Virus record (IMG/VR): IMGVR_UViG_2939201121_000002
Location: 1-64,000 of that record
Length of the DNA: 64,000 nt
Direction: 5' to 3' (one strand)
DNA from: a virus
Lineage: Duplodnaviria; Caudoviricetes
Both the position numbers and the translations under genes were made by a program. The notes below the pieces were generated by a model. The model made no database searches, was not told the origin of the DNA, and was given only the letters and a program-made list of their open reading frames with translations. Shown here piece after piece: positions 1-64,000 of this stretch. Within the stretch, counting starts at the first letter, position 1. Each line of letters begins with the position of its first letter.

Positions 1-1047
1 TCAAGAAAATAATTCTCTGACACGTTGACCTTGCTCTTTTTTATGTTCGTCGAGCAGATGGGAATAAATATCAAGAGTAATAGATATTTTATAATGTCCT
101 AATCTTTTACTTATATACTCGATTGGTATTCCTTTCGAAAGTAAATACGATGTGTGAGTGTGTCTTAATGCATAAGGTGTTATTGAATCGTCTTTTAAAC
201 CTACTTCTTTTTTTGCATGATTAAATGCTTTAGATACAGCACTATGACTTAATTTGAACAGTTTACCATCAACACGCTTAGGTAACTTAGCCAACTTAGA
301 TTTAATAAGTTTTATGTCTTTTTGAGCAACTTCTACAAAGCGATCAGCATTGGCTGATTTAGTACCTCGTAAATGTATAATGCCTTCTTTCTCATTTAAA
401 TCTATATCTATCATATTTATTGCATCGCTATATCTAGCTCCAGTAATTGCTAAAATAAAAAGAAAAATATAACTTTCTTCATTTCGTTTTTTAAAATATT
501 CAATCAAATTTTCGTATTGTTTTATTGTCATAAATTTTGTAGCTTCTTCTTTTGATTTTTTCGTTCCTTTGACTTCCACATTATAGGTAGGGTCCTTTTT
601 TAAATAACCATCATATAATGCATCACGCAAACAACGAGATAAACAGCCATGCACTTTTCGTACAGTTTCATCAGTATGACCCTCACCGTAATCATTTAAA
701 AATTTCTGATACTCTGTTCGAATAATATTTTTTATTAACATACCTGCACCGAAATATTTTTCAAACAAAATAATAGAACGTTCATACCAATAATATTGGC
801 GCTTAGATAAATTTTTCTTATTTTTTATCACAAGCCAATCATTGTAATACTCCTTAAATGTTTTATCGTCAATTGCATTTCCATCTTCTAAATCGCGTAT
901 CAATTGTTGTGCTGCATTAACCGCCTCAGCTTTAGTTTTGAATCCTGATTTACGTTTCTTGCCTGATTTAAAAGAGGGGTGTTTGACGTCGTATTGCCAG
1001 GACGATGACGTTTTATTTTTACGTTTTGTTACTGTAAATGATGCCAT
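1..1047 (-). CDS. int: Tyrosine integrase
   Basis: TGARYSD, YALRHTH and RLGH...Y catalytic motifs; ATG at 1047 with AGGAGG RBS upstream. Confidence 0.95.
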   Translation of the reverse strand: MASFTVTKRKNKTSSSWQYDVKHPSFKSGKKRKSGFKTKAEAVNAAQQLIRDLEDGNAIDDKTFKEYYNDWLVIKNKKNLSKRQYYWYERSIILFEKYFGAGMLIKNIIRTEYQKFLNDYGEGHTDETVRKVHGCLSRCLRDALYDGYLKKDPTYNVEVKGTKKSKEEATKFMTIKQYENLIEYFKKRNEESYIFLFILAITGARYSDAINMIDIDLNEKEGIIHLRGTKSANADRFVEVAQKDIKLIKSKLAKLPKRVDGKLFKLSHSAVSKAFNHAKKEVGLKDDSITPYALRHTHTSYLLSKGIPIEYISKRLGHYKISITLDIYSHLLDEHKKEQGQRVRELFS

Positions 1048-1182
1048 TTTGTAGTTCCTCCTCAAAAAAAGTAAAAAATAATAAGGGTACGGCAAGGTAC
1101 CCATGTATATTATTCGAAACTTGAAACTATAAGACTTTTCACTTTACCCTCATCGTCTAGTGATAAAGTGACGTAATAATCC

Positions 1183-2202
1183 TTATTTAAAGTAAGATAT
1201 TTCCAATTTTAAACCATAATTTTTTTCTTTTGTTACTATCTTTTCTTCAATATAATCAAATTCTTTATATTTTCCACCATAAATATAGGCTGTACAATCA
1301 ACTATGTTATCTAAATAATCGTTTAAGGATTCTGCATTCTCTTTAGGAATATATCCAACAGTGAATTTACCGTACTCGTTAGAAATCATAACCTTTATAG
1401 CATTAGAATCATAAATGTTATTTGGTTCTTTTTTTAAATAAACTCCCGGAACACTTTCGTAACTAGCTATTTCAAATAATTCACCGCCTAATTCCAGTTC
1501 CTCTATTAATTCGTTTCCTCTTAAATCTTCATACAAGAAAATAAATTCTTCGTTCTTTTTCATAGAATTTATCATTTTTTTCAATTTATTACGTCTATTA
1601 TCGTAATTTAAACCAACTACGATAAAGGATTCACGAAGAATGTTGTCGGTCGTTTTCTCGTCATTTATTGAATCATGGTTTTCCACATTGTTTTGTGTTA
1701 CAACAGGGGAATTGTCTTTTATTTGTTGAAATTCTGAATGGTTAGTATATAAGTTTGTCGCTAACGAATCTTTGTTTGATTTTAAGTTATTTAATTCTTC
1801 TTTTAATAATTCGATTTCTTTTTCTTTAGTACGTAATAAATCTTTTTGTGTTTCTAGAGTTGTTTTTTGTTCGTCCAGCGCTTGAGATAAAACTTCTATA
1901 GCTATCACAGATTCAACATTAGTAAATTTAAAAATTAAATCCTTAGATGAATTGTCATAAGTTAAATAGATGTTATTAGATGTGAAAGTTTTTTTAGATG
2001 TCACAGAATTTATATCAGACCATGGAATTACATATATAAAATCCTTTTTCTCACACACGAAGGCTATCTCTTTAAGAGAAGATATAATCGAACCGCTATA
2101 TTCAACTCCCTGGAAATTTGTTGTTCCCGTTGTTTCTATAATAGTTTTAAAATCAGCGAATTTATCCAAAAAATATTTCTTATCCCTTTGTTTAGCTTTC
2201 AT
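1183..2202 (-). CDS. Lysogeny-module accessory protein: N-terminal PH-like region, coiled coil, C-terminal HIRAN-like domain
   Basis: LKKEPNNIYDSNAIKV...VGYIP is the HIRAN signature; located between cI and int. Confidence 0.7.
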   Translation of the reverse strand: MKAKQRDKKYFLDKFADFKTIIETTGTTNFQGVEYSGSIISSLKEIAFVCEKKDFIYVIPWSDINSVTSKKTFTSNNIYLTYDNSSKDLIFKFTNVESVIAIEVLSQALDEQKTTLETQKDLLRTKEKEIELLKEELNNLKSNKDSLATNLYTNHSEFQQIKDNSPVVTQNNVENHDSINDEKTTDNILRESFIVVGLNYDNRRNKLKKMINSMKKNEEFIFLYEDLRGNELIEELELGGELFEIASYESVPGVYLKKEPNNIYDSNAIKVMISNEYGKFTVGYIPKENAESLNDYLDNIVDCTAYIYGGKYKEFDYIEEKIVTKEKNYGLKLEISYFK

Positions 2203-2216
2203 AAATGACCATCTCC

Positions 2217-2909
2217 TTACAGTATAACTTTTCCCGCTACTTTAATATCGTGACTACTATCAAAATGTAAGTCAGGATATTTTGAGTTCAACGAAACTAA
2301 ACGTATTCCTTTTTCGTTGATAAATACCTTTTTTAAATAAGCTTCACCATCAATAACAAAGATACCGATTTGACCACTATTAATTTGTTTCGTTTTATCA
2401 ACAAAGATAATCTCTTTATCTTCAAACATAGGCTCCATTGAATCACCGTTGACCTGCAATGCAAAGTCGTGATTAGGTATGTGTCCGTTGTACTGTGTTG
2501 TGAACTCTACACCATCTATTAACGTTTCTCCGGTACCTGCTGAAGCATAACCATAAACGGCGACCTCTTCTGATACTATGTTGTTTGAATTGATATGTAA
2601 GACTTTGTTGTTTTGTTCATCTAATTGTTCAGTAGCGTAGTCTAATACACGCTTTTGACGGGAAGGTGTGAGTTGGATTAATGTAGTTATTGAGTCGCTA
2701 ACTAACGTATCATCAATCCCCATCAAGTTTTCTGGTTTAATATTTAACCCTTTACAAATTTTAATTATATTTTCTACTTTAGCATTGAACACTCCTCTTT
2801 CTAATATAGAACGAACTGTCGTATAAGCTAACCCTATTTCTTCTGAAAAAGCTTTAACCGAACCGGATTTTAATTCCATTAAATGTTTTAAATGTTTTTC
2901 TTTTTCCAA
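2217..2909 (-). CDS. cI: CI-like repressor (HTH + S24 autopeptidase)
   Basis: N-terminal HTH, AG cleavage site (ASAGTG), GDSMEP and YLKK catalytic motifs. Confidence 0.93.
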   Translation of the reverse strand: MEKEKHLKHLMELKSGSVKAFSEEIGLAYTTVRSILERGVFNAKVENIIKICKGLNIKPENLMGIDDTLVSDSITTLIQLTPSRQKRVLDYATEQLDEQNNKVLHINSNNIVSEEVAVYGYASAGTGETLIDGVEFTTQYNGHIPNHDFALQVNGDSMEPMFEDKEIIFVDKTKQINSGQIGIFVIDGEAYLKKVFINEKGIRLVSLNSKYPDLHFDSSHDIKVAGKVIL

Positions 2910-2950
2910 TTTTGGTTACCTCATTTCTAAAATATACTTATATAATAACA

Positions 2951-3088
2951 TGCGAAAAATCGTATATCAAGGCAAAGGAAATAAAAAAATACGAAAATTA
3001 GTATTGACTAGGCACGAAATTTCGTATATAGTGTACTTAAGCACTTCGGCAGTGCTAATTTTTAAAATTTCAAATACGAAAATTCGTA
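2951..3088. promoter_or_regulatory. Genetic switch: four 14-bp palindromic operators and the rightward promoter
   Basis: TGCGAAAAATCGTA 2951, TACGAAAATTAGTA 2990, CACGAAATTTCGTA 3013, TACGAAAATTCGTA 3075; TTGACT 3004, 17 bp spacer, TATAGT 3027. Confidence 0.8.
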
Positions 3089-3105
3089 TAATTGGAGGAG
3101 GTACA

Positions 3106-3321
3106 ATGTTGACCAATTTAGAAAAAGTTAGAAAACAGAATAAAGTATCTCTGGTGGATATCGCAGACTTATTAGAGGTTCGATATCAAACGGTATCAGA
3201 TAAGATTAACGGTATTTCTGATTTCAAATTTGGAGAAGCGTTACTTATTAAAAATACTTTCTTTCCAGAGTATGAAATTGAATATCTGTTTTCAAGAGAA
3301 AAAGAAAAAGTCACAACTTAA
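3106..3321 (+). CDS. cro: Cro-like HTH protein
   Basis: Short XRE HTH divergent from cI; GGAGG RBS before ATG 3106. Confidence 0.85.
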   Translation: MLTNLEKVRKQNKVSLVDIADLLEVRYQTVSDKINGISDFKFGEALLIKNTFFPEYEIEYLFSREKEKVTT

Positions 3322-3332
3322 AGGAGGACACT

Positions 3333-3593
3333 ATGAACGAAGAAGAAAAAAATAAATTTCTATCAATATTGAATGACAGCAATTATCGAATGACCATTGC
3401 AAGTTTACTGATAATAGCAATGGAAGAAAGAGATTCTAATTTCAATCGGTCAGTCGGCTATCTCATAAATTCTTTAAACGAAAATAACCGACCAACAGAA
3501 GAGGCTAAAACAAAATCGATATTACCAACGCTGTTATCGATACTAGCAATGACAATGTCGATAGTAGCAGTGGTATTGCAAATTTTAAATTAA
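3333..3593 (+). CDS. Hypothetical protein with C-terminal TM helix
   Basis: ORF with AGGAGG RBS; hydrophobic C-terminus. Confidence 0.6.
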   Translation: MNEEEKNKFLSILNDSNYRMTIASLLIIAMEERDSNFNRSVGYLINSLNENNRPTEEAKTKSILPTLLSILAMTMSIVAVVLQILN

Positions 3594-3789
3594 AGTTTTC
3601 GAAGAATTCTCTACCTTCATCAGAGATATAGACGTAATCGTCATGAATAGGAAAATAACCGTCAAAATCCACAATTTTTTGATAGATGTAATTTTTGTTT
3701 AATAAACGATCAGTAGTTCTATTATCTTTGTATTTCAATTGGCCTTTAAGGTAAAGCGAAAACAAGTAACAGTACATTTTAAAACTCAT
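3505..3789 (-). CDS. Leftward hypothetical membrane protein (moron-like)
   Basis: AGGAGGTG RBS before ATG 3789; C-terminal TM helix; TATACT -10-like box upstream. Confidence 0.65.
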   Translation of the reverse strand: MSFKMYCYLFSLYLKGQLKYKDNRTTDRLLNKNYIYQKIVDFDGYFPIHDDYVYISDEGREFFENFNLKFAIPLLLSTLSLLVSITALVISILF

Positions 3790-3861
3790 ACTTCTCACCT
3801 CCTTTCGCCAGGAGATAAGAAAAGTATAGCACAACGAAATTTAAATAAGGAGAAAAGAAAA

Positions 3862-4071
3862 ATGGAATTTATCGGATTTGCAGATGCACAAGAATTTATC
3901 AAAATTAGCGGTATTTCTGAATGGCATCTTGAACATGAAGTATATGCAAATGCAGATTTCAGAAAGACGTGTATGTTCAGATTCGGAAAAGGCGGTAAAC
4001 GCTATATCGAGATTGAACCAGCGCTTAAATTTATTAAAGAAAACATTTTAATCAGAGAAACGGACTTATAA
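3862..4071 (+). CDS. Small early protein, DUF771/excisionase-like
   Basis: MEFIGFADA...KRYIE pattern typical of staphylococcal phage DUF771; RBS present. Confidence 0.6.
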   Translation: MEFIGFADAQEFIKISGISEWHLEHEVYANADFRKTCMFRFGKGGKRYIEIEPALKFIKENILIRETDL

Positions 4072-4084
4072 GGAGGTGATTAAA

Positions 4085-4261
4085 ATGAAAAACATTATTG
4101 CATGGTTCATGACGGTTGCCGTCGCATTTGTACTAGGTACAGCGCTTGCTTTTGTAGGTGTGTACTTTACCACAATCTTATTTGTGCTAACTGTGGTTGA
4201 AATCATCACATACTACGGTACCTACTACACAATCGAAGCATTAAAAAAGACTGAGTGCTAG
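4085..4261 (+). CDS. Small hydrophobic phage protein
   Basis: RBS, two hydrophobic stretches. Confidence 0.6.
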   Translation: MKNIIAWFMTVAVAFVLGTALAFVGVYFTTILFVLTVVEIITYYGTYYTIEALKKTEC

Positions 4262-4341
4262 CTGCAACTAGCAAACAGTCGAAGTAATAAAAAATATTTT
4301 TTTATGGATTAATTATACCACAAATCATAGGAGGAACCATC

Positions 4342-4548
4342 ATGTCAGAAAAAATCAAAGTATCCTACACAGAATTTAAAAATTTAATCGCTTCTGAAAC
4401 TAAATTAGAACAGGAAAATCAGGAGCTTAAAGAAAGAATTGAGATTTTAGAGGGTCTTTATAAATTTAAGTCCGAAGAAGCCGAAAAATTAAAGAGAGAA
4501 TTAGACAATTGGACTCTCGAAGATCACGAGGAGGAACCCGTATTTTGA
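4342..4548 (+). CDS. Hypothetical coiled-coil protein
   Basis: AGGAGG RBS, ORF. Confidence 0.6.
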   Translation: MSEKIKVSYTEFKNLIASETKLEQENQELKERIEILEGLYKFKSEEAEKLKRELDNWTLEDHEEEPVF

Positions 4549-4790
4549 CTAAATCAGAAGCTTTAAAAATAGCAAATCACATCAACAAGTTGATTTATAA
4601 ATCCAACAAAACAGCTTCATTAAGATTTTCAATGAGAAACGGAAAACCCGAAATTTCATTCATATATGTCGTCGAATTTGGACGTGCTAAACATATAAAA
4701 ATTTCAAAATGGTTCACCGAAGAACTCGTTGAAGAAGCAATTAAAGAAATTGAAAGAATTTTGAAAGAGGAGGCGTCATTTGATGAGTAA
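4545..4790 (+). CDS. Hypothetical protein
   Basis: TTG start overlapping the upstream stop, GAGGAGG RBS. Confidence 0.55.
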   Translation: MTKSEALKIANHINKLIYKSNKTASLRFSMRNGKPEISFIYVVEFGRAKHIKISKWFTEELVEEAIKEIERILKEEASFDE

Positions 4791-5268
4791 TTTATTTGAC
4801 CTTAATCAAAACGAACTCACAATTTTAGAAATGCTGGAAAATGAAGAATTAAGTTTTGATGATGTAAAAGACACATTAGACGCAATTCAAGACGAGCAAA
4901 AACGTAAATATGATTCTATGCAAAAGATGGTTCTATCGTTAAAAGGTGATGTAAATACATTAAAAGAACGTGAGACGGCACTTAATAAACGTCGTAAATC
5001 ATATGAAAACAAAATCAAATCACTTCAAAATTATATGCTTGAATCAATGAAGTTTAAAGGCGAAACGAACTTTAAAACTCAGGAATTCACATACTTCATT
5101 CGTAAATCTGACTTAACTCAGATTGATGACGAAAGTGCAATACCTGATAAGTACAAAGTAGAACAAGCGCCTAAAATAAACAAAACGCAAATAAAGAAAG
5201 ACATTAAAGCAGGAATTGAAGTTAAAGGTGCATCGCTCATCGAGAATGAAAGTTTAGGGGTGAGATGA
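4783..5268 (+). CDS. Siphovirus Gp157-family protein
   Basis: Coiled coil plus IPDKY...KINKTQIKKDIKAG.EV.GA.L C-terminal motif. Confidence 0.85.
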   Translation: MSNLFDLNQNELTILEMLENEELSFDDVKDTLDAIQDEQKRKYDSMQKMVLSLKGDVNTLKERETALNKRRKSYENKIKSLQNYMLESMKFKGETNFKTQEFTYFIRKSDLTQIDDESAIPDKYKVEQAPKINKTQIKKDIKAGIEVKGASLIENESLGVR

Positions 5269-5442
5269 TTGGAAGTATGGAAACCAATTTTAAACTATGA
5301 GGGTTTATATGAAGTGAGTAATACAGGAAAAATAAAGAGTTTAAAGAAAAGTATCATCATGAAACCACCTACAAATAACAGTGGTTATAAAACAAAGGTC
5401 AACTGTGGGGTTGGTTACAGGAGGATGCATCATGACATTTAA
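5269..5442 (+). pseudogene. NUMOD4 motif remnant of an HNH homing endonuclease
   Basis: Translates as EVWKPILNYEGLYEVSNTGKIKSL...; ends after 57 aa with no HNH domain. Confidence 0.7.
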
Positions 5443-6133
5443 CATAAAACCAGCATCAGAAATACAAAAAAAGAAAATAACTTATTTATTATATGCACCT
5501 CCTGGAACCGGTAAAACACATACGATCAATTTTTTAGAAGGTAAAACATTATATATATCTGTAGATAAAACAGAATACCCACTAAGAAATAATCCGGATG
5601 TAGATATTTTAGATTTTAATACTCACGAGGCTTGGAATGAATATGCTGAACTAGCAAAGTTTTTAAAAGAATCAGACTTATCGAAGTACGAAAATATAGT
5701 AATAGATAACATTTCTGAATTGTTTAGAGCGATGTTAGCAAATTTAGGAAGAGACGGACGAAATCAAAGAGTCCCAGAAATGAGACATTATCAACAAGTA
5801 GATTTCTTCATAATTGACAGTTTTAGATTTATGCAATCACTGGGCAAGCGTCTCGTTTTTTTAGCGTGGGAAACCACAGAAGAATTTCATTCGGAGGGTG
5901 GTCAAATTCTCACTAAAACTGTGCCGGATATTCGGAAAACTATACGTGATAATATCGCAGGACTGTGTCAAGTAGTTGCAAAATTGAAGTATAACGAAAA
6001 GACAGAAACAAGAGGTTTTTACTTACAAGCTACAAATAGTATTTACGCTAAAAATCAGTTAGATAGCAGAAAACATTGTCTGCAAGATGAATTATTTAAC
6101 GTTGGCGGGGAGGTGGTCAACAATGGCGACTAA
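5432..6133 (+). CDS. Sak4-like (AAA_24) ssDNA-annealing recombinase
   Basis: Walker A APPGTGKT, Walker B IVIDN, AKNQLD C-terminal motif. Confidence 0.85.
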   Translation: MTFNIKPASEIQKKKITYLLYAPPGTGKTHTINFLEGKTLYISVDKTEYPLRNNPDVDILDFNTHEAWNEYAELAKFLKESDLSKYENIVIDNISELFRAMLANLGRDGRNQRVPEMRHYQQVDFFIIDSFRFMQSLGKRLVFLAWETTEEFHSEGGQILTKTVPDIRKTIRDNIAGLCQVVAKLKYNEKTETRGFYLQATNSIYAKNQLDSRKHCLQDELFNVGGEVVNNGD

Positions 6134-7480
6134 CTTCCAACTGAGAGATTACCAAATTGAATTAATTAATGGATTATATGATTCGATTGGAAAAGGTAAT
6201 CAAAACATTATGGTACAGTCGCCTGCCTGAATGCAGGAAGCGGTAAGTCTGTCACCATGTCAGAGGTAGCAAGGCGTGCGACTGACAAAGGCAATAGAGT
6301 GCTGTTTTGCGTACACAGGATAGAGTTAGTGAACCAAATCAAAAACACGTTTCGATTAAACAATGTTGACATGGATCTATGTCATGTCGGAATGGTTCAA
6401 ACAATCAAGAATCGTGTCAAACGTGGTGCAGAACCTGAACCGTCAATCATCTTAGTGGACGAAGCGCACCACTCATTAGCAAAAACGTATCTCGATATAT
6501 TCGAGGCGTTTCCCGACGCGTATGTGTTTGGCTTCAGCGCAACACCATGTAGATTAAACGGTAGAGGTTTTACAGACGTGTTCACTGATTTAATACCTGG
6601 TAAAACAGTTAAATGGTTAATCGACAACAAACGATTAGCACCGTTTAAATATTATTCGGTGAATTTGCTCGACGCTAATCAATTAAAAACAGCTAGCACA
6701 GGTGACTACCGTTCTGATTCAATTACAAACGCGATGAAAACGACAATTTATGGTGATGCCGTTGAAAACTATAAGAAGTTTGCTGACGGTAAGAAAACTA
6801 TTATCTACACTCACAATGTTGAATCGAGTAAGCAGGTTGCAGAAAAGTTTAATCAATCAGGTTATAAAGCGTTGCAAGTTGATGGTAAAACACCTAAATC
6901 TGAACGTGATGCAGCAATGGCAAAATTCAGAAATAACGAGGTTAATATACTCGTTAATGCCGAGTTGTACGGCGAAGGTGTAGACGTGCCAGATTGTCAC
7001 TGTGTCATACTGCTACGCCCTACTAAATCACTGACGTTATTCATTCAGCAGACTATGCGTGCGATGCGTTATCAAGAAAACAAGACAGCAATCATCATAG
7101 ATCATGTAGGCAATTATCTTACACATGGGTTACCTACAACCGAGCATGACTGGCATGAGCATTTTAAAGGCGTTGATAAAAAGAAGCGTGAAGAGAATAC
7201 TGTTATGGCTAAACAATGCCCAGAATGTTTTAGTGTAGTAGCTTCTACACACTCGGAATGTCCATATTGCGGGCATGAATGGAAATCAGAAGAGCAAGCA
7301 TTACAACAAGATTCAGAAACAGAATTAGAAGAAATTACAGAAGAAACATTTATCAAATTAAATTTTAAAGAACCTAAAGACTGCAAGAGTATGAAAGAGT
7401 TATACGAATTAGCTAAAAACAGGGGTTATAAACCTGGTTGGGCATACTTTCAAGGCAAACATTTAGGACTAATCAAATAA
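6123..7480 (+). CDS. SF2 (DEAH) helicase with C-terminal Zn ribbon, interrupted by an 8-nt insert at 6228-6235
   Basis: 6123-6227 encodes MATNFQLRDYQ...VQSPA; 6236 onward encodes GSGKSVT...DEAH...SAT. Confidence 0.85.
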
Positions 7481-7497
7481 AAAGGAGATTTTAAATT

Positions 7498-8001
7498 ATG
7501 ACAAACTTTACTTTAAATATGGAGGATACTTTCGATGGAGGTATCCAAGATGGGACTTATGAAACGGTGATTACAAAGTGTGAGGAAAATGTAACGCCAG
7601 GTGGAGCAGAACACGTAGACATGCGCTTAACAATCAGAAATGACGTAAATCAAAAATATAAAAATAACGTTATTTTCCATAAGATTTGGAAAGCAAAAGC
7701 AACTGGTAAATACGACATGCGATTTTTCAACACAATCGGTGCAGCGGCACAATTGCAACAAGGTAAAGCATATTCGTCAATTGAAGAATTATTCAATGAC
7801 TACTTAGGCAAACCAGTTAAAGTCACAGTTAAAAACGAAACTTCAGAATATAACGGCAACACTTATGAAAATCTAAACGTTAAACGTTGGGATAAAACAG
7901 CGTTACCGGAAATGACACATCAATTTAAAACTACCGAAGACGGTGAGAATCCATTTGCAGGTGGAGAAGTTAATGTTGATGATGACGACTTACCATTTTA
8001 A
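7498..8001 (+). CDS. DUF669-type ssDNA-binding protein
   Basis: Acidic DDDDLPF tail; position in the Sak4/helicase module. Confidence 0.8.
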   Translation: MTNFTLNMEDTFDGGIQDGTYETVITKCEENVTPGGAEHVDMRLTIRNDVNQKYKNNVIFHKIWKAKATGKYDMRFFNTIGAAAQLQQGKAYSSIEELFNDYLGKPVKVTVKNETSEYNGNTYENLNVKRWDKTALPEMTHQFKTTEDGENPFAGGEVNVDDDDLPF

Positions 8002-8029
8002 TTCGTAAATAAAAACAAGGAGGGTTATT

Positions 8030-10336
8030 ATGTACGACAATATACCTTACGAATTAAAAGAATTAGATCGTTGGTGTTGCTTCAAGATTGAGCAAGGTAC
8101 AAACGGGCGTAAAACAAAACGCCCTTATAACCCCCTTACCAATCAAATGGCGAAGTCCAACGACGAAAATACATGGGTATCGTTCGAAGATGCCGCAAGT
8201 CTATCTATCAATTATGACGGTATTGGTTTTTTCTTCAAAGAACCATATATCGGTGTCGACCTAGATGGTGTCGGTAAAGAAATTACCGAATATTTAGAAA
8301 ATGAAGAAGCCGAAAACATTGTTTCGGAATTTATAGAGATACTCGAAACCTATGCAGAAATCAGTCCATCGGGAAGCGGTATTCACTTAATTGTTAAAGG
8401 TGAATTACCTGCAAAAGGTCGCAGACGTGGCAATGTAGAAATTTATAATCATGGTCGATTCTTCACGATGACAGGCAAACACATTGGTGGATATAACCGC
8501 ATTAACGAAGATGAGATGAATAAACTATCCTACTTACACAGTAAATACATTCTAAAGCCTGATACAGAAAAGAAAATTATTAACACCAACAAAGGATTCG
8601 GCAATGATTTATCAATAGAACAGATTATCGATATTGCTAAAAAATCTAAAAATGGTTTACGTTTTACTACTCTATACGAGGGGGATTGGTCACAATTCTA
8701 CTCATCACAATCAGAAGCGGACCTCGCATTCTGTAACGACCTAGCGTTTTGGACCGCACGTGATCCACACAAGATGGACGCGATTTTCAGAAAATCAGTG
8801 TTATACCGTGATAAATGGGATGAAACTCGTGGTGAAGATACGTACGGCAATATCACAATTTCAAGAGCAATAGAAAGTTGCAGCAACGAGTTTATTCCTG
8901 AAGTTTCACCCGATAACGATTTTCAGATTTATGTCATGGAGCAAGACGTTAAGCCTGCAAAGAAAGACAAGCGTTATTCATACGATGACACGGGCAACGC
9001 TGAACGATTACGTGATTATTACGGCGATTACATTCGATACAACTACACAGCAAATGCATGGTTTTACTATGACGGCAAGCGTTGGAAAAAAGACGATGCA
9101 GGTAAGATGAAGCATCTTGTGGATAAAGTTGTGAATAAGTTGAAAGACGAAAAATTGTACATCAGTGATGATGTGGACGAAGAAGATATGAAGAAGTACC
9201 GATATCGACACTGGAAAGATTCACGTAACCACAGTAAAAAAGTGAACATGATGAAAGAATGTCAGCACTTGTTGCCGATTCATCATCATAATTTTGATAC
9301 GGATTTCACACTTTTTAATACTCAAAACGGTTATATCGATTTAGCTACCGGAATGCTACACGAACATGAGAAAAACAAATTCTTTACAAAAATGAGTAAC
9401 ACAGAATACACAGATAATGCTGATTGTCCGATATGGTTAGACTTCCTAAATGACATATTTTTAGGAAGACAAGAATTAATTGATTATATCCAACGAGCAG
9501 TCGGTTACTCATTATCAGGTTTCACATCAGAACAAGTGCTATTTGTTTTATACGGTAATGGTCGAAATGGTAAATCAGTATTTTTAGACATCATGAATGA
9601 AGTTTTTGGAGATTATGCAACGAACATTCGACCACAAGCAATCATGGCCGGTAAAAATAATTCTGACGCATCACCTGAAATCGCCAAACTCGATGGCGCT
9701 CGATTCGTTACTACTACAGAACCGAATGAGGGTGACCGATTTGACGAGGGATTATTAAAACAATTAACCGGTGGTGACAAGGTGTCAGCACGACGATTAT
9801 ACGAAAACGAATTCGAGTTTACACCACAGTTGAAACTTTGGATGGCAACGAACCATAAGCCATATGTTAGAGGCACTGACGAGGGAATATGGCGAAGATT
9901 CGTCATCATACCATTCGAAAAGCAAATACCGCTTCATGAAGTTGATAAGGATCTAACACAGAAACTTAAAAAGGAACTGCCTGCAATCATTAAGTGGTGT
10001 GTTGACGGTTACCTTGAGTGGCAACGTCTCGGACTTGCTGAACCAAAAATCATCAGAGAGCAGAGAGAAGAATACCGTACAGAAATGGACCCTATTGAGA
10101 TGTTTTTAGATGAGTGTTGTAGAAAAAGAAGCGAAACATCAAGAGTCAAAGGTAGTTTACTATTTCAGGCTTACGATATGTGGGCGAAAGAGAATCATCA
10201 GTACCGTATGACTAGTACTAAATTCGGTAAAGAAATGAAGAAAAAAATAAAATGGAAGCCCTCAAACGGAATTCAATATTTAGGAATAGAACTTTTGAAA
10301 GAGTACAACCCTAATTTTATAAAACTCAACTTGTAA
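8030..10336 (+). CDS. Primase-polymerase fused to D5/P4 SF3 helicase
   Basis: DLD and SPSGSGIH prim-pol motifs; GNGRNGKS Walker A. Confidence 0.9.
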   Translation: MYDNIPYELKELDRWCCFKIEQGTNGRKTKRPYNPLTNQMAKSNDENTWVSFEDAASLSINYDGIGFFFKEPYIGVDLDGVGKEITEYLENEEAENIVSEFIEILETYAEISPSGSGIHLIVKGELPAKGRRRGNVEIYNHGRFFTMTGKHIGGYNRINEDEMNKLSYLHSKYILKPDTEKKIINTNKGFGNDLSIEQIIDIAKKSKNGLRFTTLYEGDWSQFYSSQSEADLAFCNDLAFWTARDPHKMDAIFRKSVLYRDKWDETRGEDTYGNITISRAIESCSNEFIPEVSPDNDFQIYVMEQDVKPAKKDKRYSYDDTGNAERLRDYYGDYIRYNYTANAWFYYDGKRWKKDDAGKMKHLVDKVVNKLKDEKLYISDDVDEEDMKKYRYRHWKDSRNHSKKVNMMKECQHLLPIHHHNFDTDFTLFNTQNGYIDLATGMLHEHEKNKFFTKMSNTEYTDNADCPIWLDFLNDIFLGRQELIDYIQRAVGYSLSGFTSEQVLFVLYGNGRNGKSVFLDIMNEVFGDYATNIRPQAIMAGKNNSDASPEIAKLDGARFVTTTEPNEGDRFDEGLLKQLTGGDKVSARRLYENEFEFTPQLKLWMATNHKPYVRGTDEGIWRRFVIIPFEKQIPLHEVDKDLTQKLKKELPAIIKWCVDGYLEWQRLGLAEPKIIREQREEYRTEMDPIEMFLDECCRKRSETSRVKGSLLFQAYDMWAKENHQYRMTSTKFGKEMKKKIKWKPSNGIQYLGIELLKEYNPNFIKLNL

Positions 10337-10346
10337 TTTTACATTG

Positions 10347-10606
10347 TGGAAGGGTTATTGGAATAGTTTTGGAAGAGTTTTAGAAAAACCCTTCCAGTCT
10401 TAAAACGTTGGTATAAAGCCTTTTATATTACTTTTATTTCTTATTTGGAAGAGTTGGAAGAGTAATAAAAGAAAAGTAAATAGATAAAAAGAAATAGAAA
10501 TAGTATTTAAAAAGTTTCCTGAAACCCTTCCAACTAATAAAAACTCTTCCAAACCATTGGGAGAGTAAGGAAGTAGCGATATTTTAACTACTCCTAAACC
10601 CTTCCA
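10347..10606. repeat. Probable replication origin iterons
   Basis: Nine copies of TGGAAGRGTT or its reverse complement (10347, 10359, 10370, 10387, 10446, 10455, 10523, 10542, 10597) in AT-rich noncoding DNA after the primase. Confidence 0.7.
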
Positions 10607-10625
10607 ACTATTACGGAGGATACAA

Positions 10626-10934
10626 ATGACAGAACAAGACATTCAAAACTTAATCAGAATCGCAGTGTCAAAAAATAATATGATTTTCAGGGCTAATGTT
10701 GGAAAAGTAAAAACAGCAGATGGAAGAATCTTTGATACAGGGTTGCCGCCAGGTTTTTGTGACCTATTCGGTTTTAGACCAGACGGAAGAATATTTTTTA
10801 TTGAAGTAAAAAAACCAGGTGGCAAAGTTAGAGAGGTGCAAAAACACTTTATAGAAGTTGTTAAACGTAACGGTGCTATTGCAGGCGTCGCATACAGTGT
10901 GGAAGATGCCCTGAAAATTATCGAGGAGGGCTAA
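10626..10934 (+). CDS. VRR-NUC nuclease
   Basis: E.DIQ...GFCDL...FIEVK...Q motif. Confidence 0.9.
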   Translation: MTEQDIQNLIRIAVSKNNMIFRANVGKVKTADGRIFDTGLPPGFCDLFGFRPDGRIFFIEVKKPGGKVREVQKHFIEVVKRNGAIAGVAYSVEDALKIIEEG

Positions 10935-10936
10935 TC

Positions 10937-11134
10937 ATGAATTGTATTTTTGGAAAGAAAGCACAGAAGTATACAGAAACAACAGTTGACTACTATGACG
11001 AGCTGAAAACAAAAAGCGCTTATCGAAAATATAAAAACAGTCGCAAAGATAAATCGCACTTAGATAAATATCCGCAGTTCGTTAAACCAAGCAGATTTTA
11101 CAATTATTTACTTAGCAAGGTGATGTGGAGATGA
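10937..11134 (+). CDS. Hypothetical phage protein
   Basis: RBS, translational coupling. Confidence 0.55.
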   Translation: MNCIFGKKAQKYTETTVDYYDELKTKSAYRKYKNSRKDKSHLDKYPQFVKPSRFYNYLLSKVMWR

Positions 11135-11292
11135 AAATTAGAAGCGTAGACAGACGAATTGTATTAACTGATGACCAAGTTAAAGCTATGGAAAAGAACG
11201 GATTAAAACGCAGCGACGTATACAACAGGATATTTGGGTTAAATTGGCCTGTTGATAAAGCAGTCAGTAAACCGGTAAGGGGGCGTAATTAA
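11131..11292 (+). CDS. Small phage protein (PVL ORF50-like N-terminus)
   Basis: ATGA overlap; NG...VYNRI...W..DKA pattern. Confidence 0.5.
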   Translation: MKIRSVDRRIVLTDDQVKAMEKNGLKRSDVYNRIFGLNWPVDKAVSKPVRGRN

Positions 11293-11777
11293 TGGAAATT
11301 AAAGAATTGAAAATCGGTGATGAGGTGCAAGTTGTATTTGGTTCACAACGTATGAGAGATGCAGATGATGAGAAATGGGTTTATGAGCCATATTTTGAGA
11401 ATGGAACAGTTGCCAGCGTGGGCGAATACGGTAAAAATGCGAAAGTCGAATTTAAAGACGGTAGCTTTACTATTATCGATGAAGACACAGAGTGGTACCT
11501 GATTCCAAGCAGCACGGAAGTTGCTACACACGAAGCATCGGAAATAAAGAAACCACATCATTATATGTTCGAAAATGGTACTGAGGCCATCAAAATTATC
11601 AATATGATTGTGAAAAGGTATAAACAATCGATTGTCGCAGCACAAATCTATAACGCAATAAAATACATCATTAGAGCGCCTTTTAAAAATGGGATTAAAG
11701 ATTTGAAAAAAGCAAAAGAAAGTATAAATTTTGCTATCAAATTTTGGGATAACAAAGAGATGGAGTATAAAGAATGA
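11292..11777 (+). CDS. DUF3310-domain protein
   Basis: PHHY...EAI...NAIKYIIRAPFKNGIKDLKKA. Confidence 0.75.
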   Translation: MEIKELKIGDEVQVVFGSQRMRDADDEKWVYEPYFENGTVASVGEYGKNAKVEFKDGSFTIIDEDTEWYLIPSSTEVATHEASEIKKPHHYMFENGTEAIKIINMIVKRYKQSIVAAQIYNAIKYIIRAPFKNGIKDLKKAKESINFAIKFWDNKEMEYKE

Positions 11778-12025
11778 CAGACAAGCCACAAGCAAAATCT
11801 TACTTAAAACAATACTTTGGTACAAAGCGTTATTTATATCAAGACGGGCGTAAAGTAGCGCATATGCACGTTGTTAATGGTGTGTATTTGTTGCATGGTC
11901 ATTTCAAAACTAAATTCACAAGATTGAAATTAGAGTTTGATAATAAGCAAGAATTTTATGACTATCTTAAAAAACATGAATTACATTTTGAAGAATCTAA
12001 ACAGTTAAGTTTTTTTGAGGTGTGA
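11774..12025 (+). CDS. Hypothetical phage protein
   Basis: Coupled ORF. Confidence 0.6.
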   Translation: MTDKPQAKSYLKQYFGTKRYLYQDGRKVAHMHVVNGVYLLHGHFKTKFTRLKLEFDNKQEFYDYLKKHELHFEESKQLSFFEV

Positions 12026-12028
12026 TAA

Positions 12029-12214
12029 ATGATTTTATCTAACAGTGTAAGACAACGCTATCGCACTGATACAGCAGGCAAATCAGCGACAGAAATTAAT
12101 CAGGAATTATGCAAACGTGGCGTAAAAGGTTTTGTTGTTAATGTGAATCACAATCGCGTAACGATGTTAGTAGAGAGACGTGATGTAAAACGGAATAAGG
12201 AGTGTATGAGATGA
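12029..12214 (+). CDS. Hypothetical phage protein
   Basis: RBS, ORF. Confidence 0.6.
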   Translation: MILSNSVRQRYRTDTAGKSATEINQELCKRGVKGFVVNVNHNRVTMLVERRDVKRNKECMR

Positions 12215-12468
12215 GTACCAATTTAGAACAAGCGTTTTTAGGTCGTGTTGAGTTAATCGAGAATAAACCGTTGTTTGATGGTGTTCAATATATCTTTAAG
12301 ACAGTTACAGGTAAAAAGCTAAGTGTGGTTAGACACAAATTTTCACACGGAAATGAGATTGGGCAAGGATTATATGAACTTGCAGATATAACGAACGGAA
12401 AAGTTGATGTCGTTCAAGGTTATTTGACACCAGAAAGAGTGATTGAAATTTTAAAGGAGGAACGATGA
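12211..12468 (+). CDS. Hypothetical phage protein
   Basis: Coupled ORF. Confidence 0.6.
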   Translation: MSTNLEQAFLGRVELIENKPLFDGVQYIFKTVTGKKLSVVRHKFSHGNEIGQGLYELADITNGKVDVVQGYLTPERVIEILKEER

Positions 12469-12863
12469 TGAAAATTAAAACTAAAAAGCAAATGACGTTA
12501 CCACAGTCGATTGAATGGGCGTGGGAGAACGGTATTAAGAATAAAGGTTTTGTTGGAAGTAAAGGTGGGAGAGTGGAATTTGACTCTAAAGGTTGGTTCA
12601 AAACTTTAATGATTGTAGAACCGGACGAAATTTTTACTATCGAAGTCGAGGAAGAAATCACGGAGAGAACTATAATCCCTAATTTATTAGAAGTGTATGA
12701 GTTTGAGGGAGAATTAGTTTTTTTACCTCAAAAAGAAAAGACTATAAAAGACCTGCTAGAAGAATCTGCCCTTGAAGAAAATGTTACTACTAAAACTTTC
12801 TACCTTATACACGATGATGGGACGCTAACGTTAGTTTGGAAAGACGGAAAATTGGTGGAATAA
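12465..12863 (+). CDS. Hypothetical phage protein
   Basis: AGGAGG RBS; common staphylococcal phage early gene pattern. Confidence 0.65.
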   Translation: MMKIKTKKQMTLPQSIEWAWENGIKNKGFVGSKGGRVEFDSKGWFKTLMIVEPDEIFTIEVEEEITERTIIPNLLEVYEFEGELVFLPQKEKTIKDLLEESALEENVTTKTFYLIHDDGTLTLVWKDGKLVE

Positions 12864-12865
12864 AC

Positions 12866-13249
12866 ATGAAAAAATTATTAGGCAGACTCTCAAAAATGGA
12901 ATATACAATCGAACAGGTTAAATCAGAACGAGATTCACTTATAAAAGACATAGCTAACCTGCGTATGCAGCGTGATGACTTGCGCAAAGAATGCGATGAG
13001 CTTATTGTAAGTAACCACAAAATTATTCAAGATAATGCTAAGTTACAACAACAGAAAGAACATTATAAGGAAATTTGGGGCTCTTTAAGGAAGGAATATT
13101 TTGAATCATACAAGCGTGATATTTCACTGCCTACGCATGAAAGAAATGTAGTAAAAGAACAACAAAAATTATCATTCTTGTATATGATGGATATTTTGGA
13201 AGATACTACACACCTACAAGAGTTTTTAGATGAAATGGAGGACGAGTGA
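12866..13249 (+). CDS. Hypothetical coiled-coil protein
   Basis: ORF. Confidence 0.55.
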   Translation: MKKLLGRLSKMEYTIEQVKSERDSLIKDIANLRMQRDDLRKECDELIVSNHKIIQDNAKLQQQKEHYKEIWGSLRKEYFESYKRDISLPTHERNVVKEQQKLSFLYMMDILEDTTHLQEFLDEMEDE

Positions 13250-13250
13250 G

Positions 13251-13622
13251 ATGGAAGAATTTGCCACTAATGATTTAAACATTCACATTCAACAATTAAA
13301 GGAAAAAAATATAATCAGTACAGAAGACATATCAGACGGTTATCATACTTTCGGACAATTGTATCACGATAGAGCAGTTCTATTTGCAGTAATCCTGAAC
13401 ACATATAAAGGAAAAGCTTGGAAATCGAAACAACATGATGACGGAACAATGTTTGACGGAATGTTTATTGTTGGCATCACAACACCACAAGGACATTACA
13501 CATATCACTATGATTTAGAGTATTGGGATATTTACAATGTTAAGGAAGTAGAAAAAGCGCCAAAATGGGACGGACATACTCATGAAGATATTAATAGATT
13601 ATTCGGACTAATTAACAATTAA
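13251..13622 (+). CDS. Phage protein with WDGH motif
   Basis: DGYHTF..LY..R...WKSK.H...WDGHT. Confidence 0.65.
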   Translation: MEEFATNDLNIHIQQLKEKNIISTEDISDGYHTFGQLYHDRAVLFAVILNTYKGKAWKSKQHDDGTMFDGMFIVGITTPQGHYTYHYDLEYWDIYNVKEVEKAPKWDGHTHEDINRLFGLINN

Positions 13623-13641
13623 AACAAGGAGGAAACAAACA

Positions 13642-14172
13642 ATGACTAATCAATTAACAGTAGAACAGTTAGAAGAATTACTAACGATACAAAACGAATT
13701 CGACGATAGAATACCGACATTAAACCTAGATGATAGCAAGATTGCATACGTGGTTGAGTTTTTCGAATGGTTTAACACGTTGGAGACGTTTAAAAATTGG
13801 AAAAAGAAACCAGGCAAACCTTTAGAAACACAACTTGATGAACTTGCTGACTTGTTAGCATTTGGGTTGAGCATTGCGAATCAACAAGTAAGCGATATTA
13901 ATCATATTTTAGATTATATCGAAGATGGGGATTATCACGAATATATTGAAAATATAGATGTAAACTTCAATGATAAAGATATTGTTTATGAATTTATGAA
14001 TGGTATAGATGCATTATATACTGGGTGGTTTAATGTCCAATTATTTTTACCGTTTGCAATTGCAATCCAATACTACACTATCGACGACCTTATCACAGCA
14101 TACAAAAAGAAAATGGAGCGTAACCATGCAAGACAAGACGGAACAGCAGACGCAGACAAAGGATACGTCTAA
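13642..14172 (+). CDS. dut: Dimeric (all-alpha) dUTPase
   Basis: QNEFD, EFFEW, KNWK, DELAD and KKMERNHARQDG motifs of staphylococcal dimeric Duts. Confidence 0.88.
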   Translation: MTNQLTVEQLEELLTIQNEFDDRIPTLNLDDSKIAYVVEFFEWFNTLETFKNWKKKPGKPLETQLDELADLLAFGLSIANQQVSDINHILDYIEDGDYHEYIENIDVNFNDKDIVYEFMNGIDALYTGWFNVQLFLPFAIAIQYYTIDDLITAYKKKMERNHARQDGTADADKGYV

Positions 14173-14235
14173 ACAGGTCGAATTCGACCACTTTAAAAAA
14201 GACATACTAACTAGAGTGAAAGAGGTGCTTGGGAA

Positions 14236-14463
14236 GTGACACAGTATTTAATTACTACATTCACAGACTCAACAGGTCAAAGCTTTACTGAAGTGACTAA
14301 AGCTAGGGAGAATCAGAAGTTTACAGTTGTGTTAGCAGAAAGTAAAGAGGAAGCGTTAAGGACGTATAGACGACAGATTTTATTTGACGCTCTTCGATTA
14401 GTGTCAAAGGGTTTCAAAGATTTTAGAAATGAATTTAAAAATTGGAAAGGTGACAAGCAATGA
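14236..14463 (+). CDS. DUF1381-like protein
   Basis: MTQYLITTFTDSTG...ARENQ..TVV.AESKEEAL. Confidence 0.75.
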   Translation: MTQYLITTFTDSTGQSFTEVTKARENQKFTVVLAESKEEALRTYRRQILFDALRLVSKGFKDFRNEFKNWKGDKQ

Positions 14464-14603
14464 AATACATCATCACAAGCGCAGTGATTCTCTATGTCGC
14501 TTATCAATACTATATCAAACGTACTGCTAATGACGACATAGACACATTTAACCTATACGATCATATCGATTTAAATAATATTCGTGCGGAGGTGTCGTAC
14601 TAA
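14460..14603 (+). CDS. rinB: RinB-like protein
   Basis: 47 aa with TANDD...RAEVS motif. Confidence 0.6.
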   Translation: MKYIITSAVILYVAYQYYIKRTANDDIDTFNLYDHIDLNNIRAEVSY

Positions 14604-14779
14604 TGTGGATTATCATATCGGTAATACTCGGATTAATAGTATTGATAGTATTGGCAGACAATAGTCTGTTACGTAAAGAGAACGAGACCCTAAAGTATAC
14701 CAATATCTATTTAAGCGTTAAGTTTAAAGACGATGTCGATGCTAAAGAGTTTGAACGCTTTATTAAAAAATATAAATAA
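14603..14779 (+). CDS. DUF1514-like small membrane protein
   Basis: MWIIISVILG... start; usual position before rinA. Confidence 0.6.
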   Translation: MWIIISVILGLIVLIVLADNSLLRKENETLKYTNIYLSVKFKDDVDAKEFERFIKKYK

Positions 14780-14790
14780 CGGAGGAGAAC

Positions 14791-15213
14791 ATGACTGATA
14801 TTAAACCTGGAACATTTCGCTATATAGAATCAGAAATATATAATCTTGAACATACAAAGCAAGACATTCAACGGTTGCGATTAGAAATACTTAATCCAAC
14901 TCAACCCGTCGATAATAATATCATCTATGGTCCGCTTCAGTCAGGAGAACCTGCAAGAACAACAGAAATTATGGCAACGCGGTTAATGACTAATAAGATG
15001 CTGCGTAACCAAGAAGAGATGGTACAAGCAATCGAACGCACGTATAGCAAACTATCAGATGAATACAAGAAAGTTATTTATCTGAAATACTGGGCATCTA
15101 AAAAGTATAAGATGGAACACATTGCTGATGAATGTCATATGCATAGAAATACAGCTGGTAAGATAAGAAAGAACTTTGTAAAGGCTGTCGCATTGGAAGT
15201 AGGAATGAAATAA
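14791..15213 (+). CDS. rinA: RinA-family late transcription activator
   Basis: IKPGTFRYIESEIY...ATRL.TNKMLRN; directly upstream of the packaging module. Confidence 0.9.
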   Translation: MTDIKPGTFRYIESEIYNLEHTKQDIQRLRLEILNPTQPVDNNIIYGPLQSGEPARTTEIMATRLMTNKMLRNQEEMVQAIERTYSKLSDEYKKVIYLKYWASKKYKMEHIADECHMHRNTAGKIRKNFVKAVALEVGMK

Positions 15214-15339
15214 CTGTGTGCGTAGCGTGTGCATAGAGCGTATTATTTAATGATATTATAGTAGTGTGGAAATCAAAGACATACTATATTATTCGAGGAC
15301 TGGGATATATTCCTGGTCCTTTTTGTTTGGAGGTAAACA

Positions 15340-15717
15340 ATGGAGCTGAACAAATACCAATCACTTAAGAAACCGTCAGACAAACAATCACACTTGCTTT
15401 TGTTGATGCATTCGGTTGGTGAGTTATCTAATGTATATCAATTAGATGATAACGATATAGATCGTTTAACGTTAGTACTAGGTGATGCGTTAGAACATAT
15501 CACATGTATAGCTACATTAAATAACATCTCGCTAGATACTGTTGCAGGATTGAATGTGAATAGCTATCAACCTGAGTTACACAAAGTGATTAACAAAGGT
15601 GATGCGGTTACTTTTAATAAACAGAAGTATATCGTACATGATGTGATTGGTAATCAAGTATTAATTGCTAACCAAACAAACGATTTAGTAGTAGATATTA
15701 AAGACATTGGAAGGTGA
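15340..15717 (+). CDS. MazG-like protein
   Basis: MELNKYQ...VGEL...LGDAL..I..IA pattern (degenerate). Confidence 0.55.
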   Translation: MELNKYQSLKKPSDKQSHLLLLMHSVGELSNVYQLDDNDIDRLTLVLGDALEHITCIATLNNISLDTVAGLNVNSYQPELHKVINKGDAVTFNKQKYIVHDVIGNQVLIANQTNDLVVDIKDIGR

Positions 15718-16079
15718 TTGTATTGGCAATCATGAGACGGTGTAATCACCCAACATGCAATACATTAATTAGTCACAACGAACGTTATTGTGATAAGCAC
15801 AAAACGTACACAAACGATAAATACAACGATGTACGACAGCGTAATGATCCAGAATATTTAAGGTTCTATAAATCAAAACAGTGGCAGAATATGCGTGAAT
15901 TAGTGATGATAGAAAATCATTACTTATGTAAATCGTGTGGGCGACAAGCGGACGTTGTAGACCATATTATACCGACAAAAGTAGATTGGTCGAAAAGATT
16001 AGACAAAAACAATTTACAACCATTGTGCAACGAATGCCACAACAAGAAAACGAAGAGAGAAGTCCCCCGCAGCAATTGA
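15714..16079 (+). CDS. Terminase-associated HNH endonuclease
   Basis: VVDHIIP...NLQPLCNECHNKKT. Confidence 0.9.
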   Translation: MIVLAIMRRCNHPTCNTLISHNERYCDKHKTYTNDKYNDVRQRNDPEYLRFYKSKQWQNMRELVMIENHYLCKSCGRQADVVDHIIPTKVDWSKRLDKNNLQPLCNECHNKKTKREVPRSN

Positions 16080-16107
16080 CGGGGGTGGGGTGAAAGGGAC
16101 AAGAGAA

Positions 16108-16116
16108 CGGCGCCCA
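16108..16116 (+). other. Candidate cos site CGGCGCCCA
   Basis: GC-rich 9-mer between HNH and terS, followed by TCTTCTCAAAGA; by analogy to cos regions of Sa3-type phages. Confidence 0.45.
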
Positions 16117-16173
16117 CTCTTCTTCTCAAAGATTTCCCAATATTATTTAATTTTTAGTAGGAGGTGCTAATTT

Positions 16174-16644
16174 ATGGCCGGTAGACCTAAAAAACTGCTC
16201 AATAATTCAACTAGAAATAACACCAAAGAAGAAATTTTAGAAAAAGAAAAGCAAGAAGCCGAATTAAGTAAGTTTTCAAAGATAAACGCTGAACCACCCG
16301 ACTTTTTAGACGATATTGCAAAAGAAGAATATCGACGTGTAATTCCTTACATGCAAGAATTGCCTATTTCTAATTTAGATCAAGCACAACTAGCACAGTA
16401 TTGTAGTTTCTATAGTGATTTTGTACAAGCGAGTGAGTTGATAACTAGAACAGGCGGTGTGGTTATTGAAACGGAAAAGGGTTCAAAGGTCAATCCTGCA
16501 TTCACTGCAAAAGAAAAAGCAGGAACTCGAATGCAACAAGCAGCAAACACATTAGGATTAACGATTGATAGTCGTTTGCGTATCGTTGTGCCTGAAGAAA
16601 AAGAAGATGATGACCCATTTAAAGAATTTGTGAGTGATGACTAA
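16174..16644 (+). CDS. terS: Terminase small subunit (P27 family)
   Basis: MAGRPKK...PPDFL...NPA...LGLT..SR. Confidence 0.9.
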   Translation: MAGRPKKLLNNSTRNNTKEEILEKEKQEAELSKFSKINAEPPDFLDDIAKEEYRRVIPYMQELPISNLDQAQLAQYCSFYSDFVQASELITRTGGVVIETEKGSKVNPAFTAKEKAGTRMQQAANTLGLTIDSRLRIVVPEEKEDDDPFKEFVSDD

Positions 16645-18347
16645 TGATTGACTACACGACTCTTTACGCACAAAAAGTTGTTAATGGCGATATATTAGCC
16701 AGTAAAAAGAATATAGCTGTTGCTAAACGCCATTTAAATGATTTGAAAAACCCGCCAGAGGGTTGTTATTGGGACGTTGAGAAAGCGAACAAAGCTATTA
16801 AGTTTATTGAGATGTTACCAGACCCTAAAACGAACGAACCTATGCCACTAATGCTATTTCAAAAATTTATTGTAGGTAGTATTTATGGTTGGCGTCGTAA
16901 TGGGAGATACAGACGATATACAAAGGGCTATATTAGTATGTCGAGGAAACAGGGAAAGTCACTTACTGTTAGCGGAATTTCATTAAACGAATTACTTTTT
17001 GGACAATATCCTAAGTATAACCGGCAAATTTACGTATCATCTTCTACTTATAAGCAAGCACAAACTATTTTTAAAATGGCTAGTCAACAAATCAAGTTAT
17101 TGCGTTCGCAAAGTGATTATATCCGTAAATCTACTGACGTTCGTAAAACTGATTTAGCACACATTGCGTCAGAAAGCGTATTTGAGCCACTATCAAACAA
17201 TCCTGATGCTGTGGACGGTAAAGACCCAACTGTCGCAATTTTAGACGAGCTGGCGAGTATGCCGGACGATGAGATGTATTCACGTTTTAAAACAGGTATG
17301 ACATTACAGAAGAACCCTCTCACTCTCTTAATTTCGACAGCGGGCGACAATTTGAATAGTCAGATGTACCAAGAATATAAGTACATTGCTAAAATTCTTT
17401 CAGGAGAAGTTAAAGCTGACAATTACTTTGTTTATTGCGCTGAAATGGACTCGGAGGAAGAAGTTAACGATGAATCACTGTGGGTTAAAGCGATGCCGTT
17501 ACTTGAATCTGATGAGCATAGGGATACAATTCTACGTAATATTAAATCAGATATTCAAGATGAGTTAGAAAAAGGCACATCATTCCACAAGATACTGATT
17601 AAAAACTTTAACTTATGGCAGGCAAATAAAGAAGATAGTTTGATTAATATTAGCGAATGGGAATCAGTCGAAATTAATAAAAATGACTATAACCTTTACG
17701 GGCGTGATGTTTATATTGGTGTCGATTTATCACGTTTAGATGACTTGACTTCTGTTGGTTTTATTTTCCCAAACGATAATGAATCGGTTTTAATCGATAG
17801 TTATTCGTTCATAGGTTTACGAACCACATTAGAACAAAAAGCAAAGCGAGATAAGATTAATTATGAATATATAGTTAATCAAGGAGAAGCGGAAACGACG
17901 ACATCAGAAAGTGGCATGATTGATTATAAACGTGTGATTGAATACATTTTGCAAGTTGTTGAGGAATATGACTTAAATGTTATTGCTGTTTGTTATGATC
18001 CATGGAATGCGCAGTCGTTTATCACAAGTTTGGAAACAATGATGATTGACTGGCCATTGATCGAAGTTGGGCAAAGCTTTAAAAGTCTATCGCAAACTAT
18101 CAAGCAATTTAGAATGTGGGTAGCAGATAAAAAGGTACGTCATTTTGGAAATCATCTTCTTACTGTTGCAGTTAATAACGCGGTATTGATGTACGATGGT
18201 GAAGATAATGTAAAAATCAATAAGAAATTGAACAGGCAAAAGATTGACCCTATTATTTCGGTCATTACTGCATTTAGTGAGGCGAGAATGCATGAGTTCG
18301 AGACGGATTGGTCATCTATTTATGAAAGTGATGAGTTTGGTTTTTAG
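16644..18347 (+). CDS. terL: Terminase large subunit
   Basis: RKQGKS Walker A, ILDE Walker B, GVDLS and KIDP nuclease motifs. Confidence 0.95.
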   Translation: MIDYTTLYAQKVVNGDILASKKNIAVAKRHLNDLKNPPEGCYWDVEKANKAIKFIEMLPDPKTNEPMPLMLFQKFIVGSIYGWRRNGRYRRYTKGYISMSRKQGKSLTVSGISLNELLFGQYPKYNRQIYVSSSTYKQAQTIFKMASQQIKLLRSQSDYIRKSTDVRKTDLAHIASESVFEPLSNNPDAVDGKDPTVAILDELASMPDDEMYSRFKTGMTLQKNPLTLLISTAGDNLNSQMYQEYKYIAKILSGEVKADNYFVYCAEMDSEEEVNDESLWVKAMPLLESDEHRDTILRNIKSDIQDELEKGTSFHKILIKNFNLWQANKEDSLINISEWESVEINKNDYNLYGRDVYIGVDLSRLDDLTSVGFIFPNDNESVLIDSYSFIGLRTTLEQKAKRDKINYEYIVNQGEAETTTSESGMIDYKRVIEYILQVVEEYDLNVIAVCYDPWNAQSFITSLETMMIDWPLIEVGQSFKSLSQTIKQFRMWVADKKVRHFGNHLLTVAVNNAVLMYDGEDNVKINKKLNRQKIDPIISVITAFSEARMHEFETDWSSIYESDEFGF

Positions 18348-18358
18348 GAGGTGGCATC

Positions 18359-18556
18359 ATGAATTTTGATAAAATATATACGTTTTTAAAGTTACTGGTT
18401 GCTAACATTGTTGGTATCCTTTTTTTATTGGGATTGATTACGGTTAATATTGCAGTTTATTTTGGTTATGGACTTGTAATTGGTTTAATTGTTACAGGTT
18501 CGTTCCTTATTTTAATCGCGCTGATTATTGACCGTGAATCTAAAGAAAGGAGGTAA
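18359..18556 (+). CDS. Small membrane protein between terL and portal
   Basis: Two TM helices, conserved position. Confidence 0.7.
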   Translation: MNFDKIYTFLKLLVANIVGILFLLGLITVNIAVYFGYGLVIGLIVTGSFLILIALIIDRESKERR

Positions 18557-18561
18557 ATTGA

Positions 18562-19833
18562 TTGGGTATTTTCTACAGAGAAAAACGTGAATTACAGTAT
18601 AACGAAGATGATTTGCAGATGATGGTACAAACTTTACCAGGCTTTCAAGGGCAACCGATACGGAGCTATACAGACGTTGAAGCTATACAACACAGTGATA
18701 TTTTTACCGCTGTCATGATGATTGCATCTGATTTAGCGCGTATGCCGATTCGCTTAACGAATAATGGCGAGATTGATTTTAATAACAAAATCACAAAACT
18801 TTTAAATATACGTCCTAATCCTTTTTATAACGGCTATATTTTTAAGTTAGTCGTGTTTGCTAACTCTCTACTTACATCGCATGGATATGTCGAAATATCG
18901 AGAGATAACAAAGGGAACCCAGTTAATCTTGCGTTTCGTAAGACATCTGAAATCGAGTTGAAATTGAGTCCATCTGGTCGTTATTTTTATGAATTTAAAA
19001 AAATAGATGATAACGGAAAATCGACATCACGCAAAATCAAATTCGAAGATATGCTTGATATTAAATTCTACTCGCTAGATGGTATTAACGGATTGTCGTT
19101 ACTTGATACATTGAGCAAGACTATTGATTCTGATAATAACGGTAAAGACTTTCTAAACAACTTTTTAAGAAACGGTACACATGCAGGCGGAATACTCAAG
19201 ATGAAAGGTGTGCTTAATGATAAAAAAGCACGCGAGAGAGCTAGAACAGAGTTTCACAAAGCATTTAGTGGTACAAAACAAGCAGGTAAGGTTGTTGTAT
19301 TAGATGAATCGATGACTTTTGATCAATTAGAAGTTGATACTGAAGTTTTGAAATTGATTCGTGAAAATAAATCATCCACACGTGAGATTGCAGGCGTGTT
19401 TGGCATACCGTTGCATAAATTTGGTATTGAAACAACGAATATGAGCATTACAGACGCAAATTTAGACTATCTATCCACACTTAAACCTTATACAACGTGT
19501 GTATGTGCCGAGTTGAACTTCAAGTTTAACGATGAATTTACTGACGTTATACGAGAGTTCAAGTTTGATACAACTGAAATACGTGTTGTTGATGAGAAAA
19601 CACAAGCTGAGATTGATAAGATTAATCTTGATAGTGGTAAAACGAATATCGATGAAGTGCGTATACGTGATGGATTACCACCCGTTCCAGGCGGTTATGG
19701 TAGTATCCACCGTGTTGATTTAAATCACGTCAACATTGAAATGGTTGATGATTATCAGATGAATAAATCACGTGGCACTGATAATAAATTGAAAGGTGGT
19801 GAGGAAAATGGAGAAGGAGACGAGAACAGGTAA
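18562..19833 (+). CDS. HK97-family portal protein
   Basis: RPN, GLS, IA.VFGIP motifs. Confidence 0.93.
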   Translation: MGIFYREKRELQYNEDDLQMMVQTLPGFQGQPIRSYTDVEAIQHSDIFTAVMMIASDLARMPIRLTNNGEIDFNNKITKLLNIRPNPFYNGYIFKLVVFANSLLTSHGYVEISRDNKGNPVNLAFRKTSEIELKLSPSGRYFYEFKKIDDNGKSTSRKIKFEDMLDIKFYSLDGINGLSLLDTLSKTIDSDNNGKDFLNNFLRNGTHAGGILKMKGVLNDKKARERARTEFHKAFSGTKQAGKVVVLDESMTFDQLEVDTEVLKLIRENKSSTREIAGVFGIPLHKFGIETTNMSITDANLDYLSTLKPYTTCVCAELNFKFNDEFTDVIREFKFDTTEIRVVDEKTQAEIDKINLDSGKTNIDEVRIRDGLPPVPGGYGSIHRVDLNHVNIEMVDDYQMNKSRGTDNKLKGGEENGEGDENR

Positions 19834-20380
19834 TATCGTTGAGGTTCGTTCTAATGATGATAATGACATGTTTATCGAGGGCTATGCTTTAAAATTCGAC
19901 ACATGGTCAGAAAATTTAGGTGGTTTTAAAGAAACTATCTCAAAACAAGCATTAGAAAACACTGATTTATCAGACGTACGTTGTTTAGTCGACCACTTAC
20001 CATCTCAAATTATCGGTAGGACGACGGCGGGTACACTCGATTTAACTATTGATGACACAGGTTTGAAATATCGTTGTAAGTTACCAAACACAACATTTGC
20101 GCGTGATCTATATGAAAACATGCGAGTGGGCAATATTAACCAATGTTCATTTGGTTTTATGCTTGATAGCGACGGCGATGAAATGCGTTTCGATGAAAAA
20201 GAAGGTATTTACAAACGTACATTAAAGGCAATCCGAGAACTTACAGATGTGTCTGTTGTAACTTATCCCGCTTATAAAGATACAGACGTAAAACCTGCAT
20301 TGAGAAGCATTGAGAACTTCGAACATGAAAAACGCAAAAACGAAATTAGACAAAGAATTGAAAAATTAAAAATTCGGTGA
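19808..20380 (+). CDS. HK97 prohead protease
   Basis: EGYA, DH, SFGF, DVSVVTYPAY. Confidence 0.93.
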   Translation: MEKETRTGNIVEVRSNDDNDMFIEGYALKFDTWSENLGGFKETISKQALENTDLSDVRCLVDHLPSQIIGRTTAGTLDLTIDDTGLKYRCKLPNTTFARDLYENMRVGNINQCSFGFMLDSDGDEMRFDEKEGIYKRTLKAIRELTDVSVVTYPAYKDTDVKPALRSIENFEHEKRKNEIRQRIEKLKIR

Positions 20381-20458
20381 AGTTGAACACCGTAAAAAAT
20401 ACAACCATAAGACGTTTTAGACGTCTATTTTTTATGCAAAATTTTAGGAGGAAAATAA

Positions 20459-21682
20459 ATGGACAAAATTCAAATCTTGCTTGGAAAAATTGAAGATACC
20501 AAGCGTCAAATTGATTTAAAAGTTAAATTTGCAACACGCGCACTTGATAATGATGAATTGGAGAAAGCTGAACAGTTGGAAGAAGAAATCTCTAACTTAC
20601 GTTCAGAATTAAAAGCGAAAGAAGAAGAACTTGCCTCATTAAAAGACGAGGACGATAACACAGAATCAGATACAGTAACGGCTACTGACGAACGTTCTAC
20701 TCGCTCACAAAATTTCAACGCTTTTGATTTAGGTGTTATTCCCGAAACTAAAGTAACGTCACAAGAAGTTCGTGATTTTACAGCTTATCTTGAATCACGT
20801 AACGACATTAAAGGTGGTTCATTAAAAACTGACTCAGGCTTTGTAGTAATCCCCGAAGAAATCGTTACAGACATCTTAAAGTTGAAAGAAGTTGAATTCA
20901 ACTTAGATAAGTATGTAACAATTAAAAAAGTTACTAATGGATCAGGTAAATATCCAGTAGTACGTCAATCAGAAGTTGCAGCGTTACCGGAAGTTGAAGA
21001 ACTTGCAGAAAACCCTGAACTTGCTGTAAAACCTTTCTTTGAGTTAGCTTACGACATCAAAACACGTCGTGGATATTTCCGAATTTCTCGAGAAGCAATC
21101 GAAGATAGCAAAATCAACGTGTTACAAGAATTGAAATTGTGGTTAGCACGTACAATCGCAGCAACACGTAACAAAGCAATCATCGATGTAATCCAAAAAG
21201 GTGGTAAAGGTGAAAAAGGCGAACAAACTAAATTAGAAACAATCCCTGCTACTGGTATCGATGGATTAAAAGACGCTGTTAACTTACACATCAAACCGAA
21301 TTACGAACACAACGTTGCAATCGTATCACAAACAATGTTCGCAAAATTAGACAAAGCGAAAGACTTGTTAGGTAACTACTTAATCCAACCTGATGTGAAA
21401 GAGAAATCTCAACAACGCTTATTAGGCGCTAAAATTGAGATTTTACCAGATGAAATGCTTGGAGAAAAAGGTAACGAAAAACTTATTTTCGGTAACTTAA
21501 AAGACGCATTAGTGTTATTCGACCGTTCTCAATATCAAGCGGCTTGGACAGATTACATGCACTTTGGTGAGTGTTTAATGGTTGCAGTGCGTCAAGACGT
21601 ACGTATTTTAGATTACAAATCCGCAATTGTTATTGATTATAAAGACCCTAAACCGCAAGAAGAAGAAGTTCAATCAATCTAA
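20459..21682 (+). CDS. Major capsid protein (HK97 fold with delta domain)
   Basis: N-terminal coiled coil, GFVVIPEE, FGNL. Confidence 0.93.
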   Translation: MDKIQILLGKIEDTKRQIDLKVKFATRALDNDELEKAEQLEEEISNLRSELKAKEEELASLKDEDDNTESDTVTATDERSTRSQNFNAFDLGVIPETKVTSQEVRDFTAYLESRNDIKGGSLKTDSGFVVIPEEIVTDILKLKEVEFNLDKYVTIKKVTNGSGKYPVVRQSEVAALPEVEELAENPELAVKPFFELAYDIKTRRGYFRISREAIEDSKINVLQELKLWLARTIAATRNKAIIDVIQKGGKGEKGEQTKLETIPATGIDGLKDAVNLHIKPNYEHNVAIVSQTMFAKLDKAKDLLGNYLIQPDVKEKSQQRLLGAKIEILPDEMLGEKGNEKLIFGNLKDALVLFDRSQYQAAWTDYMHFGECLMVAVRQDVRILDYKSAIVIDYKDPKPQEEEVQSI

Positions 21683-21697
21683 AGGAGTGGCTAAACA

Positions 21698-21856
21698 ATG
21701 GCTAAATACAAAGTATTGACTAGCTATAAAGACAAACAGCTCTCTCGTGTTCTGAATGTAAATGATGTGGTTGAAATGACTGTAAAGCGTGCAAAAGAAG
21801 TCAATGAGAATTTGAAACCTAAAAACGGCATTCTAGAACGCATTGATAATAAGTAG
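21698..21856 (+). CDS. Small head-associated protein (52 aa)
   Basis: AGGAG RBS; MAKYKVL...VEMTVKRA pattern after the capsid gene. Confidence 0.6.
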   Translation: MAKYKVLTSYKDKQLSRVLNVNDVVEMTVKRAKEVNENLKPKNGILERIDNK

Positions 21857-22156
21857 GTGATTGCAGTGATTGATCTCGAACTATTAAAAAAGCATTGTAA
21901 AATCGACCATAATTTTGAAAACGACTTACTGGAAATGTATTACGAGTGGGCAAAACAGGATATAGCAGCAGCAATCACTGATGACCTTAATTGGTTAGAA
22001 ACGCAACCGCTTTTTAAAGCTGCTATATTCCCGCTCACTGCTTATTATTATGAAAATCGAATCGCTTATACTGAGCGGAAATTAGACTATGCACCGCATA
22101 TGGTTTTGAGTGTAGTGCATAAATTGAGGGACGCATATGCGGTTCGATTCGAATAG
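21857..22156 (+). CDS. Head-tail connector (gp6-like)
   Basis: LELLKKHCKID...YYENR. Confidence 0.85.
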   Translation: MIAVIDLELLKKHCKIDHNFENDLLEMYYEWAKQDIAAAITDDLNWLETQPLFKAAIFPLTAYYYENRIAYTERKLDYAPHMVLSVVHKLRDAYAVRFE

Positions 22157-22469
22157 ATTAAATGAGCGTGTAACGTTTTATGAAGATATCAGTAAGTCGA
22201 TAAAAGGATTACCGCAAAAACCAATTACAAAAGAGTTATATAGTTGTTATGCATCTGTACAAGACGCGAAAGAGTCTGACACACAGACGAGTATTCAAAA
22301 CAGTACAGAATTCATCAAAACAATTATTATACGCGATCCACGCGGTGATTATAATCCAACAAATAAGCATTACGTATTGCATGATGGTAATCGTTATGAT
22401 GTGGTTTATGTCAAAAAGGATTATCAAGATAAATCATTCATACGTATTTATTGTAAGGTCGTGATTTGA
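22137..22469 (+). CDS. Head-tail adaptor/closure protein
   Basis: Position; RLNERVTF motif. Confidence 0.75.
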   Translation: MRFDSNRLNERVTFYEDISKSIKGLPQKPITKELYSCYASVQDAKESDTQTSIQNSTEFIKTIIIRDPRGDYNPTNKHYVLHDGNRYDVVYVKKDYQDKSFIRIYCKVVI

Positions 22470-22846
22470 TGCCCGCAAAAATTAGTAGAAACGATATAGA
22501 ACAAGGTCTTATGCGTCAACAACTTAATTTCAAGGCTAATCAAAAGCGTGTATTGCTTGCAGGAGCAATGTCATTGATACCCGCTTTAAGAAAAAACACG
22601 CCATTGAGCGATAGAAATAAACACGCTAAAGACCATATATCAGTATCTAATGTAAAAACAGATAAAGACAGCGGAGAAAGTTATGTGACGATCGGTTATA
22701 CAAAAGGTTATGCGCATCGTATACATGCGACAGAGTTTGGAACAATGTATCAACAACCACAGTTATTCATTACAAAAACAGAAAAAGCAAACAGAGATAC
22801 AGTATTTAAAGCGATGTCTACTGCTTTTAGGAGGTTGAATAAATGA
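22466..22846 (+). CDS. HK97 gp10-like neck protein
   Basis: EFGTMYQQPQLF motif. Confidence 0.8.
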   Translation: MMPAKISRNDIEQGLMRQQLNFKANQKRVLLAGAMSLIPALRKNTPLSDRNKHAKDHISVSNVKTDKDSGESYVTIGYTKGYAHRIHATEFGTMYQQPQLFITKTEKANRDTVFKAMSTAFRRLNK

Positions 22847-23205
22847 ATATTACAGAACTGATTTACGATACCATTGTTCAAAACGAAGATATAACCATTG
22901 ATGATAATGTTTTTAGGTATGTCGTACCTCAAAACTTCCACACACATACTGACAAGCCTATTGTAAGGATTGTTCCGCTACCCTATCACTCTGATGAATA
23001 TGCTGATGATACCGAATTAACGAGAGAGTATGACTTTCAAATAGACATTTGGTGGTCATCAGACGAGCCATACGAGCAAGCAGAATTGATTGTACAAGCA
23101 TTAAAAGATATAAATTTCAAAACTTATTATAGAGAACCTTTGTACGAAGTCGAGACTCAGACGTTTCGGGAAATTATTCGTGCAAACGGTTCTCTTTTAA
23201 TTTAG
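22843..23205 (+). CDS. Tail completion/terminator protein
   Basis: Position; QIDIW motif. Confidence 0.7.
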   Translation: MNITELIYDTIVQNEDITIDDNVFRYVVPQNFHTHTDKPIVRIVPLPYHSDEYADDTELTREYDFQIDIWWSSDEPYEQAELIVQALKDINFKTYYREPLYEVETQTFREIIRANGSLLI

Positions 23206-23216
23206 GAGGAAGATTA

Positions 23217-24158
23217 ATGGAAAAATTAAAATTAAACTTGCAACATTTTGCAGAATCAACTGGCGTATCTGGTATCGCTATTGGTGTAACTAACTTTTAT
23301 TGGGCGCCGATCGAAACTGATACAGATAAAGAATGGGAAGTTAAAGGCGGACATCGCACACGATTCTTGAAAGAAATCGAAGTTGACCGTCCACAAGAGA
23401 CTGAAGAAGAGTACGGTGACAACATTGTTGCTGCAACTGCCGTTTCAAACGGTAAATTATCAGTTAAAACGACGTTCGTATCGATTCCGGCTGAGCAAAA
23501 AGCGTTTTTGGCAGGTGCTAAAAAAGGTGAAGGCGGTTTTAAATATGGTGCAAACGATATTCCGCCAGACGTGGCAGTTGTGTTTGAACGTACAAATCAC
23601 GATGGTTCATCTGAATGGGTCGGTTTATTCAAAGGTAAATTCACACGCCCGTCATTAAGCGGACAAACTAAACAAGACAAAGTTGAATTCCAAAATGATG
23701 AGGTTGAAGGCTCATTTGTTGACCGTTTGTTTGATGAATCATCACATGTAACTGGATTCGACAAAAAAGGCGAACATAAAGGACGCGACTACGTTTTCAC
23801 TGAAACATTTGGTAAAACGTTTGATGAATTTATCAAAGATTTGAATCAGGATCTAGAAATGGAATCGGTGGAAAAAGCGATGCCGGGAAAGCAGAATGAG
23901 GAAAGCGTTAGAAGTGTAACACTTTCCAAAGAATCTACTACAATTAAGAAAGGTAAAACTGAACAATTAGTAGTTACTACTGCTCCTGTGGGCAAAACAG
24001 TTACTTATCGAGTAACGGAAGGTAGTCAGTTCATCAGTGTGAATAACAGTGGTTTAGTTACGGCTAAAGCAGTAGGACGCGGTGTAGTTACAGCTACATC
24101 AGGTAACCAAAGTGACACTATTAGTGTCGAAGTACAAGACGAAGTACAATCTATCTAA
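23217..24158 (+). CDS. Major tail protein with C-terminal Ig-like domain
   Basis: phi13-type tube motifs; V.V..SGLVTAKAVG Ig-like repeat. Confidence 0.9.
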   Translation: MEKLKLNLQHFAESTGVSGIAIGVTNFYWAPIETDTDKEWEVKGGHRTRFLKEIEVDRPQETEEEYGDNIVAATAVSNGKLSVKTTFVSIPAEQKAFLAGAKKGEGGFKYGANDIPPDVAVVFERTNHDGSSEWVGLFKGKFTRPSLSGQTKQDKVEFQNDEVEGSFVDRLFDESSHVTGFDKKGEHKGRDYVFTETFGKTFDEFIKDLNQDLEMESVEKAMPGKQNEESVRSVTLSKESTTIKKGKTEQLVVTTAPVGKTVTYRVTEGSQFISVNNSGLVTAKAVGRGVVTATSGNQSDTISVEVQDEVQSI

Positions 24159-24224
24159 TTTAAGAGGGGGCTACCCCTCTTTTATTTTTGCGCAAAAATA
24201 AAAAAATGAAAGTAGGAATCTAAT

Positions 24225-24856
24225 ATGGCGAGACCATCAATTGAATTAATTACTGGATACACAAAAGCAGGTAAACCACAGACAAAAAAATACTTAGCAA
24301 AACCAATCATTACACTATTCGACACAATTCAAGGGACTAAATTAGCAAAAAAAATGCAAAACTTTTACGCGGATTCTGATTTTAAAGAGTTGACGGAAGA
24401 AGAATACGCAAGTTTATCAGAAACAGAAAAAGCAGAATACAACGACAAGTTGCAAGAACAAGAGAAGAGAATGCTTGAAATGTTTGATGCGATTGAAGAA
24501 ATTACGACTTTTATTGCAGAAATGTTTGGCAATCAATTCACATCAGAAGAATTACAAAAAGGTTTAGAAAGCGGGGATAAAGGTTTTGAGACGCTTTCTG
24601 AAGTTCTAGGCTCACTAATTGCAGGAGATGTGGACGAAACAAAAAAGTTCGTGACCGAGAACACGAAATAGACCCTGATGACCTTACACCAGAGGGACAA
24701 TATAAAAATTATATGAAACTAGCAAAGAAGTTAATTGAAGAAGGCATGGACCCCGATAAAGTCGCGAACATGCCTATTCACTTCTTTTTAAATATTGTCG
24801 CGTCGGAAGTAGAAACAAAGAAAAAGGCTAAAAGTTTTGCAGAAATATTTGGCTAG
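24225..24856 (+). CDS. Tail assembly chaperone gpG (stop 24671) and -1 frameshift product gpGT (stop 24856)
   Basis: In-frame A AAA AAG slippery site 24641-24647, then TTCGTG/CACGAA hairpin; -1 frame open to TAG 24854-24856. Confidence 0.85.
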
Positions 24857-24871
24857 AAAGGAGGTTACGCT

Positions 24872-27800
24872 ATGGCAAATCCTATAGGTAATATGGTCAT
24901 ACGTGTTGACTTGGACGGCTCAGGCTTTAATAAAGGCATTGCAGGTTTAAACCGTCAAATGCGAATGGTCTCGCGTGAGATGAGCGCTAATTTATCACAG
25001 TTTGGACGCTATGATAAATCTTTAGAGAAATCAAGGTTGAAAGTTGAGGGATTAACTAAGCGTCAACAATTGCAAACACAAAAAGTTAAAGAATTAAAGG
25101 CACAATATAATCGTCTATCCGCTGAAACCGGAGAAAATAGCGCTAAAACACAAGCTGCTGCTGCTAAATACAATCAAGCTTATGCAGAGTTAAATAAGTA
25201 TGAGCGAGAGTTACAAGAAGCAACGAACGAAATGAAAAAGATGGAAACGCAACAACGTGCTTTGAATACTTCTATGGGAAAAATCGGTTCAAATTTATCG
25301 AAATGGGGACCGAAATTCCAAGAAATCGGACGTAGTATGCAGTCCATTGGTCGTAACATGAGTTTGTATGTAACTGCTCCAGTTGTAGCCGGTTTTGGTG
25401 CGGCAGCAAAGAAAAGCATAGACTTTGACGACTCTATGCGTAAAGTTAAAGCCACATCGGGTGCAACAAGCGGAGAATTCCAACAACTCCGCGATAAAGC
25501 GTTGGAAATGGGTGCAAAAACTAAGTTTAGTGCCAGTCAATCAGCAGAAGCTTTGAATTACATGGCCTTAGCCGGGTGGGATACCAAAGATATGCTTAAC
25601 GGTATCGATGGCGTCATGCAGTTAGCGGCAGCTTCAGGCGAAGATTTAGGACAAGTGAGCGATATCGTAACTGACTCGTTAACAGCATTCGGTTTGAAAG
25701 CTAAAGATAGCGGTCACTTTGCTGATGTGTTAGCACAAACAAGCTCTAAAGCAAATACTGACGTTCGCGGTATGGGTGAAGCCTTCAAATATGCAGCACC
25801 AGTAGCAGGGGCGTTAGGATACACTGTGGAAGATACATCAATAGCCATTGGTTTAATGAGTAATGCGGGTATAAATATGCTCGAACACACAGTAATGTGT
25901 GCGTAGAAATCGGTGAATTCGGTAGAGGTTAAGGTGGTAAAACACTATATTAATACCGAGCCAAGCGTGTGAACGTTCAAAAAGTAACACGAAGGTGTAG
26001 AGACTAAAAGTTGAACTAGAACAAGTAATAATACTTTCACGAGCGCCGATTATCCTATTAGGATAAAGATATAGTCCGACACTCAAAGGAAACTTTGAGA
26101 TTATAGGGTAAACTCCTATAAATAACTGTTGATTAAAGGTGAAAAAGCAGGTACAGCATTACGTACTATGTTTACTAACCTAGCAAAACCTACAAAAGCG
26201 ATGAAAAACCAAATGGACGAGTTAGGTATATCCATTACAGACAGTCAAGGTAACATGTTACCTATGCGCGACGTTATGGATCAATTGCGTGGTAAGTTTA
26301 AAGGCTTGTCTAAAGACCAACAAGCAAGCGCAGCAGCTACGATTTTCGGTAAGGAAGCGATGAGTGGTGCATTAGCTGTTATTAATGCTTCTGATGAGGA
26401 TTACAAAAAATTGACGAAGTCTATCGATAATTCAACAGGTGCATCTAAACGAATGTCCGATGAAATGGAAGGCGGTATTGGTGGCTCTATTCGAAAGATG
26501 AAATCAGCTTTTGAGTCACTCGCGATTAGTATTGGTGATGTGTTAGCCCCTCATATACGTAGATTAGCTGACCTTTTAGCAGCATTAGCAACAAACTTTA
26601 CTAATATGCCTGGTTTTGTAAAAACGGCAGTTGTTGGTTTTGGTTTGTTTGCAGCTGCATTAGGACCGGTCATTCTAGCAACTGGTTTATTCACTTCAGC
26701 AATAGGAAGTATCGCAGGTGTTGTAGGACCTGCGATGTTAGCGGTGTCTAAAGCGGGCGGAGTTATGGCTTTATTAGGTACCAAAGCGCCATTAGCAGCG
26801 AAAGGTTTAACGCTTGTCGGCGGTGCGTTTAAATTTATGCTTGGTCCAGTCGGATTAGCAATTTCCGCAATTTTTGCTATCGGTACAGCGTTCGTTATTG
26901 CTTATAAAAAATCTGAAACATTCAGAAGCATTGTAAATAAAGTAATCAATCCAGTTGTTTCAGGTTTCAAAGGTCTTTGGAATGTAGCAAAAAACGTTTT
27001 TGATTCATTGAAAAATCTCTTCTCAGGAAATTCCTTACCTACAGTCGATTTACTATCCAAAATCATGCCTAAAGAAACAGCAACCAAAGTCTCAGCAACT
27101 TTAATGCAAGTGAGACAAACATTCATCAACGCATTCAGTGATATATGGAATTTTGGTCAGGAAATAGGTCGAAAACTTACTTCTTTCTGGAAAGAAAATG
27201 GTGATGATCTAATTCAAGCATTCGTGAATATTGGCAACTTTTTTAAAGGTTTCTTTGTTGAACTTAAAAATTTAATAGGTCCTAATTTACGTGAATTAGG
27301 TACTTTAGTTAAAACGGTATTCATGAATGTAATTGTGCCGACAATCAAAATAGCAATGCAGATTATTTGGAGTGTCATGAAATTTTTATGGCCACTTATA
27401 AAGACATTGATTGTGGATACTTGGAATAATATCAAGGGGATTATAAAAGGCGCATTAGACGTTATATTGGGTATTGTTAAAGTTTTTAGTGGCATTTTTA
27501 CAGGTCAATGGGGCAAAGCATGGTCCGGTGTCAAACAGATTTTCAGTGGTGCATTAACGCTAATTTGGAATTTGATTCAATTATGGTTAATAGGTAAGAT
27601 TCTCAAAGTGGTAAAAGTATTTGCAGGATTGTTTAAAGGTGCATTCAGTGCTCTATTCAAAGGCGCAAAAAATATTGTAACATCATCACTTAAATTTATT
27701 TGGTCGATAGTTAGCAATATTTTTGGAAAAATTTCTTCATTCACACGTAATATTTTCGGTAAACTTTCTAATTTTATAAAAAATATATGGAGTTCGATTC

Positions 27801-29998
27801 GTGATTCAGTGGTGAATATAGTAAAATCGCTTTGGTCTCGAATACGAAATATCTGGAATTCTTTATATAAAGGTTCTCGCAATACTTTTAATAATCTGAA
27901 AAAATGGTTAACGAATTTGTGGTCATCGTTAAGGAATAGGGTTGTTGACACAGTATCGAATATGTGGTCTCGAATCAAAGGAATTTTTAACAATTTATAT
28001 AGCGGGACACGCAATATTTTTGATCGCGTCAGAAATTCGATAGTTGATAAGTGGCGCTCCATTAGAAAATCCGTAACTGATATTGTCTCAAAATTATGGG
28101 GTTCGGTGCGACGAACTTTTAATAATATGTCTGATGGTTTACGTAATATCATAGGAAAAATTAAAGACCATATAGGTGGTATGACAGGTGCCGTTAAAAA
28201 AGGGATAAATGGTTTGATTGATGGTCTAAATGGTATTGGTAAACATTTAAGTCTACCTAAGATACCTAGATTGTCAACCGGTACACAACGTATTAACAGA
28301 CACGTCAAAACAACTCATGACGGACGATTAAAAGAAGGTACTATGGCAGTTGTAGGTGACAGAGGTCGAGGAAATGGTAAAGGTATTGATGGTCGACGCG
28401 AGTTGATTCAATATCCGAATGGACGCACAGTACTCACACCTGCAAAAGATACAACGACATGGCTTCCTAAAGGGTCACGCGTTATTAGTGGTAGTCAAAG
28501 ACAAGGTATGACTGGTATACCTAAATTAAATATAGGTACTTGGTTCGGTAATGCTAAAAACTGGTTGTCAGAAAAGGCGAGCTTTATTGGTGGCAAGGTT
28601 GGAGATGTAAGTAAATGGATTACAGATAAAATCGGTGACGTTATGGACTTCATTGACAATCCAGGAAAACTACTAAATAAAGTGTTAAGTGGTTTAGGTA
28701 TTAACTTCGATTCCATTACTAAAGGCATGGGCATTGTTGGCGACATTACTCGCGGTGCTTGGAAAAATATTAAAAAGGCAGCAACGAAATGGATTGAAGA
28801 AGGCTTCAACTCAATAGGCGGAGAGTTTGTCGGTGGTGTTTTAGACCCTGATAAAATCAATTACCATTATGGTCATACTGCTGCGTACACAGCTGCAACT
28901 GGTCGTCCTTTCCATGAAGGTGTCGACTTCCCGTTTGTTTATCAAACTGTACGTACACCTATGGGCGGACGTGTGGCTAGACAAGCATTTATGCCAGGCG
29001 GATATGGTAACTGGGTTAAAGTTATTGGTGGAGCAATGGAATTAATCTTTGCTCACCTCAAAAACTTCAGCAAAACACCAGCAAGTGGAAAAACTGTCAA
29101 AGCTGGTGACGTTATCGGTTTAACTGGTAATACAGGTTTTAGTACAGGGCCACACTTGCATTTCGGTATTAGAAAAAACGGAAGAGACATTGACCCTGAG
29201 CCTATTTTGAGAGAAGCAAAACGGAAAGGTAAATTAGGTGGCATGGGTGGCGGTAAAGGTTATCCTGCCGGCTCAGGTGCAGCATATGCAAGTCGTGTTA
29301 TCAGTCAAGCGCAGAGTATTCTTGGTGGTCGATATAAGTCACGTTACATTCACGAACAAATGATGCGTGTGGCTAAACGTGAGTCAAACTATCAACCTAA
29401 CGTAGTAAACAACTGGGATATCAATGCTTTACGTGGCGATCCATCACGTGGGTTGTTCCAAATTATTGGAAGTACATTCCGTGCTAATGCAAAACCTGGT
29501 TACAATAATTTTAGCAATCCATTGCATCAAGCAATCTCAGCAATGCGATATATCGTTGCTCGTTATGGTTGGGGTGGATTCAAACGCGCTGGTGACTATG
29601 CTTACGCGACAGGTGGATTAGTTCACAAAGGATTATATCAATTAGGAGAAGAAGGTTACCCCGAATGGATTATTCCAACTGATCCATCACGTGCTAGTGA
29701 CGCAGCAAAATTATTAGCGTTAGCTAGTAAGGATATTAGCAAAAATAAACGTCCGAAAAACTTTAATAACACTACTATCGGAAATGACAACGACAGTAAC
29801 AGTAAACTTGAAAGCAAGCTAGATACTATGATTGGCTTACTGATTAAGCTAGTCGGAAGTAATGAGGAAATCGCAGACAAAGACTATACTCCTATTATTG
29901 ACAATTTCGGATTGAAAGACTTTATCAATGTAATAATGGATAAGCGTGAACGTGATAAGTCACGTAAAGGTAGATATGGCGGAGGTGCTTTAATTTAA
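24872..29998 (+). CDS. Tape measure protein (join 24872..25870,26132..29998; 1621 aa) with C-terminal M23 peptidase and lytic transglycosylase domains
   Basis: Removing the intron restores SNAG-IKGEKAGTALR; HEGVD/HLH M23 motifs; RESN/GLFQ SLT motifs. Confidence 0.92.
25871..26131 (+). ncRNA. ORF-less group I intron (261 nt)
   Basis: 5' exon ends in U with P1 CGGGU/GCUCG (U.G pair); P3 AATCGGTG 25908 / CGCCGATT 26044; P7 GACTA 26002 / TAGTC 26072 within AAGATATAGTCC; terminal G at 26131. Confidence 0.92.
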
Positions 29999-31488
29999 TG
30001 AATGACACAATTTTAGTTAATGGTAAGTCACTTCCGTGGCTTTATGTACAAAGAGGGTTTAAAATACCCTCTTTTAATTATGAAGTGAAAACAGATGCAG
30101 TAAGTGGACGAGCAGGCAGTGTGTTCAAATCTAGGGAATTATCAGAACATAGATTTGATTTGCCGTTAGTCATACACAATGATTATCTTGCTCATAGCGG
30201 CATAAAATCGCATGACGATATTTTAAGTGAATTAGTTGAGTTTTTCGATTTTGATAAATCTGTAAAACTCCAATTTAAATCAAAAAAATGGTACTGGAAC
30301 GTTTACTTTGAGGGTCCATTAGAAATAAACAGTAAAACTGAAAACAATATTAATGTTGTAACAATCAAAGTCGTTCTCGCTGATCCATACAAATATGCTG
30401 TTGAAGGAAGTCAAAACACAGCGATTAGCGACGCCGTTTCAGTAGTTAATTCTGGAACGACAGACACACCAATTATTGTGGAAGCAAGAGCGTTACAGAA
30501 TTCCAATTATTTTATGATTTCAAAAGGCGACGAGGATTATTTCATGATTGGTGATGACGACTTAGATAAGCCGTTAAAAGATTATTCGCCTTTGATTTTG
30601 GAGGATGAATTCAAAACTTTAAACGGTTGGACAAGGATAGCAAATGGTAACATCGTCGATAATATTTTAGGTGGCATTGTTGGAGGCACATATAAGCTTG
30701 AAAAAAATAAAGAAGGCTTTGAATTAGCAAGTTTTCCCGAAGGTAAAGATTGGGTCGGAGCGCAGTATAAAAAAGGTTTTTCTAAAAGCCTTATCGATTT
30801 TAAGATAATTGTTAAAGGGATAATTTATCAAAAAATTAAAGGGGCTGGTAAGATAGCTTACCACATTTACGACACCGATAACCGTTTAATAGCTGTACTA
30901 GGCTATTTAAATTCTGCTGAGACGTCGGCTAATGGTAAATTTATAGTTAGTTTGTTTAATCAGAGCGGTGACATGATTAAAATTTTTGAAGCAAGAAACG
31001 TACCTCTCGTTAATAAAATGGAAACGTTAATTATATATATGTCATTAGAACGTATCTCCACCAATTTCAGAATAAAGGTGTGGTTATATCATCATGAAAA
31101 AGACGCTAATCGTACCAAACCACTACAAATTGCCGATAAAACGTATACAGATTCAGGAAATTTTTATCAACGTCCTGTAGCATCAATTGGTGTTTATGAA
31201 GCTAAAAATGGAGCATCACCACGTATGATGAGAATGCATCCTTTAGGCATTTATCTTTATCAAAAACTACCTAAACCCCCAAGTGCTCGTGACATGATTA
31301 TAAAGAAAGGCGATCTAATAAGAATTGATACTCATACACAAAATGTACTTGTCAACGAAGAGTCGTTCTTGTCCGAAAAAATGTTTGGTAGTAATTATTT
31401 CAATGTTGATAAAGGACATACAGAACTCGTTATTAATCCGCCTGGAATTTTTGATACAACTGTGAAATGGCAAGACAGATTCTTATAG
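29998..31488 (+). CDS. Distal tail protein (Dit)
   Basis: Follows TMP; DPYKY motif. Confidence 0.85.
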   Translation: MNDTILVNGKSLPWLYVQRGFKIPSFNYEVKTDAVSGRAGSVFKSRELSEHRFDLPLVIHNDYLAHSGIKSHDDILSELVEFFDFDKSVKLQFKSKKWYWNVYFEGPLEINSKTENNINVVTIKVVLADPYKYAVEGSQNTAISDAVSVVNSGTTDTPIIVEARALQNSNYFMISKGDEDYFMIGDDDLDKPLKDYSPLILEDEFKTLNGWTRIANGNIVDNILGGIVGGTYKLEKNKEGFELASFPEGKDWVGAQYKKGFSKSLIDFKIIVKGIIYQKIKGAGKIAYHIYDTDNRLIAVLGYLNSAETSANGKFIVSLFNQSGDMIKIFEARNVPLVNKMETLIIYMSLERISTNFRIKVWLYHHEKDANRTKPLQIADKTYTDSGNFYQRPVASIGVYEAKNGASPRMMRMHPLGIYLYQKLPKPPSARDMIIKKGDLIRIDTHTQNVLVNEESFLSEKMFGSNYFNVDKGHTELVINPPGIFDTTVKWQDRFL

Positions 31489-31503
31489 AAAGGAGGTTAT
31501 ACA

Positions 31504-34500
31504 TTGATTCATGTAATGAATTTCAAAGGTGAAATCGTTGATTTTATATCACAATCAGATAGTGCGGTAATTCAAGCGGTGCATAAACGTGATATTAACG
31601 AACGTATGGAAACGTTTGATTTTACGATTTTATCTGAACGTACAACTCACATGCAAGAGCGTAATCGGATTATCATACAAGATAAAAACGGACAATACCG
31701 TGAATTCATTATCGACAGAATTTCGGCCGATATAGACGGTTATACTGAGGTTGAAACGGTCGCGTCATATCTTGAAGATATAACGAAAGCACGTCCGTAT
31801 ACACCTGGTAAACTAGAAAAGATGACAACAAAACAAGCGTTATCCGATGTATTGAAAGATACGGGTTGGGAAGTGTCTGACGCTACTGAATATGGTGGAT
31901 TACGTACAACATCATGGACATCTTATCAGACACGTTATGACGTGTTGCTTCAATTGTGTACGACATATGGCATGATGGCAGACTTTTATATAGAAGTTGG
32001 TTCGAATCGCGTAGACAAACGTCTTGTCGTACTACGGAAACGCAATCCTTTATTTAAAGGCAAAGAAATAACATACGGCAAAGACTTAACAGGTTTAAAA
32101 CGTATTGTCGACTTCTCAGAAATCAAGACAGCATTGTTGTGTGTTGGTCCCGAACCCGAAGAGGGAAAAAAGCGTGTTGAATTAGTCGTTAAAGATGACG
32201 AATCTCAAGCGAAATACGGCTTACCTGGTCGATATAATTGGGGAATATACGAACCTGAAACAGAAGACCAGAACATGACTGAAAAACGTTTGCGAACTTT
32301 AGGTACAACAGAACTCAATAAACGTAAGTCAGAGGGCATCAGTTATGAAGTAACTGCAATAGATATTGAAAAAGAGTATAAACACGAAATCGTTAATCTA
32401 GGTGACTTAGTACGTATTAAAAACCGAGATTTCACACCACCTCTTTATGTAGAAGCTGAAGTTATATCAGAAGAATATGACTTAATCAGCAAAGATGTGA
32501 CGTATGGCTTCGGTACGTATAAAGAATTTAAAGAAAGTGATTTAAGAAGCTCATTCGACAGAAAAATAGACGCTATTCGACAAAAGTTAAGCGATGGTTT
32601 ATCAAACGTTAATACAATTGTTAAAGAATCGATCGAAGGCGAATTACAGTATTTTGAACGTAAGATATTAAAAGGCGATACACCACCAGAAAAACCAGTT
32701 AATGACTTACTTTGGTTAGACACAAGTAATCCTAAAGTAGCTGTATTACGTCGTTACTGGAACGGTGAATGGATTAAGTCATCAGCTGAAAATGCTTCTG
32801 ATGTTGGCGCTGTTACTCGTGAGCAAGCACTATATAGTGAATTAAGTAATACATTCGTAAACTTAACGATACAACATAGTCGACTGATACATGAAGTGTC
32901 TGACGTTTTAGAATCTGAATATCTTGTTGATACCGACATAAAAGCAAAAGTAAATAGCAAATTGAACGATACAATTGGTGTATTCAACGAGATTAAGCAG
33001 AGTTTAGATAGTATGACGAGTGAAACGGCCACAATCGGAAAACTTGTTGATACACAAGCGCTATTTCTTCAATATCGCGAAAAAATGCAAGCATTATACA
33101 ACACGATTGAAAACGCAAAAATCGCGATTGATGAGCGTTTTAAACTTTTGCAATCACAATATACAGATGAGAAATACAACGAAGCTATGGAGAAAATTGC
33201 AAGTGCTTTACCAGGTGGCAACTGGAACGCTGAAACAGGTCAGCTGACTGGAGATATCCCGAATGAGGAACGTTTAAACGAACTTGAAATCGGACTACAA
33301 GAAACTTTTGCATCTCAAATTAACGGCGCTAATCAGCTTTTAAAAAATCAAGTCGACGCAGAGTTGTTACAGTTAAAAGATGAAATTACATTGTCAGTTC
33401 ATTCTGTTAATGAAAAAATTGATGGTTTAGGTGACGGTGTGAATTTGCTTGATTCGTATAACTCAAGCCGTCCGGTTTCTATAAATAAAGACATCGTTTC
33501 AACAAAATCTTTTCAAGGAGAATACTATGCTACAAAATTATATACCGCTGATTATCTAAAAACCATATTAATCCCAGGCGAAACCTACACATATTCTTAT
33601 GAAATGGAAATTGTAGGACTATCTGAAAAAGAGGTCCCTTATACTAAAAAACACGGGATTATTTTTTATAGCAGTTCAGTTGCTAAAGATAGAATTATGT
33701 CTTATCAAGATGTTGAGAGGACGATTGGAAATAAAATCAAGTATACTCGCACATTTGTAGCGCCTGTAATAACAGACCATAGATTCGTTGCTTATGCAGG
33801 TTTTTACACTGACGACGGTACGCTTAAATATCCAATAAGTTCGAACTTAGTAGAAATAACAAATTTTAAACTCGAACGAGGTACTAAGGCAACACCTTAC
33901 ACCGAATCGATTAATGACAGATTAGAACCTATCAAAATACGCACGACAGAAGCTGAAAACAGCATTAAAGTGTTACAAGATAGTTTACTACTCACAGCAA
34001 CAAAAGAGGACGTACAACGCACGTTAGACGACCAGTTAAAGCCATTAAAAAATGAAGTGAATGAACAAAAAGCACAACTACAAATCATGTCTGATTCAAT
34101 TGACAGTAAAGTAAGTCAATCAGACTATACAACAGATAGGAACGGTATTGTTGAACGTTTAAACAGCGCTGATTCTCAAAGACAACAATTAAGCAATCAG
34201 ATTAGTGATAGAGTGACGATTAGTGAGTATCAAAGTGGTATTGAGGACACTAAACAACAAATTAACAGCAAGATAGACTCAATAAGTATCGGTGGGGAGA
34301 ATATTCTTGATGGAACTAAAAATTTTACAGCACCGTTTTTAACTAACCTTATTGAAAAGTATGGGCTGAGAACAAACGGAGAACTTATCTCTTTAGATTA
34401 TGACTCTGAAAATAATCGCATTGCTTGGACTACAAGACAATTAAACATTGATGTGCTACCAAACACTGATTACACATTAAGTTATGATGCTAAAACACAC

Positions 34501-36549
34501 GATGGAATCGAACAAGGTGTAGCATATACACCTATTATGCGATTACAAGACGATGGTTCTCAGTTTAATCCTTCAAAATATATTGCTACTGGAGATACCT
34601 ATAAAAATACAACAAACGAATTTAAACGTTATTCTTTCACATTCAATACTGGAGAAACTAAAAAAATAAATATTTATTATACTTCTAAGAATGTTAATTC
34701 CTTAGTTCAAATCAAAAAAGTCAAATTAGAACAAGGAAATAAAGTAACGTCATATTCTGAATCGCAAAATGATATTAATGAACGTATTGTTAAAGTACAA
34801 TCTGATGCAGAAATGTCCGCAAAAGCATACGCAGACGCACAAGACGCGTTACGTAAAACGGAAGCACAAGCATATGTCGATGGCATTGTTTCAGCAGAGG
34901 AACAACGAGCGATAGCTGATGCGCAAGCGAAGTTAGAACAAGCAAAAAAAGACGCTAAAGCTAAAGCGGATAATGCCGAAAATCTTGCTAAGCAACACGC
35001 TAATACCGTATCGACTAACGCTGAGACCAAAGCGAAAGCATATGCAGATAGCAAAGTACAACAAGTAAATCAAACACTTACAACTCACGAAACACGCTTA
35101 ACTCAAAATGGTAAAGATATTGCGTTAAGAGCAACACAAGAAGAGCTCAATGCAAGTAAAAAAACATTATCACGTGTAATTGCTGATTTAACTGTAAACA
35201 CCACAACAGGATTAACGCTATCATATGACGAAAATGGTTCGATACAATCGCACACGGTTGGGCCTGATGGGATTAAACTCGACACCTCAAAATTCGTTAT
35301 TAATGACGGTGATGTTATCGTTCAAAATGGTATCACAACAATTAAAGATGCATATATCGATAAGCTATTTAGCAAACAAGCTACAATTGAGTATTTAAAA
35401 GCAACTGACATTGACTTAAATCGTGCTACAATAAGTGGCTCAAAAGACGGGGAATCAACCGTTTTAAGTGGTGGAAAAATACGTTCTACAGGTTCATTTG
35501 CACGTACTTTTCCACAAGGTAGTGTTACTTATGAAGCCTTCACGGAATCTTGGAATGGGGTTTACCGTTCAGGATTGATTTCTAAACAATTTGGAAATCG
35601 AAAATTAACAAATATTGAGCGTTGGCTTGCTTTAACCGATAAAACAATAACAACTCAAAGGGAAATACACAGCATGTCTCCGGACAAGCGTGGCGCCCGT
35701 TTTATCGATTTTTTTGCGGAAGAAACATATAGCAGTGATGTGTTTGGTCAAGGTATGCACGTTTATTCTGGACAAGATTTAAAGATTGAAGCAGGTTATC
35801 GTTTATCTTTTGAATCTTCAAATTCATGGTATACACAATTTTTAAGCGGAGGTGTGGAAGTTGTTAATGATGGTGCTAGCTTAGTTTTAAAACGTCAAAG
35901 CGGGTTTACTTCTCAAGCAGGTATCGGTGGACAATATATTATATTACAAGCTTATGATGGTGCTGAACATGGGCATTTAGGTATTCTTTCTAACAATAGA
36001 CATCTAAGTTTAAAATCGTCTTTTGGAGAAGTGCATTTAAGAGGCAACCAAGTAAAAGCACTTAATTCTGAGGGTACATCACTTACATCGATTACTGCAT
36101 CGGATTTTGATATTTCTGGCGTAGGACGGGTCGCTTTTGAAAACGGAGATGCGTATTTACAAGGTCAAACAGGAGTGAGGTTTACGAGATATAAATCGAA
36201 CACTTTTATTACTGCACAAGCAAAAGATTTTGTAAAAGCATCTTCTAGATATTTAAAAACTAACATCGAAGATTTAAAAGATGGATTAGAAACAATAAAA
36301 AAACTAACCCCCGTGAAATACGATTATATTAGCGATTTACAAGAGGGTAATACAGATGGTGACATTGGTTTTATTGCTGAGGATAGCCCCTCTATTTCAG
36401 TAAATAATGGCAAAGCGATTAGTGTTCAGAAAATTGCTACATGGGCGATTTTAGGAATACAAGAATTGTCAAAAGAAAATAAGGAATTACAAGAAGAAAT
36501 TGCAGATTTGAAAAGTAAATTTGATATTTTGTCAGAGGTGATTAAATGA
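31504..36549 (+). CDS. Tail spike/Tal protein with coiled coils, putative carbohydrate-binding inserts and C-terminal S74 chaperone domain
   Basis: Tal-like N-terminus; KLERG..ATPY repeats; SSRYLKTNI...GFIAED tail. Confidence 0.85.
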   Translation: MIHVMNFKGEIVDFISQSDSAVIQAVHKRDINERMETFDFTILSERTTHMQERNRIIIQDKNGQYREFIIDRISADIDGYTEVETVASYLEDITKARPYTPGKLEKMTTKQALSDVLKDTGWEVSDATEYGGLRTTSWTSYQTRYDVLLQLCTTYGMMADFYIEVGSNRVDKRLVVLRKRNPLFKGKEITYGKDLTGLKRIVDFSEIKTALLCVGPEPEEGKKRVELVVKDDESQAKYGLPGRYNWGIYEPETEDQNMTEKRLRTLGTTELNKRKSEGISYEVTAIDIEKEYKHEIVNLGDLVRIKNRDFTPPLYVEAEVISEEYDLISKDVTYGFGTYKEFKESDLRSSFDRKIDAIRQKLSDGLSNVNTIVKESIEGELQYFERKILKGDTPPEKPVNDLLWLDTSNPKVAVLRRYWNGEWIKSSAENASDVGAVTREQALYSELSNTFVNLTIQHSRLIHEVSDVLESEYLVDTDIKAKVNSKLNDTIGVFNEIKQSLDSMTSETATIGKLVDTQALFLQYREKMQALYNTIENAKIAIDERFKLLQSQYTDEKYNEAMEKIASALPGGNWNAETGQLTGDIPNEERLNELEIGLQETFASQINGANQLLKNQVDAELLQLKDEITLSVHSVNEKIDGLGDGVNLLDSYNSSRPVSINKDIVSTKSFQGEYYATKLYTADYLKTILIPGETYTYSYEMEIVGLSEKEVPYTKKHGIIFYSSSVAKDRIMSYQDVERTIGNKIKYTRTFVAPVITDHRFVAYAGFYTDDGTLKYPISSNLVEITNFKLERGTKATPYTESINDRLEPIKIRTTEAENSIKVLQDSLLLTATKEDVQRTLDDQLKPLKNEVNEQKAQLQIMSDSIDSKVSQSDYTTDRNGIVERLNSADSQRQQLSNQISDRVTISEYQSGIEDTKQQINSKIDSISIGGENILDGTKNFTAPFLTNLIEKYGLRTNGELISLDYDSENNRIAWTTRQLNIDVLPNTDYTLSYDAKTHDGIEQGVAYTPIMRLQDDGSQFNPSKYIATGDTYKNTTNEFKRYSFTFNTGETKKINIYYTSKNVNSLVQIKKVKLEQGNKVTSYSESQNDINERIVKVQSDAEMSAKAYADAQDALRKTEAQAYVDGIVSAEEQRAIADAQAKLEQAKKDAKAKADNAENLAKQHANTVSTNAETKAKAYADSKVQQVNQTLTTHETRLTQNGKDIALRATQEELNASKKTLSRVIADLTVNTTTGLTLSYDENGSIQSHTVGPDGIKLDTSKFVINDGDVIVQNGITTIKDAYIDKLFSKQATIEYLKATDIDLNRATISGSKDGESTVLSGGKIRSTGSFARTFPQGSVTYEAFTESWNGVYRSGLISKQFGNRKLTNIERWLALTDKTITTQREIHSMSPDKRGARFIDFFAEETYSSDVFGQGMHVYSGQDLKIEAGYRLSFESSNSWYTQFLSGGVEVVNDGASLVLKRQSGFTSQAGIGGQYIILQAYDGAEHGHLGILSNNRHLSLKSSFGEVHLRGNQVKALNSEGTSLTSITASDFDISGVGRVAFENGDAYLQGQTGVRFTRYKSNTFITAQAKDFVKASSRYLKTNIEDLKDGLETIKKLTPVKYDYISDLQEGNTDGDIGFIAEDSPSISVNNGKAISVQKIATWAILGIQELSKENKELQEEIADLKSKFDILSEVIK

Positions 36550-36710
36550 ATTTAGAAAACATGGATAAAAACCAACTATTGAACGAAGTAAAATATTTAA
36601 ATGCCTTAATTCAAACTTTAGTAAGCAAAAATGCTGAATTAACATTAAGTGTGGCAAATTATGAAACACAAGCAAGATTGAATACAGATAATGAAGCGTC
36701 TGACGAATAA
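36546..36710 (+). CDS. Small coiled-coil protein
   Basis: GAGGTG RBS, ATGA-type coupling. Confidence 0.55.
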   Translation: MNLENMDKNQLLNEVKYLNALIQTLVSKNAELTLSVANYETQARLNTDNEASDE

Positions 36711-36756
36711 GTTAGGCGTTTTTATTATATATAAAATTATTTAGGAGGAATTTATT

Positions 36757-37047
36757 ATGGAACAATTTACAGAATTTTATTTAGTAGAGGTTAACAAATC
36801 AGGAGAAGAAAGCGCATTAATGCAGAACTATTCAAACAGCTTCGTTCGTGGTGCATCACCTGCAAATGCGTATAAGTTTAAAGACGAAGAGCAAGTTAAA
36901 AAAGTATGTGCAATGCAAAACATGCTTGCTGGAATTTTTAACAACGGTACAAAAACATACTATGTTAAGCAAGATGTGACACGTGAAAAATTTAAAGAAG
37001 ATGGTCAGAAATACGAAGAACTATCAACGAGAGAAGAAACAAAATAA
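36757..37047 (+). CDS. Hypothetical tail-region protein
   Basis: AGGAGG RBS, ORF. Confidence 0.65.
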   Translation: MEQFTEFYLVEVNKSGEESALMQNYSNSFVRGASPANAYKFKDEEQVKKVCAMQNMLAGIFNNGTKTYYVKQDVTREKFKEDGQKYEELSTREETK

Positions 37048-37084
37048 ACCTCTAAAAAATTAGAGATAGAGGAGGTATCGTTAT

Positions 37085-37507
37085 TTGAAAAAGCAAACTT
37101 TTAGTGAAACGATTGCATTTGTTTTAATTTTCGGCTTAGGCGCTTTTACTTTTGTAAGGGCGCTTTTTTGGTCTTATGAACAAAACGAAGTGCTCAACGA
37201 CTCCGAGTTTTATACCAAATTAAATGAAGTGATGCCGATTTGGCTTTGGGGCGTGTTGTTAATGATTGCGTCGTTGATTTTGATGTTGTCAGTATTCTTT
37301 TTGCCTAAACAACCATATAACAACGTCTGTAATTACTTGCTTATGTTCGGTGGTTTTTCAACTGCTATCATGTATTTTTTGATGACAAGTGCAAGTATAT
37401 TCAATGCGATTAATTGGCTTACATGGGCGCAATTTGCTGTCTTAACGGTTGTGTGTGGTGCGATTGGTTTTCTTGGAGGTGCGGCGATTTATGAGCGTAG
37501 AAGATAA
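37085..37507 (+). CDS. Multi-pass membrane protein of the lysis region
   Basis: Four hydrophobic segments. Confidence 0.7.
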   Translation: MKKQTFSETIAFVLIFGLGAFTFVRALFWSYEQNEVLNDSEFYTKLNEVMPIWLWGVLLMIASLILMLSVFFLPKQPYNNVCNYLLMFGGFSTAIMYFLMTSASIFNAINWLTWAQFAVLTVVCGAIGFLGGAAIYERRR

Positions 37508-37886
37508 ATTCGTGTTACGGCACGAATGGGAAAAGTCTCGTGGAAAGATTTACGAAAAGATTAATGAAAACGATCGTAAACACACAGAAGCACTGAATAA
37601 ATTAGAAAAAACAGTTGATAGACAGGTTTTATTACAACAAAGTGCATTTGAATCACAAAAGCGCTCAGAAAAACACCTCGAAACATTAAACGAGACAATG
37701 CTCAAATTTGGCAATGACTTTACGGAGATTAGATTTAAAGTGCAAACACACGATGAAAAGTTAGAAGATATTTCAAACGACATCTCAGAAAAACAAAAAG
37801 GAAATGTTCAAATTACAACGACGATAATTACAGGCATTTTTGGCGTTATCATGGCAGCACTAGGCATAGCGCATTACTTTTTTTAA
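37491..37886 (+). CDS. Coiled-coil protein with C-terminal TM (lysis accessory)
   Basis: GGAGGT RBS; coiled coil plus TM. Confidence 0.65.
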   Translation: MSVEDKFVLRHEWEKSRGKIYEKINENDRKHTEALNKLEKTVDRQVLLQQSAFESQKRSEKHLETLNETMLKFGNDFTEIRFKVQTHDEKLEDISNDISEKQKGNVQITTTIITGIFGVIMAALGIAHYFF

Positions 37887-37930
37887 GGTCGGCACTGATG
37901 TGTCGGCTTTTTATTTTAGGAGGATTAAAT

Positions 37931-38179
37931 ATGGAAGATAAAATCAAACAATTTATAGCGCTAATAGGTGGCTTTGTAGGTGCTTTATATCTGGCGTTAC
38001 AAGCTAGTGGAATCAGTGCGGAATGGATTAATCCGCAAGCAGTAGATGCGTGGATTAACGTATTAAATACAGGTGTGCCATTAACTTTAGTGGCGTATGG
38101 CGTGTGGAAGAATACATTTATCGTTAAAAAGTCAGCGCGTGAACAAGAGGAATACTTGAAAGAGAAAGGGCTGAAATAG
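37931..38179 (+). CDS. Holin
   Basis: Two TM helices, WKNT...A...L.EKGLK tail, directly before the lysin. Confidence 0.85.
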   Translation: MEDKIKQFIALIGGFVGALYLALQASGISAEWINPQAVDAWINVLNTGVPLTLVAYGVWKNTFIVKKSAREQEEYLKEKGLK

Positions 38180-38180
38180 C

Positions 38181-39641
38181 ATGTTAACAGCTATTGACTA
38201 TCTAACTAAAAGAGGTTGGAAAATATCGTCTGACCCTCGCGCATACGACGGCTATCCTAAAAATTATGGATACCGCAATTATCAAGAAAACGGTATTAAT
38301 TACGATGAATTTTGCGGTGGGTATCATAGAGCATTTGACGTGTATTCTAACGTGACTGATGATGTGCCAGCTGTAACGAGCGGAACAGTTACGGAAGCAA
38401 ATGACTACGGTAATTTTGGCGGTACATTTGTCATTAAAGATGACAACGGCAATGAATGGATTTACGGGCATCTCGTAAGGGGTTCAATGCGTTTCGTTGT
38501 TGGTGACAAGGTGAATCAAGGTGACATTGTTGGTTTGCAAGGCAACAGTAACTATTACGACAATCCTATGAGTGCGCATTTACATTTACAATTACGTCCT
38601 AAAGATGCGAATAAAGATAAAAAATCTCAAGTGTGTAGCGGATTAGCGATGGAGAAGTACGACATTACAAAATTAAATGCAAAACAAGATAAATCTAAAA
38701 ATGGGAGCGTGAAAGAATTGAAACACATTTATTCAAATCACATTAAAGGTAATAAGATTACAGCGCCGAAGCCTAGTATTCAAGGGGCGGTTATTCATAA
38801 TGACTATGGAAGCATGACACCGAGTCAATACCTACCTTGGCTTTATGCACGTGAAAATAACGGTACACACGTTAATGGTTGGGCAAGCGTGTATGTGAAT
38901 CGTAATGAAGTTTTATGGTATCACCCAACCGACTATATCGAATGGCATTGTGGTAACCAATGGGCAAATTCTAATTTAATTGGTTTTGAAGTGTGTGAGT
39001 CATATCCTGGGCGAATCTCAGACGCGTTATTTTTAGAAAACGAAGAAGCAACGTTAAAAGTAGCTGCGGACGTGATGAAATCGTACGGATTACCAGTAAA
39101 CAGAAACACGGTTAACTTACACAATCAGTATTTTGGTACTTCATGCCCACACAGATCATGGGAATTGCATGTAGGTAAAAACGCACCATATACTACTGCA
39201 AATAAAAACAAACTGAAAGATTATTTTATTAAACGTATTAAGCATTATTATGATGGTGGCAAGTTAGAAGTAAGCAAAGCAGAAACTATCAAACAATCTG
39301 ACGTTAAAAAAGAAGTTAAAAAACAAGAAACAAAACAAGTTGTTAAGTCAACAGATTGGAAGCAAAATAAAGACGGTATTTGGTACAAAGCTGAACATGC
39401 TTCATTTACAGTGACAGCAAATGAGGGAATCGTTACGCGTTACAAAGGTCCTTGGACTGGCCACCCACAAGCAGGCGTATTACAAAAAGGTCAAACGATT
39501 AAGTATGATGAAGTCCAAAAATTTGATGGTCACGTGTGGGTATCGTGGGAAACATTCGAGGGTGAAACGGTATATATGCCAGTGCGCACATGGGACGCTA
39601 AAACTGGTAAGGTCGGCAAATTATGGGGAACAATTAAATAA
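38181..39641 (+). CDS. Endolysin, phage 2638A-like (M23 peptidase, amidase, SH3b)
   Basis: 486 aa; HRAFD/HLH, amidase HND...TSCP, SH3b DGHVWVSW; N-terminus closely resembles Ply2638A as recalled. Confidence 0.92.
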   Translation: MLTAIDYLTKRGWKISSDPRAYDGYPKNYGYRNYQENGINYDEFCGGYHRAFDVYSNVTDDVPAVTSGTVTEANDYGNFGGTFVIKDDNGNEWIYGHLVRGSMRFVVGDKVNQGDIVGLQGNSNYYDNPMSAHLHLQLRPKDANKDKKSQVCSGLAMEKYDITKLNAKQDKSKNGSVKELKHIYSNHIKGNKITAPKPSIQGAVIHNDYGSMTPSQYLPWLYARENNGTHVNGWASVYVNRNEVLWYHPTDYIEWHCGNQWANSNLIGFEVCESYPGRISDALFLENEEATLKVAADVMKSYGLPVNRNTVNLHNQYFGTSCPHRSWELHVGKNAPYTTANKNKLKDYFIKRIKHYYDGGKLEVSKAETIKQSDVKKEVKKQETKQVVKSTDWKQNKDGIWYKAEHASFTVTANEGIVTRYKGPWTGHPQAGVLQKGQTIKYDEVQKFDGHVWVSWETFEGETVYMPVRTWDAKTGKVGKLWGTIK

Positions 39642-39674
39642 AGCATGATATACTATGTATATCCACGACATGAA

Positions 39675-39706
39675 AGGGTAGCCGTAATGGTTACCCTCTT
39701 TTTTTG
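39675..39706 (+). terminator. Rho-independent terminator after the lysin
   Basis: AGGGTAGCC/GGTTACCCT stem plus T-run. Confidence 0.8.
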
Positions 39707-39756
39707 TGTTCTGAAATTAGAAAAAACAGCAAAGCGTGAGAGTAGCTAATAACTCG

Positions 39757-40422
39757 CTACTTTTTTGAACTTTTAATGTTAACATCTTCATTGGAGAGTT
39801 TACTTACAAAGTCAGCATGTTTCAATAAGTCACTGTTAATTTTTTTGTTTCCAATTTTAATTAGTCTAATTTGTATTCCTTCACGTCTTGCTTGTTTTAA
39901 AGCCGGAACAAAGTCGGCATCGCCTGTAACTAAATAGATTCTATCAACTATATTATTATTTGATAACCAAGCTACGTCTAAACCGATTTTAATATCTACC
40001 CCTTTTTGCTGAAAATCTGGAGCAAAGTCGTTATCAGTAAGTTTTAATGTATCTTTTATTGTACCTTCTCTTATCTTTTTCAATACTGGTTCTTTTAGCT
40101 TCCAGCCTCTAAACATTGTTTCTCCTAATCTCATAGCAATATAATCAAGTTGCGAAAGATCTTGTATCAATTCACTAGAATATTTATTTATTTTTGATTC
40201 GGAAAAATCAATTTTCTCTTTGGAAATAGGCTTTTCAACAGTTTGTTTATTTGGGCTACCTTGATAATAAAAAATCCTAAAAAGTTCTTCCTCTTTTTCA
40301 TTAATCAAATTAGTTAAGAAGTTATACTGTGAACTTAAATCAGGATATTGCGTTGTATTTTGAGCGTCTCTTATTCGGTGTAATAAGAATTGGCCATCAA
40401 CTATTATTGCTACTTTTTTCAT
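39757..40422 (-). CDS. NYN (PIN-like, LabA/DUF88) ribonuclease moron
   Basis: IIVDG, QKGVDIKIGLD, LVTGDADF acidic motifs. Confidence 0.9.
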   Translation of the reverse strand: MKKVAIIVDGQFLLHRIRDAQNTTQYPDLSSQYNFLTNLINEKEEELFRIFYYQGSPNKQTVEKPISKEKIDFSESKINKYSSELIQDLSQLDYIAMRLGETMFRGWKLKEPVLKKIREGTIKDTLKLTDNDFAPDFQQKGVDIKIGLDVAWLSNNNIVDRIYLVTGDADFVPALKQARREGIQIRLIKIGNKKINSDLLKHADFVSKLSNEDVNIKSSKK

Positions 40423-40442
40423 TTTTTCCCCCTTGTCTACAG

Positions 40443-40554
40443 AAAAAGCTCTGCCCACGTATAAAAGTTTGGCAGAGCTATAGGTATTTTATTGTTTTGA
40501 GGTCTGTATGCGTGACCTTTATATAAATATAAGGAATAATAAGTTTTTTGTCAA
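40443..40554 (-). promoter_or_regulatory. sigA promoter and terminator-containing leader of the NYN gene
   Basis: TTGACA (40554-40549), 17 bp, TATATT; AGCTCTGCC/GGCAGAGCT stem plus U-run before the RBS. Confidence 0.7.
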
Positions 40555-40618
40555 CAATTTATATCCCCTTTCTAATTTATCTATACGTGTCACTGAATGG
40601 TTTTGTTATAATTAAATT

Positions 40619-40713
40619 GAAATAGCGGTACACATCTGCGGAGTGTACTTGAGGTCAACTGTTGCGACGGTTACCTATTTACCCGCCACACCCTAACCGG
40701 TGTGGTATTTTTT
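40619..40713 (+). ncRNA. Candidate small structured RNA
   Basis: TGnTATAAT at 40604-40612, two hairpins, CCACACC/GGTGTGG terminator, no ORF. Confidence 0.45.
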
Positions 40714-40746
40714 ATGAGAAAAATCAAAAAATTAGTGAAAAAGGGG

Positions 40747-40775
40747 TTGTGTTGTCACGGTTCTCGTGATATAAT
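40747..40775 (+). promoter_or_regulatory. Promoter with embedded palindromic operator
   Basis: TTGTGT, 17 bp, TATAAT (extended TG); TCACG-N5-CGTGA in the spacer. Confidence 0.7.
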
Positions 40776-40805
40776 GAATATAGAAATTAGGAAAGGGGTG
40801 AAGAA

Positions 40806-40943
40806 ATGAACCGAGTCGAGAGAGAGGAAGCTCTCAAAGAAAAAAAGATAAGGCGTTATAAGGACATTACAGAAATTGTGCGAAATGTAATGGCTATCCT
40901 CATAAGCCTTATCACAATAATCAAAATGATAGTCGGGGGTTAA
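40806..40943 (+). CDS. 45-aa peptide with charged N-terminus and C-terminal TM
   Basis: AAGGGGTG RBS; MNRVEREEALKEKKIRRYKDITEIVRNVMAILISLITIIKMIVGG. Confidence 0.6.
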   Translation: MNRVEREEALKEKKIRRYKDITEIVRNVMAILISLITIIKMIVGG

Positions 40944-40982
40944 TCCCCCCCCTCGACTTCATTATATAATGAGGTGATAAAA

Positions 40983-41078
40983 ATGACAAATAAACAGAAA
41001 GATATTATTGCGATATTCTTTAACATAGTAATAATCTTGTTATGCTTCTTTGGCATTGTGTATATGTTAAGTAATTAA
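40983..41078 (+). CDS. 31-aa hydrophobic peptide
   Basis: GAGGTG RBS; MTNKQKDIIAIFFNIVIILLCFFGIVYMLSN. Confidence 0.6.
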   Translation: MTNKQKDIIAIFFNIVIILLCFFGIVYMLSN

Positions 41079-41103
41079 TTATCGACTCGGTTCATTTTAA
41101 AAT

Positions 41104-41301
41104 ATGGAAAAAGAAATATTGACAAAAGTTAAACAACTTCTTGAGAATCAAACAAGCTATAAGATTTCTAAAGAAACAAAGCTACCATACCAAACAATTC
41201 AGGATATAAAAAACGGTAAAACTAAATTATTAGAATCAAAGTTTAAAACTGTAATACGTTTATACAACTATCAAAAACGCCTCGAGAAAGAAAAAGAATA
41301 A
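41104..41301 (+). CDS. Small HTH protein resembling anti-CRISPR-associated HTH domains
   Basis: SYKISKET...TI...G......RLYNYQK pattern. Confidence 0.7.
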   Translation: MEKEILTKVKQLLENQTSYKISKETKLPYQTIQDIKNGKTKLLESKFKTVIRLYNYQKRLEKEKE

Positions 41302-41445
41302 TAAAACACCCCGCCTGCAATAGGTGGGGTGAAAGTGTCAAACGCGTGTCAATTTAGTCTATTTTTGTCTAGTTTAGTCACAAAGTTAAAGTGATGAAAA
41401 GCCGATAATCACGCTGTTTCAGTGCTAAACACAATATAAAGGTTT

Positions 41446-41460
41446 TCCCTCACTCTCCGT
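41446..41460 (+). other. attR core, duplicated tRNA-Ser 3' end
   Basis: TCCCTCACTCTCCG matches a tRNA-Ser T-stem/acceptor 3' strand; preceded by GTGTCAA direct repeats at 41335-41352. Confidence 0.7.
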
Positions 41461-41889
41461 AAAGAGCCGAAAAAGTTTAAACTACTTTTTCGGCTCTCTT
41501 TTTACATATAAGCTCAAAACGCTGTCATATCAAGTATTTGAGACTACTTCATTAAATACATAGAAAACAAAATTTAACTATACTTAACTTAGTTTTTAAA
41601 ATTTTTGGTCACAATGTGGTTAATGGCAGGCATAAAAACCGCGAATTTAGTCACAAGGTTTGTATAATTTAGTCACAAGAGGTGAATTACCTCATTTTTT
41701 AACAATATCGGTAAGTTGGAAACCAGTTGAACAAGTAATATTTTGTATTAGATTTACATAAGCATTTCAAAGTACTTATGAAGTATTCACAAGTCACATC
41801 AGATCTTAGATGTTGCCTTGTGCCAGCTTGCATGAGTACATTTATCAATGCAGTAAATCCAATATACAAACCATTACTCAAAATTATTA

Positions 41890-42170
41890 GCACTTAATCA
41901 CTTCGAAAAGGGGGAAGTGATTAAGTGCTTTTTAATGTTAGTAACCAGTTTATTCTTAATTGATTTCAGTTAAATTGATTAAGCACCATCCTATAACAAC
42001 AAAGTGATTGTAATGTCTATTGACATATACAAACAATCACTACATAAGCCTGCTAAGGGTCAAGATGAACGAATTACATTCGCCCTGCACGCTTCTTCTT
42101 GTTGTTATTTGGATTAAGCAAATCAATAAATAACTGAAATCAAAACAAATTATTAAAAAAACTGGAGGGG
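41890..42170 (+). repeat. Structured repeat copy 1
   Basis: GCACTTAAT...ATTAAGTGC hairpin plus ~230-bp conserved branched fold-back ending in a GGAGG RBS. Confidence 0.9.
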
Positions 42171-42176
42171 TTCAGC

Positions 42177-42575
42177 ATGAACACAACACAATTCATTATT
42201 TATTCCGTAAATGACGTTAAGAAGGTAGCAGAAAATATCTCACTGTTTCAGAAAAAAGAATATGGAGATAATTCAAACGTCATAGAAATCATTGATGAAT
42301 TAATGAATAAAGGAAGATGCGATATTGCATATACGGAACTTGAAAATGGAGAAGGGGAAATTCAAGTATATTTAGACTTTAAAAACTTTAGACTTGTTAG
42401 GGAAATCACTTTTTATGAACTCCCTTTACCGATGATGATTAAAGAAATTCAAGATTTAGAATCGATAGAAGAAATGATATTAGAATCCGAAAATTTGAAT
42501 TTTGATGAATTAGTATCATGTAATGTTGATTATGCTGAATTGAATATAGAAGAATTGAAAAGTCTCACATTGTGA
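42177..42575 (+). CDS. Acidic hypothetical protein (132 aa)
   Basis: RBS supplied by the repeat; terminator at its 3' end. Confidence 0.75.
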   Translation: MNTTQFIIYSVNDVKKVAENISLFQKKEYGDNSNVIEIIDELMNKGRCDIAYTELENGEGEIQVYLDFKNFRLVREITFYELPLPMMIKEIQDLESIEEMILESENLNFDELVSCNVDYAELNIEELKSLTL

Positions 42576-42589
42576 GGCTTTTTTTATTT

Positions 42590-42871
42590 GCACTTAATCC
42601 TTCCATCCGATGATTGAAAGGATTAAGTGCTTTTCGTTATGGTAACCAGTTTATCCTTAATTGATTTCAGTTAAATTGATTAAGCACCATCGTATAGCAA
42701 CAAAGTGATTGTAATGTCTATAGTCATAAACAAACAATCACTACATAAGCTCGCTAAGGGTCAAGATGAACTCATTGCATTCGCCCTGCACGCTTCTTCT
42801 TGTGGCTATTTTGATTAAGCAAATCAATAAATAACTGAAATCAAAATCAAATTATTAAAAAAATGGAGGGG
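42590..42871 (+). repeat. Structured repeat copy 2
   Basis: Aligns end to end with copy 1. Confidence 0.9.
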
Positions 42872-42877
42872 TTCACC

Positions 42878-43093
42878 ATGAACTATCAAGAAATTAAAAA
42901 CATTTTAGAAAATAGTGAGGTCAAGGAAGTAGTGAAAGCTATATTTGCATATGAAACAGGTGAAAAAGATGAATCTTGTTTAAACTACTTAACAAATTAT
43001 TTTTTTGAGGGGGATATGGAAAGCTTTCTAGATTGTGAGATTAGAGAGTTACAAATGGAGTGGAACTGGCAACGAGCTGTAAATAAACAATAA
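42878..43093 (+). CDS. Acidic hypothetical protein (71 aa)
   Basis: RBS supplied by the repeat. Confidence 0.7.
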   Translation: MNYQEIKNILENSEVKEVVKAIFAYETGEKDESCLNYLTNYFFEGDMESFLDCEIRELQMEWNWQRAVNKQ

Positions 43094-43167
43094 AAAATTT
43101 TTAAATTTAATGAAAGGGGGTGATGCCTATGCTGATAAAAAATATATAAAGAAAGGGGGTGTTATCG

Positions 43168-43295
43168 GTGAACAGACTTGAACGAAAGAAGCGAGAACAA
43201 GATGAACAGTTTGAAAAAATAAAAGTCGTATTGAAAATTATCAATACGACTTAATAACAATCTGTAACTTCTTATTTCATGTTACACATGGATAG
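43168..43295 (+). pseudogene. Frameshifted homolog of the 40806 peptide
   Basis: MNRLERKKRE...INTT stop at 43254; the -1 frame continues LITICNFLFHVTHG. Confidence 0.5.
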
Positions 43296-43359
43296 GTTCT
43301 CACACATAGGGGTTGCCCCCCTATGTGTTCTTTCTTCATTATATCAAAGGAGGGATACG

Positions 43360-43437
43360 ATGAAAAGTGATTCAAAAAAAGTTTTAGTTATAATGGTAAT
43401 ATTAACTGTCATCAATGTTATTTTAGCGTTTTTATAA
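43360..43437 (+). CDS. 25-aa hydrophobic peptide
   Basis: AGGAGG RBS; MKSDSKKVLVIMVILTVINVILAFL. Confidence 0.55.
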   Translation: MKSDSKKVLVIMVILTVINVILAFL

Positions 43438-43456
43438 ATTACAAAATATTTGAAAA

Positions 43457-43731
43457 GCACTTAATTCATGTATAAATAAATAGACTAAGTGCTTTTCGTT
43501 ATGGTAACCAGTTAATTCTTAATTGCTTTCAGTTAGATTGATTAAGCACCATCCTATAACAACAAAGTGATTGTAATGTCTATTGTCATATACAAACAAT
43601 CACTACATAAGCTTGCTAAGGGTCAAGATGAACGAATTACATTCGCCCTGCATGCTTATTGTTGTTGTTATGTGGATTAAGCAAATCAATAAATAACTGA
43701 AAACAAAACAAAATTATTAAAAAAATGGAGG
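43457..43731 (+). repeat. Structured repeat copy 3
   Basis: Aligns with copies 1 and 2. Confidence 0.9.
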
Positions 43732-43739
43732 TCAAAATA

Positions 43740-43931
43740 ATGTTAGTTACTAAAGAAGAATTTAAAGCCTTAGATATCAAATCAGTATTTGAGAGTGGGA
43801 ATAACTTCATTAAAATAAAAGACGGTAAGCATGCAATCTATCATGTCAATGGGAAATATCAAGTTGTAGAAAGCGATAAACTTTATCCAACAAAGCGAAT
43901 ACCAAAATATATTAAAACAAAATTAGCTTAA
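43740..43931 (+). CDS. Small basic hypothetical protein (63 aa)
   Basis: GGAGGT RBS supplied by the repeat. Confidence 0.7.
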   Translation: MLVTKEEFKALDIKSVFESGNNFIKIKDGKHAIYHVNGKYQVVESDKLYPTKRIPKYIKTKLA

Positions 43932-44324
43932 AATAGTAAGGAGGAAATTAAAATGAAAAAGTGGTCTCAATCAATAATAAATCAAAAAATAACCATCACT
44001 AGCTTTGGAGAATGTGATGGTTATTTAACAGCCAAATATTAATCCACCGTCTTTTTAACGGTCTCACCAAGGCAAGGCACTTAATGTGTGTTGCCTTTTC
44101 TATTTATAAATTACCATATCAACTTCATTTTGTCTAATACATTAGATGAACCAATTCGAAAACAGCTTTCTACAATAGTATATGTAAAGTGATTTTTCGA
44201 TGCACGAGAATGCTGTATATACAATAAACAAAACTCAAGAATAATTATTTAAAAAAGAAGGATTCAGATGATGAATAAAAATGTTGCATAACGTAACAGG
44301 GTTTGATATAATTTTTTTGTAATG

Positions 44325-44491
44325 AAGAGACGGCCACTCGGGGCAGTCATAAAACAATATACCAGAGTTACAAGAGACGGCCACTCGGGGCAGTCATAAA
44401 ACAATATACCAGAGCGAAAAGAATCAATGATTATTGAAATATCATAATCATTGATTTAAGAAAAAGAGACGTTCATAGCGTCTCTTTTTTT
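44325..44491 (+). ncRNA. Type III antitoxin RNA (TenpI-like): two 43-nt identical repeats, period 47, plus terminator
   Basis: TTGCAT, 17 bp, TATAAT (44284-44312); repeats 44325-44367 and 44372-44414; AGAGACG/CGTCTCT terminator 44461-44491. Confidence 0.8.
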
Positions 44492-44510
44492 ATATAATTG
44501 GAGGATTATT

Positions 44511-44902
44511 ATGGATATTTTTTCTTTAAATCAAGCTTTTTTTAGTGAAAAATTTAAAAACAAATCCGAAGTAGAGCACAATAAAAATGGAACACGCCCT
44601 TATTACTATTCATTTAAGTATAACAATCAAAATATATGTATACCTTTAAGGTCAAACGCTAAAAAAACACCAAAACGTTTTAAATTGGGATTAAAACATC
44701 TGGAAAAAAATAGAATTGCTCCAGCTGTAGATTCAACTAAAATGATAATTTTAAGTGATCAGGAAATAGAGGAAAATAAAAGAGAAGTAGTAATGAATAG
44801 ACGGACATATAGATTTTTAGAAAAAAATGAAAGTTTAATAAAACAAAAGTTTAAAAACCACATAGACGATTATGTATCAACTGTTGCAAATGGAAATAGA
44901 GA
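44511..44902 (+). pseudogene. Type III toxin (TenpN-like), C-terminus replaced by IS21 sequence
   Basis: RPY...ICIPLRSN...D.TKMII motifs; the ORF runs into the IS end at 44903. Confidence 0.75.
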
Positions 44903-44963
44903 TGTCAATAGCGGTTTGAAAATGTTGTTTTATGGCGGTTTGAAAATGTCGTTTTTTAGCGGT

Positions 44964-45584
44964 TTAATAATGACGTATGTTTAAACTTTTTTCACTTTTA
45001 TAGTCTTTAAGTCGGTAGGAATCCCCTGTAATTTTAAATATTTTTGAATGGTGAATGAGTCTATCAATAATGGCTGCTGACGCTATTTTGTTACTAAATG
45101 AATCCCCCCAACTAGAAAAGGGGATATTCGTCGTTATGATTGTGGATTTCATTTCATATCTGAGTGACATCAATTGATAGAAGAGATCCGCCTGTTCTTT
45201 TGAGATGGGTGTATAGCCTATCTCATCAATGATAAGCAGTTCAATTCTGTTTAATTGTTTTAAAGTTTTATTGATTATTCCTTTCTTCTCTAGAAAATGC
45301 ATGGATTTTAATGTAAGTACTTCTTGTTTATTAATACTTGGTTGAAACGTAAAATCAAAGTCACTTAAATATTTAATCTTAGGGAAACGTGCTAACTGAA
45401 TAGCACGTTTAAATTTTTGTTCAGCTTGATATTCTACTTCCTTTTCCGTCAACTCAAGTAAAATTTCAGTTAAAGATTTTTGATTCTTGGATAGTGATTC
45501 TAAATACTTCGGATAATAGTCTTTAATCATTTTTAGATTGAGCTGTTGAAAGTTTTCTAATAGTTTTTGATGGTCTGTATACAT
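44964..45584 (-). pseudogene. istB: IstB ATPase with internal deletion removing Walker A
   Basis: FDFTFQP...MHFLE joins directly to KKGII...LLIIDEIGY; no GxxGxGKT. Confidence 0.8.
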
Positions 45585-45594
45585 ATCTGTTCTC

Positions 45595-46830
45595 CTATAC
45601 CTCGTCATATTTTAATAATGAATCTTCGATATAACTAAGAATTTCTTGATCGTCTTTATGCTTGAGTACATCAGACTTCAAGATCTCACACATATCTTCG
45701 GTAACATAATTGAATTTCTTTTCCGATAAATGATGCGTTCTAATTAACTCGGCATCAAAGTAGATTGATAACTCGTCAGTCAATTCATTAAAGATTAATT
45801 GAACCTCCTCTCCAATGAATTTTGTAGGTACTGAATATTTACCTTTTCTAAAATTAACCATCGACTCTTTAGAAACGATTCGAATGCATTCATCTTCGAC
45901 ATAGGTGTCTAATAACTGCATATTAAACGGGTTCAATAGATGTTTTTCTTCAGAATTGAATAAATCAATGGGATAGCAGTCAGTTGCTTGGGACATTTCG
46001 TTATGGTTCATTTCATGACAAAAGTGATTGACAAGACTGATAAGTTCAACAGCGTCATAAAATTCATAATCTTAGGGCCTTAAACGCTGTTCCACAAATT
46101 TAGCTAAAGATTCAACAGAGCCCTTGGTTTGTGGTCTATAAGGCCTACACGCGATGGGTTCAAAGTTTGCATCTTTACTAAATTGATGGAAAAGGGTGTT
46201 AAATACAACTTTTCTATATTGCGTTCTAGGACGATCAACGACCGTTTTCATATTATCAAACCATATCTCCTTAGGAACGCCCCCGGTGTACTCAAATGAT
46301 TCTTTCAAACATTGAAATAGTGTATCTTGTTTTCTATCCCAAGTTAATGTGATATACTTCATTTTTGAATAGTGTAGAACGTAAAGAAAGATATTGAATT
46401 GATAACGTTTGCCAAATTTATCATGCATGACCATATCTTCTTTCCAGTCTACTTGAGCAGCTATACCAGGGCGTGTTTCTACCCGTATAGTTGCTTTTTT
46501 AATTTCCTTCTCTTTCTTATTCTTACAATATTCTCTAAGAATCGTATACTTGCCTTCATATCCTTTTTTAGAAATATATTTAAAAATCGCCATAGCCGTA
46601 CAACCCAACTCTAATTTTTCGTCTATGAGCGTTTTATAAGGTTCTAATTTTGATACTCTCTTTGTCGTTTTCCTTGTTTTTAATTTTTTCAACTCATTTT
46701 CTTTCCCAGCCTCGTAATATTTTTTGACTGTCCTTGGATCGCAATGATACTGTCTACCTAGCTCAGCGTAATTTGGTTTTATGCCTTTCATAATGTAAAA
46801 TGACACTCCTTCGTATATATCATGTCTCAA
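45595..46830 (-). pseudogene. istA: IstA transposase with in-frame nonsense codon at 46072-46074
   Basis: QVDW, FDNMK, KGSVE motifs; the frame continues DYEFYD after TAA. Confidence 0.85.
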
Positions 46831-46952
46831 TCAAACAACCTCCATTCAAAGATTGAGTTAAGACATGATTATATATTTTAGAAAATAAAAAATGTAGGAA
46901 AAACAGCATTTTCATTCCGCCATTTTCCTACATTTTATAACCGCCATTTACA

Positions 46953-47205
46953 ATTGGCGCTCAGATAAATTTTTCTTATTTTTTATCACAAGCCAATCAT
47001 TGTAATACTCCTTAAATGTTTTATCATCAATTGCATTACCATCTTCTAAATCACGTATTAATTGTTGCGCTGCATTGACTGCTTCAGCTTTCGTTTTGAA
47101 TCCTGATTTTCGTTTTTTTCCTGACCTAAAAGAGGGGTGTTTGACGTCATATTGCCAAGACGATGTCGTTTTATTTTTACGTTTTGTTACTGTAAATGAT
47201 GCCAT
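46953..47205 (-). pseudogene. int: Integrase 5' fragment, near-identical to prophage 1 int
   Basis: MASFTVTKRKNKT...NLSERQ, truncated at the IS21 end. Confidence 0.92.
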
Positions 47206-47300
47206 TTTGTAGTTCCTCCTAAAAAAAGTAAAAAAATAAACATACTAAGATTAGCTGTGAAGAAATTTATGACGATAGATTTCTTCACAGCTATTTTTTA

Positions 47301-49168
47301 GTGCGCCCGGCATGGGTAACACCTTGACGGTGAAAGTCCGTTACAGGCTTGGTAGTAGGAACTGTTAGCGAAAGACAAGGGTGTCCATTGTGAAGTGGAA
47401 TCTGAAGGAAGTCGGACGCAAACACTCGCACTGACGAACAGAAACATCATACTAAGGCTATGTGGAATGGATGAATCTGCTAAACAAGATGAAGTCCTAT
47501 ACTACCCGAGTTCTATATAGTAAATGATGCGGTGACATGAGTGGAAAGGGGTTACACCTTACCCGGGGAGGTCTCATCAGCGGTATTTCTACCGTAGTAA
47601 CAACGAATGATGAGAAGTCAGCAGAAGTCATAGTAGGGAAAATGTACCGAAGGACTGAACAATATTCAATACAAAGTAAAGATTGGAGGTTATAGATTTA
47701 CGACGTACAGAATACGGTCTTAACCGGCAACTTATGGAAGGATAAGTAGTGGAACGAAAAAGAATACATAAGTGTGTACAGTAAATCTTAGGTGAAATGA
47801 AAGAAATGTATCGTAAGTCTTCATCTCTGATGGAGCTTGTTGTAAGACCTGACAACATAGAAAAAGCTATCAAGAAGGTAAAGAAAAACAAAGGTGCTCC
47901 TGGAATTGACGGCATGAAAGTCAGTGAACTCCATGCCCACTTTGCGCAATACTTTTCGCAGATAAAAAAGAAACTGCTTGATGGTACTTATCAACCTCAA
48001 GCAGTTCGAAAAGTTCAAATTCCCAAACCAAACGGGAAAATGCGTGTGCTTGGTATTCCTGTCGCTAGAGACAGAGTGATACAACAAGCGATTAGACAAG
48101 TGATTGAACCCGGCATCGACCGAACATTTTCAAATCATAGCCATGGTTTCAGACCTCATCGTAGCACAGGAACAGCACTTAAGCAATGTGCTGCCTATTA
48201 CGAAGAAGGCTATAAAATAGCTGTGGATTGTGATTTGAAACAGTGCTTTGACATGTTGAATCATGATAAGCTCATGTATTTGTTCGAACGCCACGTTCAA
48301 GATAAGTCAATTTCTAAATTTATCCGTAGAAGTTTACAAGTGGGTGCTATTGACCTATCTGGCGAAGTCGCAGAAAGAAAGATAGGTGCGCCACAAGGGG
48401 GCGTTATCTCTCCCTTACTATGTAATATCTATCTACATGAACTGGATAAAGAACTCGAAAAGCGTGGACACCGTTTTGTACGATATGCCGATGATTTTGT
48501 TATCTTTGTACGCACAAAACGTGCAGGCGAACGCGTAATGACGAGTGTAACGAAATTTATTGAAAAGCAACTGAAGTTGGTTGTCAATGAAGAGAAAAGT
48601 AGAGTCGGAGCAGTTACACGTTTAAAGTTTTTGAGTTGTCTAATAACCAAGGTCAATGGGGTTTATCGTTTCAGACCGACTACGGAAGCAAAAAGAAATT
48701 TAATACGCGCCTTAAGGAAAATAACGAAACGAAATAGACCCGGTACCTTTAAAGAGATTATCACTGAAATCAACCAAGTAACACGAGGTTGGATAAATTA
48801 CTTTGGCAGAGGTTTTATCAAAGGATTTATTGAAACTACGCAATCTTGGCTAAACCGCCGACTTAGACAACTCATTCTTAAACGGTGGAAAAGAGTAAGA
48901 ACTAAATATAAGATGTTACGCCAATATGGTCTTGACCATAGAAGTGCAATGAAAATCGCACAGTCTCGCAAAAAGTACTGGCGATTATCGAATACGCATG
49001 AGGTTCATCGTGCACTTACAACAAAACAACTCTACAAGTGGGGACTGATACCATTAGCCCAGCTTGCAGAGTTGGCTTACGCAAGGTATTGAACCGCCGA
49101 GTACGGAACCGTATGCTCGGTGGTGTGAGAGGACGAATAGTCAGTTAATGGCTATTCTCCTACTCGAT
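47301..49168 (+). mobile_element. Group IIC intron
   Basis: 5' GTGCG directly after a 15-bp hairpin plus T-run; DV GAACCGCCG...CGGTGGTGTG; DVI ending CCTACTCGAT. Confidence 0.92.
47797..49092 (+). CDS. ltrA: Group II intron reverse transcriptase/maturase (no endonuclease domain)
   Basis: APGIDG, RVLGIP, PQGG, YADD, RGWINYF. Confidence 0.95.
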   Translation: MKEMYRKSSSLMELVVRPDNIEKAIKKVKKNKGAPGIDGMKVSELHAHFAQYFSQIKKKLLDGTYQPQAVRKVQIPKPNGKMRVLGIPVARDRVIQQAIRQVIEPGIDRTFSNHSHGFRPHRSTGTALKQCAAYYEEGYKIAVDCDLKQCFDMLNHDKLMYLFERHVQDKSISKFIRRSLQVGAIDLSGEVAERKIGAPQGGVISPLLCNIYLHELDKELEKRGHRFVRYADDFVIFVRTKRAGERVMTSVTKFIEKQLKLVVNEEKSRVGAVTRLKFLSCLITKVNGVYRFRPTTEAKRNLIRALRKITKRNRPGTFKEIITEINQVTRGWINYFGRGFIKGFIETTQSWLNRRLRQLILKRWKRVRTKYKMLRQYGLDHRSAMKIAQSRKKYWRLSNTHEVHRALTTKQLYKWGLIPLAQLAELAYARY

Positions 49169-49312
49169 TAGTTGTAGAGAGAAGTAGATCGCGCAGTCCC
49201 TTGGATCTTTGAATCCGTAATGTAAACTGATCAGCTTTACTCTCCTTTTGAAATTCGATTGAAGTATGTTGGGTTTTAGAAACCGTGTATAGGAAAATGA
49301 AATGAAAAAGGC
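49169..49312 (+). ncRNA. Predicted IS110 bridge RNA target and donor loops (5' stem-loop at 47252-47293)
   Basis: AGTATGTT 49263 and TAGGAAA 49290 match the two sides of the circle junction TAGG-AA-ACATACT. Confidence 0.65.
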
Positions 49313-49352
49313 TAAGTAAAGTTAAAATCTTCTCAATTCAATAGAGAAAGGT

Positions 49353-50561
49353 ATGATTTTTATTAACTGTTTAGGTATTGATATCAGTAAGTCAGAAAGT
49401 GTGGTCGCACATTATAAGGATGAAGTTTTCGTTAAAGAATTGGTCATTCAAAATAATCAAAATGGCTATCGTTATCTTAAAAATTATATCAAGCATCTTG
49501 ATTCCCTGTTTATCCTCTTTGAATCAACAGGTGTTTATTCAAGAGGTATGAAACACTTTTGTGAAATTCACAAAATAAATTACTTAGAAATGAACCCCCT
49601 AGAAGCCAAGTTTAAAACAAATTCGTTAAGATCATGGAAAACAGATAAGTCAGACGCACATAAACTCGCACTTCTTGCCTTTAGAATGAAAGATTCAAAG
49701 GTACAACGTCATCCTGAAGAGATCTACTTTGAACTGAGAGAACGTGCGCGCTTTCACTTAGAAATGGAGATCAACCAAAATTGTCTCAAAGTTGAGTTAG
49801 TCGAAACACTACATCAAACATTTCCAGGGTTAGAAAAGTTATTTACTAACAGATATTCAAAAATCGCATTAAATATAGCTAAAGCATTTCCTCATCCTGA
49901 TTATGTAAGTATTTTGACTCATGATGAATTGGTGGAAAAAGTACTTCATTCAACTGATAAAGGCATTTCAATTAAAAAAGCGCACAAGTATGCCAAAAAA
50001 TTAATTGAAATAAAGAATAATAGTTTTCCGAATGTGCGCAAGTCTTCTTTCCTCCTACAAAAAGTCCAATACTTATGCGACAAACTGCTTATTGGGATAG
50101 AAGAAATGAAAGCATTTAATCAGGAAATGATTGATTTAGCTAAAAATACAACTGAGTTTGAAAATATTATTTCAATTCCTGGCATCGGAGAACTCACAGC
50201 TACATTGCTTATTGGGGAACTTGGAGATATTAGAGAATTCAAAACAAATAAACAACTGAATGCATTTGTAGGCATTGATATTAAACGTTACCAATCAGGA
50301 ACTTCAAAGAGTCGAGATACGATTAATAAAAGAGGAAATAAAAAAGCAAGGCGTTTATTGTATTTAATCACTATGAACATTCTTAGGGGAAGAAATCATT
50401 ATCAAAGCCATATTGTGGATTATTATTATAAATTAAGAGAGCAGCCTCATGGGAAACCCCACAAGACTGCCGTAATAGCGAGTATCAATCGCTTATTAAA
50501 GACCATTCACTACTTGATAGTCAATGATAAATTATATGATTATCAGAAAGCACCACACTAA
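49353..50561 (+). CDS. IS110 DEDD recombinase
   Basis: GIDISK, FESTG, KTDKSDA, SIPGIG, QSG. Confidence 0.95.
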   Translation: MIFINCLGIDISKSESVVAHYKDEVFVKELVIQNNQNGYRYLKNYIKHLDSLFILFESTGVYSRGMKHFCEIHKINYLEMNPLEAKFKTNSLRSWKTDKSDAHKLALLAFRMKDSKVQRHPEEIYFELRERARFHLEMEINQNCLKVELVETLHQTFPGLEKLFTNRYSKIALNIAKAFPHPDYVSILTHDELVEKVLHSTDKGISIKKAHKYAKKLIEIKNNSFPNVRKSSFLLQKVQYLCDKLLIGIEEMKAFNQEMIDLAKNTTEFENIISIPGIGELTATLLIGELGDIREFKTNKQLNAFVGIDIKRYQSGTSKSRDTINKRGNKKARRLLYLITMNILRGRNHYQSHIVDYYYKLREQPHGKPHKTAVIASINRLLKTIHYLIVNDKLYDYQKAPH

Positions 50562-50676
50562 CGAAACCACATAATCATATACATCATAACACCTTATTCA
50601 AAAAAGTAAAAATTGGACGGTCTAGTTCAGTAATGTCAATTTCACTTATTGAACCCTTGACAAATCGTAGGAATAA

Positions 50677-52506
50677 GGGGCTGGGACGTAATTCCTGCCC
50701 TCTTCGCTAAAAAAGCTCTGATTAGATGTAAAAAAACATTTAATCAGAGCTTTTTTAGATATTATTTAAAAAAATAAAGCACTTCCTGTATAATTATTAA
50801 TAACGACAAAAATAATAGACAGGGGTGCTTTATATGTATAAAAATTATAACATGTTTCAACTTACACTTCCAATAGAAACTGAGATGTCTTTTCCAGAAA
50901 ATGATATTGTATTTATTATTAACAAACTTGTAGAATCTATCCCCCAAGAAGCGTTTAATCCATATTATAGCCAAAGAGGTCCTTCATCATACCATCCAAA
51001 AATGATGTTAAAAATCATACTTTATAGTTATGCCCATTCTGTTTTTTCAGGACGAAGAATCGAGCATCTGTTAAAAGATAGTTGCCGAATGATGTGGCTT
51101 GCGCAAGGTCAAACGCCAACTTATAGAACCATCAATCGCTTTAGAGTGAACCCCCATATGATGGAATTTCTACATATTTTATTTGTCGGTTTAAGAGCAC
51201 AGTTATTAGAAGATAAACTCATAACAGAGGATGTCATTTATATTGATGGCACAAAAATAGAAGCAAATGCGAATAAGTACACATTCCAGTGGCTGGCTAA
51301 TACGAAGCGTTTTAGTCAGTCTGTCATTGAAAAATCAACGGCTTTATATGAGCAACTCGTTTCTGAAGAGATTATTCCTGAAATCAAACGTGAATCTGGG
51401 CATGAATTAACAAGTGAAGAACTGAATCAAATAGAGACGCATTTAGGTCATAAAAATGATGCGCTCACGTCTGAAATTGAAACGACTCAAGATGTAGAGA
51501 CAAGAAAAACCCTTAGAAAAGAAAGAAGTAAGGTGAGACAAAGTAAGAAAGCCATCCAAGATTTTAAAGACCGTAAAATCAAATATGACAAGCAAATGGA
51601 AATTTATGGTGACAGAAAAAGTTATTCAAAGACCGACCACGATGCGACCTTCATGAGAATGAAAGATGATCATATGAGAAACGGCCAATTGAAACCGGGT
51701 TATAACCTACAAATCGCAACCCATAATCAATTCGTTTTAGCTTTTGGTGTTTACAGTTATCCAGGTGATACAAGAACGCTCGAACCATTTTTAAAATCCA
51801 TCCACAATTTATATGGTGACATTCCAGAGTATATTGTGGCAGATGCGGGTTACGGAAGTGAATACAACTATACCATGATACTCGATGAATTTGAGAAAAC
51901 ACCTTTAATCACTTATAGTATGTATCTCAAAGAGAAGCAGCGCAAATATAAAAACAATCCATTGATTACTGCTAACTGGGAATACCGTGAGATAGATGAT
52001 TACTATATATGTCCTAACAAAAAGGAATTACATTTCCAAAGTTACAGAAAGAAAAGAGATGGATACGGTATTCAAAGAGATTTTAAATTATATGCATGTG
52101 AAGAGTGTGTGGGCTGTCCATTACGAAGTCAATGTATGAAGCAAAGTACGAACCCCAACACAAATAAACGCTTATTTAGAAATTTAACTTGGGACTATTT
52201 TAAAGCCTTCACAAATCAACAGCTTTCAGATCCAAAGACGAAACACATTTATCAAAAGAGAAAGATAGATGTTGAATCAACTTTTGGAAATCTGAAGGCT
52301 AATTTGGGTTTCCAAAGATTATCGGTTCGCACAAAATCAAAGGTTGAGTGTGAACTTGGCATCGCACTCATGGCAGTAAATATACGAAAACTAGCTAAAA
52401 TAAGTGCTCGTTTTCGTTCGTTAATAAGAAAAAAGCCGTCAAATTCTAAAAAAATGAATTTTGACGTCTTTTTCTTAAAGGAGCTGAAGGTCTATGTCCC
52501 AGCCCC
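50677..52506 (+). mobile_element. IS1182-family element
   Basis: Terminal IRs GGGGCTGGGAC / GTCCCAGCCCC. Confidence 0.88.
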
Positions 52507-52525
52507 TAAAATATTAAGATTTTAA
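50834..52525 (+). CDS. IS1182 transposase (reads through the right IR)
   Basis: YHPKMMLK, IDGTK, KTDHDA, ADAGY, VESTFG. Confidence 0.92.
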   Translation: MYKNYNMFQLTLPIETEMSFPENDIVFIINKLVESIPQEAFNPYYSQRGPSSYHPKMMLKIILYSYAHSVFSGRRIEHLLKDSCRMMWLAQGQTPTYRTINRFRVNPHMMEFLHILFVGLRAQLLEDKLITEDVIYIDGTKIEANANKYTFQWLANTKRFSQSVIEKSTALYEQLVSEEIIPEIKRESGHELTSEELNQIETHLGHKNDALTSEIETTQDVETRKTLRKERSKVRQSKKAIQDFKDRKIKYDKQMEIYGDRKSYSKTDHDATFMRMKDDHMRNGQLKPGYNLQIATHNQFVLAFGVYSYPGDTRTLEPFLKSIHNLYGDIPEYIVADAGYGSEYNYTMILDEFEKTPLITYSMYLKEKQRKYKNNPLITANWEYREIDDYYICPNKKELHFQSYRKKRDGYGIQRDFKLYACEECVGCPLRSQCMKQSTNPNTNKRLFRNLTWDYFKAFTNQQLSDPKTKHIYQKRKIDVESTFGNLKANLGFQRLSVRTKSKVECELGIALMAVNIRKLAKISARFRSLIRKKPSNSKKMNFDVFFLKELKVYVPAPKILRF

Positions 52526-53290
52526 AGTTGAAATAATTTTTTCTTTATCTGACCAATATAATATCGAAAGATTTTCATGTTCTGCAGCCTGGAGAGCTTT
52601 ATCACTAATAGTGTGGTCTATATCATTAGCTATAATAAACATTCTTGGCAATAAATTATTCCTAGATGGTCTATTATCTTTTACATCTCTATACATATAA
52701 ACATCGTTGGTAACTTTATTGAAGTCTAAATTATTTGCGAAGTTAATGAGTTTTTCTGATTGGGATTTCGTTCCCGGTAAAATGTAATCGATAGAATACT
52801 TTATACCTGATTCACCGGCTACTGACACTTCAGCAGATCCTGCTATATCTTCTTCGTATAGAAAGTTAAACACATCTTCATAAAACATGGATGAAACATT
52901 ATTTCTAGAGGTTATGGTAAGATCATAAATTTTTAGAATACCTTGAATTAAATCGTGTTTAGATTGAGCGAAACTCTCATTTTTAACATGAGCGATAATT
53001 TCCTCGTTTTTTAAACTTAAATTAAATTGATTTAATATGCTTTGTATTATTCTATTTCTAGCTTTAGTATTTGTGTTTACATTAGACATCTTTAGTTCGT
53101 TTAAAGTTAAACCATCATCTGATAATATGATTGAGCCATCAGGACAAAAATCAGCATATATTCTTATGAAATCATTTAAGTGGTTTCTAAACGGCGTGGT
53201 AATTTCTGTAGTACTATCTAACTCTTTATATTTATAACTTTGTTTTAACCAGTTAAAATAATCATTCATCATTTGTTCGATAGTTTCCAT
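52514..53290 (-). CDS. DUF1828/DUF1829-like protein
   Basis: EITTPF...D.I.IY...LSDDG.TL..L and GESG....DY patterns. Confidence 0.75.
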   Translation of the reverse strand: METIEQMMNDYFNWLKQSYKYKELDSTTEITTPFRNHLNDFIRIYADFCPDGSIILSDDGLTLNELKMSNVNTNTKARNRIIQSILNQFNLSLKNEEIIAHVKNESFAQSKHDLIQGILKIYDLTITSRNNVSSMFYEDVFNFLYEEDIAGSAEVSVAGESGIKYSIDYILPGTKSQSEKLINFANNLDFNKVTNDVYMYRDVKDNRPSRNNLLPRMFIIANDIDHTISDKALQAAEHENLSILYWSDKEKIISTLKS

Positions 53291-53311
53291 TATTTATCCC
53301 TCCGTTTCATT

Positions 53312-53761
53312 CTACAATAAGCTTGGTTCTATTATAACATTATCACGCTTTATATTAGTGTAATCCATAAAAAATTCCAATGAGTCTATAAGCTCATCTA
53401 CTAAATTTATATTTTCAATTTCTTTTAATGGAATAGCTATACCACCATTATCATATTCATCAGTAATAATATGTATATGTGGCGTGGGTATTCTTTCGTA
53501 ATTCGGTGGGTTAGCGTGATCGCTTCCATTAACATCAAATCTGATCATATTACTTTTATAGTTATTACTATTTAATATTATAGTTAAATTATGAGGGTTT
53601 CTATGACCACCTTTATTAATTATAAGTGTAAATTTCTCTGTATCATCAATAATGTGAAACAGCTTATGTTTAGTTTGTTCGCCAACAACAGGTATATTAA
53701 CTATATTATTTTCGAAAACTTTTATTTTTTTAAGTAACTTTTCATATAATTCTCTTTCCAT
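53312..53761 (-). CDS. DUF6978-like protein
   Basis: RFDVNG..H.NP....IPTPHIH...F..YTNI. Confidence 0.65.
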   Translation of the reverse strand: MERELYEKLLKKIKVFENNIVNIPVVGEQTKHKLFHIIDDTEKFTLIINKGGHRNPHNLTIILNSNNYKSNMIRFDVNGSDHANPPNYERIPTPHIHIITDEYDNGGIAIPLKEIENINLVDELIDSLEFFMDYTNIKRDNVIIEPSLL

Positions 53762-53807
53762 CCCTCAACCTCCATTTAAAAAGGGTAGGCGTACTACCCC
53801 TGAATAG

Positions 53808-54333
53808 TTAATCTTTTAAACTCGATATAATAACGCTTAGAACTTGCCCTTTATCACCTAGAACATAACTGACATAGTAGTCTTTATTTAATGATTTTGA
53901 GTGATATTTTTGTTTAATATCACTGATATTTGAAACAAATTCTGCATCATCTGCCATATAATCACGCGCATGTTGATTCAAAAATTCTTTATCTATGTTT
54001 CTATCTACAGGAAATTTACCAAAAGACTTTTCTGCCTGAAGTATGTTGTCAGTATCTCCTAAAAGGTAGGTTGTGCCGTTTATCACCACCATGCTTTTTT
54101 CCGCGTCGTGTGGCTCAGTTAATTTTCCATACACGGTATTGTCCTGTGGTGTTGCTGCTACTGTTTCAGTCGACTCTTTTTCTTCTTTTTCTGACTCTTT
54201 TTCTACTTTCTCAGCTTTTTCAGATTCTTTTTCGGTTTCTTTTTTATCGCTCTCTGTTACTTTTGTGTCTTCAGTTTCGTCATCATCTGAATGGCTGCCA
54301 CATGAGCCAAACAATAATAGTAATACGATGACG
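53808..54333 (-). pseudogene. Lipoprotein/secreted moron with 5' end deleted
   Basis: VLLLLFGSC hydrophobic/lipobox-like stretch and E/K-rich linker; no start or RBS, abuts terL sequence. Confidence 0.6.
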
Positions 54334-54867
54334 CAAGATGAATTGAAACAGATACCGATGAAACAATATTTTTGTGGTGTTGACTGGGGATATGAGCATT
54401 ATGGTGTGATTGTTGTGTTTGGTATGGGCTATGATGATAGATTTTATTTAATTGAGGAGCACGCAAAGCAGCACGCTTTCATTGAAGAATGGGTACGTAT
54501 CGCGCATGACATTAAAGCGCGGTATGGTGATATTCCTTTTTATTGCGACTCAGCGCGTCCGGAACACGTAGCTAAGTTTCAAGATGAGGGCATCAATGCG
54601 GTATATGCAGATAAGCGGATTATGCGCGGTGTGGAGTTAGTGGCGCATTACTTTAAAAATGATAAGCTTAGAATTTTATACGACGCTTGTCCTCGATTTG
54701 CCTCAGAGATTTATAACTATGCGTGGGACACTAAAAAAGATTTACCGATGAAAGAATACGATGACGTGATGGATGCGATGCGTTATGCGTTACTCACGTT
54801 TGTAGAAACATTCGAACAAAGAAGTGTTGAAGATGAAATTGATTTAATTCAACAATTAGGAATTTAG
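54328..54867 (+). pseudogene. terL: Terminase large subunit, C-terminal nuclease fragment (PBSX/SPP1 type)
   Basis: GVDWGY, CDSARP, DDVMDAMRYA; ATPase domain missing. Confidence 0.88.
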
Positions 54868-54875
54868 GTGATAGA

Positions 54876-56288
54876 ATGCGGTTTAAACCTGACAGTAATT
54901 TAATATTTACGTGTAAAGACGTTGATGATTTGTTAGCCAAAAATGGTGAAAAATTGTTAACGTTTTTTAATTTACATCGAGATCAGCAACGTCCTCGATT
55001 ACAAGAGCTGCTCGATTATTATTTGACGAATAATAAGGGAATCAATCAACGTCCGGGACGTGATGAACCATACGCGGATTATCGTATTGCGCACGCGTTT
55101 GTGAAGAATGGTACGGACTTTATTCGCGGTTATATCGGTGGGAATGAAATCACATTCCGCGATGAGCAATATGCTGATGAGATTCAACACATTAATGACA
55201 TTAACGATGCACATGTTGTTAACGTTGAGATTTTAGAAGACTGTATTATTTATGGACGCGCTTATGAGATTGTGTATCGTAATACGGACAATCAAGACAT
55301 CTTTAAGCGGTTAGATCCAAAAAATGTGTTTGTGATCTACAGTGACGACATTGAAGTTGAACCTCTTGCAGCAGTACGGTATCGGTCTGAAAAAATAAAC
55401 GGTAAAGATGTGACGCTGATTGATTTCTATACCGCTGATTATCGTGCTTATTTTTACGTGGATAATAACCGTTTAAGAGAACGTGCAGATATGCCACAAG
55501 AGCTGAATATGCATCATATGCTACAGATTCATGAGTATAATGCGAATCGGTTCCGACAGGGTGTGTTTGAAAATGTACTCGATTTAATCGATGCGTATGA
55601 TTATGCGGAATCTGATACGGCTAACTATATGACGGACTTGAATGATGCGATGCTAAAAATTGAGGGGCATTTAGACTTAGATATTGAAGAGGCTAAAAAG
55701 ATGCGGAAGTCCCGTATTATTTTAGCAAAAACAAAACCTGATGCATCCGGCCGTATCGGTAATGCGAATGTCGATTATATTTATAAGCAGTATGACGTTG
55801 CTGGCGTTGAAGCATACAAGAAGCGTATTCAAAAAGACATCCACAAGTTTACGAATACGCCTGATTTATCCGATGAACATTTCGGTGGGGTGCAGTCGGG
55901 TGAGGCAATGAAATATAAGTTATTCGGACTTGAACAGTTACGCGTGACGATTGAAAGACAACTGACGAAAGGCTTTAAACGTCGGTTTGCGATTATTCAA
56001 AGTGTGCGGAATCACTTGAATGATAATGTCGATTTTACGGATATGCGTATTGAGTTTAAGCCTAACATCCCGCAATCCTTAGCAGAATATGCAGATATCT
56101 TTATTAAGCTTGGCGGTCGCGTGAGTCAAGAAACGTTGTTATCGTGGTTACCGAATATTGAGAATCCTAAAGAAGAACTTGAAAAAGTGAAAGCGGAGGA
56201 GCAAGAGACATCGGATAGTCATCATTACCACGACGCCATGCCTGTGCAACAAGAGAAAGCGGATATAAACAATGTCGAACTTGAGTGA
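54876..56288 (+). CDS. SPP1 gp6-like portal protein
   Basis: YGRAYE, LIDAYD, SGEAMKYKL. Confidence 0.92.
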   Translation: MRFKPDSNLIFTCKDVDDLLAKNGEKLLTFFNLHRDQQRPRLQELLDYYLTNNKGINQRPGRDEPYADYRIAHAFVKNGTDFIRGYIGGNEITFRDEQYADEIQHINDINDAHVVNVEILEDCIIYGRAYEIVYRNTDNQDIFKRLDPKNVFVIYSDDIEVEPLAAVRYRSEKINGKDVTLIDFYTADYRAYFYVDNNRLRERADMPQELNMHHMLQIHEYNANRFRQGVFENVLDLIDAYDYAESDTANYMTDLNDAMLKIEGHLDLDIEEAKKMRKSRIILAKTKPDASGRIGNANVDYIYKQYDVAGVEAYKKRIQKDIHKFTNTPDLSDEHFGGVQSGEAMKYKLFGLEQLRVTIERQLTKGFKRRFAIIQSVRNHLNDNVDFTDMRIEFKPNIPQSLAEYADIFIKLGGRVSQETLLSWLPNIENPKEELEKVKAEEQETSDSHHYHDAMPVQQEKADINNVELE

Positions 56289-57624
56289 TTACTGGTTAGA
56301 GCGCGCAAAAATGTTCATCCAGTCTGAAACATTAGAAGATGCTGCAAAGGTTGCTGAAATTGAGCGCATTGTGGCGATGATGTTTGCGGATATCTACAAA
56401 AACTTGTTGGCCTATTATGGGAAGCTTGCGACAGCTGAAGGGATTGACTGGCGAGAAGCGAAAAAGATTGTGGATGCGTTCGATGTTGAAATGTTTCAAA
56501 TGCAAGCAAAAGCCTATGTTGAAAATAAAGACTTTAGTGAAAAAGCGAATGAAGAGCTGAAGCGTTATAACACGACCATGTATGTGAATCGTGAGCAGTT
56601 GTTAAAGCATGAGCTCGGTTTGATTGTGACGAAAGCCTATGCGGAACAAGAGAAAGTGGTGAATCATCACTTACAAGATAGCGTGACACGTACACTGAAA
56701 CATCAAGCAGGTATTTTAGGTGCGGATGTGCATGTAAAGCAGTCAGATGTTGAAGCGATTGTGTATTCTAACTTTGGCAAGCTGAATTGGTCTGAGCGAC
56801 TCTGGAATAATCAAGATGAACTCAGAAAAGATGTTGAGCGGATGGCAAGCCATGTGATGTTACGTGGGCGTCATCCGTATGAGTTTGTGCCGGAGATACG
56901 TAAGAAGCAGAAGCAGACAGTCGCTAATACAAAAAGGCTATTGATTACCGAAGCTGCACGCGTCCAAACGGAAGCACAGAAAATGCACTATTTAGAAACG
57001 ATGGGCGACGATGCCGAATATGAGTTTGTGGCGAAACGTGATGAAAAGACGTCTAAAATCTGTCGTCATTATGATAAAAAAGTTTTTAAAGTGAAAGACA
57101 TGGTACCTGGTGTCAATGCCCCGCCGATGCATCCCCATTGTCGAAGTACGACAGTGCCACATGTAGGCAACTGGCGTGATAAGTTTTTCAAAGATAGACA
57201 AGGGAAGTACAGGGTTGAGTACAAAGAAGTTTTACAAAAATTAGCTAAAGAAGACATGACGGAAGCTCTTGAAAATGGTAAAATAAAAAAAGAATTAAAC
57301 GTAGATAAACAGAACCGACACCAGTTAGGTCATCAATTGTATGAAGCATATAAGAAAAAGAATTTACAAAAAGGGCTTCCAATACCAAGCTTTACGATAT
57401 TAGACAATGATGAACTCAATGCGTTAATAATTCAAAAAGCTGGTAAGGGTCGTTTAATCACTAGTGACACAGGTGAATGGAAGAACAAAGAAGTCATTGA
57501 TTTTGGCAGGGTTATAGGAAAAGATTATATGGACGGTAGATTTATAGAAACAAGATTAGGGACTGTACACTATTCAAAAACAGGCACCCATGTTATACCG
57601 AACGGAAAGGATGAGGCACAATGA
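56272..57624 (+). CDS. MuF/SPP1 gp7 minor head protein with C-terminal Ntox50-like toxin domain
   Basis: PPMHPHCRS MuF motif; extension KQNRH...VHYSKTGTHVIP. Confidence 0.82.
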   Translation: MSNLSDYWLERAKMFIQSETLEDAAKVAEIERIVAMMFADIYKNLLAYYGKLATAEGIDWREAKKIVDAFDVEMFQMQAKAYVENKDFSEKANEELKRYNTTMYVNREQLLKHELGLIVTKAYAEQEKVVNHHLQDSVTRTLKHQAGILGADVHVKQSDVEAIVYSNFGKLNWSERLWNNQDELRKDVERMASHVMLRGRHPYEFVPEIRKKQKQTVANTKRLLITEAARVQTEAQKMHYLETMGDDAEYEFVAKRDEKTSKICRHYDKKVFKVKDMVPGVNAPPMHPHCRSTTVPHVGNWRDKFFKDRQGKYRVEYKEVLQKLAKEDMTEALENGKIKKELNVDKQNRHQLGHQLYEAYKKKNLQKGLPIPSFTILDNDELNALIIQKAGKGRLITSDTGEWKNKEVIDFGRVIGKDYMDGRFIETRLGTVHYSKTGTHVIPNGKDEAQ

Positions 57625-57815
57625 AATTGTGGACATATGTAGGAGAAAATGCAATTGTAGAATTGATGAATGGTAAAAAATTTGTGGGTAAAGTTACAAA
57701 TTTTGAAGATGAAATAGCTAATAACAGTGGAGAGAATTCTATACACTTCGATGATGGTATAGGGTTATATGATTTCGATGAAAGTGAAATTAAATCAATT
57801 GAAATTTTAGAATAA
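57621..57815 (+). CDS. Putative immunity protein
   Basis: Small acidic ORF coupled (ATGA) to the toxin gene, followed by a terminator-like hairpin. Confidence 0.6.
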   Translation: MKLWTYVGENAIVELMNGKKFVGKVTNFEDEIANNSGENSIHFDDGIGLYDFDESEIKSIEILE

Positions 57816-57999
57816 GCACCGGATGAAACAGTAAATCAATCATCCTGGTGCTCTTTTTATACTCAATTTTAAGCTACTGTGCTGCAGTGGCTATTTTTTA
57901 TGCCCAAACCATGCTTATGGCGTTAAAAGATGCAAGTGTAGTCCAAACCATGCAATGACATTAAACTTGCAAGAGTAGATTTAAATGAGGTGCGAAAAT

Positions 58000-58590
58000 A
58001 TGAAAGAACAATGGTTCAAGTTGAAGTTACAATTTTTTAATGATGCGGGTACTGAAGAAAATACGGAAACAGATAATACTGTAGAAAATAGCGATTCGAC
58101 TGAGGAAACGAAAGATACGGAACAGTTGACTGAAGCGCAATTGAAGTTAGTGAATGATCGTGTGAATGCAGAGATGCAACGACGTACGAAAGAGATGCGT
58201 CAACAGATTCAAGATGAGTTAGCTGAGAAGCAAAAAGAAGCTGATAAATTGCGTAAGATGAACGCCGAACAAAAGCATCAATACGAGCTTGAAAAGGCTG
58301 AAAAAGAACGTGATGCATATAAGCAACAACTTGAGTCATACAAGATGCGTCAAGAAGCGATGGCGATGTTTAGTGAGGCAGGCATGCAAGCCCCTGAATC
58401 TTTATTGAATATGGTCGTTCAAGATACAGCTGAAGCAACAAAAGAAGCTGTAGATAGCTTTGTTTCGATGGTGAATCAAGAAGTACAGCGTCAGTTAGAA
58501 AGTAAAGCGACACAAAGCCATGTTGTTGGGAATCATGTGACGACACCGAAGCTTGAAACTGATGAAGCGTGGAAAACATTTTTAAATTAA
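58000..58590 (+). CDS. Scaffold protein (DUF4355-like)
   Basis: KLKLQFF N-terminus, coiled coil, precedes the capsid gene. Confidence 0.85.
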   Translation: MKEQWFKLKLQFFNDAGTEENTETDNTVENSDSTEETKDTEQLTEAQLKLVNDRVNAEMQRRTKEMRQQIQDELAEKQKEADKLRKMNAEQKHQYELEKAEKERDAYKQQLESYKMRQEAMAMFSEAGMQAPESLLNMVVQDTAEATKEAVDSFVSMVNQEVQRQLESKATQSHVVGNHVTTPKLETDEAWKTFLN

Positions 58591-58604
58591 GAAAGGTTGA
58601 TTTG

Positions 58605-59537
58605 ATGATGAAATTCAATTTACAATTTTTTGCTGATACGGGTACAGGCGGGACTGCAACACCTGCAGCAGCAACACAAACGAAAGTGGCACTGGGTGAA
58701 ACGAAATTAAAGGACAAACACACTGGCATTGTAAAAACTGTGACAGATGCGAAGTCGTATGCGACACCTGCATTGATTACGGATGATGCGATTTATATGG
58801 AGGGGCGTTCATTCACTGTGATGAAAGGTGATGTGGCTGAATTACGCGACTACGACCGCACGCAAGCGAACCATATGGACAGCCCGAAAATTACTGAACG
58901 CACGTACTTCTTAGACCAAGAGAAGTATTGGGGTCGTTTTATCGATAAGCTTGATAAACGTGATACTGAAGGTAATATCGATGTGAACTATGTGGTTGCA
59001 CGTCAATCGGCTGAAGTGGTCGCGCCTTATTTGGATAACTTACGCTTTAAAAACATTGCTCAGAATGCGAAAGAACACATTGCGGTTGCTGCGAATCGTG
59101 AGTACGATGCGGTTTTATCAGTCACTGAAAAGATGACGGACGATATTGCGCCTGCAAACCGAACATTATTCGTAACGCCTGCTTTCTACACTAAAATTAA
59201 ACAGCTTGTCATTCAATTGCCACAAGGGGATAACAAGCAACAAGTGTTAAGTCAAGGTGTACAAGGTAAGTTAGATGGCTTTGTTGTTGTCGTTGTACCG
59301 ACTAAGTTCTTACAGGGCGTTGAGGCGATTGCGGTTGCAGGTCAAGTGTGTGCGTCACCGCTTCAAGTGAACGAGACGAAAACAAACAGTAACATTCCTG
59401 GTCGCTTTGGCGAATCAGTTGAACAATTGCTTTACACTGGTGCGTTTGTACCGGAAGAGTTACAAAAATTCATCTACACACTTGGTGGTACTGCTGTAGC
59501 GCCTAAAAAAGACGGTAAAGACGCTCATAAAAAATAA
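58605..59537 (+). CDS. Major capsid protein
   Basis: FNLQFFA N-terminus; size and position. Confidence 0.8.
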   Translation: MMKFNLQFFADTGTGGTATPAAATQTKVALGETKLKDKHTGIVKTVTDAKSYATPALITDDAIYMEGRSFTVMKGDVAELRDYDRTQANHMDSPKITERTYFLDQEKYWGRFIDKLDKRDTEGNIDVNYVVARQSAEVVAPYLDNLRFKNIAQNAKEHIAVAANREYDAVLSVTEKMTDDIAPANRTLFVTPAFYTKIKQLVIQLPQGDNKQQVLSQGVQGKLDGFVVVVVPTKFLQGVEAIAVAGQVCASPLQVNETKTNSNIPGRFGESVEQLLYTGAFVPEELQKFIYTLGGTAVAPKKDGKDAHKK

Positions 59538-59544
59538 TTAGTGG

Positions 59545-59877
59545 GTGATTGAGATGAAGGCTTTTGTGGATAAAGTCAAAAACCGTATTGGCATTGATGA
59601 TCACTTACAAGACAAGTTGCTTTATGAAATCGTCACCAACGTTGTTGACGAGTTGAAATTACGTTTACCGAAAGAACAAGCGTTTATTCCGCAACCCCTT
59701 TACTTTATTGTGATTGAGGTTGCGGTGAAGCGTTATAACAAGGTAGGTTCTGAAGGTATGGTGTCGGAAAGTGTTGAAGGTCGTTCAATGTCGTATGAAG
59801 AAGACGACTTCAAGCAATATGACAGCTTCATTAATAAGTTTTTTGATGATGGCTGCGGTGAGGTGTTGTTCTTTTGA
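59545..59877 (+). CDS. Head-tail connector (SPP1 gp15-like)
   Basis: KRYNKVGSEGM.SESVEG. Confidence 0.85.
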   Translation: MIEMKAFVDKVKNRIGIDDHLQDKLLYEIVTNVVDELKLRLPKEQAFIPQPLYFIVIEVAVKRYNKVGSEGMVSESVEGRSMSYEEDDFKQYDSFINKFFDDGCGEVLFF

Positions 59878-60197
59878 GGTTTTCAAATCGTGTCATGTTG
59901 GTGACAAAAAGACGAAAGCGGTACAACCCTGACACCAATCAATATGAGCGTGAGACTGTGAGACATGAAACGCTTGTTTGTAATATCAACCCATTGTCGC
60001 CATCAAGGACATCACTGTTATTCGGTGATGTCTATAAGGCGATAAATGTGATTCGTTTGAATACGGTTGTGGATTATAAACCGACACATGCTTTAATAGA
60101 CGGGGTGTGCTATGCAATAAAAAAGCGTGTGGATAGTAGGAGACAAACGACCTTTTATGTTGAGGAGGTTGTGAATGATGAAAATCACGGGCGTTGA
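59874..60197 (+). CDS. Head closure protein
   Basis: Position; YNPDT motif. Confidence 0.7.
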   Translation: MRFSNRVMLVTKRRKRYNPDTNQYERETVRHETLVCNINPLSPSRTSLLFGDVYKAINVIRLNTVVDYKPTHALIDGVCYAIKKRVDSRRQTTFYVEEVVNDENHGR

Positions 60198-60525
60198 TGA
60201 TTTAAAACGTGTACTTAAAAACATGTCTGACATTGATGATGATGTGAATTTGATTATGACTGAAACTTGTAAAGAAGCGCCGGGAATCGCCGTTGAAAAT
60301 GCACGTGCTGTCATGGTGAAAGGCTATTGGACGGGGAATTTAGCGCGTGAAATAGAGAGTGACATGCTTGATTCGCTGTCCTTTATGCTCATCTCAAACG
60401 CAGCTTATTCGGGATTTGTGGAATACGGTACGCGTTACATGGAGGCTGAACCGTTTATGCGTCCGACGAGTAAACAGATGGGTGAACAGTTGCGTGATGA
60501 TTTTATGCGCTTGTTGAAAGGTTAG
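60175..60525 (+). CDS. HK97 gp10-like neck protein
   Basis: TGNL...YSGFVEYGTRYM.AEPFMRP. Confidence 0.85.
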   Translation: MMKITGVDDLKRVLKNMSDIDDDVNLIMTETCKEAPGIAVENARAVMVKGYWTGNLAREIESDMLDSLSFMLISNAAYSGFVEYGTRYMEAEPFMRPTSKQMGEQLRDDFMRLLKG

Positions 60526-60530
60526 GTGAT

Positions 60531-60920
60531 GTGATGTTATCACCACAATTACAACTATATAACAAAGTGTTTAAGCAATTATTGAAGTATGGTGTACCAG
60601 TGATTGATGTAAAGGATATCGGACAAACCCTCCCGTATCCTTTTTTTGTTGTGCAACGGATGAATGTGAAAAAGTCGTTTTTGGCGTTTGACCGTTTTTC
60701 AAGTGAAGCGACCTTGTTAATTCACGTGTGGAGTGTTGCGGACGACGAAAGTGTGCATGATGATGCTGTTAGTTTTGCAGAAAGTGTCGTGTCAACGCCG
60801 ATTGAGTTAGACGGCTATGATGCGATGCCTGACAATATCGATACACGTTTTATTGTTGATACGACAACGAATCAATTACTGAATCATACGGTGATAACTG
60901 CAGATTATAAAATTTATTAA
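60531..60920 (+). CDS. Tail terminator protein
   Basis: PYPF...IHVW; position. Confidence 0.7.
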   Translation: MMLSPQLQLYNKVFKQLLKYGVPVIDVKDIGQTLPYPFFVVQRMNVKKSFLAFDRFSSEATLLIHVWSVADDESVHDDAVSFAESVVSTPIELDGYDAMPDNIDTRFIVDTTTNQLLNHTVITADYKIY

Positions 60921-60937
60921 GAATGGAGTGTTTATGA

Positions 60938-61486
60938 ATGGCTGATTTAGTAAAAGGTAAAGACCTTTTAATTTTGTTACGTGAAAAGGGAAAAGCTGAA
61001 GCTGCTAAGAAGTTGATGCTCGGTAAAGAGTACAAAAAGAGTGTTGAGAGCGATGGCGATACTGTTGACACGTTTGACGGCTCATTTACGACTGGCGGGA
61101 CGAAAAAGACGACATTTAGTGTAACGGTGTTAATGTCGCGTGAAGATTCACTACCTGAAGAAATCGAGAAGGGATTAGGTGAAACGGTTTATGAGATTTG
61201 GCTTGCGGATAGTAAGAACGTTGGGCGTGAGACAAATGCGAATAAATATAAATCGGAGTATATGCAAGGTGTCTTTAAGAAGTTTGATTTAAAAGGTGAA
61301 GTCGGTGGCATTGTGGAGTATGAAGTGGAATTTAATGAATCGGGTGGCGGTACAAAATACGGTTATGCGACGTTACCTGAAGAGATGAAAGCGAAATTGA
61401 CGGCTGCAGGTTATCGATTCCACGATACCACTGCTGCAGACGCAGTGACAAATAGTACTGGCAATGCAGAAGTTGAAAATGAATAA
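60938..61486 (+). CDS. Major tail protein (TP901-1 type)
   Basis: GKD.L.L.R...EIW...GYATLP. Confidence 0.85.
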   Translation: MADLVKGKDLLILLREKGKAEAAKKLMLGKEYKKSVESDGDTVDTFDGSFTTGGTKKTTFSVTVLMSREDSLPEEIEKGLGETVYEIWLADSKNVGRETNANKYKSEYMQGVFKKFDLKGEVGGIVEYEVEFNESGGGTKYGYATLPEEMKAKLTAAGYRFHDTTAADAVTNSTGNAEVENE

Positions 61487-61539
61487 CGAGACGGGTTTAA
61501 TGCCCGTCTTTTTTATTAAATTTATGAGGTGAAAGCAAT

Positions 61540-61893
61540 ATGGTATCTGTTTTAGTTGATAATAATGAGGTTGTTTTACATTTTGGTTTAGGTGAGTTAA
61601 TGGCGTTAGACCGTGATTTAGGTTTTGAAGTGAAAAAGGTAAAACTTGGCTCAGGTTTAGGTTTTTTAGTGCCTAAACTTGAAGAAGGCGATGTCGTTGG
61701 ATTAGCAATAATGTTGAAAGCAGCAACATCAAGACAGCCGTATCCTTTAAAAACAGAAGCACAATTGGAAAGTGCGTTAGTGTATGCACATGAAACATAC
61801 GGCTCATTTGAAGCATTTGGTAAAGTTGTTATCGAGGAAATGGGGAAGCATGTTTTAACCCAAGACCTCATCAAAAAACACCAAAAAGACTAA
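61540..61893 (+). CDS. Tail assembly chaperone
   Basis: LHFGL..L..LD..LG; position. Confidence 0.75.
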   Translation: MVSVLVDNNEVVLHFGLGELMALDRDLGFEVKKVKLGSGLGFLVPKLEEGDVVGLAIMLKAATSRQPYPLKTEAQLESALVYAHETYGSFEAFGKVVIEEMGKHVLTQDLIKKHQKD

Positions 61894-61952
61894 GTCATGA
61901 TGATGATGTTTCAGAACAACATGCTATCGTCGCAACGTATGACTATATTGTC

Positions 61953-62309
61953 GTGACGTGTATGAGTACATTGGGCATAAAGCGGTTGGATGAAATTAAC
62001 GATATGACATTAGCAGAATATCATTACCGCGTTTTTGCCCAAGAATTCATTGAACTAAAAAGAGAGTATGAGCGTGTGAAGCAGGCTTTTTTAATTCGAT
62101 ATGCGAATGCGACCAAAAATGTCGGGACGAAAGATAAGCCGAAAGAAGAATATTACTTTAAAAGTGAAGATGACATTTTGAACTACAAAGCATGTTATTA
62201 CAAACTTTGGAATGGTGAAAATTGGGGATACACGCAAGAGGTTGAAAACGTGTCTGAAGATGATTACAAGTTACTCTCTGTGATTTCAGACATTAACAAT
62301 ATGCTGTAA
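61953..62309 (+). CDS. Tail chaperone second ORF (probably the -1 frameshift extension)
   Basis: MTLAEY motif; -1 frame is open across the upstream stop codon. Confidence 0.65.
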   Translation: MTCMSTLGIKRLDEINDMTLAEYHYRVFAQEFIELKREYERVKQAFLIRYANATKNVGTKDKPKEEYYFKSEDDILNYKACYYKLWNGENWGYTQEVENVSEDDYKLLSVISDINNML

Positions 62310-62321
62310 GGAGGTGGAGAG

Positions 62322-64000
62322 ATGGCAGAAGATGTATATAAGGTTAAGGCGATATTTGAAGCGCACACAGAAAGATTTAAAAAAGCGATTGATTCGGCTT
62401 TAAATACGATTGAGCGTTTTGAAAAAGTATCAAAAGCGATTGATGATGTCACGCTAGATGCTGACGCAAGCCGTTTGAATGAAGTGGTCGACAGAGTAAA
62501 TGCAAAACTTGAAGCGCTCGAACACGAAAAAGCAACGGCGCATCTTGATGCAAAGGATAAAGTAAATGAAAAAGTTAATAAAGCTAAGTTAGCACTTGAC
62601 TTTATTAATAATAAACGTGCTCAGGCGGCATTATATTTGAAAGATCGTTTGTTTAATTCGAAAATCGCAAAAGTAAAAACTGCACTCAAAAAGTTAGATG
62701 CTTCAAATATTAGTATTAAACTTAATATTGATAATGGAGTGGCCACTGCTAAAGTGCTTGCTTTTAAAGCGCGTTTAAGAAGTATTCCAAATCGTATTAA
62801 GTCAAAGATTATTGTAGATGTCGATAATAAAAAAACGACTATCTTTGCGTTAACTTTAAAAAAGATGAATGAAAGAGCTAATAATTTTAATCAACGTATG
62901 GATGCGCTCGCAAATTCAATTCGTACTTTTGGAACAGTGGGTCAATATGTGGTGCGTGGGATGATGATTTCTTCTTTTTCGGCACTTATTCCTGTTATCG
63001 CAAGTGCGATACCGGTTGTTATGGCAGTAGGTAATGCACTTGGTGTCGTAGGTGGCGGCGCATTAGGTATGGCAGGTGCTTTTGGTGTTGCTGGAATCGG
63101 GCTTGTTGGTTTTGCTGCAATGGCAAAGACAGCTACAAAAATGCTCGAAAAAGGGACAATCGCAGCGAGTGAAGCGACATTCGGCTATCAATCAGCATTA
63201 AAAAATTTAAAATCGGTTTGGCAAAGTATTATTCGACAAAATGCGACACACATTTTTGGTGCAATGCGCAATGCTCTTAACGGAGTATCGTCAGCAGTTC
63301 AGCAGCTAGAGCCATTTTTGAGCCGTGTTGCAAGTGTTGTTGATAAGAATACAGAAGCAATGAATAACTGGATTCAAAAATCAGATACTGCCAAAAAAGC
63401 TTTTAAAGAGATAGACTCAACAGGTGTTAAAATCTTTTCGAATTTATTGAGTGCTGTTGGCCGTTTTGGTGACGGGTTGGTCAACATATTTACACAATTT
63501 ATGCCTTTGTTTCAATGGGTATCTGAAGGGTTCAATAATATGGGGCAAGCGTTCCAGAAATGGGCAAATAAGGTGTCTACTGAAAAAGGTATTCAAAGGT
63601 TTATTGCTTACACTGAAAAGAATCTGCCTGTGATTGGGAAGATATTTGGCGATACGTTTTTAGCTATTATCAATCTATTTAGGGCGTTTAGTGGTAATTC
63701 ACAAGACTTATTTAAAACGTTATCTGAAATGACGGGGCGTTTTAAAGCTTGGAGTGAGACAGTAGGTCAATCTAAGGCGTTTAATGATTTTATGGAGTAC
63801 ATTAAAACAAATGGTCCTATTGTTGCATCCTTAATTGTTAACATTATCAATGCGTTGCTGAAGTTTGGAGAAGCAATGGCTCCTATTGGCGCTGTCGTGT
63901 TACAGATTATTAATACTATCGTTCAGTTTATATCCAATTTATTTGAAGCACATCCTGTGATTGCTCAAATTATTGGTGTCCTTATCAGTTTGTTTGGTGC
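62322..64000 (+). CDS. Tape measure protein, truncated by the window edge
   Basis: GGAGGTGG RBS; MAEDVYKVKAIFEA..., Ala/Gly-rich helical sequence. Confidence 0.85.
   Translation, partial: MAEDVYKVKAIFEAHTERFKKAIDSALNTIERFEKVSKAIDDVTLDADASRLNEVVDRVNAKLEALEHEKATAHLDAKDKVNEKVNKAKLALDFINNKRAQAALYLKDRLFNSKIAKVKTALKKLDASNISIKLNIDNGVATAKVLAFKARLRSIPNRIKSKIIVDVDNKKTTIFALTLKKMNERANNFNQRMDALANSIRTFGTVGQYVVRGMMISSFSALIPVIASAIPVVMAVGNALGVVGGGALGMAGAFGVAGIGLVGFAAMAKTATKMLEKGTIAASEATFGYQSALKNLKSVWQSIIRQNATHIFGAMRNALNGVSSAVQQLEPFLSRVASVVDKNTEAMNNWIQKSDTAKKAFKEIDSTGVKIFSNLLSAVGRFGDGLVNIFTQFMPLFQWVSEGFNNMGQAFQKWANKVSTEKGIQRFIAYTEKNLPVIGKIFGDTFLAIINLFRAFSGNSQDLFKTLSEMTGRFKAWSETVGQSKAFNDFMEYIKTNGPIVASLIVNIINALLKFGEAMAPIGAVVLQIINTIVQFISNLFEAHPVIAQIIGVLISLFG

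Follow-up and report, generated by a model that had tools for sequence, protein, structure and literature searches.

Structured repeats precede unrelated small genes in a staphylococcal chromosomal islet beside a prophage

Structural elements at the ends of small genes are exemplified by the RNase III sites between phage T7 early genes and by the 5' stabiliser stem-loops of Bacillus mRNAs. In conjugative plasmids of the Bacillus pLS20 family, a more elaborate class has been named establishment gene regulatory sequences type 1, or EGeRS1 (Val-Calvo et al. 2021, Microorganisms 9:2465, PMC8708921; our statements on it draw on portions of that article). pLS20 carries five copies, each folding into branches beside the RBS of an establishment operon. 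In reporter fusions, EGeRS1 displayed no promoter activity and blocked read-through in an orientation-dependent manner, by a mechanism described there as unknown. The same portions of PMC8708921 argue against a promoter active in single-stranded DNA (ssDNA), because the transferred strand is the non-template strand. Promoters of the latter kind, Frpo/ssi, belong to F-like and IncI plasmids (PMC11541004, in the sections used here, citing Masai and Arai 1997). A third system, the repeat of pWBG749-family staphylococcal plasmids, is introduced below.

The locus studied here is an array of three units of 283-288 nt, termed type A, at positions 41890-42176, 42590-42877 and 43457-43739 of the window (the whole 64,000-nt stretch of DNA that was analysed). 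Direct repeats of 260 nt (41909-42168, 42610-42869 and 43472-43731) are 84-89% identical to the reference copy, and the alignment of the three repeats has a mean column identity of 90%; the structured repeats of about 280 bp that an original prediction had described are thus present. Each unit has the same order: a terminator-like hairpin, a short AT-rich box with the invariant AACCAGTT, a three-way fold-back of 184 nt, then an A-rich linker and finally a strong Shine-Dalgarno sequence. As had been proposed, every unit closes at GGAGG, and the ATG follows 6-8 nt further on (at 42177, 42878 and 43740). Each repeat also brings the RBS of a different small gene, again as proposed: the three ORFs behind type A are unrelated to one another and do not form the single gene family that simple duplication would give. 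The GC content of the units is 0.30-0.34, vs. 0.373 for the genome. The features are as follows.

41446-41462, + strand: copy of the tRNA-Ser(gga) 3' end, the att core and attR of prophage 1; the islet begins here
41463-41700, + strand: module M, a terminator-like hairpin (41463-41497) with repeated TT(A/G)GTCACAA motifs
41712-41889, + strand: type B fold-back B0 (z -5.4), unrelated to type A, with a AACCAGTT 5' box
41890-41933, + strand: hairpin 1 and T-run, resembling an intrinsic terminator (-24.2 kcal/mol, z -8.7)
41960-42143, + strand: type A fold-back copy 1 (184 nt, 66 bp; covariance model 219.7 bits)
42164-42170, + strand: Shine-Dalgarno GGAGGGG of gene 1, preceded by the A-rich linker
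42177-42575, + strand: gene 1, a 132-aa acidic orphan protein, starting at 42177 after GGAGGGG
42557-42583, + strand: terminator belonging to gene 1, distinct from hairpin 2
42590-42634, + strand: hairpin 2 and T-run (-20.0 kcal/mol)
42661-42844, + strand: type A fold-back copy 2 (covariance model 212.7 bits)
42878-43093, + strand: gene 2, a 71-aa acidic orphan protein, whose start fits a Shine-Dalgarno at 42865-42871
43457-43496, + strand: hairpin 3 and T-run, imperfect (-10.8 kcal/mol)
43524-43705, + strand: type A fold-back copy 3 (217.1 bits; model match 43523-43706)
43740-43931, + strand: gene 3, 63 aa, phrog_16907 (E 4.9e-26), Shine-Dalgarno at 43727-43731

Sequencing run X1, probably low-depth DNA (13% of sampled words), covers part of the stretch, unit 1 included, with a few differences.

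The array lies in a chromosomal islet, on the right-hand side of the attR of a prophage that is integrated at the 3' end of tRNA-Ser. The 17-nt att string (41446-41462) is identical to the 3' end of the tRNA-Ser that lies immediately to the left of the window; in genome G097, tRNA-Ser is directly followed by sequence homologous to window positions 41446-43434. Module M recurs behind each copy of the att core, with its second copy at window-equivalent 70541-70778 and two more in G097. The islet lies between the attR of the tRNA-Ser prophage and a truncated integrase with IS elements, and it also holds a weak RatA match (44022-44113) and a tandem-repeat locus (44325-44418). The original prediction had likened the array to the ssDNA promoters of conjugative leading regions. 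Instead of such a region there is this attR-side islet: the complete one-contig genome gave zero Pfam matches each for the relaxase (PF03432, PF02486) and coupling-protein (PF02534) families, and the window gave zero matches to the pWBG749 oriT core at up to one mismatch.

Alignment of the three opening hairpins (41891-41927, 42591-42629 and 43458-43491) confirmed that each copy begins with a conserved base and a variable top. The base consists of GCACTTAAT paired with (A/C)TAAGTGC, followed by TTTT. The 2.9-Mb genome has seven such palindromes, and all seven lie either in this islet or in a second islet about 30 kb downstream. The form GCACTTAAT..TTAAGTGCTTTT was found in more than 120 contigs from unrelated taxa; thus, it is a common terminator shape and not a special site. 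This same abundance of the palindrome and its T-run weakened an attC-like recombination-site reading of the hairpin. Of the two alternatives named in the original prediction, cassette-shuffling recombination sites lose ground for that reason, whereas a cis-regulatory RNA comes closer to the reading we favour. A supposed fourth GCACTTAAT hairpin near 44071 turned out to be a different one, AAGGCAA...TTGCCTT (44069-44097), in which GCACTTAAT makes up part of the upper stem and the loop, with no ATTAAGTGC partner.

The type A fold-back comprises 184 nt with 66 base pairs and one three-way branch. Its minimum-free-energy structure is also the consensus structure, and both contain all of the stems that had been named (TTGATTTCAGTTA/TAACTGAAATCAA, AGTGATTGT/ACAATCACT and AGGG/CCCT). 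The RNA fold of the + strand has a z-score of -6.75, a value matched in 0/200 shuffles. Conservation was assessed on eight copies in three species, from 3 of 86 genus genomes. Standard pairs occupy 97.1% of the 664 pair cells. Changes on both sides of a pair were observed for six pairs, compared with 2.6 +/- 0.9 in shuffles (0/500 reach 6) and 0-1 when the partners were slid; with so few copies, all of them related, and with main compensatory changes that each arose once and passed to orthologues, the shuffle controls overstate the support. The predicted compensatory change, ATAAC/GTTAT to ATAGC/GCTAT in copy 2, was found at alignment columns 120/229, where A-U becomes G-C; two other genomes have it as well, in the copy orthologous to copy 2. 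Only 15 of 134 paired columns vary, vs. 20 of 50 unpaired ones (Fisher p 3e-5). Together, the compensatory changes and the clustering of variable positions outside the pairs point to selection on pairing, not on sequence alone. The type A structure is conserved and under selection, as the original prediction had it.

Judged by sequence identity, conservation of the leaders equals or exceeds that of the genes they precede: 96-97% for A2 vs. 89% for gene 2, and 90-91% for A1 vs. 88% for gene 1. A coding role for a 37-codon frame inside the repeat was rejected, as a 1-nt deletion breaks the frame in 3/8 copies on our reading of the alignment. In unit 1 and in type B copy B1, the minimum-free-energy fold joins a 5' CCAGUU to an AACUGG that lies at the 5' border of the Shine-Dalgarno sequence, a pairing by which the leader may limit translation as well. 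This helix is not kept in 4/8 type A copies, which read ATGGAGG or TGGAG, and it is absent from the type A consensus fold. Folded as RNA or as DNA, the two strands are equally strong. Consensus folding likewise picks no strand, whether for type A (-57.6 vs. -58.2 kcal/mol), for type B (-16.2 vs. -17.4 kcal/mol) or for the pWBG749-family plasmid repeat (-71.2 vs. -83.3 kcal/mol). Because both strands fold equally, a role at the DNA level is possible.

Adjoining unit 1 is a fold-back of another sequence family (B0, 41712-41889) that the original prediction had overlooked; it has no gene of its own and runs directly into unit 1. This type B family has six copies in three genomes, at 66% identity. 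Both-sided changes affect 10 of its 34 pairs, compared with 4.9 +/- 1.6 in shuffles (0/500) and 1-4 with partners slid. The 5' AACCAGTT box is found in 8/8 type A and 4/6 type B copies, and the 3' ATTATTAAAAAAACTGGAGG end is common to type A and B1, which is the sole gene-preceding copy of type B. A homologue of gene 2 that follows a type A leader here follows a type B leader in the second islet, and the same slot is taken by type A and by type B in S. intermedius and G097. The second islet also contains a type A fragment cut after 42 nt, then another hairpin and then a type B element. Leaders and genes assort independently.

The genes themselves are cargo with no known function. No match to gene 1 was found in Pfam, PHROG, PADLOC or PDB sequences; a homologue search yielded members of the S. 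intermedius group and S. schleiferi alone, and its AlphaFold model has a mean pLDDT of 55 (6-row alignment). PADLOC returned nothing for any of genes 1-3, and a protein atlas nothing for gene 1 or for one ORF of the plasmid array described next. For gene 3, 18 S. aureus/Staphylococcus phage records contain a homologue, located close to the phage's right end; StauST398-3, the single record inspected, has no such leader. Genes 1 and 2 resemble ORFs of a five-copy repeat array at 6862-11413 of a pWBG749-family plasmid contig (L041), with 42% identity over 77 aa (E 3e-12) for gene 1 and 34% over 62 aa (E 3e-10) for gene 2. The plasmid repeat matches 92 PLSDB plasmid records, including pWBG749 (NC_013327.1, 17616-17975). 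The sections of the pWBG749 oriT paper used here and the literature searched contain no description of it, though one may exist elsewhere.

Relatives of type A itself were sought widely. Rfam 15 gave no match to the repeats at the gathering score or at E up to 10, and blastn with unit 1 gave none in a phage collection and none at E 1e-5 in 72,556 plasmids (PLSDB). The original prediction had suggested a covariance model; in 86 genus genomes the one we built recovered only the eight copies used to build it. In the genome of the array itself, blastn and the covariance model located nothing beyond the three copies except fragments in the second islet. The type A element is therefore not dispersed, unlike a MITE or other dispersed fold-back repeat, for which many scattered copies would be expected. 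Exact 20-mer/17-mer scans of genome contigs yielded, beyond S. intermedius, one chance Bacteroidales match; an exact-word scan of viral contigs yielded six matches, and the model finds type A in 0/6. A metagenome scan with the gene 2 protein returned one 1-kb contig that by eye is the same as the second-copy region of G097 and thus adds no new variation. A pattern joining the conserved ends over a 188-216-nt gap was discarded as too loose: unrelated taxa dominate its matches (at least 120 genome and 31 viral), and the sole true one among the matches listed was S. intermedius.

These observations pose a question: what would such units do? In the reading we favour, for which belief and doubt are about evenly balanced, they are a lineage-specific family of portable, cis-acting, insulating leader cassettes before unrelated small accessory genes. 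The leader would act in cis and on the transcript; its constant placement relative to a protein gene's RBS speaks for the former. Hairpin and fold-back would insulate the downstream gene from transcription arriving from upstream, and several unrelated genes would be placed under one shared, default-off control, which is how EGeRS1 of pLS20 behaves in the portions of PMC8708921 used here. An ssDNA promoter of the Frpo/ssi type, the main proposal of the original prediction, seems quite unlikely. The folded single-stranded - strand would present TTAGCA, a 16-nt spacer and TGnTATAGG via stacked junction stems, and RNA polymerase would begin sense transcription about 45 nt before the ATG. The boxes are indeed on the - strand, but the composite scores 8/12, lacks the final T of the -10 hexamer and attains its 16-nt spacing only with the 39-nt AGTGATTGT hairpin looped out; it is weaker in 6/8 copies, with CTAGCA in three, TATACG in four and both in one. 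As we read the fold geometry, it would give sense transcription from the folded - strand, so the idea is self-consistent. It also gains from strong DNA-parameter folds on both strands (z -8.6 for + and -9.9 for -; as good in 0/200 shuffles), from a double-stranded form with no good promoter, as would fit a folding-dependent one, and from a conjugative-plasmid contig on which analogous repeats precede homologues of genes 1 and 2. However, a chromosomal array beside prophages, in a genome in which the Pfam searches found neither relaxase nor coupling protein and a window from which the pWBG749 oriT core is absent, offers no source of single-stranded entry. No -35/-10 match of at least 9/12 is common to the arms of the eight type A copies, and by eye type B, which fills the same slot, has no equivalent box pair. 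The authors of EGeRS1, in the portions used, dispute such a promoter for that analogous element (PMC8708921). With the array outside a leading region and no conserved sigma-A match of that strength in the arms, the ssDNA-promoter reading is not supported.

A constitutive module of the "moron" type, which we regard as unlikely, would have a weak, -10-only promoter between the hairpin and AACCAGTT, with the fold-back as a 5' mRNA stabiliser, strong translation from the A-rich linker and Shine-Dalgarno sequence, and no gate. In nearly all units of both types a -10-like hexamer (TATGGT, TATGAT, TATTAT, TATATT or TAGTAA) abuts AACCAGTT, copy 2 reaches 9/12 (TTGAAA-18-TATGGT), and the terminator ahead of each unit fits independent transcription units. 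Yet the -35 position is unconserved, such hexamers are common in AT-rich DNA, and promoter-like sites in the region are no commoner than in shuffles (22 vs. 24.5 +/- 4.8). Moreover, strong selection on 66 base pairs exceeds the need of a 5' stabiliser, and EGeRS1 had no promoter activity in the reporter fusions that the portions of PMC8708921 report. The mosaic joints at unit boundaries (the second-islet type A fragment, hairpin and type B element) and the reassortment of leaders and genes would suit units that have no part in regulation and are instead a recombination scaffold or selfish repeat, providing homology for cassette exchange between islets and phages, or left as MITE-like relics. 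This we find quite improbable: the genome has no further copies, the compensatory changes and the variation in unpaired columns show selection on pairing, two unrelated sequences adopt the same fold-back plan in the same slot, and the hairpin is the widespread terminator shape noted above. That the units encode trans-acting small RNAs or antisense RNAs, on one strand or the other, e.g., antitoxins of neighbouring toxin-like genes, is highly improbable. The element is strongly structured and the islet has toxin-antitoxin-like features (the RatA match and tandem repeats above), but the repeat has no Rfam family even at E up to 10, neither strand has a conserved promoter and terminator pair around the fold-back, and the fixed position against a protein gene's RBS points to cis action.

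Insulating leader cassettes may be part of something broader, an extension that we consider rather unlikely: small accessory genes on staphylococcal mobile DNA would share a general "entry gate" that is defined by structure, works like EGeRS1 and has arisen in no fewer than three sequence families unrelated to one another, namely type A, type B and the repeat of the pWBG749 plasmids. Whether it forms in the transcript or in DNA that is extruded or transiently single-stranded, the fold-back would silence anti-defence or establishment genes in a settled host and let them fire briefly once a new cell has been entered or a phage attacks. Repeated structured regions before establishment and anti-defence genes are already known from Bacillus pLS20-family plasmids (portions of PMC8708921). 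To these the array adds a much shorter, AT-rich version with two interchangeable cores and fixed ends, placed in a chromosomal islet that homologous cargo ties to a large family of repeats carried by conjugative plasmids of staphylococci. If the entry gate is real, the islet would show it working outside conjugation, and the 184-nt type A core and interchangeable type B would be the smallest known version for dissecting the mechanism. Were the units to act as a shared gate, the genes behind them, possibly anti-defence ones, would make up a small regulon of a veterinary staphylococcus, and the units would offer a compact model of mechanism. If the units are only expression or recombination modules, they are a tidy case of cassette evolution beside a phage attachment site.

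How, then, does the array compare with known systems? Like the T7 RNase III sites and the Bacillus stabilisers, it places homologous structures between consecutive small genes, where they could set mRNA ends and stability; the T7 and Bacillus elements, however, are lone hairpins, some tens of nt long, within one transcript, whereas each unit here joins a terminator-like hairpin to a 184-nt branched fold. With Frpo/ssi, as the sections of PMC11541004 used here describe it, the array shares a long, multi-copy fold-back 5' of small genes and strong predicted ssDNA structure. It differs from Frpo/ssi in its arms, which have no conserved -35/-10 match of 9/12 or better, in its setting, for which our searches found no leading region, oriT, relaxase or coupling protein, and in having no PLSDB plasmid match, a comparison made through the plasmid collection.

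The likeness to EGeRS1 appears to be one of architecture only, again taking that element from portions of PMC8708921. The units are about half as long (283-288 nt vs. 400-600 bp) and AT-rich, whereas EGeRS1 is GC-rich (51% against 38%); they lie in a prophage-side chromosomal islet and not on a conjugative plasmid, before cargo with no known function, and they have no sequence similarity to EGeRS1, insofar as this can be taken from blastn against the 72,556 plasmids, a collection in which pLS20 is unconfirmed. In both systems, several near-identical copies per element each stand directly 5' of the RBS of a different operon, multiple inverted repeats form a branched fold at the RBS (here 66 bp, three-way and supported by covariation), and no constitutive sigma-A promoter is recognisable (here by sequence scan). 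EGeRS1 blocks upstream transcription by experiment, and here a terminator-like hairpin opens each unit.

The pWBG749-family repeat has a longer unit of about 410 nt, resides on conjugative or mobilisable plasmids and has no detectable sequence or covariance-model similarity to type A (best 17.5 bits, E 0.036). In the same genus, it nevertheless combines a terminator-like hairpin and T-run, a branched fold-back of about 220 nt (z -11.3), an A-rich linker and a Shine-Dalgarno sequence. Different small genes follow each of its copies, and two of these array genes are distant homologues of genes 1 and 2.

The array belongs to a family of structured leaders that is real, selected and modular. Three direct repeats of ~260 nt (41909-42168, 42610-42869 and 43472-43731) lie within 41890-44100; their identity to the reference copy is 84-89%, and the mean column identity in a three-way alignment is 90%. 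Each repeat falls inside a longer, AT-rich unit, termed here the type A leader, which measures 283-288 nt from its opening hairpin to the start codon of a small gene and keeps its parts in a constant order:

41890-42176: type A unit 1, ATG at 42177; gene 1, a 132-aa acidic orphan, follows
42590-42877: type A unit 2, ATG at 42878; gene 2, a 71-aa acidic orphan, follows
43457-43739: type A unit 3, ATG at 43740; gene 3, 63 aa, a member of phrog_16907, follows
Part 1 of each unit: palindrome GCACTTAAT ... (A/C)TAAGTGC, then TTTT
Part 2: short AT-rich stretch, then the invariant AACCAGTT
Part 3: fold-back of 184 nt (66 base pairs, a single three-way branch)
Part 4: A-rich linker
Part 5: GGAGG, with the ATG 6-8 nt downstream

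The palindromes of units 1, 2 and 3 have folding energies of -24.2, -20.0 and -10.8 kcal/mol, respectively; hairpins of this form are common as terminators in unrelated bacteria. The fold of unit 1 as RNA has z-scores of -6.75 (+ strand) and -7.04 (- strand), and as DNA of -8.6 and -9.9. All of the stems named in the original prediction are present in the fold-back, as is the compensatory change that it pointed out. The "fourth hairpin" that it placed near 44071 is a different structure from those of the units.

Is type A the only leader in this region? Directly before unit 1 lies a second fold-back (41712-41889, z -5.4), which we call type B. Its sequence bears no similarity to that of type A, and six copies of type B, from three genomes, have a mean identity of 66%. 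Type B begins with the same AACCAGTT box that type A carries, and where it precedes a gene the 3′ end ATTATTAAAAAAACTGGAGGGG is common to both types.

The ORFs behind the three type A units are mutually unrelated; the array is thus not the simple duplication of a leader with one gene family that had been raised against the cassette idea. Genes 1 and 2 themselves were detected only in S. schleiferi and members of the S. intermedius group. Eighteen Staphylococcus phage records contain a gene 3 homologue; in StauST398-3, the record that was inspected, it is at the phage right end, packed behind another gene and without such a leader. Leaders and genes are reassorted in three cases, and we conclude that they assort independently. 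In a second islet, ~30 kb downstream in the same genome, the leader of a gene 2 homologue is type B, not type A; the slot after a small hydrophobic ORF holds type A in S. intermedius and type B in G097, another Staphylococcus genome; and in the second islet there is also a type A fragment that breaks off after 42 nt, after which come a further hairpin and a type B element. As judged from these sequences, types A and B are interchangeable leaders, unrelated to each other and built on one plan. In a further Staphylococcus genome, G064 (contig C93; L040 206-834), a single 209-aa ORF joins a gene 1-like to a gene 2-like part, which suggests that the two proteins work together.

Type A occurs in three of 86 genus-representative genomes, a result on which blastn and a covariance model agree, the model having been built from the same eight copies that it recovered. 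Three copies are in the window's own genome, three on a Staphylococcus intermedius contig and two in G097, all in the same syntenic islet; the S. intermedius group was sampled with one genome per species. The single matching metagenome contig repeats the G097 sequence. Across the eight copies, standard pairs fill 97.1% of 664 pair cells. Six type A pairs changed on both sides, vs. 2.6 ± 0.9 in shuffled data (none of 500 shuffles reached six) and 0-1 when the partners were slid; for the six type B copies the count was 10 of 34 pairs, vs. 4.9 ± 1.6 shuffled (0/500) and 1-4 slid. In the type A fold-back, 15 of 134 paired columns vary, vs. 20 of 50 unpaired ones (Fisher p 3e-5). Pairing is under selection; the support from covariation is real but modest, because the copies are few and related and each of the main type A changes arose once and was passed down to orthologues. 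Between species, leader A2 is 96-97% identical vs. 89% for gene 2, and leader A1 90-91% vs. 88% for gene 1; the leaders are thus conserved at least as much as the genes behind them. A coding reading of a 37-codon frame inside the repeat was rejected: a 1-nt deletion breaks the frame in three of the eight copies, and therefore the element is not coding.

Comparison with G097 reveals the chromosomal layout. There, the islet comes straight after a tRNA cluster whose last member is tRNA-Ser(gga); in the window's genome, prophage 1 separates cluster and islet, and a copy of the tRNA end is found at the prophage's right. Therefore, the array is outside prophage 1, just right of attR. To the right of the array are a tandem-repeat locus, an IS21-family element, an integrase stump, a group II intron, two more IS elements and a second phage structural gene set. 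The principal features are:

4-1104: prophage 1 integrase
38181-39641: prophage 1 endolysin
41446-41462: tRNA-end copy, 17 nt
44270-44984: tandem-repeat locus, opening with a promoter-like TTGCAT ... TATAAT (by eye), then the repeats
44325-44418: two tandem 47-nt repeats, 94% alike, then a terminator-like hairpin
44511-44984: ORF of 157 aa, phrog_8049, its 3′ end overlapping IS21 istB
44964-52525: mobile-element pile-up right of the islet, with IS21-family genes (istA split in two ORFs), an IS110-family transposase and a DDE transposase
46948-47202 (- strand): integrase N-terminal stump, 84 aa
47384-49092: group II intron with reverse transcriptase/maturase

The second structural gene set (portal at 54876) seemingly lacks its early region. 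Relaxase (PF03432, PF02486) and coupling-protein (PF02534) models had no match in the complete, one-contig genome, and the window contains no copy of the pWBG749 oriT core.

Several neighbors are of interest in their own right. The locus at 44270-44984 resembles, by layout alone, type III toxin-antitoxin systems; no ToxN-like match for it came from sequence searches of Pfam, PADLOC and PDB, and a paralogue with different repeats is located in the second islet (L004, about 1960-2460). A possible toxin-antitoxin remnant occupies 43950-44113 (also L012 2915-3040): a sub-threshold Rfam match to RatA antitoxin RNA (44022-44113, - strand; 33.5 bits vs. a gathering score of 49, E 0.06) adjoins the apparent 3′ remnant of the small hydrophobic ORF, intact in both S. 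intermedius and G097, and together they may be a decayed type I pair. A module of repeated TT(A/G)GTCACAA motifs with a terminator-like hairpin (41364-41700, window-equivalent 70541-70778; L022 420-520 and 3130-3190) is found after each tRNA-Ser att core copy, with two instances apiece in this genome and G097; recombinase arm sites or operators may lie within it. Just past the prophage 1 endolysin is an NYN-domain (LabA-like nuclease) gene (39757-40458, - strand) that matches phrog_5783 and, weakly, the PADLOC NYN model. In the prophage tail region, a group I intron (25860-26099; Rfam RF00028, 78 bits) lies between large ORFs at 24872-25906 and 26129-29998 and may interrupt one gene.

How might the leaders act? 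The original prediction took them for ssDNA promoters. As we read the fold, a folded - strand would in that case drive sense transcription from a start ~45 nt before the ATG, and the model is sound in its geometry. When the AGTGATTGT hairpin is looped out, the proposed boxes are there on the - strand: TTAGCA and TGnTATAGG, 16 nt apart. This composite matches at only 8/12, its -10 hexamer lacking the final T, and it is weaker still in six of the eight type A copies (CTAGCA in three, TATACG in four, both in one). No counterpart was seen in type B, and the setting offers no route of single-stranded entry. With these three points against it, we regard an ssDNA promoter as unlikely; both the context and the promoter content fail to support that label. 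Nor is there a -35/-10 pair of 9/12 or better common to all eight type A copies: the only promoter-like pair in all of them is a weak TTGTAA-18-AACAAT (8/12), and TTGAAA-18-TATGGT, spanning the copy 2 hairpin, is found in that copy alone. Consensus folding does not distinguish the two strands, which leaves room for a mechanism at the DNA level.

The units have a fixed anatomy, selected pairing, interchangeable cores with common ends, and no conserved promoter. We judge the chances to be evenly balanced that they are cis-acting leaders. By analogy, such a unit would act in cis on its downstream gene, would insulate that gene from transcription coming from upstream, and could bring unrelated genes under one control, as the establishment gene regulatory sequences type 1 (EGeRS1) of pLS20-family conjugative plasmids of Bacillus do. 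A CCAGUU/AACUGG helix at the Shine-Dalgarno edge hints at a translational component; the minimum-free-energy folds contain it in unit 1 and in the gene-preceding type B copy, and half of the type A copies do not keep it.

Distant homologues of gene 2 occur in two other staphylococcal genomes. One of these, G076, has homologues of gene 1 (42% identity over 77 aa, E 3e-12) and gene 2 (34% over 62 aa, E 3e-10) on one contig with a type IA topoisomerase. Both are inside an array of five structured repeats of 290-410 nt, spaced ~1.0-1.1 kb apart (contig C2; L041 6862-11413), each preceding different small genes, one of which encodes a DUF4314 protein. The repeat (fold z -11.3) resembles type A in its terminator-like hairpin with a T-run, branched fold-back, A-rich linker and Shine-Dalgarno sequence, but has no detectable relation to it (best model score 17.5 bits, E 0.036). 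It matches 92 plasmid records, 91 labelled Staphylococcus and 50 typed conjugative, pWBG749 itself among them (NC_013327.1 17616-17975); the contig is that of a pWBG749-family plasmid. The accessible literature searched yielded no published description of these arrays.

The closest parallel is EGeRS1. As described for pLS20 (PMC8708921), it has five conserved copies, 400-600 bp long, and each stands immediately before the RBS of a different establishment operon. Inverted repeats are numerous in them, and a branch of ~325 nt that has four ramifications adjoins the RBS. Reporter fusions there detected no constitutive promoter, and transcription from upstream was blocked in an orientation-dependent way; those authors argue that EGeRS1 is no ssDNA promoter and do not settle on a mechanism. 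No later paper on EGeRS1 turned up in the literature searched. The staphylococcal units share the plan of EGeRS1, but they have no sequence in common with it, are about half as long, and are AT-rich where EGeRS1 is GC-rich. We place the staphylococcal leaders in the EGeRS-like kind, as a new form of it in an unexpected, non-conjugative setting.

Follow-up and report, generated by a model that had tools for sequence, protein, structure and literature searches.

The window (the whole 64,000-nt stretch of DNA that was analysed) contains at 47238-50673 an IS110-family insertion sequence (IS) of 1,566 bp with an AA core, inside of which lies an insert of 1,868 nt, a group II intron (Table 1). The Staphylococcus genome holds 11 near-identical copies of this IS, of which ten are intron-free and uninterrupted across 47300|49169 and one carries the intron. 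In the ten intron-free copies, the left end reads ...AA|ACATACT...GCTATTTTTTA|TAGTTGTAG..., with an identical stretch of 61 nt that runs directly into TAGTTGTAG, and the right end ...CGTAGGAA is common to all 11 copies. Of the 1,566 positions, 0-6 differ between copies. The intron-bearing copy in the window is intact: its recombinase frame is open, its IS part shows only 0-6 differences from its sisters, and its combination of bases at IS positions 266 (A) and 378 (T) is unique. Direct reading confirmed the element coordinates and AA ends that an earlier sequence-only reading of this DNA had proposed, and the intron-free copies show the same IS ends; the comparison of intron-plus with intron-minus copies gave one and ten, respectively, in the element's own genome.

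Recombinases guided by bridge RNAs attract much research as tools for genome writing; the natural production and control of their guide RNAs are poorly understood. In the natural construct at this locus, transcription of the guide RNA must pass through a group II intron, from which the guide is probably released by splicing. Our literature search, which did not extend to supplements, found no publication that reports a group II intron within the bridge-RNA gene of an IS110 element.

Table 1. Features of the intron-bearing IS copy and its right flank (window positions).
Feature	Position	Strand	Details and evidence
Left AA core dinucleotide (target/donor crossover site)	47238..47239	+	AA before ACATACT in all 11 own-genome copies and every other tabulated copy of the genus
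IS left end, 61 nt ("exon 1")	47240..47300	+	Identical in 10 intron-free copies
-10 element TAAGAT	47246-51	+	Part of exon 1
Hairpin	47252-47293	+	Part of exon 1
T-run	47294-99	+	Part of exon 1
A	47300	+	Part of exon 1
Group II intron, IIC behaviour, 1,868 nt	47301..49168	+	Rfam, RVT_1+GIIM, TIGR04416, 10 empty copies
Candidate EBS1 UAAA	47481-84		Suggested by loop in Rfam alignment
Intron-encoded protein (IEP) ORF	47797-49092		RVT_1 and GIIM (Pfam), TIGR04416 at 393 bits
Intron domains V/VI	49092-49168		
Exon 2, rest of bridge-RNA region	49169..49352	+	Fold, helix covariation, guide-target covariation, donor matches
Closing stem of guide loops	49179-84/49329-34	+	Fold, covariation
Target loop	49187-49232	+	5' guide AGTCCCTT 49195-202; 3' side 49220-27
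Donor loop	49233-49323	+	AGTATGTT 49263-70; TAGGAAA 49290-96
IS110-family recombinase gene, 402 aa	49353..50561	+	PF01548+PF02371, NF033542, Tnp domain alignment to 8wt6
IS right end	50657..50673	+	-35 TTGACA 50657-62; AATCGTAGG 50663-71; right AA core 50672-73
Right half of target	50674..50690	+	Terminal motif (TA)AGGGGCTGGGAC of neighbouring IS1182-family element; flanks of 11 copies
IS1182-family tnp	50825-52525		NF033551 at 381 bits
Sequence given as insertion target of the IS			AAGGGGCT

The bridge RNA and its guides

The recombinase combines an N-terminal DEDD/RuvC-like domain (PF01548, E 7e-17) with a C-terminal Tnp domain (PF02371, E 2e-21), as in the IS110 group, and scores 177.6 bits against NF033542 "IS110 family RNA-guided transposase" (cut-off 140). 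IS110-group elements such as IS621 carry a left-end bridge RNA with a target and a donor loop (Durrant et al., 2024, PMC11208160; Hiraizumi et al., 2024, PMC11208158). The left end here is likewise non-coding, and fold and covariation resolve it into a 5' stem-loop and two stem-loops with internal loops, with both guide loops and their closing stem lying wholly in exon 2. In 21 sequences, the bridge RNA has seven helices, the 50 pairs of which are 98.5% paired. Nine pairs show compensatory changes, as compared with at most two in slid controls, and the covariation score was reached by none of 500 shuffles.

As in IS621, the donor loop has a match on either side of the joint between the ends. 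AGTATGTT and TAGGAAA sit on opposite sides of the second internal loop, the former being antisense to A+ACATACT and the latter equal to TAGG+AA+A. When the 184-nt exon 2 was shuffled by mononucleotides 200,000 times, the two matches co-occurred in 0.03% of the shuffled sequences. Within the family, the donor-loop guides are nearly invariant (one G at one AGTATGTT position in one of the 21 sequences), and there is therefore no donor covariation to test. Profile matches, guide covariation, helix covariation, and donor matches agree in identifying an IS110-family element with a left-end bridge RNA and a donor loop for both junction sides, as had been claimed from the window alone. On sequence grounds, the left end encodes a true bridge RNA.

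A target loop that covaries with the insertion site is known from IS621; here, the 5'-side target guide covaries with the right flank. Over 45 copies in ten guide classes, the guide gave 4.93 of 6 matches, a value reached by none of 10,000 class shuffles at the best offset and by 123 of 10,000 at the fixed offset. The table used for this comparison has 61 rows, 17 of which were left out: 15 without a right end in the fetched stretch, one duplicate locus, and L110, a row of aberrant length in which guide and flank do match. At two loci, the pattern used did not detect a left end. The 3'-side target-loop guide, compared by eye with the left flanks of the tabulated copies, showed no match beyond A/T richness; covariation of the target loop with its flanks, suggested earlier as a check, was seen for the right flank and, by eye, not for the left. 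The usual flank, AA|AGGGGCT, pairs with the target guide AGTCCCTT, the complement of AAGGGACT, with one G-U, and the window copy lies 2 nt out of register (AA|TA-AGGGGCT). The first loop thus fits its target more closely than the sequence-only reading had stated.

The genome contains the motif GGG[GA]CTGGGAC 25 times, nine times with an IS right end abutting; we read this motif as the terminal repeat of elements of the IS1182 type and others. A repeated element as target is known from IS621 too, and another IS110-family element of a different subgroup also prefers the end of another mobile element; unlike in that element, the guide RNA is located at the left end here. Further features shared with IS621 are the core dinucleotide at both ends, a short inverted repeat in subterminal position (GATT/AATC), and the division of a promoter, here a predicted one, between right and left end. 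However, the proteins are only distantly similar, with only the Tnp domain aligning to the IS621 transposase 8wt6 (E 1.9e-9), the core is AA instead of CT, and the left target half is not clearly specified. In IS621, the 5'-side long guides read the left target or donor and the core in top-strand sense (PMC11208160, PMC11208158), whereas the 5' guides here are antisense to the core and the right half. Compared with IS621 by its description and not by its sequence, the guide geometry looks strand-flipped. The Staphylococcus family is a well-populated natural set with clear target-guide covariation and an apparently mirrored guide geometry. Its left end was matched in 47 of 86 Staphylococcus species representatives, and CTTGAC[A/T]AAT[C/T]GTAGGA[A/G] was present at the right end in all 13 full-length variants with the right end located, with freely varying DNA just upstream of it.

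The group II intron and its homing site

The intron matches RF02001 (138 bits), RF01998 (48.5 bits), and RF00029 (43.4 bits), all above the gathering score, and both its ORF and its ribozyme domains are intact. Its IEP has reverse transcriptase and maturase domains, and no endonuclease domain was found with Pfam. Domain V aligns with four consensus positions missing, and a shorter domain V marks class C; we call the intron IIC-type, an assignment based on behaviour and domain content and not on phylogeny. Relative to the ten empty IS copies, the insertion is precise.

All six long intron copies in the genome lie 7-9 nt behind an inverted repeat, after a T-run plus A and before a T, and all six are co-oriented with replication. 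Inspection by eye showed that the six 5' fragments of the intron likewise lie behind an inverted repeat, five of them with a T-run, and that each of the five 3' fragments has a T behind it. In form, the IS hairpin with ATTTTTTA|T agrees with these other homing sites, and the insertion is therefore best understood as ordinary terminator-type homing into an IS-borne hairpin. This bears out the view that an intron with IIC behaviour sits right behind the hairpin and used the 5' stem of the bridge RNA as its target. IIC introns are described to insert after terminators, using a 5'-exon stem-loop and IBS1 (Toor et al., 2006, PMC1702495; Waldern et al., 2020, PMC7306698). Introns such as B.h.I1 share with the present one the insertion just downstream of an inverted repeat and Ts, the short IBS1 and IBS3 (UUUA|U here), the IEP with reverse transcriptase and maturase, and the many copies or fragments at intergenic sites (PMC1702495; PMC7306698, which cites Robart 2007). 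Unlike at usual IIC sites, the "terminator" belongs to a mobile element here, where it is at the same time the 5' stem-loop in a guide-RNA gene. The locus thus gives evidence that the conserved 5' stem-loop of a bridge RNA can resemble a terminator and thereby attract IIC introns repeatedly.

We compared the IS-borne intron with three other copies of equal length, which deviate from it at 6, 6, and 14 of 1,868 positions, respectively. The few differences in both the IS and the intron indicate that the insertion event was recent. The intron occupies one of about 5-6 correctly oriented IS sites, and this low occupancy could reflect selection against occupied copies.

We therefore consider it probable that the locus represents a nested parasite, in which a group II intron of the IIC type reached one copy of a multicopy IS110-family IS by retrohoming, and not an evolved control device. 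The IS hairpin with TTTTTTA|T at the very start of the bridge-RNA gene would have mimicked the intrinsic terminators usually targeted by the intron, and the insertion places 1.9 kb between the junction promoter with the 5' hairpin and the guide loops with the recombinase gene. As the insertion is exact, its removal by exact splicing would lead back to the sequence found in the ten intron-free copies and thereby to the normal RNA, in line with the earlier proposal that precise splicing restores the guide, and the insertion may therefore be tolerated. Splicing presumably takes place in vivo, and the insertion may influence the mobility of this copy.

Junction promoter, hairpin, and splicing

In the joined ends, TTGACA and TAAGAT are separated by a 17-nt spacer, to which the right end contributes 9 nt and the left end 6 nt, with the AA core between them. 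This TTGAC[A/T]-17-TAAGAT pair is conserved in all 13 variants and reads into the hairpin. The suggested circle-junction -35/-10 pair is thus present in the sequence, and transcription presumably starts from it. By standard promoter geometry, the -10 element ending at 47251 would direct a sigma-70 start to about 47257-60, inside the 5' arm of the hairpin, and RNA from the junction promoter would therefore carry a shortened hairpin and not the whole 15-bp stem. In this respect, the sequence-only reading had correctly recognised the hairpin, but its RNA beginning with the complete stem is not expected.

The hairpin has 19 pairs, five of them G-C, and a 4-nt loop, and it is flush with a T6 run (tail TTTTTTATAG); such a terminator-like appearance of the 5' stem-loop is a further difference to IS621, as is the copy with an intron. 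A terminator scan, carried out with the intron-free copy L002, scored its pattern as terminator-like. Compensatory changes were found at four pairs, including, in one sequence, pair 17/50 just upstream of the expected start, which hints at a full stem that forms in some other molecule. The G-U pairs of the stem fit the sense strand. Two candidates were rejected: TATAGT across the insertion site had no acceptable -35 as an internal promoter (judged by eye), and an alternative helix was ruled out as antiterminator on kinetics, because its 3' strand is transcribed after the U-run.

It was in principle possible that the hairpin is a terminator or insulator outside the bridge RNA, with the intron located upstream of the guide-RNA gene and interrupting nothing functional. 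The 19 pairs flush with the T6 run and their terminator-like score, the start expected inside the 5' arm, and the change at pair 17/50 would be compatible with such a role. However, the fully conserved junction promoter reads into the hairpin, no promoter with at least 9 of 12 matches was predicted between the hairpin and the guide loops, the stem G-U pairs suit a sense transcript, and IS110 bridge RNAs are described with a 5' stem-loop at their start (PMC11208160, PMC11208158), so that we regard this as unlikely; the two roles of the hairpin are in any case not mutually exclusive. A point against a simple nested parasite is a conserved helix of 47287-94 with 47300 and 49169-75 that spans the splice site and is split by the intron, which therefore interrupts a conserved RNA or DNA feature and not a mere spacer.

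The same helix, which splicing would restore, could also speak for a regulatory function, in which the junction promoter of an excised circle transcribes the hairpin, the intron, and the guide loops, a usable bridge RNA arises only after splicing, and intron activity controls when this IS copy integrates. The exact insertion, the intact ORF and domains of the intron, and the above-mentioned result of the promoter prediction agree with this. On the other hand, exon 2 contains the guide loops and their closing stem in full, and for IS621, loss of the 5' stem-loop is reported to lower recombination only slightly, and target- and donor-binding loops (TBL and DBL) to work as separate RNAs (Hiraizumi et al., 2024, PMC11208158). 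The ten intron-free copies could moreover supply bridge RNA and recombinase in trans, and there is a single intact composite, while the three other junctions described below are wrecks. Control by splicing, including control over the timing of integration, is in our view quite improbable. The locus is a real case of nested parasites; if the intron is only a passenger, its interest does not go beyond that of a neat example of mobile elements lodged in one another.

IStrons, transposons that combine a group I intron with a TnpB guide RNA (bioRxiv 10.1101/2023.11.20.567912), resemble the locus in having a self-splicing intron and a transposon guide RNA in one transcript, and splicing and guide-RNA production can therefore interfere with each other in both. 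In IStrons, however, the intron is an evolved part of the transposon itself, belongs to group I, and is combined with a TnpB nuclease, whereas here a foreign group II retroelement invaded one of 11 IS110 copies.

Among public runs, two from a single sample contained most of the stretch, and runs of other organisms about a quarter of it; all consisted of assembled contigs, in which rare forms would not appear. In four sets of such contigs, the back-joint of the circle was not seen, and the skip from 47300 to 49169 in those of DNA runs corresponds to the intron-free IS copies.

Intron-IS junctions in other genomes

Scanning 86 genomes of the genus revealed three decayed intron-IS junctions of the same kind in three other species, all of them truncated or degenerate. 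No second intact composite was detected in these genomes, in genome contigs (exact pattern), in two metagenome scans, or in plasmids, and no genome searched had a composite in more than one copy. With exact patterns, neither the 5' nor the 3' junction gave any stretch in metagenome contigs, and the 5' junction gave one stretch in genome contigs, on what is, by length and position, the same contig as G039:C169. Among plasmids, 17 records matched the composite query, none covering at least 80% of it; the 15 matches listed did not extend beyond the intron part (query 52-1936), with about 79-83% identity for the longer ones. As the intron is in one of 11 copies, with no intact counterpart in these scans and only decayed junctions elsewhere, the idea that it hitch-hikes on the IS was not supported. 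Several species variants share the same sequence over the initial 61 nt of the IS, which therefore carry no signal on whether one composite or separate invasions gave rise to these junctions.

The decayed state of the three junctions and the lack of multi-copy composites in the searched genomes raise the question of whether the intron-bearing copy is dead, with its promoter uncoupled from guide and recombinase, and will decay like these relics. We see this as possible but doubtful, since the window copy is intact, hardly differs from its sisters, and retains an open recombinase frame, and its ends could still be mobilised in trans. A dead copy would be a special case of the nested parasite and not a separate mechanism.

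With a rather small chance of being correct, the IS hairpin may act as a mobile terminator that depends on the start site, making intron expression and bridge-RNA maturation dependent on IS excision. Transcripts from outside would then fold into the complete stem, which directly abuts the U-run, and end there, and those from the circle promoter would start inside the 5' arm and read through. The intron would be silent while the IS is integrated and be expressed only on excision, which would couple the intron RNP and the spliced bridge RNA to IS mobilisation and let the composite travel as a unit. The relic in genome G025 has the target guide AACCCCGT, which is unlike that of any intron-free copy tabulated. 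A composite lineage may therefore have remained active until its guide had changed, which counts against a simple nested parasite; under the start-site-dependent mechanism, the guide of this relic would be a trace of such a lineage.

The insertion element, its intron and its neighborhood

Direct reading of positions 46900-51000 recovered every feature that the sequence-only reading had described, each in its place. The part of the IS110-family element (IS) to the right of the group II intron is present in 11 full copies in the window's own genome (one contig, 2.9 Mb). In 10 of these 11 copies the left end is free of intron, with 61 nt (ACATACTAAG...GCTATTTTTTA) directly continuous with TAGTTGTAGAG, and only the window copy carries the intron between GCTATTTTTTA and TAGTTGTAGAG. 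Because AA precedes all 11 copies and all share the right end ...CGTAGGAA, the IS has an AA core and a length of 1,566 bp, and 47301-49168 are the exact limits of the intron. The proposed comparison of intron-plus with intron-minus copies came out in favor of these ends, which are the same in the ten intron-free copies as in the window copy. The IS copies differ from one another at 0-6 positions, and when the intron in the IS is compared with three other copies of 1,868 nt, 6, 6, and 14 positions differ; the IS expansion and this intron invasion are therefore both recent. The sequences that the donor loop reads are flanked by a subterminal inverted repeat of 4 bp (GATT/AATC), which is similar to a short repeat known from the ends of IS110-group elements.

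Coordinates of features in and around the composite element
Feature	Position	Strand	Details
rve integrase-core ORF	46072-46830	-	left of the IS
Short ORF with Arm-DNA-binding domain	46948-47205	-	left of the IS
GATT/AATC repeat	47249-47252 and 50663-50666		4 bp, subterminal
Group II intron domain RF02001	47384-47556		138 bits, above gathering score (Rfam)
Group II intron domain RF01998	47593-47655		above gathering score (Rfam)
Intron ORF	47797-49092		RVT_1 + GIIM; TIGR04416 at 393 bits
Intron domains V/VI, RF00029	49092-49168		above gathering score (Rfam)
IS110 recombinase ORF	49353-50561		PF01548 + PF02371; NF033542 'IS110 family RNA-guided transposase'
Target motif and IS1182-family element	50674-52525		right of the IS

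The recombinase aligns with the IS621 transposase over the Tnp domain alone (E 1.9e-9) and is a distant relative. Both the IS and the intron are of known kinds, and introns within mobile elements as well as class C (IIC) introns behind terminators are textbook matter. For IStrons, interference between intron and transposon guide RNA has been reported (bioRxiv 10.1101/2023.11.20.567912). A literature search outside supplements turned up no account of an IS110 bridge-RNA gene that contains a group II intron.

The IS lies among the remains of other mobile elements. It inserts beside the probable terminal motif GGG[GA]CTGGGAC, which is common to several families of repeats, among them the IS1182-family element on its right. 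Of the 25 instances of this motif in the genome, nine are abutted by the right end of the IS, and in one of these (near position 1898178 of the window's own genome, G000:C1) only a remnant of the right end seems to be left.

Bridge RNA and guide sequences

The intron-free left end folds into a 5' hairpin, followed by a closing stem (GAGAAG/CTTCTC) around two stem-loops with internal loops. When 21 distinct left ends of the genus are compared, the 50 pairs of the seven helices are 98.5% paired, and both sides have changed in nine pairs. Slid controls gave at most two such pairs, and the covariation score was reached in none of 500 shuffles, a count that is not a probability, as the 21 left ends are related. 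The left end encodes a real bridge RNA.

The donor loop had been read as matching both sides of the donor junction, and this holds: AGTATGTT is antisense to one core A and the 7 nt with which the IS begins, and TAGGAAA is made up of the 4 nt that end the IS, then the core and a further A. The two sequences were present together in 0.03% of shuffles. Within the target loop, the 8 nt of the 5' side vary among the species variants, and the right-hand flank varies in step, the guides AGACTCTT, AGCCTCTT, and AGCTCCGT going with flanks in which AA is followed by AGAGTCT, AGAGGCT, and AGGAGCT, respectively. On average, 4.93 of 6 variable positions matched (45 copies, 10 guide classes); at fixed register, 123 of 10,000 class shuffles reached this mean. 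With a register shift of -1 to +3, none of 10,000 did, so that the suggested covariation of the target loop with its flanks stood for the 5'-side guide and the right flank, but not for the left flanks of the genome and genus copies, in which no comparable match was seen by eye.

In the 3' part of the target loop, the core is followed by AC, the dinucleotide with which the IS starts, resembling the handshake guides in the published description of IS621. In the two loops (49187-49232 and 49233-49323; loci L074-L130), the long 5'-side guides are antisense to the core and the right half, and the short 3'-side guides are the sense of the left half and the core, followed by the handshake-like AC. 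The AA core is TT on the opposite strand. Compared with IS621, as far as its published description goes, the long guides address the opposite half-site and strand, and the geometry is apparently a mirror or strand-flipped arrangement.

Intron site, candidate junction promoter and proposed splicing

The window's genome holds five full-length intron copies, a sixth long copy that has lost an internal part, and many fragments. All six long copies are co-oriented with replication (G000:C1; cumulative GC skew puts the origin near 0 and the terminus near 1.67 Mb), an orientation consistent with insertion into the lagging-strand template. Of the 11 IS copies, five or six present their site in this direction, and one is occupied. 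Each of the six long copies is also found 7-9 nt downstream of an inverted repeat, between a T-run that ends in A and a T. The IS site (stem, then TTTTTTA before T) has this same form, in line with the suggested IIC homing behind a hairpin. The location after a terminator-type hairpin and T-run is the one published for class C introns, which insert behind terminators and recognize the 5'-exon stem-loop jointly with IBS1 (Toor 2006, PMC1702495; Waldern 2020, PMC7306698).

Joining the IS ends does give TTGACA, 17 nt, and TAAGAT. By itself, a 10-of-12 promoter match is common in this A+T-rich DNA, where 10 sites with at least 9 of 12 matches occur in 1.9 kb against 8.7 expected. The hexamers and their spacing are nevertheless kept in 13 of 13 full-length variants with a located right end, whereas the sequence immediately upstream is free to vary. 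With the -10 lying directly against the stem, the predicted start, about 7 nt downstream of the -10, would fall inside the 5' arm of the hairpin. Four hairpin pairs show compensatory changes, several G-U pairs fit the sense strand, and the T-run and following TAGTT are invariant in the 21 left ends; the hairpin scored terminator-like (19 pairs, tail TTTTTTATAG).

The 3' arm of the hairpin (47287-94) can alternatively pair with 47300 and 49169-75, the segment beginning at the insertion site. Pairing in this helix is 97.6%, and in nine cells both sides have changed, at two of its pairs. As conservation of the downstream segment as a copy of the 5' arm in direct orientation (TAGCTGT / TAGTTGT) would give the identical pattern, we do not take the helix as established. 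The T-run would lie in its loop.

That splicing gates the guide RNA of the window copy, as had been proposed, would agree with the exact insertion, the intact appearance of the intron, the sole conserved candidate promoter upstream of it, and a conserved helix, if real, across the splice site. However, both guide loops and the closing stem lie within exon 2, the ten sister copies could supply the same RNA and enzyme, and all other intron-IS junctions are wrecks. For IS621, it is reported that removing the 5' stem-loop lowers recombination only slightly and that target- and donor-binding loops work as separate molecules (Hiraizumi 2024, PMC11208158). On balance, we regard gating as quite improbable and ordinary nesting of the intron in the IS as the likely situation.

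Distribution in the genus

With at most nine candidates scored per genome, the IS left end matched in 47 of the 86 Staphylococcus genomes scanned, the window's own included, and about 80 rows (hand count) among the matches listed run uninterrupted through the insertion site. The intron junction was found in three other species among these genomes. In one (G039), at a different locus, the intron is cut after ~180 nt by another IS; the second (G044) has a degenerate left end and ~30 nt of intron; the third (G025) retains the last 204 nt of the intron joined to 49 nt of exon 2, where the target guide differs and 10 nt are duplicated. A second intact composite was not found in the genus scans, the exact-pattern scan of genome_contigs, two metagenome scans, or plasmids; the exact pattern returned one stretch from genome_contigs, the G039 contig, and 0 and 0 from the metagenomes.

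At locus L098 (G075:C1:111528-111600) and in similar short hits, the left end matches for the first 70-80 nt only and is followed by GGGACATAA-like sequence. Such short left ends in some complete genomes might have arisen by deletion of what lay between the left end and a target motif. Many other short left-end hits are contig ends.
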